Positions 1 through 53,414 of a stretch of DNA of 53,414 bases are shown one piece after another (position 1 is the stretch's first letter; each line of letters begins with the position of its first letter). Position numbers and translations under genes: made by a program. Source of the stretch: Octopus bimaculoides (Eukaryota); assembly GCF_001194135.2 (NCBI RefSeq), contig NC_068981.1, forward strand, positions 198,755,377 through 198,808,790. The letters are read 5' to 3'. Below the pieces are notes generated by a model. It did no database searches and was not told where the DNA came from. It saw only the letters and a program-made list of their open reading frames with translations.

Positions 1-32
<32 letters not shown>

Positions 33-727
33 CATACATACATACATATATGAGTATGTGAAAAATCTTGAAAATAATGAATTTGTTTCATTTTGAAAAT
101 AATAGCATGCAAGTGAATGTTTATAACTTTAAATGAGAAAATATATAAAAGAATAAAAAACATATTGAAATGGTAAGAAGAGCTCAGCATAGCATGTAAG
201 ATGAAGAAATAAAAGATTTACCAAATAATCAAGAGGAGTTGCCAAAGTACATCTGCAAAGACAAACCATTAAGCAGAGAGCTACTGCAATCATATTAATT
301 TCTAAATATTTGTAAAAGAAATACTGGTTGTGTGTTCTCTTTGTGGGTAATTACGTTAACGAATCTAGAAGAAATCACTGAACAATTTAAAATGCAGGCA
401 AGATTGAAAGAAATAAACTTGAACAAGAAATTTTCAGAATTTATATCTAACAACAAAAACAATATTTTTCTTATCTGGATTTTATTTCATGTCTCTTCAC
501 GAAGAGAGATTTTATTTATTTCCATCATTAATATCCTACTTTATTTCCCCACCCCTCACCACTCTCCTTACCATTCTTCTCTCTTTATTTCTTTTACAAC
601 TCAGCTTAAGCTAAGAACATTAACTTTATCCATTGTCTAATTTAATAGAAAATTAATATTTCTGGGTGACTTGTTTGTACACATTTTTGGTTTCAATTTT
701 TTATTGTTTTTCTTAACATTTTAAAAT

Positions 728-884
728 CAGGCGTGGCTGTGTGGTAAGATGTTTACTTACCAACCACATAGTTCCAGGTTCAGTTCCACTGTGTGGCACC
801 TTGGGCAAGTGTCTTCTACTGTAGCTTCGGGCTGACCAAAGCCTTGTGAGTAGATTTGGTAAACAGAAACTGAAAGAAGCCTGT

Positions 885-930
<46 letters not shown>
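728..930 (+). mobile_element. SINE family 1, 5' half ending in (TA)n
   Basis: Same head. Other partial copies at about 7365-7477 (-), 14925-15115 (+), 30390-30545 (+, 3' half) and 34250-34460 (-, 3' half). Confidence 0.8.
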
Positions 931-933
<3 letters not shown>

Positions 934-1689
934 CTGATATATGATGATGATGATGACAGCATTTATATTTCTCTGTGTATTGTGTTGACAAAGGAAGAAA
1001 GCTATTTTCGGCTTTAATCCATTAATTGGAACCAATTCACAGTTAATGTGAGGTCTTTTTAATTTTCTCTCACTAGCCTGCTTTCACCCATGTGTATATT
1101 TATCTGGAGTTTTTGGTAGTTTTTCTTTTAAGGTATCGGCACTTCAAGCATGCTAGAGACAGGTCGTTTTCACCCTACTCCCTTGATGTAATTCTATACT
1201 TTGCAAGTGTCACAATGGCTTTCTGAATCTGATGTAGACTTTCTGTTTGTGAACTTCTTGTAAAGTCTCTGATACAGTCTAGTTGTGTATTTTCCCCAAA
1301 CACCTTTCAAAATTGAGGATTTCACTTCAACCTATAATCCAGCCTTATTATCTTCAACTCCCATTATACTAAGCTTCTTCCAGAAATCTCAAGCTGGAGG
1401 TTTATTCTCCCTGTCAGTTACTTTCATAAGTTGTTTGAAAGTTCTTGGACAACATTCCTTCACGTTGGCTATCATGCCTTCATGCAGAGCGGGGGTCTGG
1501 GTGCGTTGTCTAAAAACAGCAATGCTTTGATGGCAACAGGACAAATATGTTTGTTAATCACCCTTCAAATGAGTTCTTCATCCTTCATTCCTTCTTATTT
1601 AGATGTCAAATCAGGGGTAAATTAAACTTTGTGTCACCCTTGAAAGTTTCAGTTGGGGTCATTATCGATTTTACAAGTTAAACCAACCC

Positions 1690-4356
1690 AGTATCTTCCA
1701 CAGTGTAAATGGGGGCCATGGAGTTGGTACCAGACATGAAGAGGGAACTAGACTCCTGGGGTTCTGTGATGCAAATAACCTATTGATCAGCAACACCAAC
1801 TTCAGGAAGCCAGTTAGCACCGGATAACCTATCACCAGATAGCAGGATGTATGGTTGCTCTTAAATACAAAGACCCTCCCTGGTGAAGAATGTACCCCCC
1901 CCCCCAGCATAGACTGGTCATTAGTGACTTTAGACTCGAGGCCAAAAGGATGCCAAAAAGCAGACCAATCTGGAAAAGAAGGACTTGGAAGCTTAAGAAC
2001 CCTTCACATGGTCAGAGATTTAGGGACATCGTCACTGAGAAATCTGATGAGAGGGAGGAGGAGCTACAGTACTGTGACATAGAAGGCAGCTGGGAATTCC
2101 TGCGGGATAACTTGCTGAGTGCCACAGAACAAATCTGTGGCTGGTGCAAAGTCCCTTGCAGACCTAGGGTAACATGGTGGTAGAACAATACTGTAGATAG
2201 GGCCATTAGAGCAAAGAAACAGGCCTAGAATGCCTGGAAGAGTGAGGATAGCAGGAGAATGTATCAAATAGCTAAAAAGGAAGCTAAGGGACAGGTATAT
2301 ATAGTCAAGGGAGGAGCAGAAAAGAAGTTTGCCAATGTTCAGCGATGCGAGGACCAAAGAACTGAATTATTTTGGATTGTAAGACAGTGTGTGAGAGAAA
2401 ACTGTGATGTCATAGGAGAGAAATGTGTCCACATGGATGATGATGCCCTTGCGTTTAATGATTCTGCAAAGAAAGAGGCTTGGAGGTGCTATTATAAAAA
2501 AGTGCTGAATGTGGAGGATGAATGGGAGGAAGGAATCAATAGTACCCTGTAGATAAAGCAATTAAGGATATGAAGACAGGGAAAGCCCCTGGCCCATCAG
2601 GAATCACTGCTGGGATGCTTATAATATCTGGTGGTGTGGGTTATGGTCTAGTCACCTGTATTGTAAATCAGGTAATTCATGAAGGAGTCATACCCAATGA
2701 CTGGTATAGCAGCACCATAGTCAACTGCTACAAGGGGAAAGGTGATGCTTTAGATAGAAATAACTACAGGGGTATCAAATTATTGAACCAGATGATGAAA
2801 GTTACAGAGAGTCATATCCCAACTAATTAGAGAGAGAGAGTTAACCTAGATGAGATGCAGTTTGATTTTGTGCCAGGCAGAAGCACCATTGATGCTATAT
2901 TTTTGGTAAGGCAACTGCAAGAGAAATATCTAGCCAAAAATAAACCTCTGTACTTGGCTTTTGTTGACTTGGAGAAAGCCTTTGACAGGGTCCCCCGATC
3001 CCTTATCTGGTGGTCAATGTGGAAACTGGGGATAGGCAAGTGGTTGGTAAGAGCTGTACAGGCCCTGTACAGGGATGCTGTCTGCAAGGTGAGTGTTGGC
3101 AACGAGTATAGTGAAGAATTCTGGGTAGTAGTAGGGGTTCACCAATTATCAGTCCTCAGCTCCCTCTTATTCATTATAGTCCTCCAGACAATAACAGAGG
3201 AATTCAAGACAGGCTGCCCCTGGGAGCTTCTCTATGCTGATGACCTTGCTTCTATAGCTGAGTCACTGCCACAATTGGAGACACTGTTTAGAGTGTGGAA
3301 GCAAGGTCCAGAATCAAAGGACCTTTGGGTTAACCTAGCCAAAACCAAAGTCTTAGTAAGTAGGAAAGCTATCAAACCACAATCCCCTTCAGGTAGATGG
3401 CCCTGCTCAGTCTGTAGAAGATGTACTTAAAACAGATTCCATCACATGCCAGGGGGTAAAACTAGAAGTAGCTAATAGCTTCCACTGCCTAGGTGACCAA
3501 GTCTGTAGTTGGGGTGGTGGTTCTGAGAGTGTAGCAGCTAGAATAAGAATAGCCTAGGCAAAGTTCAGGGAGCTCTTACCTCTGCTGGCAATTAAGGGCC
3601 TCTCACTCAGGATAAAAGATCAACTGTATGATGTATGTGTGCAAACAGTCATGTTCCATGGCAACGAGACATGGTCCATGGCTGCTGAGGACATGCGTAG
3701 ACTTGAAAGAAATGAAGCCAGTATGCTCCGATGGATGTGTAATGTCAGTGTGCATATTTGACAGAATGTGAGCACCCTGAGAGAAAAGTGGGACATAAGA
3801 AGCCTCAAACATGGTGTGCAGGAGAGACGACTGTGTTACGTATGGATGAGGACAGCTGTGTGAGGAAGTTCCATTCGCTAACAGTGGAAAGAACCTGTGG
3901 AAGATAGGAGACCGAGACCTCTGGAGATATGCTGTGACTGAGAAGACCCAGCAGCTAAAGTGAGATCACAGCCATGGCCAATGCCAGTGTTGCATGTCCG
4001 ACCCATTTAAGAGTACCCTTGATGCGTTGGGTGATATGATGCGCTTGAGAAGACCTGTTGAGTCAAGTAAAACCAAAATCGCAGCTGTGGCCAGTGCTCC
4101 CTGACTGGCTGCCATTCCGGTGGGATATAAAATGCATCATCCAAATATGGTCAATGCCAGTGTTTCCTGACTGGCTCTTGTGCTGGTGGCACATAAAAAG
4201 CACCCACTTGGAGTGGTTGGCGTTAGGAAGGCCATCCAGCTGTAGAAACATTGCCAGATCAGTTTGGAGCCTGGTGCAGCCTTCTGGCTTTCCCAGTCAA
4301 ACTCTCCAACCCATGCCAGCATGGAAACAGATGTTAAACAACAATGATGATGATGA
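1690..4356 (+). mobile_element. Degenerate 5'-truncated RTE-clade LINE (end of AP endonuclease, RT, 3' UTR, (GAT)n tail)
   Basis: Interrupted frames give LLGFCDANNLLISNTNFRK and QHRLVISDF (APE), then MKTGKAPGPSG, FVPGRSTIDAIFLVRQLQEK, AFVDLEKAFDRVPR and LLYADDL (RT). Multiple stops and frameshifts. Confidence 0.93.
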
Positions 4357-4794
4357 AATCAATTTTATTTTGTGCTCTGTGATGCCTGTGACTACTCTTT
4401 CTTTGATATGTATTTGTGGGTGTCTTTGGAATTCTTTTTGAAGTCCCTGTTGTATGTTTCAATTGAACAGAACCAAAGGTTTCAGATTGTCTAAAGTCAG
4501 TATTTGAAGGAATATTCTGAGCATAGAAGTAGTCTTTTGATGGCACCGAATAAACGTTTTCTCACTTCTGTCAAGTTATTTAAGCAATTTGACTGTCGAT
4601 AATTTCAACATTGTTTCATAAACATTGTTTTGTTTTCTTTAGATAAAATAACTTTGAGAAATTGAAAGGCTTTTGGTTTGTTTCATGCTGTAAAATACAC
4701 TGAAGCAGATCATGTTTGTCTATCTAGAAATATTGGAATGGTTGCTGTTTAGGAATTTATTCCAGCTTTTTATTATGACGATCATAGGTTTGTG

Positions 4795-5255
4795 ATCATC
4801 ATCAACATCGTTTAACGTCTGCTTTCCATGCTGGCATGGGTTGGACGATTTGACTGAGGACTGGCGAACCAGATGGCTGCACCAGGCTCCATTCTGATCT
4901 GGCAGAGTTTCTACAACTGGATGCCCTTCCTAATGCCAACCACTCCAAGAGTGTAGTGGGTGCTTTTATGTGCGACCGGCACGAGGGCCAGTCGGGCGGT
5001 ACTGGCGCTGGCCACGCTCAAATGGTGTTTTTTATGTGCCACCTGCACAGGAGCCAGTTCAGCGGCACTAGCAACGACCTCGCTTGAATATTTTTCACGT
5101 GTCACCAGCACAAGTGCCAGTAAGGCGATGCTGGTAACGATCACGCTCGAATGGTGCTTTTTATGTGCCATCGGCACAGAAGCCAGTCAGCTGCTCTGGC
5201 AACGATCACGGTCGGATGGTGCTCTTAGTGCCCCACTAGCACGGATGCCAGTCAT
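4795..5255 (-). repeat. RTE 3'-tail copy with an expanded 65-bp tandem array
   Basis: Units start near 4959, 5024, 5088, 5153 and 5218. Other RTE 3'-tail copies: 8890-9115(+), 10790-10990(-), 14760-14830(+), 16210-16400(-), 26760-26960(-), 27335-27530(-), 28440-28640(+), 30065-30385(+), 30590-31060(-), 32650-32825(+), 34868-35080(-), 43000-43330(-), 48650-48840(-) and 51135-51520(-). Confidence 0.85.
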
Positions 5256-6454
5256 CAAATTTGATTTAGATTTCACATAATAGAAACCTGCTATTTTTTC
5301 AAAGATAACCTAATTCAGTATTCCTCCTCTTTTTTATTCCTGGCTGAGGATCAAATATGTAGAAAGCCTAAATGAAGGATAAGTTCATAGTCTCAACTCT
5401 TGGTAATCTCTGTAGAGTTGATGTCATCTATGAATGGAATAAAACTAAGCAGAAAAGTATTTATCATAACTCAACTACAAGGGACTTCTCTAAGTTTTAC
5501 ATTACTGCAGTATTTCAAGAACTTCTCTATTAAGAATTAGGGTCTTCTCCACCTTTACTAGCTTTAGATCATAAAAAAAAAGAGTTCTCCTTTTCACCAA
5601 TTATAAATTGTGGAACCCCTCCCCCCAGAAAAATATGTGCTGGTGTCCTGTTTCTAAATATATAATGATATCTAGAATGGCATTTGACTTTTAGATAAGG
5701 TTTTTGCGTCAGAAAAAGAAAGAATTCCTATTAAAATGGATTGTAGCAGAAATGGTGCCTGGAAGGACATGTTTTCCAAGTTGGGAATATGTTCCTTGTC
5801 TGCGAGTTTTGTCATTTTGGTAATGAACAGTTATTGTTGTATAAACTGTTTGATGTTTTTTAAAGTAACTCTTATTTAAAATATTTGATTTTAAACTGTT
5901 GTGTCTGTCAAGTTAAGAGTTGGAATAGAGAAAACAATCGACAAAGAACAATGTTGTGCTGTCCAGAAAACGTATGCTGCCTTGATTTCACCAGGATGTT
6001 GTCATGTATTTTAATGGTTCTGATGTAAATATTTTAGTTTACCAAAATATGCCTTTTGGATAAGATGAACACATGAAGTGAACAAAAGATAAATCAATAT
6101 TTTCTCAATAATGTTTCTGATATTTTTTCTGTTAGATAATTTGGTCGTCAGTGGTAGAGGAAAATATGACAGAAAAACCGAAGCCATTTTAGAATTTTCC
6201 TTTTCGTTTTTGTTCTGCTCAGGCTTATCTCCCTTGCACCCCAACTCTGAGAACTTAAAAAATTTTAACCAAGAAAACAAAAAAACAAATTGAAGAAATG
6301 AATAAAAATAAAAAGCAATTATTTTATTTACTGATTTAAAAAAAAATTTTCTCTTTTCATTTTTTTTTACTGCTTACTTTTGTAAATTATATTTTTACTG
6401 AATTATCACAAATAAAATGAAATTAGTGTGTAGAAAATTTAAATTTACAAGTAT

Positions 6455-6795
6455 AGCTGTGTGGTAAAAGGTTTGCTTCCCAAACACATGGTTCAGGGTT
6501 CAGTCCCACTGTGTGGCACTTTGGGAAAGTGTCTTCTACTATACCCTTGGGCTGCCTAAAGCCTTGTGAGTGGATTTGGTAGATGGAAACTCTGTGTGTG
6601 TCCTACCACCACTTGACAACCGCTGATGGTGTGTTTACGTCCCTGCAACTTGGCAGTTCAGCAAAAGAGACTGATAGAATTGGTACTAGGTTTTAAAAAA
6701 ATAAGTACTGGGTTGATTCGTTTGACTAAAATTCTTCAATGTGGTGCCCCAGCATGGCCATAGTCTTAATGACTGAAAAAAAGAAAAAAGAAAAA
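6455..6795 (+). mobile_element. SINE family 1, older full copy
   Basis: Same modules with a short internal (TG)n. Confidence 0.8.
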
Positions 6796-7477
6796 AAAAA
6801 CACTTGCAATCATCTCATTAATTCTCTTTGATATTTATTGGAGTCAAGGATTTCAAAGTTGGCAGAACCATGAGAGCCTTGTGGCGGGGGGATGATCGGG
6901 CAGGAGACCCTGCTGCATCTGCTTCAGCTCATTCACATTTCAGGATCAATAAAATAAGGTACGGTCATGTACTTGGGTCAAAGTAAATGACTCGTCCCTT
7001 GTCCCCTCAAAACTGCCGCTGCTTGGGCAAAATTAGAAACATTTATTTTGGGTTTTAAATGTTAAACAGTGAAATTTCAATAAAATAAGAATTTGGAAGA
7101 AAATTTCCAAAGTTTGATTTCTTAATTTTTGCCAAATTTGTTAGTTATGAAAAAAAGCAAAGACAAGACGTGTAATAAGACACGAAGAGAGTCTTGATGA
7201 AACTGACCTATCACCATTGTGATCCTTCTGTGACCATCCCAACTGTTTTTCATAAAGACTGCATTAGTGAACGTGTTTTTGTTGTGATGCTATTAAATGT
7301 GATTTGAAAAGGATTTGGCAATTATTTTTGGCATTGCCAAGTAACTACATATTCTGCTACATGACAGGCTTCTTTCAGTTTCCATCTACCAAATTCATTC
7401 ACAAGACTTACATTGGCCTGGGGCTATAGTGCAAGACTCATACTCAAGGTGCCATACAGCAGGGCTGAACTCAAAAC

Positions 7478-7696
7478 CAGGGCTGGCCTTAAGCCAATTG
7501 GACCGATGGCTCCCAGTCAGGCCCTTTTCCCCAGGGGGCCCCATGCTCAAGGAGGCCACATCCTATACTCTGAAGTTTAAAAAAAATCTACATAAAAATG
7601 CTCTTTAAAAAAAACAAAAACATACTTTATACACTTTAGCGACACAAGATACCAAAAAGCAAACCCATTCCTCCAAAATTGCATGGGTCAGCCTTG
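7478..7696. mobile_element. Possible hAT-like MITE
   Basis: cagggctggccttaag ... catgggtcagccttg imperfect TIRs. No target duplication found. Confidence 0.3.
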
Positions 7697-7934
7697 CTTG
7701 TATTTCTAGTGTAAGGGTCAGTTGTATGTATGTGTGTATGTGGTGTGCGTATGTTTGTGTGTGTGAGTTGCTATAAATATACTTTGTAAATGTTTAAAAT
7801 TTTGGGGAAACATTTTTATTTCAATAAAATNNNNNNNNNNNNNNNNNNNNNNNNNNNNNNNNNNNNNNNNNNNNNNNNNNNNNNNNNNNNNNNNNNNNNN
7901 NNNNNNNNNNNNNNNNNNTATATATATATATATT

Positions 7935-8445
7935 GCACTGGTTATGTATGGATGAGGACAGCTGTGTGAAGAAGTGCCACTCCCTAACTGTGGAAGGGGT
8001 GAGGTGGTGAAGCATGACCTTTGAACATTGGGCAATGACAGGAGGCTGAGACCTTTGGAAATATGCTGTGATTGAGGAAACCCGGCAGCTAAAGTGAGAT
8101 TGCAGCCATGGCTAATGCCAGTGTTGCATGTCCAGCCCATTTAAGAGTACCCCGATGATATGATGTGCTTGAGAATACCCCAACTGTTCCAGTGGCATGT
8201 AAAAAGCACCATCCAAAGTGGTTGATGCCAGTGCCCCCTGACTGGCTCCCGTGCCAGTGGCACGTAAAAGCACCCACTACACTCTCAGAATGGTTGGCGT
8301 TAGGAAGTGCATCCAGCTGTAGAAACTCTGCCAGATCAGATTGGAGCCTGGTGCAGCCATCTGGCTCGCGAGCCCTCAGTCAAATCATCCAACCCATGCC
8401 AGCATGGAAAGTGGACGTTAAATGATAATAATGATACTAACTATA
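7935..8445 (+). mobile_element. RTE LINE 3' fragment (end of ORF plus 3' UTR)
   Basis: Homologous to about 3830-4350 (gtatggatgaggacagctgtgtg ... ccaacccatgccagcatggaaa, gat tail). Confidence 0.88.
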
Positions 8446-9249
8446 ATAACAATGATAAATGCTTTGATGCAATACCATGCAGTGACTCGTGTGGCTTCTC
8501 ATTTTAACTGATTGGTGTAAAAGATGAGTTACAGCAAATATTCTGCTCAATGCTGCAGATTTGCTTGTCAGTTACTTGACCCATTAACTAGTGGAGCATG
8601 GTCCTTCATCATCGTCACTACCTTTTTCACTAATACCATATTTTGCAGAATAGAGGACTCCTTTTTTTTCTATGATGCCAGCTGAGAAATGGTGACTGTG
8701 GATTTCTGACCTCTTTCTCAATGTCATTCCCTTTATCTTACTCTCTAACTCATTCTTTCCTTTGTTTTCCAGCCGGGGTGTCCATGTGTCTACTCTACAA
8801 CAAAACACTTATCTCTGTACCTTTTATCTCTCGACTGGCACAAATTTGCACCCCTTCAATACCACCCCTCCCTCTCCCAGTTGAGGGGTCTTTGTCTTAC
8901 AAGGTACTTGGTGACCCTGTCGGTGTTGGTGCCACATAAAAATGTATGCAGTACATTTTGTAAAGTGGTTGGCATTAGGAAGGGCATCCAGCTGTAGAAA
9001 AAACCATGCCAGATCAGACAAGGGAACCTGGTAAGGCCAGGTTCTTTGCCAGTTCCTGTCAAATGGTCAAACTCATTCTAGCATGGAAAACAGACGTTAA
9101 ATGATGATGATGATGAATGGGGTGGTTGCAGACAGTTGCAGACAGTTGCAGACAGTTGCAGTTGTGTTCTGGTTGTTGGTCAGCAGACATTAATACAATC
9201 ACGAAAGTGTCTTACATGAATAACTGCAAAAAAGGCAATAGTGTTGAGT

Positions 9250-9680
9250 AAACCAATGACACCCAGCATTAAACCACCCAGAGGGTGGCCATTGTCTGGA
9301 GATTTCACTCAAAAATGGTAAGCATGAATACTCCACTGGTTTTCCCACCAATTTTGTCTGATAACAGACATTTAAAGTGTTGGGCTCTGTCTGATCATGT
9401 GAACAGGGTTTTTCTTCTTCTTCGAATCACATTTCCAAAACCAGGGGGCAGCACCTACCATGCCATTTAAATATGGCATTTCATGACACTGCTATTACTT
9501 CCACTGCCTGTTACACCCAATTCTGTCCAATGATGTATTTGTTGTTGACAAAAACATGGCAGCCAGAAACAATGTTGATTACCGTTTCTTCCCCACCTAA
9601 ATACCTTCCACACTTTATGTCTTCTGCTTTCTTTCATCTCTTTGAGGATTTAAGCTGAGAAGGCTCACAGTTTTGAGTTC
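9250..9680 (-). mobile_element. Highly decayed RLE-type LINE fragment (CCHC knuckle region)
   Basis: Minus frame CGRYLGGEETVINIVSGCHVFVNNKY resembles the C..C...ET..HI.SGC..L....Y motif. Confidence 0.45.
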
Positions 9681-9977
9681 AGCTGTCTTTTTATCAGTTG
9701 AAGCAACAGTAACACTATGAAGTGCAAACCAACCAGAAAATGCTATTTGCCTTTCTCTATATCAATCGCCATTTAATTACTAATAGCTGATGCAAATGTC
9801 GGTTGGTTTTTCGAGCCACACTTTGATGTGGCGACTGACTTTACTTTTGAGTATAGTTACTACTCTGATCTCTCCTTGAGATTTTAAAACTATTTTATTT
9901 GCTTGAATTATTAGTCTTTAATCTTAGTCATATGACTGCAGCTAAAATTTGAAGGTCGCTGAAGGGCTGTCAGTTGG

Positions 9978-10166
9978 TTAACCCTTTTTGAGACAACCAA
10001 TTCCTCTCAAGACTGACTCTGGTTCTTTCATCTAAATTAGAACTTATTATCAAAATTCCATGTTAATCTATGTTCCAAACACCAACTTAATAATGGCAGA
10101 TATTTTATTAAATTTTTCATTATTTTCAAAATTAATTAAAATGAAATATGGTAACAAAAGGGTTAA
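9978..10166. mobile_element. piggyBac-like MITE (TTAA|CCC...GGG|TTAA)
   Basis: ttaaccctttttg at 9978 and caaaagggttaa ending at 10166. Confidence 0.55.
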
Positions 10167-12012
10167 AGAACATTTCGCCCTGAATCTTTGTAAAATTCTG
10201 AACAGCAACAATCTAAAAAAACTGCTGATTCATCAGATTTTAGTCCTTTGGATAGATAACACCTTGAAAACATACCCCCCCCCCCACACCGGGGATTATT
10301 TTGTGTTTGGAATCATGTCACAACTAGTTTCCTTGACTAAACCAAAATGTTATAAAAACAAAAAGAAAACAATACTAGAAGTAAAACTAAAAATAAGCCA
10401 AGATAAGAGAAGATATTCTTTACTGAACAGGCTTCATTCACACTTAACTGATTTGGCAACAAACTGGGTTTACAGAGGAACAAAGCTGATAAAGAGGTTT
10501 ATTATTTCTAGCCATGAGAACAATTTCTTGAGTGGTAAGAGCTTCAATCAGAGATTAACGAACAGCAGCAGCATGCTTTGTTTGTTGTAATTGGTGAGTT
10601 AGTGTTAACTGCTGAGGTGTATTAAATAGTTATAAATATGTGGTGAGGCACAGATAGTCAGCTAGTTCAGTTAATGCCTGAGGCATATTCAATAGACGAC
10701 TAGTTATAGAAATGTGGTGAGGCACAGATCGACACAGAGATAACTTAGAATATATTTAAGGCAAAGAATATCAAAACCATCCTCATTTAACATTCATGTT
10801 GGCATGGGTTGTATAGTTTGATGGGATCTGATGGGTCCAAGGACTGCATCAGTCACCCCTGTCACCTACTTTGGCAGGGTTTCTACAGCTGGATGTCCTC
10901 CCTGACATCAACCACTTTACAGCATGGACTGGGAACTATTTTCATGCCACCAGCAATGGTGAAGTTGCCACACGGCTTGCAAAATATGTTGTAGCTTCAT
11001 GGCTACTCACATTTTAGAAGAGAGAATGGGAGTGACTGGGGTGGAACTGGGAAGAGAGATTAAATTCAGTGGAGGTGTGGTATCTGGGTGGATCCTCAAG
11101 GTATGAGGTAAATAGAAGGGTGGTGGATGGATCTATAGGCCTGGAGTATGGGGGAGAGTGGGAAAGAGATGGTAGAGGAGGAGAAATGATTTGATGATTC
11201 AGGATGGTAGTAGTGATCAATGTAAAATAGTGGTGGTGAGGACTGTATGAGGATGAAGGATAAATATCAAAGCAAATGGCTCAGGACATAACAGGAATTT
11301 GGGGTTAACATATTTATTGCAAGGAGCTTTAAAAAAGATGCTAAAAAGAAATAATTTTGTAGTGAGGAAAGAATATTAACTATTTACTAATGTTGTTGCT
11401 AATTTCTTAGCTAGCATGGGAGATAATTCTGAACATGTTCTGGCCTTATTCTGACCTCATCAACTACTTAGAATAGACTTACTGAAGCACAGAAGAGATA
11501 GCAATTAAATATATAATTGTGTAGATTTGGTTCATTAATTACAGTATTGCATCATTTGATGGTGAAGGAAATTTGTCAGTCAAAAGTTTGGTAAGAATCA
11601 TTCTTCTGGGTTGTTTCTCCATAGTAACATCTTTAAAAACCTGATTCGTTATGAAGCTAAATTATTATATTTAATTTGTCAATATGTGAAACTATTTACT
11701 TCTTGTTGCTTACTTGAATAGTTTAAATTACATTTTAGGAAAAGCATCCCCCCCACACCTAGCTGGTTCATAGTGACATCTCTACTTCTCCAGATGATCT
11801 TTCTACTAACACTACCACTACAGTGGCCTCTACTCCTCAGAATAGCATGTTACATACCACGTCCAATAAATTCCACCCAAAACCCTAGGTTTGATAGCCA
11901 TATCATTGACCCCTTCATGGAATCATTGATCAATTATCAATTGCTCCCCCTCTCAGCCCGTAATGTAAATTTCTAGAATAAAATTTAAAAAGTATAATTA
12001 ATAAAAAAAAAA

Positions 12013-12100
12013 TATTGGGTTGGTGCATAATTATTGCAGGTTTTTTCCTACAAATTTTATTCAACAAAAACAAGAACAATATTTAACAAAAACTTCTTTA
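12013..12100. mobile_element. Mariner terminal fragment
   Basis: tattgggttggtgcataattattgc resembles the Hsmar1/MADE1-type TIR (TTAGGTTGGTGCAAAAGTAATTGC). Cut off by a SINE. Confidence 0.55.
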
Positions 12101-12104
12101 ATGA

Positions 12105-12276
12105 CGTGTGGTAAGTAGCTTGCTTACCAACCACATGGTTCTGGGTTCAGTCCCACTGCGTGGCACCTGTGTCAGGTGTCTTCTACTATAGCCTCGGGCC
12201 GACCAAAGCCTTGTGAGTGGATTTGGTAGACAGAAACTGAAAGAAGCCTGCGTATATATGTATATATATATATATG

Positions 12277-12309
<33 letters not shown>

Positions 12310-12530
12310 GAGTGTATATGTTTGTGTGTGTGTGTGTCCCCTCCACCATTGCTTGACAACTGATGTTGGTGTGTTTACGTTCCTCTAGCTTAGCAGTTCG
12401 GCAAAAGAGACTGATAGAATAAGTACTAGGCTTACAAAGAATAAGTCCTGGGGTCGATTTGTTTGACTTATAGACCGTGCTCCAGCATGGCCACAGTCAA
12501 ATGACTGAAACAAGTAAAAGAATAACAGAA
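12105..12530 (+). mobile_element. SINE family 1, near full length
   Basis: Same head, internal microsatellite and 3' half ending tgactgaaacaagtaaaaga. Confidence 0.85.
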
Positions 12531-12835
12531 TGTAAATATTGACTGCACTTTTTCAACTCTTCTGTGTTGCAATGTTTCTTCAAAGTGTTCTTGTGATCAA
12601 AGAATCCCACATTGACGCAATCTCTTACTTTGGCTGACGCTTAATGGGATTCCTGCTTTTGGTAGAACGTCTTTAAAAGAAATGAAGGGAATTATTTATT
12701 CACTCTGAATGGCACAAATAAAAAGAAAAAAAACCATCAAACCCCTACTTTTAACTACAAAGGAACTGTTTTTCCTCTTCTCCCCCCTCTCTCTCCCTTG
12801 CTCTCTCTCTCTCCCTTGCTCTCTCTCTCTCCCTT

Positions 12836-12870
<35 letters not shown>

Positions 12871-15081
12871 CTAGAACTTTCTTCACTAAACTTATCACAT
12901 CTTTATGGCTGAATACAGTTTATGTGAGGAGAGCTTCAGTAGTTTATTTTCTGTTTGGTCATTAATATTCTTTCGGATAAAAACCCATTTCTCACAGACT
13001 CAGCAGCATAGAAGAGGCTTTGAAGTGATTTCTTAGCAAAGATGTCTTCTCTCTCTTTGAAATAATATCTAAAATAGTTCTTAAATTCTTCAGTGAAGCT
13101 GTGAAATGCCAGTCTCTTTCACAATGTTTTAGAATGAAAGAAGCTACTGAGATATCAAATGATGGAGCAGCAGTAAACTAATTAATGTTAATGAGCCAAA
13201 AATATTTAATTAATTAAAACACTTTTATTGAGAAGAAAAATCTATTTGTTTAATAATTCTGGTCAAATTCAATGGAAACAACTCTAAATCTAAATTAATT
13301 AGAAATTGAATGAGATCATGGAATGGGGAGTGAGTGTGACCATTAGCAACAGGGAAAAGAATTGTCAGCATGTTTCAGTGTTATTTGGCCTCTTCAGTGA
13401 AATATAGTCAGGCACTAAATGTTGGACAGAAATAAATATAATTAAAAATTTGAATTAATGAACACTGGCAGGTATGAAGAATTATCTTAAAAAAATAATT
13501 GGGAGAAATATATCTGAAGGTTTACATCAGATATTCATAGAATATTATAGTTCTTCAAGAAACTTTTAGCAACAATTGAAGAATTTCTAACAAATTCCAG
13601 CTTTAATAATACAAGATTCAGTCTGTAGGCAGAATAAATTTTCTTAGAACAAAATCATGTTGATGACATGATTTTCTTTCAAATAGCATCATCTCAAAGA
13701 CATTTTTGCACGTGCACAAACAGTATGATCTCGAGCCTTCAAAATATGGTTGACTGAATTTAGTCATTGTGTATTAAAGTTTGTGGTACCTTTATCTTTT
13801 AGACTTCAAACTTGAAACTGTGAAAGTGAGGTTGTTTTTCTTTTCTCTGGTTGTCTAACAGAACAGGTATGCTGTATGTCCCTTTTCTATCAATCTCAGT
13901 TAAGAACATCCATTGTTGTCTGCCAGCTTTACCTTTGTATAATCTACCGACTCCTTGTTCTGCTGTTTACCATAGACATGAGCTGATGTTACCTCAAATG
14001 CTTTGGGCCAACATCAATTCATAATTGAAGATGATTATTTGAGGGAATGTTGGTTTTGATCATTCTTCTGTCTCTTGTCCAGCTGTAGCTGATAGTCAGG
14101 GAGAGGTCGTTAAAGATTTCGTAATTAGTGCTCTGTCATTTCCTCATTAATTCAATGGATTGCCAAGTCATCTTTGATCAAACAATTGAATCTCAATCGT
14201 TGAAACTAACACCCATCCATCCATCCATCCATCCACCCGTATGCGTGTGTGATCTATCGACAGGTTTAGGATGCTTCTCTCATTTTCTCTCCTGCTTTGC
14301 ACTACCACTTGTCCCTGCTTCCCTCTTGAGAGCCATTTCTATCCCTCCTACCTTGCATCTCTCCATACATATATGCCACCCACCAAAACTCCATCCTCAT
14401 CCAACACTCACTTCAGACACCTCTACCCACACCTCTTACCATTTGTCCCTCTCCTCCCTCACTCTAACGAAATTACTCACCTCCTCCTCCTCCTCCCCCC
14501 TCCTCCCTCAGCCACTGTCCACTTCTCTTTCTCACACTCATCCTCTTGTACTTTGAGAGTTTGCTCTGTTGCCTCGTCACTATCATCTTTATCTTCTTCC
14601 CAGCTTCCCTCACATATTACAGGATAGCTATAAATGTCTTCCACCATGGGACCCCCTATGCCTGTCCCTCTATCATACTTAAGCCTTTCAACACCTGGGA
14701 TAAAGCCACCACTCCCTTGACCACCCAGTTGAGGTGGGGGACATTTTCTTGTCTTGCAGATTACTTGGTCACCTCACTCGTGGCAGTGTTATGGAAAAGC
14801 ACCCAGGACACTCTGGTTGGGGTTAAGAAGGGCCAAAGTTAATATTGGAGCTTGATAGAGCCATGCAGCTTACCATCTTCTATAAAGGCATCCACCCATG
14901 ACAATACAGAAGTTGGATGTGAAATATTTAAGAAGCTCACTTCCCAACCACATGGTTCCGGGTTCAGTTCCACTGAGCGGCACCTTGAGCAAGTGCCTTC
15001 CACTATAGTCTTGGGCCAACCAAAGCCTTGTGAGTGGATTTGATAAATAGAAACCAAAAGAAGCCTGTCACACACACACAC

Positions 15082-15116
<35 letters not shown>

Positions 15117-17162
15117 CAAATAAAAGGGTGAAGGATTATTAATTTATTAATAATTAATAATTTTTACCAAGCACTTCGGTATGTAAAAACCATTATCGGT
15201 AAAGAACTTATTTAAAAGTTCTTTTAAATTTATAAACATAATTAAGGGATCAGCAACAGTTACTTCACCACATACCGAAGTTCAGAAATAGCAGCTAAAG
15301 TGCTGAAACTCCAACAGATAGCAGTACTTGTAACTCACAAAGGCAAAACAAGAAGAAAAACAACAAAACTAACCAGTCTTAGTTAATCAGACGCATTTCT
15401 GGATCAGAATATGCATTCTCGACCAAGCGACATCGTGCATCAATATAATATAAGCAGCATATTGCTTGTGACACACATGGGAATTTTTGAGGAAGGATAA
15501 GGACTGACTAGCCTACGTAAGTTTGGAAGTGCTGAATATTACCGGAATCTCTAGGGGTGGATGAATTGACTGGACCCCTCCCCCAAAAGTGTTGGGCCTT
15601 GTGCCTAGAGTAGAAAAGAATGTAAAGGTCAAAAGTTCAAAGCTTAGTCTAGTTTTTCAAAACTTAGTAATTGTTGGACGTGTCAACTTTTTTTATAATA
15701 GAATTGTTTTAAAGTTCAGAGAAGAATATAAGTAGGTGGTATATTTTGGCTGGTCAGCTTCTTTACTCAGTTTTTGTTATTTTGGGTATTTTCTGTTTGT
15801 ATTTGGAAGATAGGGGTTGTTAGTCTGGCAGGACATAGTGCTGTTAAAGAGATTTGTTTTTTTTTGTGCTTTGATGTTCACAAGATGATGTGGGTAGGTG
15901 TAAAGGTTGTTGGTTTGCATGTTTCTCTCTGGGGGTTCATTGATCTTTAAGCAATTTGATTAATTTGTAGAAATTCTAACCTTTGTGTTTTATGGAAGCA
16001 AAGTTTGTGGGTTGCATGCTTATAACTATTTCTTCAATTCTGTTTCAAATGTGGGTACTTTTTGATATATTGTTTTAGGACCATGTATATATGTGAAAGA
16101 GTGGCATCATAAAAAGTGTGTAATATACTTGTATAAAAATGGGAATAAAATTTAATTCTAAAAATTGATTTAAAAATTTAAAATTTAACAAAAATATTAA
16201 AAAAAATATACATCATCATTTAACGTCCGTTTTCCATGCTGGCATGGGTTGGACGGTTTGGCAGGAGCTGGCAAGGCCAGGGGCCACACCAGATTCCATT
16301 GTCTATTTTGGCATGGGTTCTACAGTTGGATGCCCTTCCTAATGCCAACCACTTGGCAGAGTGGGCTGAGTGCTTTTTACATGGCACCAACAGTCACAGG
16401 CAGAGGTGGCTTTGCACCAGTTGAGGGATTAAAGGTAAAGAGGGGCAAGGATAGGGGTCTTGCTGGAGATTTGATACACGGATACCCCTTATTGGAAGAG
16501 AAAGGGGAGGAGTAAGTTGGAGAGTAAGATAAAGGGAGTGGGAGTGAGTCAGAGTGTAAGATAAAGGGAGTAAGAGAGAGAGATGGTGAAAATGTATTGA
16601 GACATGCCCTTAAGGGATATTGGGGGTGGGGTGAGAATAAGTGGGGGTGATACAGAGTGGTAATGACCATACATTATAAATAAATATATTTTAAGTCTCA
16701 GTAAATAAATGACTGCCTTCAATTTTGTCTATTTTATTTGAGGTTTTTCATATTTTCTTCTTTGCTTCTTTTACAATTAGTCTGGAACAATAAAATTCCT
16801 AAATTTATATCAGACATTTCCAGACCATCACCATTTCATTTTCAAGAATTTAATATATTTAGTGTCTGCTTTGTTTCTTATACACTCATGAAATTCATGT
16901 AGACTTTCTCTCTCCCAAACATGTGTTTTTCACTGATAGACTTCTACTGTCATCTGTTGATTTGTTGTGCTGGAAGTTTTTACGGAGAGATAGCCACATG
17001 TTAATTTTTCAGTGTTTGTTGTTTATGTATTTATTTTGTGTTGTGATATTAGTGTGGCAGAAATACATAAAAAAAGTTTGTTTTTATGTTTAGTTAGAAT
17101 AAAAACAATTTTACATCAAACTGAAGGATTATTCAATACTTTTTGTAGAGATACATTTTTAG

Positions 17163-17370
17163 TATTCTGTTGTGTCTGGAGAGAGTCCTTCCCTTTTAAT
17201 GCCTTATAATTTAACACACTCACCAATAAAGTTCCTACTCATTTACTTATTTATTTTTCTAAAATTTTTGTCGTGTCTTGCAACCTTTTCAATTGTTGTT
17301 GACTCTGTGAGTGTGTTAAATTATAAGGCACTAAAAGAGATGAATGACTCTCCCAAGACACAACAGAATA
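17163..17370. mobile_element. Small foldback/MITE with about 60-bp arms
   Basis: tattctgttgtgtc...ccttataatttaacacactcac (17163-17223) versus gtgagtgtgttaaattataagg...gacacaacagaata (17307-17370). Confidence 0.75.
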
Positions 17371-17460
17371 TGCTTCAACACACGAAAGAATTATGTACAC
17401 TCTGTAAGTGAAAAGATGAAAGAGGAGACACAAAGGTTTTCTTTTGAATTGTAATTAACC

Positions 17461-17466
17461 TTTATT
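17461..17466 (-). terminator. Candidate distal polyadenylation signal (AATAAA) for Cds
   Basis: Minus strand gtgaAATAAAggttaattacaattcaaaag followed by a U/GU-rich tract (cctttgtgtctcctctttc), at the far end of a transposon-free zone. Other AATAAA hexamers exist more proximally. Confidence 0.35.
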
Positions 17467-18662
17467 TCACATTACAACAAATAGGCTTAAAAATAAAATA
17501 GAAAACATACAACAAAATATTTTGGTAAACAGAAATATTAAACTGAACAGTTTCAGTTGCATTGAAGAACTAGGTTTGGAATATGAATTTAGAAATTAAC
17601 AATTCTTTGACTAAATACTGTGAATAATTTTGTGCAATTTTCAATAAATAGATTTGAATTATAAATAAAAGATAAAGAATAAAAATGAATATAAAAAAAA
17701 AAACATGACAAAAAAGACTGCAACAACTGTTGTTTTAAGGATCTTTGGAACGAAATACTGATTAGAAATAGAGCAAAAACCGTGTGGTTGCGGATGAGTT
17801 GCCAGCTCTTCTCCCATGTAACCTGGGAGAAGATTTCATGGTTGAAGTGAGCTGAGATTCACAACAATTTCCAGAAATCACATCCACTACGAAACAGGGT
17901 GTAGTTTATAGAAATGACACCCGAAATCAATTTACCTGGGTGTGTTTGGCAGCTCTACAATGTTTTATAACAACAACAATAATATTTATGGAATAACACA
18001 CTGAAAGACAGAATATTTCATTTTGTCGTGACAAACAAAAATTTAATGGAATTTAACAAAAATTTTTTTATAAAGCTTCAATGCAAACTATTAACTATGA
18101 GAGTGTATACGAACACTTTACAGTTGTTTGTGTGTGTATAACACAATACATAGGTATATATGCCGGACACTGCACTTATGCATGTACTTGATACTACACG
18201 TGTGTGTACGACACTGCACACCTGTATGTGTGTGTGTGTGTATAGCACTACATATGTATGCATGCCACTGTACACATGTAGAACACACTCCACATGTATG
18301 TGCAGGTCACAGAACCTCTGAATGTGGGGTCGAAATAGCTTCTATGAACTAAACCTAAAATGTAAACAGTGAAGGCAAAAGAGAAGCTGGTAGTGCAGTG
18401 GTTTTTCTTACACACAAATCGAATGTTTACCTTTTGACAAACTAGAAAATATTTGTCACTTAAATATGCTGACTCATTTGTGTTCCACCCATATATTTAT
18501 TGCTCTTTAAATTCATCTTTATGCTTCTATATAGCCACATATCTTTATACACACATTCTTGTATGTATGTATGTACATAGACACACACACACCTGCATAT
18601 AAATACATCTGTTCCCAGAAAATGTCTGTTAAACTGAGAAAAGATTTAAGAAATAATCCTAT

Positions 18663-18693
<31 letters not shown>

Positions 18694-19886
18694 CCATCTC
18701 AGTCCTTTTGTCCCATCAGTAAGATGTCTTCTCATTCCCTTTACAGTAGACTTGTTGGATATTTTGACTTCAGACCAAATCTTAAAATGGGAGAACCCGA
18801 TGACACCAGTGATTGTTAATCAGATGTCACAAGTCAAGAAGCTCTATTTCAATACAGCAACAATGTTTTACAAAACTCTTTAGACTTCTAATAGAGGAAT
18901 TCAATGTGCATGGAACTGGACATGGGAAATCAATGTCGAATATTGCCAACAGAGCCAAAATACTCTTTGTTTTCAATGAAAGGCAATCGATCTTAGCGAA
19001 CCATTAGAAAAGAATATTTAAAATATGAAATTTTATGAATAAATAATTTAAGTTAAGAATTCCTCTTCTAAAATAGTTGAAACAGTTCTTANNNNNNNNN
19101 NCCGTTTCATCCCATATTGAATAAATATTAAAAAATGTTGAGAAATAGTCTTAGAATCACTTGTCAGTCAAGTTTGAAATGGAAAATGTTGATTGTAGCG
19201 TAATTTTATAATTTTTGTAAATAAAGAGAAACGCTTAATGTCAAAGATGGAAGAAAATTGGAGAAAGTGGGACAGTTGCTAAAATAGTCAATGAAATACA
19301 TTCCGTAATTTTGATGTAGTGAAACTGATTTTGAGAAGTGACTAAGATAAGTCTCTATCATTTCAGGGATCTAAATTTTTTCCCCCTTTCATTGGGGTTT
19401 ACAAAACTAAACTAAATTAAACTAGAACAGGAAACAAGAATTTATAATTAACAGAAACAATATCGGAAAAAAAAAAAAAATACTAGGCATTTTACAGAGG
19501 TTGTCAAAGAAAAGTTAATACAAACGAGGTACCATTAGCTCTACTCCCAGGAAGTTTACAAGACATAACCAAGATGTCATTGTCCATTACTACAAGTAGA
19601 GCATCTCATAGCGGAAGAAGACATGAAATATTTAGAAAAGTGCGTAGTTGACTGTATCCAGTACCTTACAGAAAAATGAAATCATTGGAATAAGAATTCT
19701 AGAATCAATATTTTCCATATTTTTCATGACTGTAAATGAAGAATTTAGTTTTACAATATTAATGGATTGGACGGGATAGAATAGATGTAAATATATAAAC
19801 ACACAAATAAGATACCTGTGTGTTTGTGTGTAGATAGAGATATACACACGTATATTTGTGTGTGTATATATACACATGTGCATGTA

Positions 19887-19921
<35 letters not shown>

Positions 19922-21025
19922 CCACATTTGTATATATATATATATATATAAAAGAATATACACTTTTCTATCTATATCCACACACACACACAAACATCTG
20001 ATTTTACTTTTCCACTTTAGATTTAGTTAAAAAGTTTATCAAGAGATGAACAATAAATTAATTTGAAACAGAAGCATGATGTGAAGGAAGAGTTTTCAGC
20101 ATAATTTATTTTGGAGAACAAAAAAAAAAACAGGAATGCAAAATAAATATTTATAGAAAACTTTTTCTGACGAATCAAAAACATCAATGAATAGATTTTG
20201 TTTATATTTTATTGCACTTGATAACATTTAGAAACTCTTGTACAATAACAAAGAGATATATGCTCCACAAAACTGCAGTATTTGTTGTCTATAGTTTAGC
20301 ACACAGAAAAACCAAGCATCCATTATGTTCTGCAAGTGTTACGATAGGATAAAACAGTTGTGTACATCAATAGCTTTACTGCAATAACAGAGAAATCATT
20401 TAAATTATTGATAAACAGAAACTAAATTTACAAATCAAGTGTTTAATCATTTATGTTTTGGTATTTTTCTCATCGAAATATTTCTCATCTGTCTAGAGAA
20501 GAATATTATTAATGCTATTGACGGCAACCATAAAAAACGACAGGGGAAAAATTCTCGCTAATTTGTTGTTTTTCTTTCCTAGGGAATGGACTGCCATTGC
20601 TTGACTGTATTTTATTAGGATGAAAAACTATTTGCAGTTGGTCTCTTTGCAAGTTAGCCTTAGCATAAATAAATATATGAAGACGATGGGTGGGGTTTAA
20701 AATATATCTTAATATAGCTTGGATGTTGTTTTGCTTAACATGCTCTCCTGAAATAAATCTTATTTTGTTGTGTGTTGCGAAAAATAAAAATAATTTCCTA
20801 TATTCCTAAACATGAAATGTTTGTGTACTTTAAAAAATGATTTCAAGAAAAAGTAAGCGGAAAAGTGAAACCCTTCTTTATACAAATTTTAAAATTATAT
20901 TTTAAAGATAATAACTGTAACTAAAAAATAAACAATATTTCCATTTTGGGACAATGAAAATATTGGCCATTTCCTTTGTAGCAGATTTTAATTTATTATA
21001 TTTTGTATAATATTAAAATGTTATA

Positions 21026-21027
<2 letters not shown>

Positions 21028-21076
<49 letters not shown>
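21028..21076. repeat. (TG)n microsatellite; one of many simple repeats
   Basis: Others include (TA)n/(CATA)n at 1-50, a CT-rich compound repeat at about 12780-12870, poly-T at about 18665-18692, (TG)n at about 45132-45194, and (AACC)n and (CAA)n at about 50600-50670. Confidence 0.95.
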
Positions 21077-21078
<2 letters not shown>

Positions 21079-23564
21079 TAAATCATAAGTAGAGAGAGAG
21101 AATCGGGTATTCTAATGATAAAACAAAACCAAAAAGTTTATAAAAGAACAAATGTCTAATGCTGCATGTGTGAGCAATTTTGAAAAGGTGTTTAATATCT
21201 TGACAATGTCTGCTAGTAGTTTTGTCAGAAGACAAAAAAAAAAAGAAATTCTTGTAATAACCAAAATAAACCCCAGCCAATTGTGACATAACAGGGTCTT
21301 CTTGGAACAACTTCAACAGTAGTAATTTTTACATCATACGTGTGTGTGTGTGTGTGTGTAAAACAGAAACTGTCGTTACTTTTCTGCTCATGTATAACAG
21401 ATACACAATTGTTAATGAAATTTGGATGCAGTTATTCTGAAAGACATCATTTGTTTGAATGTGAATTGTTCCTGAAACTTCTGTTTGAGGCTATAATTTA
21501 GGGCTGTTTTCCCCACCATTCCCGATTATTCAACTTTTAAGTACCATTGTCTCTCCCCCACAGATTATAAAATTTGTTCTATTGAATAAACCCCAGATTT
21601 GATCCATACATGATCCATGACCACTCTAACCCACCCACACACCCCAAATATTAAAAGAAAATTAATAAAAATCTCACTGCTGCCAACCCCCTCCTCTTAT
21701 TCCAGTCTTGATTTGCTTTCAAACTAACTTTAAAGAAATACACCCAAAAATATTTCCTATTTTCAAGCAACAAACTTTTACTCTAAAACCATTTCTAATG
21801 CATTCTGGGATTTTACAGAGGTCTCTTACAGCCTTGATAAATTCATCTGATGCCACAAAATAAAGATGAACTTCTTAGACTAACATTCCATTTATGTACA
21901 TACATGTAAAGGTCTTCTATATTGTGTGTGTGTGTGTGTGTAATTAGTAAGTTCAAAGTTGATTGTCATGAGATAACGAGGTAAAGACATGAATAAAGAG
22001 AAGCAGGGACTTAATAAACTGGTGAAAGAAGAAGAATCTCGAGACAAACTGGAATGTTAGCAAGAAGGCTCCAAATGAAACGGAGTAACTATTAGGTTAG
22101 TTAGCATGGACCCAGTAGCTAATATTAGTGGCTCAAAGTTCAGTGGGGCAGGTCTGTACTATTACTACTACTATTTAAAACTATAAAGATCTGAACACAA
22201 TCAAAATGGACCAGATTGGCAAATAATAAAAAGTGGGAAAAGCCATTGGCTTCTGAAAAATAGTTAAAATAAGAACATTTTTGGAATGAATAATCTTTTG
22301 AAAAAATAAACACCAGACTGAATTTGCGTTTTACTGATTTTTCTCTTCCTATGTCTGAGTAAATTTACCTGATTAGAGGCAAGATTCAGTTCCTTAATTT
22401 CTAAGAAAATTAAAGTTTTAAATGACATCTAAATGAAATGTAAGGCTGCAATAATTATCCAATTAGCAGACAACAATAGTATTTCAATAACTGGCCATAT
22501 GTGTGCGGTGAGAATTGCGAAAGAGATCAGGTATCACTGGCAATACCAACAGTGCTGCCAACGTATCATTGACTAATCAATCTTATATAATTGATCTGCT
22601 GGAATTGAATGGAATACAACATTGGTTTGGAAATTATTTCACTTTTGAACATTTCAATTTCATATCCAAGACACTCTGATTATTATTATTATTATTAATT
22701 TTTTTCTTCTTTTCTTTCAGAAGTGACTCCAGTTTGAAGCTTAATGTGCAACAAATCAAGCAGAGAAGAGGATGGAGGTTCATTTCATAATTATGGGAAA
22801 CATTTTGGGGGAGTTTAATAGTAAATAACAATGAGAAGTGGTGGTGGTGAGGGGNNNNNNNNNNNNNNNNNNNNNNNNNNNNNNNNNNNNNNNNNNNNNN
22901 NNNNNNNNNNNNNNNNNNNNNNNNNNNNNNNNNNNNNNNNNNNNNNAATATTGTGAGGCCAGAAGTGAATGTTGTCTGCATGACATCAACAATCGGATGA
23001 TGACGATGACACAGGCCTCACTTTTTTTTCTTTTTATACTGACTATGTAGAATTTACTTCTTTCTACCAGTTATAACAACAAAAAGAAATTCACTGGTGA
23101 TCATATCACAGTACTATGAATGCTATACATTAACAGTTCGAGGTTTGTATATATAAAGAGATTTTATTGTGGCCATTACACTTGCCAACTGTAAGCTAAG
23201 AGGAGGGGGTGGGAGTTAATTATAAGAAGAAGCGGGAGGAACAAAAGACCCAATGTCCACCTGAGAAGCATGCTTTACTAAACACTGCTTAAAGCTATTG
23301 GAGGGAAAAAGAGAAAGAAAGAAACAAAAAGTGGAGGAGGAGGAGAAGGTGGGGTAGTTGTTTAGATTAATTGGGGTGCAATAATTGTTTTGCACTCACC
23401 CAATCTGTGGTTGGCACTACTATTTAATTAATGGTTTTTATCATTTGGGGTGTCATTTAGTTTGTTTGGCAGTGAAATTCTACCAGAACATTCTGTCTCG
23501 TTTAACACCACAAAACCACCATCGTTATTTGTTGTGTGTTTTGGCGCTGAGCTCAATAATGTTT

Positions 23565-23697
23565 CTACAACACAGAACTGGTTGCATTGATCAGGCTGGT
23601 ATCAATGAGCGTCTGATGCAACAGGTTGTACACGTGCAGTTGTTCGTCTGGTTTAAGCATCAGAATGTTTTGAAGAATCTTCTGTGGGTTATGGAGC
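23565..23697 (-). CDS. Cds: Cds terminal coding exon H, 133 nt including the TAG stop
   Basis: Acceptor cctatttcag|G. (R)LHNPQKILQNILMLKPDEQLHVYNLLHQTLIDTSLINATSSVL* resembles the vertebrate CDS2 C-terminus (NP.K..Q..L.L.PD.QLH..N.L...LID). The eight exons total 1062 nt and stay in frame. Confidence 0.93.
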
Positions 23698-24069
23698 CTG
23701 AAATAGGAGGAGAGAAGCAATTAATGGTAGATTCTACAGACACACACACGAACGGTTCTCTAATGTAGTCAAACGACCTGCTAGAAATAGCAGTCAAGTA
23801 CCCTAAGAAAAGGGAACCTGAGATAATGCAGTCTTGGTTACATTGACCGAAAATACAAGACATAGTGAAGGTCGGAATAATCGAACCGTAACCCCCAGCC
23901 ATCCCCAAATTGTACAACAACACAGTTGTGGGGAATATAATAAAGATATGAATAATATAAATATGTAAACAACAACATTACTACTAATAATAACAATGAT
24001 GTTGGAGTTTACCATCGAAGACAACAAACGAGCCTTCAGCTTTTGCTGAACGACCTCCACAGATGATTT

Positions 24070-24295
24070 TGGTTAGAGAGATCAAGTGCTTGGGCCACAC
24101 ATTAGATCACTCTCTCCCTCAAATCAATGTTGTTTGAACAGGTGCCACTGTGTACCACGCGTCAGGTGTCAAAGTGATTGCAGAGCAGCGTGGAATGAAG
24201 TGTTTTGCTCAAGAACACAAGGCACCACTTGGTCTGGGAATTGAAATCACAATCTAGTGATCGTGAGTGCAACACTCTAACCACTAGGCCAAGTA
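24070..24295 (-). mobile_element. tRNA-derived SINE family 3
   Basis: Minus strand ggcctagtggttagagtgttgcactcacgatc, then gatttcaattccc and gtgttcttgagcaaaacacttc. Related copies at about 52810-53005 (-) and, more distantly, 42770-42980 (-). Confidence 0.75.
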
Positions 24296-24302
24296 CCCTC
24301 AT

Positions 24303-24530
24303 TATAATAATAATAATGGTTTCAAATTTTGGCACAAGGCCAGCAATTTTGGAGGAGGGGGTAAGTTGATTATATCAACTTCAATATGCAACTGGTACTT
24401 AATTTATTGACACCTAAAAGATGAAAAGCAAAGTTGACCTTCGTGGAATTAGAACTCAGAATGTAAAGACAAAGAAATGGTTGCTAAGCCTTTTGCCTGC
24501 CTTGCTAACAATTCTGCCAGCTCACTGCCT
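24303..24530 (-). mobile_element. tRNA-derived SINE family 2 with (ATT)n tail
   Basis: Minus strand A box (tggcagaattgttag), B box (gagttctaattcc) and (ATT)n tail. Further copies at about 24955-25190, 46978-47190, 47205-47400, 50330-50470 and 51530-51640 (all -), plus degenerate pieces at about 6855-7045 and 15560-15620 (+). Confidence 0.8.
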
Positions 24531-24544
24531 TTTTTATTTACCAC

Positions 24545-24955
24545 AATGATGGACATTGTTGTGGTGAAGAAAGAACCTGCATGATTATCGACATAGCATG
24601 CTCCGATGACAAGAGAATCAATGTGAAAGAAGAAGAAGAAATAAACAACTATGACGATCTGAAGTGGGAAATACGAAAGTTGTGGTCAAAGAAGAAAGTA
24701 GACGAGATACGAATAGTAATTGGTGCAGTTGGAAGTATCAGCATTTAACTACCAACATGGCTGAAAGAGATTGGAGCAAGTGCGAAGGGTGAACACCTAC
24801 AAGAATCAGCATTGGTTGGAACTGGAAGAAATCCTGGCAGGGTTCTTGAAGCATGACCAATAAACAAGTGTCCCCTTAGTCACTTGGCTGGGGACAGCTG
24901 ACCCTCTTTCCATCCATACCAAGCAAAATAAGCTGTGAGTTTTCATATAACAATA
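24545..24955 (+). mobile_element. R4/Dong-like (RLE) LINE 3' end
   Basis: DIVVVKKE, CMIIDIACSDDKRINVKEEEINNYDDLKWEIRKLW, IVIGAVGSI and HLQESALVGTGR give the RLE nuclease (PD..D/ExK) C-terminus. Followed by (AAT)n. Confidence 0.8.
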
Positions 24956-25229
24956 ATTAATAATAATAATAATCCTTCCTACTGAAGGCACAAGGCCTGA
25001 AATTTGGGGGAGGGGATAGTTGATAACATCAACTCCAGTATGTAACTGGTACTTTATTTATCAACCCCCGCGAAAGGATGAAAGGCAAAGTCGACCTCAG
25101 CAGAATTTGAACTTGGAATGTAAAGGCAGACACAATGCCACTAAGCCTTTTTCCCAGCGTGTTAACGGTTCTGCCACTTTGCTGCCTTGGGGGTGAGAGT
25201 GTGGCATGGTCAGGTAGGCCATTCACAAG

Positions 25230-25479
25230 TGAAAAGTTCTTAATGTTGTTTTAATATTGGATCCATGTTCACTGAGCAGAGGTAATAATTGATGGAATCT
25301 CTAGCCTTGACAACACACACACACTTGAATGACATGAACCTCCAACCCAAACGATTTTGCACACATCACATTAGCAAAAAATAAAGATGGATACTTTTTG
25401 AATGCATCCCATATTTTGTGTTGGTGGTGTGAGATGTTTTATGCATGGGATTCTCTATGTATTCTCCTTTCATGTCATT

Positions 25480-25514
<35 letters not shown>

Positions 25515-25597
25515 TGTCAAGGCTGGAGATTCCATCAATTATTACCTTTGCTTAGTGAACATGGATCCAATCTTAAAACAACATTAAGAATTTTTCA
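25230..25597. mobile_element. Foldback element with 110-130-bp arms
   Basis: 25230-25338 is the reverse complement of 25469-25597 apart from a few substitutions and the (CA)n/(TG)n length. Confidence 0.85.
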
Positions 25598-26213
25598 TTA
25601 AATCTTGAAGAGTTTTAATACTAAAATACAAAAAAACTACCCAAAATAGATCATTTGAAAGAAAGTAAACCATTTTTAGTAGAGCCAATTCTAAGACAAT
25701 ATGAAGATTACTATCAAATAAATGGCTAAACTTGTACAGATTGCTATCTCACAAATAGTCAGACTTGCATAGATTGTTCTCACATAAATACTTGTTCAAT
25801 AAAGCTGCAATTGATAATATCTAGCAAAGTTGTTTGTTTTTTCAACCTGATATTTTTGCATCCATTTGCAAAGCATTTTCTTTTCCAAACAAATATTTAA
25901 CACACTTCCATAAATTTTTTCTTCAAACTGAATCAGTCCCACATTCATCTATCATGTGAAATGGTAAATTCCCGTGAACATCTCAACCAATTCTATTTCT
26001 CTTTTGGAGCGAAGAATGAACAGGAAAAGTATTACAAGTGTTCCACTTGCTGTAATCCCGGTCTTTTTCTCTGTGTCTCTACAACACAACCATTTCATTA
26101 ATGGTTGTTGTCCAGCACAACAGACAATTCCAACGAATTACCATGGAATGTGTTCTCTGAAGGTGTCTACTTTAGAACTATTTTGGAAGACAGAGAAGAA
26201 AAGAGAGGTTTAC

Positions 26214-26317
26214 CTAATAAAGCTTGTATAGTAAACATGGATGAATGTAGCCATAAGGAACTGGCAGTCGAATCGATCCATGATTCCTCCATGTCCTGGA
26301 ATGATGTCACCAAAGTC
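26214..26317 (-). CDS. Cds: Cds exon G, 104 nt, phase 0-2
   Basis: Acceptor gttgttacag|GAC, donor AG|gtaaac. [34 protein letters not shown](R) carries the catalytic HGG..DR.D motif. Confidence 0.98.
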
Positions 26318-27079
26318 CTGTAACAACAACAACAACAACAACAAATAAAAAATTAAAACCAACATAAACAATACCCACTTTATTTTATTCTCCTCGTTTC
26401 GCCATTTCCAACTGAATTTCCTTTTGTTGAAAGATTTTATTTACATATAAAAAACCCTGCAGCATTTGGAAGTGGAAGGGCTTTTGATACAATGGTGTCC
26501 ACAACTCACACATGAAAGGCAGGAGGTATAAAACAGCATTACACACCCACATATGTACAATAACCGTTCGCTCCTTCTTGGGCCACGCTGCCTTGAGGGA
26601 AATGTACATCTTGGAGTAAAGAGTAAACCCTCTGATGCATTCTACCTTATGTATTCTGTACAGTAGTTACAGAAGGCAGAGAGCGAGTAGGCTTGCTTGG
26701 GGTTTGTCTTGTTGAGGACTTGACAAATTTCTTAACTACATAATCATTTATGTCAGTGTGTATCATCATCATTTAATGTCTGTTTTCCATGCTGGCATGG
26801 GTTGGAAGGCTTGACAGGAACCGGCAAGGCCAGGGGGCTGCACTAGGTTCCAGAGTCTGTTTTGACTCAGTTTCTATGGCTGGATGTTCTTCCTAATGCC
26901 AACCATTTTTACAGAGTGCACTGGGTGTGTTTATGTGGCACTATCACCAGTGTTTTGTACAGGACAAATACACACAAACATAATTATTTCACTTAGGTAT
27001 AGCAATACAAATGACCCAGTGTTAGAACTTAATATTCATGTTTCGGAATGAAGCATCAGTTGAGTAGAGAGCAGTAATT

Positions 27080-27307
27080 AGAGATTAGAATGACAAGGGA
27101 ACAAGAGATTAGAATGACAAATGAATAAGAGATTAGAAATGACAAGGCAACAAGAGATTATGTCATGAACTTCATTGTCTCACAGTTGTTTCTGTTAAAG
27201 GATCAATACTGTCATAGTTGAATGCTTGGCTATAACCCTAACCCTAACCCTATCGCTTCAAACACAACATGAAAAATTTATTTCATTCGTTTGTCATTCT
27301 AATTTCT
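27080..27307. mobile_element. MITE-like element with triplicated left end and internal (TAACCC)3
   Basis: About 24-bp unit agagattagaatgacaa... three times, inverted copy ttgtcattctaatttct at 27291-27307, and TAACCC x3 at 27233-27250. Confidence 0.55.
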
Positions 27308-29603
27308 TTATATTTCATTGTCCTCATTATTGAACATCAGCCTTCCATGTTAGCCTGGGTTGGATGGTTTGACAAAATACAAGCTGGAATGACTAAATCA
27401 AGCCTCAGTGCATGTTTTGGTATGGTTACTCTGGATGGAAGCTTTTGCTAATGCCAAGCATTTGACTGACACCAGCCCAAGGGACTGGCTGCTTCTTTCC
27501 ATGACACCAGCATTAGTGAGGTTGCAGCACAAAGAATAAGAGCCCCTTAACAGAGTGTCAGGTTGTGGTAGAGGTGGGAGGTGGTTTTATGCCAGATTTG
27601 AGAGGCTAAAGTATGATCGAGGGACAGGGAGAGGAGTCTTGCCAAGGGAAAGATACAGGGACACATGAGGGTGAGAGAAGTGAGGAGGGAGAGAAGTGAG
27701 GAGGGAGACAAAGAGGTGATGAGGTGCCAGAGCATACTCTCAAGGTACAGGACAGCGAGTGCAAAGGAGGAGACAGATAAAATGCGAAGAAAAGGTGGAG
27801 TGGGGGTGTGAGAGGTGTGTGATTGATTATGGATGAAGAGGTAAATATCAGTATGGGGGTGGGTGGAGATAGGAATAGGAGTTGATGACAATTGGCAGGA
27901 AGGATGAAGAGCAGCAGTAGCTTTGTCAGAAAGCAGGGAAGATGATATTTGGTGTGGGTGGAAGAGATGGAGGTGAGAGGTACATAGGAGTGGCTGTGGG
28001 GAGCAAAGGGGACGGGTATGTCAGCCACAAATATGAGAAAGTGCAGAGAATAACCAGGCATGGAAATCCGAAGATGTAGCTCGGAGGAGAGGGAAAGATA
28101 ATGGGGGGGGGGGTGCAGAGAAAGGGGTGATCAATGAGAAATAAGGTGGAAAGGTTTCATATTGAGAATGAGGGATGAGGATGCTAAAAGGAAGCGTTTC
28201 CATAGAGACAGACCCCTACATACATACAGGCATGCATGTGCAGGTCGGATTTATCCGAACATCTGTTATACGTATCCTCAGTACGTCACCATGTCATTGG
28301 CTGATGTTTTACAATTTTATTTCTTTAGTAACAGATCTCCTCCAGAAGAGTAAGAGAACTATCCTCATCCCTCTATCCTACTCTCACCTAGCACACAGCC
28401 TTTCCCTCAGTTCAACTCCCTCTCTTAACTAATAGGTGTTTGTCTTGCAAGTTACTTGGTGACCCCTACTGGTGTTGGGGCCACTTAGAAAAGCACCTGT
28501 GGCAGGTGCCAAGTAAAAAACACCTGTGTAGGTGTCACATAAAAAGCACTGGTGATGGTGTCACGTAAAAAGCACCCAGTACACTCTGTACAGTGGCAAG
28601 TATTAGGACGAGCCTCCAGCTGTAGAAACCATGCCAAAACAGAGTAATGTGTGTGTGTGTGTGTGCTTCATTCTACAAAAGTTGCGAGTCAAGAAAAGTA
28701 TTCTTAGAGTCACTTCTGCTGTCAACAAAATGTCTGCTCGTTTCACATCTTTGATATGTGAAATAAAAGATTCCCTACTTGAAAAGCAGTTAAGGGTTAG
28801 TGACAGAAAGAGCACCTGGCTGTAAAACAATGTCTCAATTAATCATTCTAACTTATGCCAACATCATTATCATTGAACATCCATTTTCCATGGGTTGGAT
28901 AAAAAAAAAAAAAACCAAAACACAAAAACCGAATGAATATATCAGTGGAGAATTCCCACAATTTGTGACAGTAAATAGCTGATGACAATGGTGATGGTGG
29001 TGATGATGATGTGCTGAGGGTTAGGGATGAAACAATATCTTTTGAGGAAGAATATTATTGTTATATCTGGCAGTAAAGTAGCAAAAATAGGGGTCAAAGA
29101 TAGAAAACTGGTGGCAGCCACATGCTGGCCCCTGAAGGGCCAAATGACAGTTACTTCAATGTGACCTTCCAACATGAAAAAACGTTTCCCATGTAGCTCT
29201 GTTTCTTAGAGATGATGTTCTCCCAGAAGCTGAAGACAAATGTCAAGGAAGACATACAAAGCTATGTTGTGTATAACTGTGACATAGAATTTTAGTAGCA
29301 GTTGTATGGAGTCTATAGTCATATGACAACATCCTCTCGGAGGAACCCAGGTTCAATTCCTTGGTAAGCTAGTGTAGCAATTAAGATTACAGAGAGATTA
29401 TGGATTACTGAGATATGAGTGAGTTTAATGTTGCATCTTCAAGAAATGGTAAAACGATGACCTTTATTCAGAGTTGATTAGAACTAATTAACATCATCAT
29501 CATCATCATCATCATTTAATCTCTGTCTTCCTTGCTGGTATGGGTTAATCTAGAAACATAATTTTAATGAACAGAAATTAAGAAAAAGCAAATTTTTACA
29601 AAC

Positions 29604-29738
29604 CTTGATTTTGAAAGCTCTTTTAAAACCACTGGCAAAGAATCCTCCGAAAGGTCCAATCACAGACGCAAACAAGGACATGGAGATACTGTGTAACATA
29701 AACGGGTAGGTACGAAGGGTACGATAGGGAATGTGCAA
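29604..29738 (-). CDS. Cds: Cds exon F, 135 nt, phase 0-0
   Basis: Acceptor ctcattccag|TTG, donor AAG|gtttgt. [45 protein letters not shown] is the first half of the phosphatidate cytidylyltransferase signature. Confidence 0.97.
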
Positions 29739-31127
29739 CTGGAATGAGAAAAAAAGTAATATATAATTTTATACAGACTGAAATATATATATAGATGTAA
29801 TATAAAGAAGTACATAATTCACAGAGATATGGATGGATGTGTTGGGAAGGTATAACAGCAAAAGACGAATATTGGGAACTGAGTAAGCAGCAATTTCAAA
29901 TGATGAACCCTTGTGATATTTGTTCTGCAGAAGTTGTACAGACAAATCCATGTCAGAAATACAATGAAACAATGATCTTCTCAGTAGAAACCAACAACTA
30001 ACAATGTAATTGTTCAAAATAGTTTCTGCTTTAACATAATCTCTTTCTCTCCATATTTTAAAGGAACAACCATTTGAGGTAATATTTTTTTACTTCCAGC
30101 TTCACCTTACTGGCACTTGTGCCAGTGGCATGTGAACAAAACATTAGACTGACTCCTGTGCAGGTGGCATGTAAAAAATACCATTTGAGCGTGGCCGTTG
30201 TCAGTACTGCCGGACTGGCCTTCGTGCTGGTGGCACATAAAAGCACCCACTACACTCTCAGAGTGGTTGGTGTTAGGAAGGGCATCCAGCTGTAGAAACC
30301 TTGCCAGAACAGATTGGAGCCTGGTGCAGCCATTTGGTTTCACCAGTCCTCAGTCAAATCGTCCAACCCCTGCCAGCATGGAAAGCGAAATATGTGTGTG
30401 TGTGTGTGTGTGTTCATGTCCTGCCACCACTTGACAACCGGTGTTAGTGCGTTTACATCCCCATAACTTAGCAGTTTGGCAAAAGTGATCAATAGCAAGG
30501 CTGCAGCCAAATGAGTGAAACAAGTAAAAGACAAAAGAGAAGAATGTTTAGAATGTTTCTGCAGCGAAAGAAGCAAAGTGAGGAAGTCATCATCATCATC
30601 ATCACCATTTAACATCCACTTGCCGGGCTGGCATGGGTTGGACGGTTCGACCGGGGTCTGGGAAGCCAGGAGGCTGCACCAGGCTCCAATTTGATCTGGC
30701 AGTGTTTCTACAGCTGGATGCCCTTCCTAATGCCAACCACTCTAAGAATGCAATGGGTGCATTTTACGTGTCACTGGCATCGGCCACGTTCAGATGGTGC
30801 TTTTTACATTCCACCAGCACGGGGAGCCAGTCAGGCGCCACTGGCAACAACCCACGCATGAATGGTGCCTATTTTGGTCCACCAGCACAGGAGCCAGTCA
30901 AGCAGCACAGGCATCAGCCACAACTACAATTTCCATTTTGGTTTTACTTGACTTGATAGGTCTTCTCAAGCACAGCATGTCGCCCAACGATTCAAAGGTA
31001 CCTTTTAAGTGGGCTGGTTATGCGACACTGGTGGAGGCTACGGCTGTGATCCCACTTTAAAAGAAGAGCATGGCAACAATTCATTTGATTGAATCAAGAT
31101 GAATAAAGATTGAAAAAGAAAACTTAC

Positions 31128-31280
31128 CAGAGTAAAGAGTCCATCAAGAGTTTCAGGCAAGGAATACTCGGCTATTTTAAAGACTGGGTGACGTTCACAT
31201 TCCATTGAGAGTCTATTTGAGGTGGGATTGAAGCTAATGGGGCAGACAAAATAGTCCCATTGTAGCAAAACATAGGAAAG
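31128..31280 (-). CDS. Cds: Cds exon E, 153 nt, phase 0-0
   Basis: Acceptor ctattttcag|CTT, donor CTG|gtaagt. LSYVLLQWDYFVCPISFNPTSNRLSMECERHPVFKIAEYSLPETLDGLFTL, with the FVCP and C motifs of the CDS luminal loop. Confidence 0.93.
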
Positions 31281-32869
31281 CTGAAAATAGAATTTCATGA
31301 GAAATAGGTTTTACAAACCAAAACAATAATTTGAATTTGAATTTTTAAAATTAATTTCATTTACAGTTTATAATTAACTGTCTCTCTGTTTACATCAGCT
31401 AATTAGAGCAAGATGATTAACTTTGTGCTCCATTATTATAATGATTTATTGTTTTTTACCGTATTCAATATTGCAAAGTTAAAACTGACAAAGTGGCACT
31501 TTTTGTCATGGCACAGTGGCAGTGAGTCACTTTCATCAAGGAATTGTCGTATTGTCCCAGGAATAATTGTGATAATGAAACATTCAAGTTCACTTTTAAG
31601 ATTGGTGGAGAATAACAAAGTTTAGATGAAGAATAATTCAAAATTATGTGATTAATATATGTTGGATGTGACATCGAAGGTAGTTTGGCTTTGGGATAGC
31701 TTAACCACCCAAAGGGATGTTTAGGTGCCATGCCCTGGATGTGACCTGACCCCCATTACAGTATAAAGAGTTAAAGGCCAAAACACTGGCGGGGGCGGCA
31801 AGAAAGCATTCTTCTCTGATGAAATCCTAGACTTTCTTATGACCTTAATCTACTGAGTTAGTAATACTTCCGATGGTTAACTATTGCTAGAGTTGGTTGA
31901 GCATCAGGTGGGAGGCCTTGTGATATTCCAGTGAGTGGGGCCGGGCAAGGGTGGATTGGTGAAATCGTTAGAGAGAATTTTTTCTGGCTCTCTGTATTTT
32001 GAGTTCCAATCCAGACATGGCCTCCATGTGTAATAGACTGAATCAGTCACCACTGGACACTTTGTTGCCTTTAGTGGTCTATTTGTGAAAATCAAATAGA
32101 CCATAAATTCTCAAGACATATGAAGATTTCTATTTAAAACTTGTTTTTATTAACTTTAGATAAACAATTAAAAATCGAAACTACCAAATTGCTTCAAATA
32201 AATATTTGAAAAATTATTTGGATAATATTTTTAGACCACACAGATATAATGAATCACCAAAACACAATTCCTCATATTTAGGGAAGGTGTTTGATCATGC
32301 TCAATAATTCAGGGGTCACTAAGGAAACAAGGTGTAGATGAAGGGTTTATGAGGACAGTACAAGCTATGTACTGTCCTCATATGTACAAAAATGCAGGAA
32401 GTGAAAGTTGACAATGACTTCAGGGACTAATTTAGAATTAAGGTAGGAGTCCGTCAAAGTTCAATCCTCACTCCTCTCCTTTTCCTTATAGTCCTATAGG
32501 CAATCACAAAGGAGTTTAAGACTAACCTTTCATGGGAACTCCTATGTGCGATTTGATCTAATTCTCAGCTGAATCAATAGGGGAATTAGAGAAGACATTC
32601 CAGAAACGGAAGCTAAATCTAGAATTGAGAGGCCTTAAAGTACACCTGATAAAAGTACCAGTGTGGTGCCACGTAAAAGCACCCAGTCCACACCCTGTAA
32701 AATGGTTAGCATTAGGAAGGGCTTCCAGCCGTAGAGACCAATGCCAAAGCAGACTGGAGTCTGGTGCAGTTTTCCAACCGTCCAACCCATGCCAGCATGG
32801 ACAACAGATGTTAAATGATGATGAAAGAAGACAGGAGGCCTGATACCTTCAAAGAAATGGCCTTGCTTG

Positions 32870-33285
32870 ACATGCAGAAAAGGAGAAAGCATAAACTCCA
32901 GAGACTGCACCCAACATAAGTGGAATCACAAGCAGACTAATAGAGAAAGCCTTGTGACAGGAATCTACTGCTCCATGAACACACTGGGACATTGGACAAC
33001 AGACTGCCTTGAATGCCTGGATAGCTCACTGGAAGAAGTTGATAGCTTTTGGCTATGAAGGAGATGATACCAGTAAGAGAAGTGGTTGATCTGAAAGTTG
33101 CCAGAGTGAGAACTGGTTGGAGAAAGTTCAGGGAGTCACTACTGATACTAGCACCGAAAGTCTTTTCATATCGAATGAAAGGCAGATTGTATGATGCTTG
33201 TGTTAGGATTGCAATGCTGCATGGCAGTGAGACATGGGCCTTGAATGCAGACGACTTGAAAAGACTGGAAAGAATTGAAGCTTTT
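32870..33285 (+). mobile_element. Older RTE LINE fragment
   Basis: VARVRTGWRKFRE...MKGRLYDACVRIAMLHGSETWALNADDLKRLER. Confidence 0.8.
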
Positions 33286-33527
33286 GTTATCTCAGAGTAT
33301 GTTATATATGTCCTTCGTTTTCTAACATGGTGAGGTTAGATTGGAAGGAGTTTGCCCTGCTATTTCTGGCAGATTGAGTAAATACATAGAAGCTCTGTCA
33401 TTGGTTCCAATAACAGGATGTAGCCATGTCCAGCTCTTTGTTATTCACTTAAAAGGGAATTTTATACCAAAAACAAGAACATTCTTTAATTATTTCTAGA
33501 GATAAAAAAAAAATCTGAACCACTTAC

Positions 33528-33684
33528 CAAAATTCCAAATATTATTGTTGAAAATGCCCCACCTATGAATCCTTCCCAGGTTTTCTTAGGGGACAGTTTG
33601 ATTAAGGGTGTTTTACCAAAGAAAAACCCAAACATATATGCCATGATGTCGTTGCAGATAATCATGGAAACGGGAACCATCAGC
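33528..33684 (-). CDS. Cds: Cds exon D, 157 nt, phase 2-0
   Basis: Acceptor tttttgcag|G, donor TTG|gtaagt. (W)[52 protein letters not shown] contains the conserved [21 protein letters not shown] motif. Confidence 0.98.
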
Positions 33685-34638
33685 CTGCAAAAACGAGAAA
33701 AAAAAAAAAGTTATTGAAAATTCTAAATATTGAGAAGTTTCTTTTTTTTTGTAACAGAATGAAATTCAACCCTTTTTGGAAAAACATAAAATTTGGGTTC
33801 CAGAAGCAAACCAAAATTCAATTATTGAATATTTGATGAAAAAAGAAAAGTTCTTGTGTTGAAGCCAGCATTATCTCTAATAGAGTGAAAAACAGTTCTG
33901 GCAGACAAAGTGGCACAAATGCAGAATGGAATGCAGAGATAAAGAAAATGGGTCAGTTTGGTAAAATAGAGAGATTTTCATGTTAACTTATTAATGAACT
34001 ATATTTTGATAATGGTTAAGTTGGAATGTAAGAATAAATTTTTGTTTTTATCAAAGAAGTGGAAGGTAGAAACAAAACACAACTAATTCTTTGTTCTGTT
34101 AGATATGGTGAATCCATGCCTCACATTTGTTGGGAACTGAGTTGTTATGAAAAGAAAATTTGGCTAAAAATTAAAAAGGGTTTTGAATATAATTTTCAGA
34201 GTTTAAATCAAAAACAAACAAACAAAAATGTGTGTCTTTTTTTAATCTGATGTCTTCTTTTATTTCAGTCATTCATTAGACTGTGACCATGCTGGGGCAG
34301 CACCTTGAAGGGTTTAGTCACACAAAATGAGCCCAGGAATTAATTTTTGACTTTAAACCAGGCACTTATTGTATCATTCTCTTTTGCCAAACTGCTAAGT
34401 TATGGAGACATAAACACACCAACACCAGTTGCCAAGCAGTGGTGGTGGGGGGAACACAGACATAGAAGACTAACATCTGAACTATTTCATCTTTAGCCAA
34501 ATATTTGTAAAATTTCCTTCCTTACACATATGAATTATGGAATCACCAGATCTAGCAGAAGAAAAAAAAAGCTGGCTGTGTTCCGTTTCTTTGTTAAATG
34601 TGTAGAGTAAATTAGTTTTGTAGAAAATTGCTTCTTAC

Positions 34639-34721
34639 CAAATGAGGCCTTCGAAAACATTTTGCACAATTAGGTGAGATTGGGTGACAACAATCAGCAG
34701 CGTCACATGGGTCCAACCAAA
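34639..34721 (-). CDS. Cds: Cds exon C, 83 nt, phase 0-2
   Basis: Acceptor tttcttcag|TTT, donor TG|gtaaga. FGWTHVTLLIVVTQSHLIVQNVFEGLI(W). Confidence 0.97.
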
Positions 34722-35113
34722 CTGAAGAAAGAAGTAACGATTTGAATCAGTGACATTAATTACATTGTTAATTGGATGAGACACATAAAGAGAGAGAGAG
34801 AGAGAGATAGAGAGAACAATCAATCCCAGAACACAACTGGTACTGTAGTTATTGACCACCACCACCATCGTCGTCATTATTTAGCATCTGCTTTCCATAC
34901 TGGCATGGGCTGGATGGTTTGAAAGGAACCAATGGGCTGTAAGGCTGCATCAGGCTCCAATGACATCTTTGGCATGGTTTCTACAGCTGGATGCCCTTCC
35001 TAACACCATCCCCTTCGTAGGGGTGGATTGTGTGCTTTCTGCCTGAATCACCAGCTCTAACGAGGCTGCCATGCAAAGAGAAAAAGAAAAAAAGGGGGGG
35101 GGAAGCTTTCATT

Positions 35114-36013
35114 CATCATCATCGTTTAACATCTGCTTTCCATGCTGGCATGGGTTGGACGGTTCCATTGAGGACTGGCAAGCCATGAGACTACACCAGG
35201 CTTCTGTGTGCTCTGGCAAGGTTTCTACAGCAGGATGCCCTTCCTAACGCCAACCACTCCAAGAGTGTAGTGGGTGCTTTTTATGTGCCACCAGCACAGG
35301 GGCCAGTCATTTGGCACTGGCATTGGCCACGACAACAGTTTCACTTGACTCAGCAGGTCTTCACAAGCACGGCATATTACCCAACAATTGAATGATGCTT
35401 TTAAATGGGCCAGTTACGTGATGCTGGCATCAGCCATGGCTATGATCTCACTTGGCATGCTGGGTCTTCTCAATCACAGCATATCTCCAAAGGTCTCAGT
35501 CACTTGTCATTGCCTCTGTGAGGTCTAACGTTTGAAGGTTGTTCTTCACCACCTCATCTGATGTCTTCCTGGGTCTACCTTTTCCACTGTTAGGGTGTGA
35601 CACTTCTTCACTCAGCTCTCCTCATCCATACATAGACATAACCATACCAGCGCAGTCCATTCTCTTGCACACCATATCTGATGCTTCTCATATCCAACTT
35701 TTCTCTCAGAGCGCTTACACTGTCGCGTATGCACACTGACATTACACATCCAGTGGAGCATACTGGTTTCGTTTCTTGCAAGCCTATGCATGTCTTCAGC
35801 AGTCACAGCCCATGTTTCACTGCCATGTAGCATGGCTGTTCACACACATGCATCATACAGTCTACCTTTCACTCTGAGCGAGAGGCCCTTTGTCGCCAGT
35901 AGAGGTAAGAGCTCCCTGAACTTTGCCCAGGCTATTCTTATTCTCGCAGCCAAACTCTCAGAGCATTCGCCCCCACTACTGACTTGGTCACCTAGGTAAT
36001 GGAAGCTATCAAC
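35114..36013 (-). mobile_element. RTE LINE 3' fragment (RT C-terminal region plus 3' UTR)
   Basis: Minus frame YLGDQVSSGGECSESLAARIRIAWAKFRELLPLLATKGLSLRVKGRLYDACV..AMLHGSETWAV, homologous to about 3475-4350. Confidence 0.9.
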
Positions 36014-36623
36014 TGAAGAGGAAATATTTGGGAGATGATGGTGGAGGTGGATGGCTTTATGCCAAGGGTTGAAAGGCTAAAAGTATGATAGAGGGGTAAG
36101 CACAGGTGTCTTGTTATAGAGGGGATATACATGGCTGAGGGAGATGAAAGGAAAATAGTGATGGAGTGCCAGAACAAGCTCTCAAGAGGGGGAGGATATG
36201 GATAGGGGTGATGGGAGGGGATGAGAGAGTGTGTGGATACTCATCAGAGGGCAAGGGGGGAGGGGGTAAAAGCAGGTGGAAGTAGAGGTTAATGTGATGA
36301 GAGATGAACAAAGGTGGGGATGCAGCTGATGGGGGAAACACCAGTATGGGGAGGGGGTAAGATATAGGGGTGGCTCAGGAAGGAGAATAGAACAAAAAGT
36401 AGTGGGATACATAATGGGCTGTAATTGTAGGTGGATCATGATGATAGACATGGGAGAGTATTGAGAATGATAGCAGATAAGAGAATGAAATATAGGAGAG
36501 GGGAGAGAGAGAGAGAGAGCAGTGGTTGAGGGTGGTTAGAAGAAATTATGTGAGCAAGGAGAATAAGGAGGAACAGAAAGAGTTCAAGAAGTGGGAGGGA
36601 GGGAGGGAGGGACGCAATATTTG

Positions 36624-37485
36624 NNNNNNNNNNNNNNNNNNNNNNNNNNNNNNNNNNNNNNNNNNNNNNNNNNNNNNNNNNNNNNNNNNNNNNNNNNNNN
36701 NNNNNNNNNNNNNNNNNNNNNNNNNNNNNNNNNNNNNNNNNNNNNNNNNNNNNNNNNNNNNNNNNNNNNNNNNNNNNNNNNNNNNNNNNNNNNNNNNNNN
36801 NNNNNNNNNNNNNNNNNNNNNNNNNNNNNNNNNNNNNNNNNNNNNNNNNNNNNNNNNNNNNNNNNNNNNNNNNNNNNNNNNNNNNNNNNNNNNNNNNNNN
36901 NNNNNNNNNNNNNNNNNNNNNNNNNNNNNNNNNNNNNNNNNNNNNNNNNNNNNNNNNNNNNNNNNNNNNNNNNNNNNNNNNNNNNNNNNNNNNNNNNNNN
37001 NNNNNNNNNNNNNNNNNNNNNNNNNNNNNNNNNNNNNNNNNNNNNNNNNNNNNNNNNNNNNNNNNNNNNNNNNNNNNNNNNNNNNNNNNNNNNNNNNNNN
37101 NNNNNNNNNNNNNNNNNNNNNNNNNNNNNNNNNNNNNNNNNNNNNNNNNNNNNNNNNNNNNNNNNNNNNNNNNNNNNNNNNNNNNNNNNNNNNNNNNNNN
37201 NNNNNNNNNNNNNNNNNNNNNNNNNNNNNNNNNNNNNNNNNNNNNNNNNNNNNNNNNNNNNNNNNNNNNNNNNNNNNNNNNNNNNNNNNNNNNNNNNNNN
37301 NNNNNNNNNNNNNNNNNNNNNNNNNNNNNNNNNNNNNNNNNNNNNNNNNNNNNNNNNNNNNNNNNNNNNNNNNNNNNNNNNNNNNNNNNNNNNNNNNNNN
37401 NNNNNNNNNNNNNNNNNNNNNNNNNNNNNNNNNNNNNNNNNNNNNNNNNNNNNNNNNNNNNNNNNNNNNNNNNNNNNNNNNNNNN
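36624..37485. other. Assembly gap (largest of eight)
   Basis: N runs at 7831-7918, 19092-19101, 22855-22946, 36624-37485, 39475-39684, 40617-41266, 45321-45610 and 52365-52489. Confidence 1.
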
Positions 37486-37930
37486 ACTTTGTTCATGTAC
37501 TTTCTCTTGAACTTGTCAAATATCATGTCAACTCTCTCAGCCCCAAATCCACGTTGGGATTCAGGATATGTGCTGTTTATCACATGTTTATTGTTGCAGT
37601 TAAGGACCACCCTCGCAAGAATTTTTCCAGCTATGCACAACTTGATCCCCTGTGATTATCACATACACTCTTCTTCCCCCCTTGTATCTGTACAAGTGCA
37701 TCATAGATGCATCTTTGAACTGTTGAGGAACAGATCCAGTTTCCCAGATCAAGCAGATCAATTCGTGCAGCTTACTTACATGTTGTCTGCTGTCATGCTT
37801 CTACACTTCTATGGGAAGCTGGAGCAGACGTATGCCAGTGTGCAGCAAAAGTACCCAGCACTGGTTAACAGAAAGTGAGTTCTTCTGCAGAAAGAACAGG
37901 AATTTGAGGCAATTAAATTGACACCATATC
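37486..37930 (-). mobile_element. RTE (BovB-like) LINE remnant, N-terminal part of RT
   Basis: KLHELICLIWETGSVPQQFKDASMMHLY, DNHRG, IAGKILARVVLN and YPESQRGF across frameshifts. Confidence 0.75.
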
Positions 37931-38307
37931 TAGCATACAGTCTGGACCTAGTTCCCTCGGATTATTACCTGTTCTGATCCAGAAATTACTTCCTGTACTC
38001 CACAGTGCTTCGTCAACCAAGAGGAAGTGGAAGCTTCAGTAGAAGAGTTGTTCCCCTTGAAGGACAAGAACTAGAATCAGGGTGGGATCAAAGAACTGGC
38101 AGAAAAGTGGCTTCAGGCGCTGCAGCACAATGGCCTCTTCTTTCAATGCCAGGCTGTTTTTGTTGCAATTTGATGAATAAAGCAAATGAGTTACCAAAAT
38201 TTAGCAAAACTTTTCGATTCAACACAAAGACAATCAGTTGCTACAACTGAATACTCATAGGCTGCAGAGTAAAGGGTTAGGTGAGTCCAGAGCACAACAT
38301 TGATTAA

Positions 38308-38512
38308 TGAATGACAAGGGAACAGGAATCATGTAATCAACTTCACTAGCTTACAGCAGTTTCTGCTATAAGAAGCAGTGCACTCAGAGCTGGGTGTTTG
38401 TGCAACAACTTACAGCTTCCTCAGAACTATTCAAATGATATGTATGGTTATTTTGGAGAGTATTTAAATACTTAAACATTAAGCTGATTACACAATTCCT
38501 GTTCCCTTATCC
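38308..38512. mobile_element. MITE with about 33-bp TIRs and TTAA flanks (Kolobok-like, tentative)
   Basis: acaagggaacaggaatcatgtaatcaactt versus aagctgattacacaattcctgttcccttat. TTAA at 38304-38307 and 38513-38516; the right terminus is CC. Confidence 0.6.
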
Positions 38513-38629
38513 TTAATTACTACTACTTCAGCTCATCACCACCACCACCACCACCACCATCACTGTTTAACATCTGTTTTCCATAATGGCAATATATATA
38601 TTAAAGTTTATTTGCCAACACATATTATA

Positions 38630-38989
38630 CATGGTCTGATCAATAAGTATCCAGACTATTGCCATAGTAATGAAGCTAAGGCAAGCGAAATGAAGCGGCT
38701 TGTCACAAATTGAGTTTGATCTCTGCTGTGCATGTGCACTAAGTTTTAATGTTCTAGCTCACTTCTGCTGTTTCCAGAAGTGCTTGGAAGGAAGGTGTGT
38801 AGTGTGTGATCACATGCTACACACCTTCCTTCCAAGCACTGCTGTAAACAGCAGAACTGAGCTAGGATCTTAAAACTTAGTGCACATGCACAGCAGAAAT
38901 CAAAGTCAATTTGTGACAAGCTGCTTCACTTTCCATGCTTTAACTTTGTTACTATGGTAACAGTTTGAATACTTATTGATCAGACTTTG
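38630..38989. mobile_element. 360-bp palindromic mariner-derived MITE with TA target duplication
   Basis: TA|CATGGTCTGATCAATAAGTAT ... ATACTTATTGATCAGACTTTG|TA. The arms pair to a central GATC, with the axis at 38809/38810. Confidence 0.85.
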
Positions 38990-39231
38990 TATGTTATATT
39001 AAAGTTGATTTGCCAATATAACGTGGCAGTCCTGCATAGGACTACGTTACTACTTTTTACCACGATATATACCATCATCATCATCGTCATTTAACGTCCT
39101 CTTTTCATGCGGGCAATGTATTTAGATATATTTGCTGTCCTGTGTACAACAGCACACTTGTAGGCAATAGTTGTAGTTTGTATTTACAAACAAAGAGGGA
39201 CAGATGAAAATAAGGAATGACGGATACATAC

Positions 39232-39351
39232 CAAAGTAAACTGCTTCAAATAATGTTTCTTTATCAAACTGCAGACAAAGGCAACGAAACCAGCAACGTA
39301 GAGAGAGAACGACAGAAAACGGTGGTAAGTGACAAAGAAACGAAGAAAGTT
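39232..39351 (-). CDS. Cds: Cds exon B, 120 nt, phase 0-0
   Basis: Acceptor cttttccag|AAC, donor TTG|gtatgt. [40 protein letters not shown] matches the YHRF.SF.LY..GF..FV.SL.KKHY segment. Not in the ORF track in this frame. Confidence 0.95.
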
Positions 39352-39684
39352 CTGGAAAAGAAATGAAAAACATCAGACATTGAGAGATTTCCATCACATA
39401 TAAAGATGTTTGTATGCATATGTATGTATGTATGTGTCTGTATGTGTTTGACTGTATATATATATATATATATANNNNNNNNNNNNNNNNNNNNNNNNNN
39501 NNNNNNNNNNNNNNNNNNNNNNNNNNNNNNNNNNNNNNNNNNNNNNNNNNNNNNNNNNNNNNNNNNNNNNNNNNNNNNNNNNNNNNNNNNNNNNNNNNNN
39601 NNNNNNNNNNNNNNNNNNNNNNNNNNNNNNNNNNNNNNNNNNNNNNNNNNNNNNNNNNNNNNNNNNNNNNNNNNNNNNNNNNNN

Positions 39685-40591
39685 AATATGCTGTACCCAA
39701 CGACTTGCAGACAGTGTATTCCGTTGAATTAATTAACTTATTTTGTAACTAAAATGACAAAAAACCACAAAATACAAGTGTTTATGACAAACCATGTTAT
39801 ATTGATAACCGGGTTACAAATAAAAGTACGTTAGGAATTCGAGAATAAACATAAACTTAATCTTACAGCTGTTTCGGCCTAGCATTGGCAGGCCCCATTC
39901 TATCCGAATAGTTCCTGCCGGAGTAATTAGCGGATGAAATGCTGAAATGGGGGTACATGCACGATTCGCTAGGCTTCTTCAGAGATTCACAAAAAATTCC
40001 ATACAAATATACAGTAAGAAATAAAAACAAAAATAAAATAAAAATAAAGGTACAGCAAGAATAAAGTAAATAAATGAAAAATGAAAATATAAAATATAAA
40101 AATATAAGGCACATAAAAAGCCTACAAACAGTACATGGGGTCATACAAATAGTTATAGACACTCCAATATCTAAGTCCGTGTGCATAACCACACTCAGAT
40201 GTTCAATGATTCAAGATCATGTATATATGTGAGTACACACGTGTGTACATATCCATCTATCCCCTCACTCATATGTATACACAGGCATTCTCCGACGTAC
40301 ACGGTCCCTGGTACCAACACTATCTGCTGTGTTTTGAAGGCTGTTTATGTTTTTAAAAAAATGTTGCTGAGTGTGTGTCAGTTCTGTATATTTCGGATGG
40401 GTCTCTGTGGAAGTTGTAAGTTTGTGTTTATTCTCGAATTCCTAACGTACTTTTATTTGTAACCCGGTTATCAATATAACATGGTTTGTCATAAACACTT
40501 GTATTTTGTGGTTTTTTGTCATTTTAGTCACAAAATAAGTTAATTAATTCAACGGAATACACTGTCTGCAAGTCGTTGGGTACAGCATATT
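39685..40591. mobile_element. Non-autonomous element with 175-bp inverted repeats enclosing the hammerhead
   Basis: 39685-39859 is the reverse complement of 40417-40591 with about 2 mismatches seen. The outer ends run towards gaps bordered by TA repeats. No convincing internal ORF. Confidence 0.85.
39859..39987 (-). ncRNA. Type I hammerhead ribozyme (Penelope/retrozyme-like) with long stem II insertion
   Basis: Minus strand AATCT-CTGAAGA-A-GCCTAGC-[84 nt]-GCTAGGC-C-GAAA-C-AGCT-GT-A/AGATT. Shows a 5-bp stem I, CUGANGA core, perfect 7-bp stem II, GAAA, 2-bp stem III with palindromic AGCU loop and a GUA cleavage triplet. Predicted cut between 39864 and 39863. One deviation: A-C at pair 10.1/11.1. 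Confidence 0.75.
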
Positions 40592-42450
40592 ATCCTCCAT
40601 TTTCTAATTGCTATATNNNNNNNNNNNNNNNNNNNNNNNNNNNNNNNNNNNNNNNNNNNNNNNNNNNNNNNNNNNNNNNNNNNNNNNNNNNNNNNNNNNN
40701 NNNNNNNNNNNNNNNNNNNNNNNNNNNNNNNNNNNNNNNNNNNNNNNNNNNNNNNNNNNNNNNNNNNNNNNNNNNNNNNNNNNNNNNNNNNNNNNNNNNN
40801 NNNNNNNNNNNNNNNNNNNNNNNNNNNNNNNNNNNNNNNNNNNNNNNNNNNNNNNNNNNNNNNNNNNNNNNNNNNNNNNNNNNNNNNNNNNNNNNNNNNN
40901 NNNNNNNNNNNNNNNNNNNNNNNNNNNNNNNNNNNNNNNNNNNNNNNNNNNNNNNNNNNNNNNNNNNNNNNNNNNNNNNNNNNNNNNNNNNNNNNNNNNN
41001 NNNNNNNNNNNNNNNNNNNNNNNNNNNNNNNNNNNNNNNNNNNNNNNNNNNNNNNNNNNNNNNNNNNNNNNNNNNNNNNNNNNNNNNNNNNNNNNNNNNN
41101 NNNNNNNNNNNNNNNNNNNNNNNNNNNNNNNNNNNNNNNNNNNNNNNNNNNNNNNNNNNNNNNNNNNNNNNNNNNNNNNNNNNNNNNNNNNNNNNNNNNN
41201 NNNNNNNNNNNNNNNNNNNNNNNNNNNNNNNNNNNNNNNNNNNNNNNNNNNNNNNNNNNNNNNNNNCATACTTACATCTACATGTGTATATATATGCATA
41301 TCAGGGTACAGGACGTTAGAACAATGAACTACATATATATATATGGGAGAATGTACAAAAAAAAAACAACAACAGGCGAGGACAGGTGGTGTAGAATGTA
41401 CGAAATATATATATATATAAATATATATTATTTATATTATTAAACAACACACATGCATTTCCAAGTAAGTTAATCTTAATAATTTTGATGCAACTCCGTC
41501 CTGTACTATTTTTTCTCTTTCTCTCTTCCTTTCTCTAATTCTTTTTTCTCCCCTTCTTCCTCTTCGCTTTGTTTTTCTCTCATCCTTTCTCTAATCCTTT
41601 TTCTCCCCTTTACCGTTTCTATCTGTCCCCCTCTGTGTAACTGTTGATGGTTTCTTTACAATTTTAAAAGATCCTATTTCCAAGGAAAGAGAAACAAATT
41701 TTGAGAAGAAAAATGAAATTCAGTGTTTTATGTTTGTTTCAGATGGGATTTATATCTTCTCACTGCACCTCATGTTCCATCATCTCCTGATAAACATTGT
41801 AACACAGAAAACCCAACAAGCTTTGATGTGTAGGTCATATTTATTGTCTTGGTCTTTATGGCTGGAAGCCCTACCAACCACCAACCACTTTAAGACATGC
41901 TTTGACAACATTCCTTGTTCCATCAACTCCACAAAGATTGCTAACAACAGAACTAAAATACCCCTCCCCCCGTATCTTGTATTAATTTCATTGTTTTTAT
42001 TCTGCTTTTGCTCCCCTCAACAGGTTGCCTGTACCACAGTTTCTGGAGTGCACTTTTATAGCATTAAATTTGAGCAGCAAAAATGGGTGGAAGGTCACTA
42101 TATGGAAGGTCATTATATGTGATTATTAAAAGAACAATTTAATTTATACAGTTATAATTTGGAGAATTAAAAGATATAGAAAGGCTACTTCCTATTAGGT
42201 AATAACAAAACAAAACTGTCCGGCTATTATTGATTATTCATATAGATAATCAATGCTATCAATAACAAGTATTGACAGACTACTTTGAATAGGAGAAAAC
42301 TAAAAATCACTGAAAACAAAAAAAAACAACAAAAAACAAAACAAAACATAGAATCAATTCTAATGTTTCCAGTCAGACTACTAACAACCCCCAACTCAAA
42401 ATCTGGATCAACAAATTAAAAAACTTTCAAACTGCTCTGATCGGGTCATC

Positions 42451-42627
42451 TTAACCTTTCAGAATTGTAATATAATACAAGTATTGATGTTGAAGTATAT
42501 GTTTGTCGCTAATCTAGATTGAACCTAGCACCTCATCTCCCACACCATATTCACTAATAATGTATGATCTGTGTATTTAATACTATTTAGAAAGACAGCA
42601 GTACTTTAGGGTGATTAAAAGGGTTAA
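42451..42627. mobile_element. piggyBac-like MITE, degenerate
   Basis: ttaacctttcagaatt ... gattaaaagggttaa. Confidence 0.4.
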
Positions 42628-43489
42628 CTTTACAACAAAACATTTAGTAAAAACTTGTGGCTAAAAAATGATTTTCTTTCTGTTTATTATGAATTAATCA
42701 GAAGACGATGAGGTAATTATGACCTTTCCAGGAAGAAAGAACAGTATGGGACATACCAGCCTCCCCCATCTCAATGCCACTGATGTTAACTGAGGGAAAG
42801 GCAAAGGGGCCGATACAACTTGGCACCAGTGATGTCGCAACTCATTTCTACAGCTGAGTGAACTGGAACAGTGTGAAATAAAGTGTCTTGCTCAAGAACA
42901 CAACATGCAGCCCGGTCCGGGAATCAAACTCACTACCTCATGATTGTGAGCCCAATGCTCTAACTACTGAGCCACGCACCTCTACACACACACATGCTGA
43001 TATCATCATCATCATCGTTTAACGTCTGTTTTCCTTGCTGGTATGGGTTGGACGGTTTGACTGAGGAGAGACAGCAGCTGCACCAGGCTCCAGTTTGGGC
43101 TGGCAATGTTTCTACAGTTGGATATCCTTTGTAATACCAAACACTTCAAGAGTGTAGTGGGAGCTTTTTATGTGCCACTGGCACAGGAGCCAGTCAGGCA
43201 GTACTGGCACCGACTGCATTCAGATAACGCCTTTTACATTGCCACCGGCACGGTGGGGCCAGTCAGGTGGTACTGGCATCGGCCAGGTATCGACCACATT
43301 TGGACAGATGTGATTTTTCAGTCTTACCAGGGACTTATACTCTTTTGTATAAAGATGCAGCCATGATAGATGGGTGCCACTTACAGCAGGTGTTACAATA
43401 TTGCTTTGGTGCACAGAATGACATTTCTGTTGGCCTCCTGATCACACTTTCTTTTCCCTGCAACTAGTAGAGATGTTAACAACTTCCCT

Positions 43490-44420
43490 GTCTCTGTCAT
43501 TTCTCTGATGACTTCTAAAGCCTGTCCTACTTAGACAGACGCACCCACATTTGTTACATATTTAATTGATTTGGATGCCAATGTACTCAGGCATATTCAC
43601 ATCAAGACCTTTACAAACATCTCTCTTGAGCTGTTCATGCTTGATATAATTTCATTTGAATTCCATCTTCCCATCATGCACTGCTTTCCTCCATCATGAA
43701 GGACCCACAGCTGGGTTTTCCTATCCATTTCCCAAGATATTGACTTTCTTCAATGAATTCTTGATGCACTCCTTCTTTGTTAATTTCATTTCTTTAGCCA
43801 TGGACTAACTCACCATACAAAAATTGCTTAGAGATGCAATCATCTTCGTAATTGGTGCTGAAATACTGGAGACTATATCGGTAGACTGTATTCAAGGACT
43901 TCAACAACATTTACATACATTTGCCATCAGAGACCAAGCATATGAGGGTGACACTGTCTATGAAATCACTCCAGTCTTTTCATACGACTCCAGCAAACAA
44001 CCCAGAACTCACATGTATAAAGTAACCAAGACAAAATGTAAGTATTGCAGACTTCTAAGTTTGTCTCAATTGAACTTCCATGCTAGGGCTATTAATGTCT
44101 ATTTCTGAATGTTTCACTGGTTTTCTTGGTTCAGGGAGAGATCTCATCATCAAGAATATTTGTCACATTTACATTACTTGTTCAAATACATGGATTCATC
44201 CACAACCAGCAACTTCTGTCCACACATGTAACAGCTTAGCTCAGAATTGGTTTCACCTGGTGCAGGTTGGTACATTAAGACTTTTTCAAGTTGATTGTCA
44301 CACCCAATGCACTGCATGCTGTCAACAAGGAGTCTATAAGATGATGTCATGTGACTTAACCATATGACATTCATAAGATTACAGCCATTTCGCAACCATC
44401 TTCATGTCATATTCATTTCA
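43490..44420 (-). mobile_element. RTE (BovB-like) LINE remnant, C-terminal part
   Basis: GVTINLK and MYQPAPGETNSELSCYMCGQKLLVVDESMYL (typical ..YQPAPG..) plus a terminal CGCVCLSRTGFRSHQRK zinc-finger-like motif. Confidence 0.7.
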
Positions 44421-45127
44421 GTATGCAAGAAATTACATGTACATGTTTTTTTCATTAATAATATATACCCAGCATTATACAATAGAATTGAATATTCACA
44501 AATTAGTGCAAATAAAGAAAGCTAGCTCTTCAGATCACCTGAACATCTTGGTTACATAAAGAGTTCAACTCTAAATATACAGACAGAAAATACTCTTTAT
44601 ATACACAATGTATGGAAGACAGGAACTGGAGAAAATTATATTGGTTTGGCCAGCAAAAGGTAAGCGTCTCAGTAAAGCCATATTGTATTGTTATTATGAT
44701 AGCAAAGAAATTTACTTCCCATATGAACATCTTCATATCAATTAAGCCAAAGTGCTAGATTGAAAGGGAGGAATTCACCATCCTGTTGCTGTAACCATGA
44801 CGTCCAAGTGATCTGATGAGGTAGCTTCCTTTATTTGCTCTGACTTATGAATATACAATCCTATTGTATAAAGCCGAGCAGAGTAATGCAAATGCACAGG
44901 CATAATTTCTGGCATTCTGAAACTAATGATATGAGAAGAAGGTTGTGAAACGGCTGTAAACCTACGGAAGTCACATGGTTAAATAGATCTGTATTCACTT
45001 CTAGGATCTTCTGTTACACGGAGACTTGGCATTGATTACTATGTGGGCTGATGGCTAAGCCTCTAAGAGGACTTTGTTGTGATAGCTGCTGCAGCATTCT
45101 CTCAATCCATATCTTTCACTTCTCATA

Positions 45128-45197
<70 letters not shown>

Positions 45198-46230
45198 CAG
45201 GGTGCGGTGAATAAACTGTCATCTATGTTATGCAAAAATGTAAATAATACTGACATCTCATTTTAGCTTATATTTACTGAAGTTACATTGTGTGCATACA
45301 TAATGTAACTTTGCTAAATANNNNNNNNNNNNNNNNNNNNNNNNNNNNNNNNNNNNNNNNNNNNNNNNNNNNNNNNNNNNNNNNNNNNNNNNNNNNNNNN
45401 NNNNNNNNNNNNNNNNNNNNNNNNNNNNNNNNNNNNNNNNNNNNNNNNNNNNNNNNNNNNNNNNNNNNNNNNNNNNNNNNNNNNNNNNNNNNNNNNNNNN
45501 NNNNNNNNNNNNNNNNNNNNNNNNNNNNNNNNNNNNNNNNNNNNNNNNNNNNNNNNNNNNNNNNNNNNNNNNNNNNNNNNNNNNNNNNNNNNNNNNNNNN
45601 NNNNNNNNNAATCACCATTGGCTTCAACCACAGCCTCCAGGTGACTTCTGAATCTGCAACTCTTCTGGATAGTCTCCCTGTTTAAGTTGGTGAATGCTGC
45701 CATAATCCTTGCCTTCAGGTCATCTTTGGTGTTACAAGGAGTTCTGTTGGTCCCTCGCTCAACTGCACCCCACACGTAATAATCAAGGGGGTTGCAGTCT
45801 GGGGAGTTAGGTGGCCAGATGCTAGGGGTGATGTGGTTGCAGAAATTATCTGACAGCCATGACTGGGTTCTCCTGCATAGGACAGAGTCCTGTTGCCAGA
45901 CATAGGGTCTTCCCGCAGCCACCCTCTTGACCCAGGGCAGCACTACCACCTCCAGGCACTTGATGTAGGCCTCTGTGTTGAGTCTGAGGCTGTGTGGGAA
46001 GATGAATGAAGACATAATGTCGCCATCACTAGTGATTAATCCAAACACTATGATGTTGGCTGGACGTTTGATTTCTATCACTCTTACTGCTCTGTCCTCA
46101 GATTGACACCCAAACACTCTGAAATGTTCGTATTGGAGCTTTCAGTGCAAATGCCAAGCAATACAGCATGCTGTTTCCAAATTTCTGGCAGAGTGAATTG
46201 CATCATGGTACTGTTTTTTTCTCATAGACA
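45198..46230 (-). mobile_element. Internally deleted Tc1/mariner-superfamily element, probably maT (DD37D)
   Basis: Catalytic half VFGLITSDGD, YVWQQDS, WPPNSPDCNPLDYYVWG and an N-terminal piece MMQFTLPEIWKQHAVLLGI..ISECLGVNLRT from 46206. A terminus TA|CAGGGTGCGGTG lies at 45196-45209; the other terminus was not recognised. Confidence 0.8.
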
Positions 46231-46481
46231 CTGTCCAAATAATCTTACTGTATAATTGACAACATCAAAAACAAACAATGTGCATGCTCAAAATTAAAAG
46301 TAGGAAATATATACACACATATGCATATGTTCATATACACATATGCACACATGCATATACACACACATGTATTCGAGCCAGCTAAAGAGTGTTTATATTT
46401 GTTATAATGACCAAGTATTTGTAATGTGATGTTCTCAACAACAGGAAACCCCGGACATTTAAAAACTGATGCCATACTTAC

Positions 46482-46658
46482 ATTTCGATTTAGCAAGACG
46501 GAAAAATATTCAATCATACTCTCGCCAAAGAAGAAGAAGTTTGATGTGAAGAGGAAATACCAGCTGAGCGTCCGGAAGAGAGGAAGGTCGTACGATTTGT
46601 AGACAACGTAACCGATGGTGATGATCTCATGGAAGCACTTGATCTGGATGGCAAACAC
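46482..46658 (-). CDS. Cds: CDP-diacylglycerol synthase, first visible exon (A), 177 nt, phase 0-0
   Basis: Acceptor cccaacag|GTG, donor AAT|gtaagt. Translates [59 protein letters not shown], matching the [28 protein letters not shown] segment of animal CDS proteins. Confidence 0.96.
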
Positions 46659-46794
46659 CTGTTGGGAAAGAAGAGAGGTCAGAAAATATCTGGTAATGCA
46701 AACACTACTACTACTACTACAGTACAAAAAGGATAATGTTTAATGCTAAACACAACATCCCTTTGATTCCAAGGATTAACCTAATAACCACAAT

Positions 46795-46827
<33 letters not shown>

Positions 46828-47434
46828 TCGTTTTATTGGCCACAAGGGCTAATATCAATTAAAAACATATACGGACAAAGACAGGATGAAGGTTACAAAA
46901 GGTTTTGTCCGAAAAGGTAGGAAAGTTCGTCTAAACAGAGGAAGAAAACGGAGAAAGATATAATAAATAAATAGATAAATAATAATAATAATCTTTTCTC
47001 CTATAGGTATAAGGCCTGACATTTTTTTTGGGGGGGTCTAGTTGATTACATTGACCCCAGTGCTCGACTGGTACTTGTTGACCTGAAAGGTCAACCTTGG
47101 TGGCATTTGACCTTAGAATATAAAGACAGACGAAATGCCAGTAAGCGTTTGTCCAGCGTGCTATCGATTCTGCCAGCTTGTGGCGACCTTTATAAGAATA
47201 CTACCAATTCTTTATAATTCTGATGCAAGGCAATAATTTTGAGAGGGGGGGAACGCTGATTACACTGACCCCCACCAGTGCTTGACAGATTCCTTATTTT
47301 ATTGATCCTGAAACAATGAAAAGCAAAGTTGACCTTGGTAAGATTTGAACTCAGAATGTAAAGTGTTGCATCCAACACTAATAATTCTGCCAACTCACCA
47401 TCTTAATAATAATAATAAAAATAATAATAATTCA

Positions 47435-48004
47435 GGCAAAAATCATGCCTCCACATTGATATGACTGTCTCAATCGAGATAAATGTATTTGTCAAGACCT
47501 ACCAAAAACTGAGCAGGTATAAAGATCTTGAAACAGAAATTGACAAAATGTGGAACCTCAAGACTAAAACAATACCTGTTGTCATAGGTGCATTAGGACT
47601 GATAGCAAAAGGGGCTGATTGCTACATAGCTCAGATACCCGGAAACCCCAAAATGGCAGAAATTCAAAAGAAAATGCTCATAGGAACTGCCCATATCCTA
47701 CGTAAAATACTTTCTATAAAAATATTTTAATCTGTAAACTGTCAAAATACGTTTAAATAACAGCAAACACCTTTTACTCTCATCTTAACATCACAGTATC
47801 ATCATACAAACAAATTACTTTTAAAAACAAACTTTTGATTTTCTTATGTTTTCTTAAACATTCTCTAGAACAATACTATGGGCAAAACCAAATATATTGC
47901 ACCTTAGGCATAACACCAATATGAATTTCTAACCTGTTTTCTCTCGAGGTCTCTGGGTAAGACTTGGAGCTAACTTGTACAAATACAAAGCAAAAGCCAA
48001 ACAT
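47435..48004 (+). mobile_element. R4/Dong-like (RLE) LINE 3' end between two (AAT)n tracts
   Basis: QKLSRYKDLETEIDKMWNLKTKTIPVVIGALGLI...EIQKKMLIGTAHILRKIL, with (AAT)n at about 47404-47430 and 48005-48028. Confidence 0.85.
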
Positions 48005-49169
48005 ATAATAATAATAATAATAATAATAAAAATGCGCTATGGAAAGCACTCTCCATCTAAAATGGAATAAATGTGATAATTTTAGCATGTATAGCAAAAC
48101 AAAAGTGCCCTTGCTACTCTTGGCCTCCAGAAGATGCCTGGTACTAAGGCAGCTGAAATAAAGTTATAATGAAAGGAAACCATTAATAATAATGCCAAAA
48201 ACTGATAAAACTCAGAGAGGAAATGCAGAATCTGTAGAAAAGAGGATGGAAGTATTAACCACCACCCATGTGAATACAGTAAGTAGTACAAAAAGGGTAC
48301 AAATGATGACATCACTGTGTCAATAAGGGAGCCCATTGTCTGTGAAAGAATGGAGAAAATATTTCCATATAAAGAAGTGAATATAGAGATAACGAATGAA
48401 AACTGAATTATTCCAAATAAAGATGGGTTTCTTTGGAAGTAAAAGACTCAGGTAAATATATATAAGCAGAAGCCTGTGACTTGTGCCTAAAAGTAACAAT
48501 GGAAATAGCACAACAATGTACGGTACTCACATATTACACCCCACAAACATACACACAAATATATACACCAGAGAGAAAATAACATTATTAAGAACTGCCC
48601 ACATTATATAGGGTATCCTCAAACACATTTACACACACAATATATATGTATCATCATTTAATGTCCAGTTCTCATGCTGTCATGTGTTGAATGGTTTGAC
48701 CAAAGCTGATAAGGCCAGGGGCCGTACCAGGCTCCATTGTCTGTTCTGGCATGGTTTCTATGACTGGATACCCTTCCTAATGCCAACCACTCCATAGAGT
48801 GCACTGGGTGCTTTTTATGTGGCACCAACAGAGAAACAACTGTCAGCCTTACTGCATGTGCAGAACCTGGGATTAATAGGTGTGGACTCTCAGAGCCTTG
48901 GTTAGCAACCCACCTAGTGATGGAGTCACAATAAAAATACTGGTGACTGCACAACCTTACAAATGCTACCTCTAAATGAGTGATGTCGAAATGAAATAAT
49001 AATCACTGGACCGGAACTGTTAATGATGAAGGTGTTGTATGTGGCAGGTAAGGGCCGCCTGATCAAGCTTGTCAAAGGTGCGAAAGGTTAAAAAATGAAA
49101 TGGAAACAAATGGTTTAACAAAACTGTAATTGAATGATGGCTGAGAAGTGAACCAAATAAAAGAGGTTT

Positions 49170-50330
49170 CATGAAACGAATGAAGAGAACATGACAGGTC
49201 TCAAATGATGTAGGCAAGGAATTTGGGATAGAAAAGTGTTGAAAATGAAATGAGAAAGATTTGAAAGAAGCCAGGGAATTGAGATGCCAAATGGGTAAAC
49301 AATGAGAGCAGATGAGAAAGGACAGTGGTATAAGTACTTGGGAATGCTGGAATCAGGAGAGATACAAACTGAAGAAATGAAACAAATTACCAGCAGAGAA
49401 TATAGAAGGAGAGAAGATGTCAACAGTCAAAGCTGAATGCTAAAATGCTATTGAAGCAATAAATACAAGAGCAGTACTCCTGATCAGGTATGGAGTTGGA
49501 ATCACAGACTGGATCAAAATCTTGGCAGAAAAAACCACAAAGCTGCTGACAATGTATGGAGCCTACCATCCGAAAGCTGATATCAACCAGGTGTACTTGA
49601 AGAGAGGCCAGGGTGGAAGAGGCTTAATAGCAGAAGAAGAATGTGTACAGGTGGAAAGAAAAAGACTAGTAGAATATTTATAGAACAGCACAGAGAAACT
49701 GCTAAAGATGGTGAATAAGGAACAGGTGATCAAGTGTGGAATATGAGAAATGTATATGGGGGGAATGTGTCAGAAAAATGTAGAATCTGTGGAAATGGGA
49801 ATAAAATAGTGGCACCAGAAGAATATAAGAAATGGAAGCATGACCAAGCTATAAAAGTTTTACACTGGAAGCTTTGCTAGAAATGAGGATTTGAAGCTGG
49901 GGGACACGTGGTGTGAACATCAGGTTGAAAAAGTGTTGGAGTCTACTAATTGATCCAATCCATCATGTCCATTTGATTCCTGGATTGTAAAGAAAGAAGA
50001 CAAAAAAAAAACAATCTGTTAAAGTTTGAAACAGGAAGAATTTGGAACATGAAAAGTGTAAAAAGGTTGTGCTAGTAATAATTGGTGCATTGGGAACTGT
50101 GAGTAAAGATATAGAGAAATGGTTGAAGCAGATTGGAATAGAATGTTCTTTAGAGTTTCAGCAGAAAGTTTACCTCTTAAGGGAGACAGCAAGGATTATC
50201 AGGAGGGTTCAAAGACTATTGTGAGTGTTGTATTGTTGAAAGAGTAAGTCAGTGGATATCTAAGGTGAGAGGTAAGTAACCTGCTACCCACATCAATCTT
50301 TCCAGGAATAAGACTGAACCGGAGTCAAAT
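49170..50330 (+). mobile_element. Degenerate, internally deleted R4/Dong-like (RLE) LINE
   Basis: YKYLGMLE, EAINTRAVLLIRYG, LLTMYGAYHPKADINQVYLKRGQGGRGL and VLVIIGALGTVSKDIEKWLKQIGI...TARIIRRV. Ends in (AAT)n. Confidence 0.85.
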
Positions 50331-51649
50331 CAATAATAATAATAATAATAATCCTTTCTACTATAGTCACAAAGCCTGAAATTTTGGGGGAGGGGATAAG
50401 TCAATCACATCGACCCCAGTACTCCACTGGTACTTATTTTATTGACCCTGAAAGGATGACTTACATCGACCTCTGTGTCAAGTTATAGTGATAACATTTA
50501 AATTTAATGTTTTATAATGACTGATAAAATATCAACTAAATGGAGAGAACAGGTCTGCTCTCTCCAGATTTATTACAGCTATTCTTAACATGAATACCAC
50601 AACCAACCAACCAACCAACCAACCAACCAGCCACCATTATCACTACCAGCAACAACAACAACAACAACAGTAGCAGCAATATGTTTCAGTGAATTTTCCC
50701 AGCAGACACCAATTTCAAACTTCATTCATGGACTTTGCAGAAATTCTTCACATTTTGTCTTGGGGCAAAATCATGTCATCTTAGAAGCAAATTCAGAGCT
50801 GTTGCTACTATATTTGGAGCCAAAGCTGGAATTATTCCTTGTAAATAATCATGTTTATTTAAAATTTGTGGATGGTTTCACAGCCTGGGGTAAGGTGAAA
50901 CTGAAGAGGACAAACAACAGTTTGGTGATGCTATTTCAATCTCTAGAAATATCAATTGTGGAACATAACCATAAATAATGATTCACTTGGTGAGAGAGGG
51001 TTTCTTACTTGTATAACCAGAAAGGAACTTGGCAGCAGAGAACAACAATGGCAAAGGATGTTGTGTGCATCTTGTCAAATGTTGTCTTCGTGCATGCACC
51101 AGTTGCTCTTTACACACACACGTGTGCATATGTGTGTGTTTAACGTATGTTTTCCATGCTGGCAGGGGTGAGATGGTTTGACTGAAAACTGGTAAGCTGC
51201 ACCAGGTTCCAATTTGATTTGATATGGTTTCTACAGCTGGATGCCCTTCCTAGCATGCCAACCACTCCAAGAGTGAAATGGGTGCTTTTTATGTGCTGGC
51301 TACATAACACTGGCACTGGCCATGACTACAATCTCACTTGGCTTGACAGGTCATCTCAAGTATGGTGTATCACCAAAGGCCCTCGGTCACTTGTCATTGC
51401 TTCCATGAAGCCAAACGTTCTAAGGCTGCTCTTTATGTGACACCAGCACAGGTGCCAATTACACGACACTGGCATCGGCCATGACTCTGATTTCACTTGG
51501 TTTAATGGGTCTTCTCAAGTGTGGCATATTCTTTTCTACTCTAGGCACAAGGCCCAAAATTTTGGGGAGCGGGCCAGTCGATTAGATCAACCTCAGTACA
51601 CAACTGGTACTTAATTTATTGACCCCAAAAGGATGAAAAGCAACACATG

Positions 51650-51790
51650 ACCTTACCAGTGCAGTCATCTCTCTTGCACACCACATCCGATGCTTCTTAT
51701 GCCCAACTTTTCTCTCAAGATGCTTACACTGACATTGCACATCCAGCAAACCATACTGGCTTCATTTCTTTCAAGCCTTCACATGTCCTC
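51650..51790 (-). mobile_element. Short RTE ORF fragment abutting the Tc1 remnant
   Basis: Homologous to about 35640-35800 and 3690-3830. Confidence 0.7.
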
Positions 51791-52364
51791 TCTATACTTG
51801 GATAATCCTTGCTGTTAACTTTGCCATGTAGAACAACTGAAGAGTCAACAGAATTCCTTGATATGGCTGCCCAAATCATCACAGAACTATCTCCCAACTT
51901 CATAGTGAGGGCCAAACAGTTACAGACTCTTTAGACACAAACTTTCCCCAAATTGGTAAAAAGGGTGACTGGTGATTCATCAGGGAGAAATGGACATAGT
52001 TTCTGGGACCACTTCTGATAATCTAGACATGACTTTTTACATTTCTCAATATTGATGATGGGGTACAGGAGACATTCAGCAATGGCAACCCTTCCTCCTT
52101 TCTATCCAGTTTTATGGAGCTCATGATGAACAGCGTTGATTGAGACATGGTCAGCAAGATGGAGGGCCTTTAGCCCTGCCCTCACCTGTGCTGCTGTAGT
52201 TTGATGCCTTTTTTTAGACACACTACCTTTCACTATTCTCTGGGCTTTGCTTTCCATCCAGAACCATGCTTACCAGAACTATGGTTTCACTTTGGTTTTG
52301 GAATGCTGATATGATTTTAAAGACTCTACCTCTTGGAACATTAAACAATTCACCAGTTTTAGTG
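51791..52364 (-). mobile_element. Decayed Tc1-like transposase fragment
   Basis: KRHQTTAAQV..L....VSINAVHHELHK (HTH), DES (first catalytic D) and SVMIWAAIS..S...VVLHGKVNSKDY. Several stops. Confidence 0.7.
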
Positions 52365-53097
52365 NNNNNNNNNNNNNNNNNNNNNNNNNNNNNNNNNNNN
52401 NNNNNNNNNNNNNNNNNNNNNNNNNNNNNNNNNNNNNNNNNNNNNNNNNNNNNNNNNNNNNNNNNNNNNNNNNNNNNNNNNNNNNNNNNTTTATCTTATT
52501 TAAATATAAATATTGGCCAAAAAGAAACAAAAACCAGAGAGCTGTATAATAAAGTGCAAGGCATATGTAATGCATATGAACCCATATAGATGGGTCCATA
52601 GACTGGAACAATTTTGAGTTTGTCATAATGGCAATCAAAAAAGTAGTTAAATAAAAAGTGGGGTTTCCATTTTGTGCAACATTTGTTAATATGATTGATT
52701 TCTTTCAGTTTCCATGTACGAAATCCACACACAAGGCTTTGATAAACATGGATTTTGCTGACTGTCTTGCACGAGTGATTTGTTTACAGTGGATCAAATA
52801 ATTGAGGTGTACATTAACTCACATTCATCCTCCATCAAATCGATGTTGTCTGAACAGGTGCATGGTGTAGCACACGTCAGGTGTGGGAGTGATTGCAGAG
52901 CAATGTGAGGTGAGGTGTTTTGCTCAACAACACAAGGCAACACCAGGTCCAGGAACTGAAACCATGACCTTGTAATCAGGAGTGCAATACCTTAACCACC
53001 AGGCCACACATACACACACATATACACTGACTTACACATGTACATATACATACATGCATATACACACTTACACATGTACAAATATATACATATATAT

Positions 53098-53414
53098 AGG
53101 CGCGGGAGTGGCTGTGTGGTAAGTAGCTTGCTTACCAACCACATGGTTCTGGGTTCAGTTCCACTGTGTGGCACCGTGGGCAAGTGTCTTCTACTATAGC
53201 CTCGGGCCGACCAAAGCCTTGTGAGTGGATTTGGTAGACGGAAACTGAAAGAAGCCCGTCGTATATATATATATATATATATATATGCATGTATATGTAT
53301 GTGTGTGTATATGTTTGTGTGTCTGTGTTTGTCCCCCCAACATCGCTTGACAACCGATGCTGGTGTGTTTACGTCCCCGTAACTTAGCGGTTTGGCAAAA
53401 GAAACCGATAGAAT
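53098..53414 (+). mobile_element. tRNA-derived SINE family 1 (CORE-like domain, internal microsatellite), well preserved, runs off the window
   Basis: A box (gtggctgtgtggtaag), B box (gggttcagttcc), CORE-like ggcaccgtgggcaagtgtc and an internal (TA)n/(TG)n. Resembles the octopus OR2-type CORE-SINE as I recall it; family name unverified. Confidence 0.85.

What the first reader, a model, noticed from the sequence alone, without database searches (positions are those of the whole stretch)
39859..39987. Hammerhead ribozyme with a large structured stem II domain in a Cds intron, in the sense of the pre-mRNA
Seen: on the minus strand all hammerhead parts occur in order and pair. They are AATCT/AGATT (stem I), CUGAAGA, GCCUAGC/GCUAGGC (stem II), GAAA, AC-AGCU-GU (stem III) and the GUA cleavage triplet. 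The 84-nt loop II also looks folded by eye (GCA/UGC, CCCCAUUU/GAAUGGGG, AUCCG/CGGAU). Known: type I hammerheads with very short, palindromic-loop stem III are typical of Penelope-like elements and animal retrozymes, and tend to cleave as dimers. Those minimal forms normally have a short stem II. Inference: this is an unusual variant with a large inserted domain, about 510 nt upstream of the exon B acceptor, where it could cut the nascent transcript or release a mobile RNA.
Basis: partly seen in the sequence, partly recalled or inferred. Interest (0 to 1): 0.9.

Follow-up and report, generated by a model that had tools for sequence, protein, structure and literature searches.

The report
Retroelement-type minimal hammerhead motif in octopus intron
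The hammerhead ribozyme motif is really there and is not a chance match, but it fits the already described minimal hammerheads that Penelope-like retroelements scatter by the thousand through animal genomes, so it is most likely a transposon relic in a Cds intron; its only odd features are a long insert in stem II and a mismatch at that stem's base.

Summary
Observation confirmed. On the minus strand, 39987..39859 carries every hammerhead (HHR) element in order: helix I 5 bp, CUGAAGA, helix II 7-8 bp closing an 84-nt loop, GAAA, and a 2-bp helix III with a palindromic AGCU loop. Cleavage is predicted between 39864 and 39863.

It is not chance. My descriptor expects about 0.014 hits per window from Markov simulations and from 720 decoy cores. 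The window has a second motif of the same build (HHR-B, 38429..38347) and a diverged head-to-head pair (C and D, about 44377-44965).

The shared features are those published for Penelope-like-element (PLE) "min-HHRs" (Cervera & de la Peña 2014). These are a short helix I, a long helix II, an extra nucleotide after A9, a tiny palindromic helix III, mostly solitary copies, and pairs on opposite strands.

The flanks look like retroelement insertions. An inverted copy of the sequence downstream of A and of B starts within 5-8 nt of the predicted cleavage site, and assembly gaps surround A.

Two features are atypical: the long loop II, and an A·C (A) or A·A (B) mismatch at the base of stem II. Rfam hammerhead models do not score A or B. 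No RT gene lies nearby. Activity, conservation and genome-wide copies could not be tested.

Verdict: new member of a known kind, low to moderate interest.

The parts
39859..39987 (-). HHR-A, the reported motif. Type I minimal hammerhead with helix I 5 bp, CUGAAGA, extra A, helix II 7-8 bp, 84-nt loop II, unpaired C, GAAA, and helix III A-U/C-G closing AGCU. Predicted cleavage is between 39864 (A17) and 39863.
   Evidence: Sequence read; descriptor hit; chance controls; folds
39884..39967 (-). The 84-nt loop II insert of HHR-A. It folds into two hairpins in the MFE.
   Evidence: MFE -25.2 kcal/mol, z = -2.3. No similar sequence elsewhere in the window.
38347..38429 (-). HHR-B, a second motif of the same build: UAGUU | CUGAGGA | A | GCUGUAAG ..36 nt.. 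CUUAUAGC | A | GAAA | C UGCU G | UA | AGCUA. Predicted cleavage is between 38352 and 38351. It lies on the same contiguous block and strand as exon 39351-39229.
   Evidence: A competing 10-bp hairpin CUUAUAGCAG/CUGCUGUAAG is the MFE.
44377..44536 (-). HHR-C, a degenerate hammerhead-like motif: GAU | CUGAAGA | G-C-started imperfect helix II enclosing about 110 nt | GAAA | U GGCU G | UA | AUC.
   Evidence: No excess fold stability.
44804..44965 (+). HHR-D, a homologue of C (82% identity) on the opposite strand and head-to-head with it. It carries CUGAUGAG ... GAAAC GGCU GUA. Its helix I has decayed.
39685..39859 (-). Repeat X of HHR-A, the sequence immediately 3' of helix I. It runs into the N gap at 39684.
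   Evidence: Inverted repeat I1, 175 nt, 99% complementary. Alignment of the boundary.
40417..40591 (+). Inverted copy of repeat X. It lacks the hammerhead, and its 5' end lies within about 5 nt of the position matching the predicted cleavage site. The homologous sequence continues for 25 more bases to the N gap at 40617, but the other arm is cut by its own gap there, so the repeat's true length is unknown.
38305..38343 (-). Repeat X of HHR-B, starting 8 nt after the predicted cleavage site.
38481..38519 (+). Inverted copy of HHR-B's repeat X (85% identity), 51 nt upstream of HHR-B on the minus strand.
39229..39351 (-). Cds exon ([12 protein letters not shown]...KQFTL) lying between HHR-A and HHR-B. 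This is context, not part of the element.

Best explanation
HHR-A is a minimal type I hammerhead ribozyme motif of the kind carried in the terminal repeats of Penelope-like retroelements (PLEs) and their non-autonomous derivatives. It came into a Cds intron of an octopus (best match Octopus bimaculoides) as part of a retroelement insertion.

In the element's own life cycle, two such motifs pair through their palindromic helix III (ACAGCUGU in A). They then cut the multimeric element transcript after GUA, which defines the RNA ends used for reverse transcription. This step is known from the literature for the class and is inferred here.

In its present place the motif is a passenger. As a single copy with a 2-bp helix III and a mismatched base of stem II, it probably cleaves little or not at all, and it has no role in Cds expression. 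HHR-B and the C/D pair are older relics of related insertions.

The 84-nt loop II is either a feature of the source element's family or a secondary insertion. Which of the two was not resolved.
For: Shown here:
1. All 13 invariant core positions and the three helices are present in A and in B.
2. The motif count far exceeds chance. I found 2-3 hits against 0.013-0.09 expected, from Markov simulations and from decoy cores in the real sequence.
3. Negative controls are clean. Of 49 metagenomic matches to the bare core sequence pattern, none had the helices. About 62 kb of other eukaryotic DNA gave no hit.
4. A and B share the core but differ in 7 of 15 helix pairs, on both sides, with pairing kept.
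5. The inverted copy of the sequence downstream of A starts within about 5 nt of the predicted cleavage site, and that of B 8 nt after it. This is expected if copies were made from HHR-cleaved RNA.
6. C and D form a head-to-head pair about 250 bp apart. Textbook min-HHRs in metagenome contig L040 have the same arrangement.
7. HHR-A sits between assembly gaps and next to a 99% inverted repeat.

From the literature:
- PLE min-HHRs have helix II of 7-8 bp, helix I of 4-5 bp, an unpaired nucleotide between A9 and 10.1, and a palindromic minimal helix III.
- They occur in thousands of mostly solitary copies, sometimes as pairs on opposite strands 100-700 bp apart, and show low or no monomer activity (PMC4209133).
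- PLE insertions make inverted-repeat structures that break short-read assemblies (PMC8557442).
Against: - No reverse transcriptase or GIY-YIG endonuclease ORF lies near any of the four motifs. ORFs of 70 aa or more between 37.4 and 46.4 kb match no Pfam family. The link to PLEs therefore rests on motif architecture and insertion structure only.
- Rfam hammerhead models do not score A or B even at E <= 10.
- A and B have an unpaired nucleotide on the 3' side of the stem II base as well. This gives A.C and A.A at 10.1/11.1 rather than the published 5' bulge plus G10.1-C11.1. Mismatches there other than U.U are reported as poorly tolerated (PMC3088659).
- Loop II of 84 nt (36 nt in B, about 110 nt in C and D) is much longer than in the described min-HHRs, about 5 nt in the L040 example.
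- No other genomic copies of A's own family could be retrieved, so its copy number and the conservation of loop II are unknown.
- The covariation between A and B is partly circular, because both were found with a descriptor that demands pairing.
Confidence: 0.7

Rival explanations
1. The hammerheads belong to a mobile element that is not a PLE. It could be a SINE-like or retrozyme-like short element that carries its own hammerhead, as Sm-alpha does in schistosomes. It could also be a foldback or terminal-inverted-repeat DNA element that happens to contain one. The ribozyme would still be an element function, but with a different carrier and mobilisation route.
For: - No RT or EN ORF lies nearby.
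- The C/D repeat unit is only about 230 bp and is almost entirely hammerhead.
- HHR-A lies inside a structure with 175-nt, 99% inverted arms that could be read as terminal inverted repeats.
- Animal retrozymes are themselves reported to derive from PLE terminal repeats (bioRxiv 10.64898/2026.07.22.740005).
Against: - There is no tandem array.
- There is no tRNA-like head.
- In type I retrozymes the body lies in the helix I loop, not in loop II.
- The inverted arms begin at the cleavage site rather than flanking the element symmetrically.
- The motif details match PLE min-HHRs.
Confidence: 0.15
2. The motif is a host-used intronic ribozyme, like the conserved amniote HH9 and HH10. It would cut the Cds pre-mRNA, alone or by pairing HHR-A with HHR-B, to regulate expression or to release an exon-containing RNA.
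For: - A, B and C are all on the strand of the gene.
- A and B flank exon 39351-39229.
- The helix III segments of A and B can pair with each other in 7 of 8 positions, at -8.5 kcal/mol.
- Intronic sense-strand hammerheads are known in vertebrates (reference list of PMC6765202).
Against: - Published min-HHRs are nearly inactive.
- The active folds are 4-7 kcal/mol above the MFE.
- There is a mismatch at 10.1/11.1.
- C and D are visibly decaying, with no compensatory changes between them (and my reading of it).
- The 99% identical arms next to A indicate a recent insertion, not an old conserved element.
- A's orientation is not secure.
- Vertebrate retrozymes are reported to be depleted from introns.
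Confidence: 0.07
3. It is a chance match. The hammerhead consensus is short, and such motifs are expected by chance in large genomes.
For: - Perreault et al. state that consensus-conforming sequences occur by chance in large databases (PMC3088659).
- HHR-A alone has an expectation of about 0.013 per 53-kb window, which is not negligible over many windows.
- Rfam models give no hit.
Against: - A second motif with the same idiosyncrasies lies 1.4 kb away, and a homologous pair lies 4.4 kb away.
- Only the true core gave 2 hits among the 720 core combinations tried; the 719 decoys averaged about 0.011 hits (0.014 over all 720), and none reached 3 with the looser descriptor.
- None of 49 sequence-only matches in metagenomes had the helices.
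- The repeat boundaries coincide with the predicted cleavage sites.
Confidence: 0.08

Closest known systems
Minimal hammerhead ribozymes (min-HHRs) of metazoan Penelope-like elements (Cervera & de la Peña 2014, PMC4209133; Lünse, Weinberg & Breaker 2017, cited in PMC6765202)
   Same: - Type I topology.
- CUGANGA and GAAA cores.
- Helix I of 5 bp and helix II of 7-8 bp.
- An extra nucleotide after A9.
- Helix III reduced to A15.1-U16.1 plus one C-G pair with a 4-nt loop. The eight nucleotides are a perfect palindrome in A, which allows dimer formation.
- Solitary copies and opposite-strand pairs.
- Inverted-repeat insertion structures.
   Different: - Loop II is 84 nt (36 nt in B, about 110 nt in C and D) rather than a few nucleotides.
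- A second unpaired nucleotide sits between helix II and G12, giving an A.C or A.A mismatch.
- No PLE ORF is found beside them.
- As far as my searches of the held literature go, the class has not been described in cephalopods.
Non-LTR retrozymes of animals: tandem repeats of about 170-400 nt with type I HHRs that give circular RNAs (PMC7229834)
   Same: - Type I hammerhead.
- Weak helix III that favours dimers.
- AT-rich short non-coding carrier.
- A mismatch at the base of helix II occurs in an active family (U.U in axolotl HHR_Amex2).
   Different: - There is no tandem array here.
- The extra sequence is in loop II, not between successive helix I strands.
- No conserved loop 1 - loop 2 contacts can be recognised.
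Rfam Hammerhead_1 (RF00163) and the intronic amniote hammerheads HH9 and HH10
   Same: Same catalytic core and type I topology, in an intron on the sense strand.
   Different: The covariance models do not score A or B at any threshold tried. HH9 and HH10 are deeply conserved single-copy elements with canonical helices. Conservation could not be tested here, and the flanks point to a recent insertion.
Discontinuous hammerhead of mammalian CLEC2 3' UTRs (Martick et al. 2008, cited in PMC6765202)
   Same: A hammerhead whose halves are separated by a long insert inside one helix.
   Different: There the insert is in helix I and is hundreds of nucleotides long, inside a 3' UTR. Here the insert is in helix II and the motif is intronic.

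Membership tests
Hammerhead ribozyme (catalytic motif) | Invariant core C3 U4 G5 A6 N7 G8 A9 ... G12 A13 A14 A15.1 ... U16.1 H17, in order | tested here: met
   HHR-A has CUGAAGA ... GAAA ... U A. HHR-B has CUGAGGA ... GAAA ... U A.
Hammerhead ribozyme (catalytic motif) | Three helices around the core, with helix II starting at a G10.1-C11.1 pair next to A9 and G12 | tested here: inconclusive
   Helices I (5 bp), II (7-8 bp) and III (2 bp) all form. One unpaired nucleotide lies on each side between the core and the first G-C pair, giving A.C in A and A.A in B. In A, G10.1 could instead pair with the C next to G12 at the cost of a bulge. In B it cannot.
Hammerhead ribozyme (catalytic motif) | Self-cleavage 3' of H17 | not testable with these tools
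   This needs in vitro transcription of monomer and dimer, or RNA end mapping.
Hammerhead ribozyme (catalytic motif) | Score above threshold with the curated Rfam covariance models | tested here: not met
   No hammerhead family hit at gathering score on the whole window, nor at E <= 10 on 39750-40100 or 38300-38480. The long loop II and minimal helix III are plausible reasons.
PLE-type minimal hammerhead (min-HHR) | Helix I 4-5 bp, helix II 6-8 bp, minimal helix III with palindromic 15.2-16.2 and loop 3 | tested here: met
   A has 5 bp, 7-8 bp and ACAGCUGU, a perfect palindrome. B has 5 bp, 8 bp and ACUGCUGU, palindromic in 6 of 8 positions. The criteria come from PMC4209133.
PLE-type minimal hammerhead (min-HHR) | Conserved extra nucleotide between A9 and 10.1 | tested here: met
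   An A follows CUGARGA in both A (39975) and B (38417). It is absent in C and D.
PLE-type minimal hammerhead (min-HHR) | Located in the terminal repeats of an element encoding RT plus GIY-YIG endonuclease, or in truncated copies of such elements | tested here: inconclusive
   No RT or EN domain occurs in ORFs of 70 aa or more between 37.4 and 46.4 kb. Gaps flank A. The insertion architecture fits: an inverted 5'-truncated copy and a head-to-head pair. Most published copies are solitary.
PLE-type minimal hammerhead (min-HHR) | Many copies per genome, forming consensus families with covariation | tested here: inconclusive
   There are four motifs in 53 kb, of two or three sequence families. There were none in 21 kb of O. 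vulgaris. The octopus genome could not be searched.
Animal non-LTR retrozyme | Head-to-tail tandem repeats of 150-450 bp, each with one type I HHR | tested here: not met
   No tandem array around any motif (self-comparison).
Conserved host intronic hammerhead (HH9/HH10-like) | Orthologous position and sequence conserved across distant species | not testable with these tools
   The Cds loci of O. bimaculoides v2, O. vulgaris and Argonauta hians span 160-290 kb and were not delivered.

The most novel reading that the evidence does not exclude
Octopus carries a lineage of minimal hammerheads in which helix II has grown into a large folded domain of 36-110+ nt. Sense-strand copies in neighbouring introns, here A and B flanking a 123-nt Cds exon, would pair through their helix III segments. 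They would then cut the pre-mRNA and release a ~1.5-kb exon-containing RNA with 5'-OH and 2',3'-cyclic phosphate ends. That RNA could be circularised by the tRNA ligase RtcB, or the cuts could tune Cds output.
Probability: 0.04. Interest if true: 0.75.

Novelty: new member of a known kind. Interest (0 to 1): 0.27.

Why it matters
The finding adds cephalopods to the animals whose genomes carry Penelope-type minimal hammerheads. It also shows that these motifs can tolerate, or acquire, long inserts in helix II, which the usual search descriptors and Rfam models miss.

For genome annotation, the practical point is that such motifs in octopus introns should be read as retroelement relics unless conservation or cleavage is shown.

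If a genome-wide census showed that the long helix II domain is conserved, it would be a modest structural extension of the hammerhead family. It would be worth a cleavage assay, but it is not a new kind of ribozyme.

Tried and rejected
- Rfam cmscan found no hammerhead hit, on the whole window at gathering score or on both motif regions at E <= 10.
- A covariance model built from A and B with loop II cut out (R1) could not bridge the long loops. It found nothing further that was convincing in the window.
- I tried to fetch the orthologous Cds introns from O. bimaculoides v2, O. vulgaris and Argonauta hians. All three gene ranges exceed 100 kb, so no DNA was delivered.
- I tried to sample the octopus genome through TE and nuclear-receptor proteins. 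This gave only 21 kb of O. vulgaris (L001) and two contigs of unknown eukaryotes (L002, L003). None held a hammerhead.
- I searched 1.84 billion representative proteins with the spurious ORF that spans HHR-A, hoping for called ORFs over other copies. Only repetitive proteins came back.
- A metagenome scan for an exact 25-mer of HHR-A gave 0 hits.
- A metagenome scan for the bare core pattern gave 49 hits, all without helices.
- Pfam scan of ORFs of 70 aa or more around the motifs matched no family.
- There are no tRNA genes in the window and no tandem arrays around the motifs.
- Supplementary files of the two key PLE papers are not held, and the Lünse et al. paper is not held.
- I considered and rejected a retrozyme tandem array, a tRNA-derived SINE head, and a chance match.

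Full report
**What is there.** On the minus strand, 39987..39859 reads AAUCU CUGAAGA A GCCUAGC [84 nt] GCUAGGC C GAAA C AGCU G UA AGAUU.

- Helix I has 5 bp.
- Helix II has 7 bp plus a possible G.U pair.
- Helix III is A15.1-U16.1 plus C-G, closing AGCU.
- The cleavage triplet is GUA, so the predicted cut lies between 39864 and 39863.
- One unpaired A follows CUGAAGA and one unpaired C precedes GAAA.

The computed minimum uses other hairpins, at -35.5 kcal/mol. The loop alone is only moderately more stable than shuffles (z = -2.3). The catalytic fold of the whole motif lies 4 kcal/mol above its MFE.

- Simulated windows with the same dinucleotide make-up give 0.013 hits each. At the observed stem lengths there were none in 300 windows.
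- In the real window, 720 permuted decoy cores give a mean of 0.014 hits. Only the true CUGANGA/GAAA pair gives two.
- A looser version gives three hits, which none of 719 decoys reaches.
- A scan of public metagenome contigs for the bare sequence pattern CTGANGANG-N(12-42)-GAAACNGCTGTAAG returned 49 matches, about the number expected by chance. None had the helices.

**More copies in the same window.**

The second descriptor hit is HHR-B, on the minus strand at 38429..38347: UAGUU CUGAGGA A GCUGUAAG [36 nt] CUUAUAGC A GAAA C UGCU G UA AGCUA. It shares the unusual details of A:
- an A after the 5' core;
- an unpaired base before GAAA;
- helix II starting G-C then C-G;
- a C-G pair closing an NGCU loop;
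- GUA followed by AG.

Its helices have different sequences. Seven of 15 pairs differ on both sides and all still pair. I discount this as proof of selection, because both motifs were found with a descriptor that demands pairing.

The pattern GAAACNGCTGTAAG with up to 2 mismatches then showed two more motifs:
- C, minus strand, 44536..44377, with CUGAAGAG ... GAAAUGGCUGUAAUC;
- D, plus strand, about 44804-44965, with CUGAUGAG ... GAAACGGCUGUAAAC.

C and D are 82% identical copies of one roughly 230-bp unit, placed head to head about 250 bp apart. Each has about 110 nt inside helix II. The differences between them break pairs rather than compensate, and D has lost helix I, so they are decaying relics.

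**Context.** The window is part of a CDP-diacylglycerol synthase (Cds) gene on the minus strand. Its exons fit Octopus bimaculoides proteins best.

- A, C and D lie in the intron upstream of exon 39351-39229, and B lies in the intron downstream of it.
- HHR-A sits on a 932-bp island between N gaps (39475-39684 and 40617-41266). Its orientation relative to the gene therefore depends on scaffolding. B is on the same uninterrupted block as the exon.
- The island carries a 175-nt, 99% inverted repeat (39685-39859 and 40417-40591).
- Read on the strand of the hammerhead, the sequence that follows helix I of A ('repeat X') recurs upstream in inverted orientation. That inverted copy begins within about 5 nt of the position matching the cleavage site and lacks the hammerhead.
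- B has the same layout on a smaller, older scale. An 85% inverted copy (38519..38481) matches the sequence that starts 8 nt after its cleavage site.
- No Pfam family matches any ORF of 70 aa or more between 37.4 and 46.4 kb. There are no tRNA genes and no tandem arrays.

**Comparison with what is known.** Cervera & de la Peña (2014; PMC4209133) described 'min-HHRs' in the terminal repeats of Penelope-like elements and scattered through metazoan genomes.

- Helix II is larger than usual (7-8 bp) and helix I shorter (4-5 bp).
- There is an unpaired nucleotide between A9 and 10.1.
- Helix III is reduced to a palindrome, so that two motifs must pair to be active.
- There are thousands of heterogeneous copies per genome, most of them solitary. 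Some are pairs on opposite strands 100-700 bp apart.
- Monomers show no detectable cleavage, and dimers show little.

Craig et al. (2021; PMC8557442) add that PLE insertions typically carry an inverted 5'-truncated copy. This forms inverted repeats that break short-read assemblies.

HHR-A and B match these features point by point. C and D match the opposite-strand pair. By chance, my metagenome scan also brought in a textbook example: contig L040 has two identical min-HHRs head to head (ACUC CUGAUGA U GGGCAG..CUGCCC GAAAC AU GUA GAGU). This shows what the ordinary form looks like, with a loop II of about 5 nt.

**What is not ordinary.**

- Loop II is 84 nt in A, 36 nt in B and about 110 nt in C and D.
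- A and B have a second unpaired nucleotide, between helix II and G12. The base of helix II is therefore an A.C or A.A mismatch.
- A U.U mismatch at this place occurs in active natural hammerheads (PMC7229834; PMC3088659). Other mismatches are reported to be worse.
- In A, G10.1 could instead pair with the C next to G12 if one C bulges. In B that is not possible.
- Rfam's hammerhead models score neither motif.
- Searches of the held literature found no description of hammerheads in cephalopods.

**Most likely mechanism.** The motifs are parts of retroelement insertions.

- In the element's transcript, two hammerheads pair through helix III. The A:A segment duplex is -13.1 kcal/mol and a perfect 8-bp palindrome. 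They cut after GUA, and the cleaved RNA is the template for new copies.
- That repeat X starts at or just after the cleavage site, in both A and B, is what this predicts. This is my inference, not a demonstrated step.
- The 99% identity of A's arms suggests a recent insertion. B, C and D are older.
- In the Cds intron the motifs are passengers. Single copies of this class are nearly inactive, their active folds are not the most stable ones, and three sense-strand copies in introns of a conserved gene argue against efficient cutting.

**What could not be done.**

- The octopus genome could not be searched for further copies.
- The orthologous Cds introns could not be fetched, because the gene ranges are 160-290 kb.
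- Whether the 84-nt loop is a conserved domain or a secondary insertion remains open, as does any activity.

**Verdict.** The claim of an unusual ribozyme acting on the Cds transcript is not supported. This is a new member of a known kind, with an atypically long helix II insert that would deserve a genome-wide check.

Noticed in passing
window 38627-38992: A 366-bp stretch that is 86% self-complementary (a near-perfect palindrome), in the intron between exon 39351-39229 and HHR-B.
   Followed up: no
window, e.g. 4795-5058, 8184-8435, 30148-30386, 35113-35331, 43002-43208, 48650-48830: More than 20 copies, on both strands, of a SINE-like repeat of about 180-250 bp at 70-89% identity. ARAGORN finds no tRNA-like part.
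   Followed up: partly
window 2543-3427 (+), and related C-terminal fragments at about 33046-33330 and 35615-36076: Fragments of a non-LTR (RTE-like) reverse transcriptase. The fragment queried (2831-3427) is 74% identical to an Octopus vulgaris 'hypothetical predicted protein' (P0130).
   Followed up: partly
window 39862-39866, 38350-38354, 44378-44382 (minus) and 44956-44960 (plus): All four hammerhead-like motifs read GCU|GUAAG, GUAAU or GUAAA across the cleavage site. On the gene's sense strand this is also a good 5' splice-site-like sequence. PLEs of Drosophila virilis have an intron ending at helix I (PMC4209133). I did not test whether this matters.
   Followed up: no
L040 3224-3266 (-) and 3412-3454 (+); L028 53-95 (+): Metagenome contigs pulled in by chance carry textbook PLE-type minimal hammerheads. 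L040 has two identical copies head to head, 145 bp apart. They served as a positive control for my descriptor.
   Followed up: partly
window 38365-38387 (minus strand): In HHR-B the 3' strand of helix II can pair with the helix III / cleavage-site segment instead, forming a 10-bp hairpin (CUUAUAGCAG AAA CUGCUGUAAG). This hairpin is the MFE and would compete with the catalytic fold.
   Followed up: partly
window 7831-7918, 19092-19101, 22855-22946, 36624-37485, 39475-39684, 40617-41266, 45321-45609, 52365-52489: Eight runs of N (2,326 bases in all) show that the window comes from a scaffolded draft assembly. Distances and orientations across them are estimates.
   Followed up: yes
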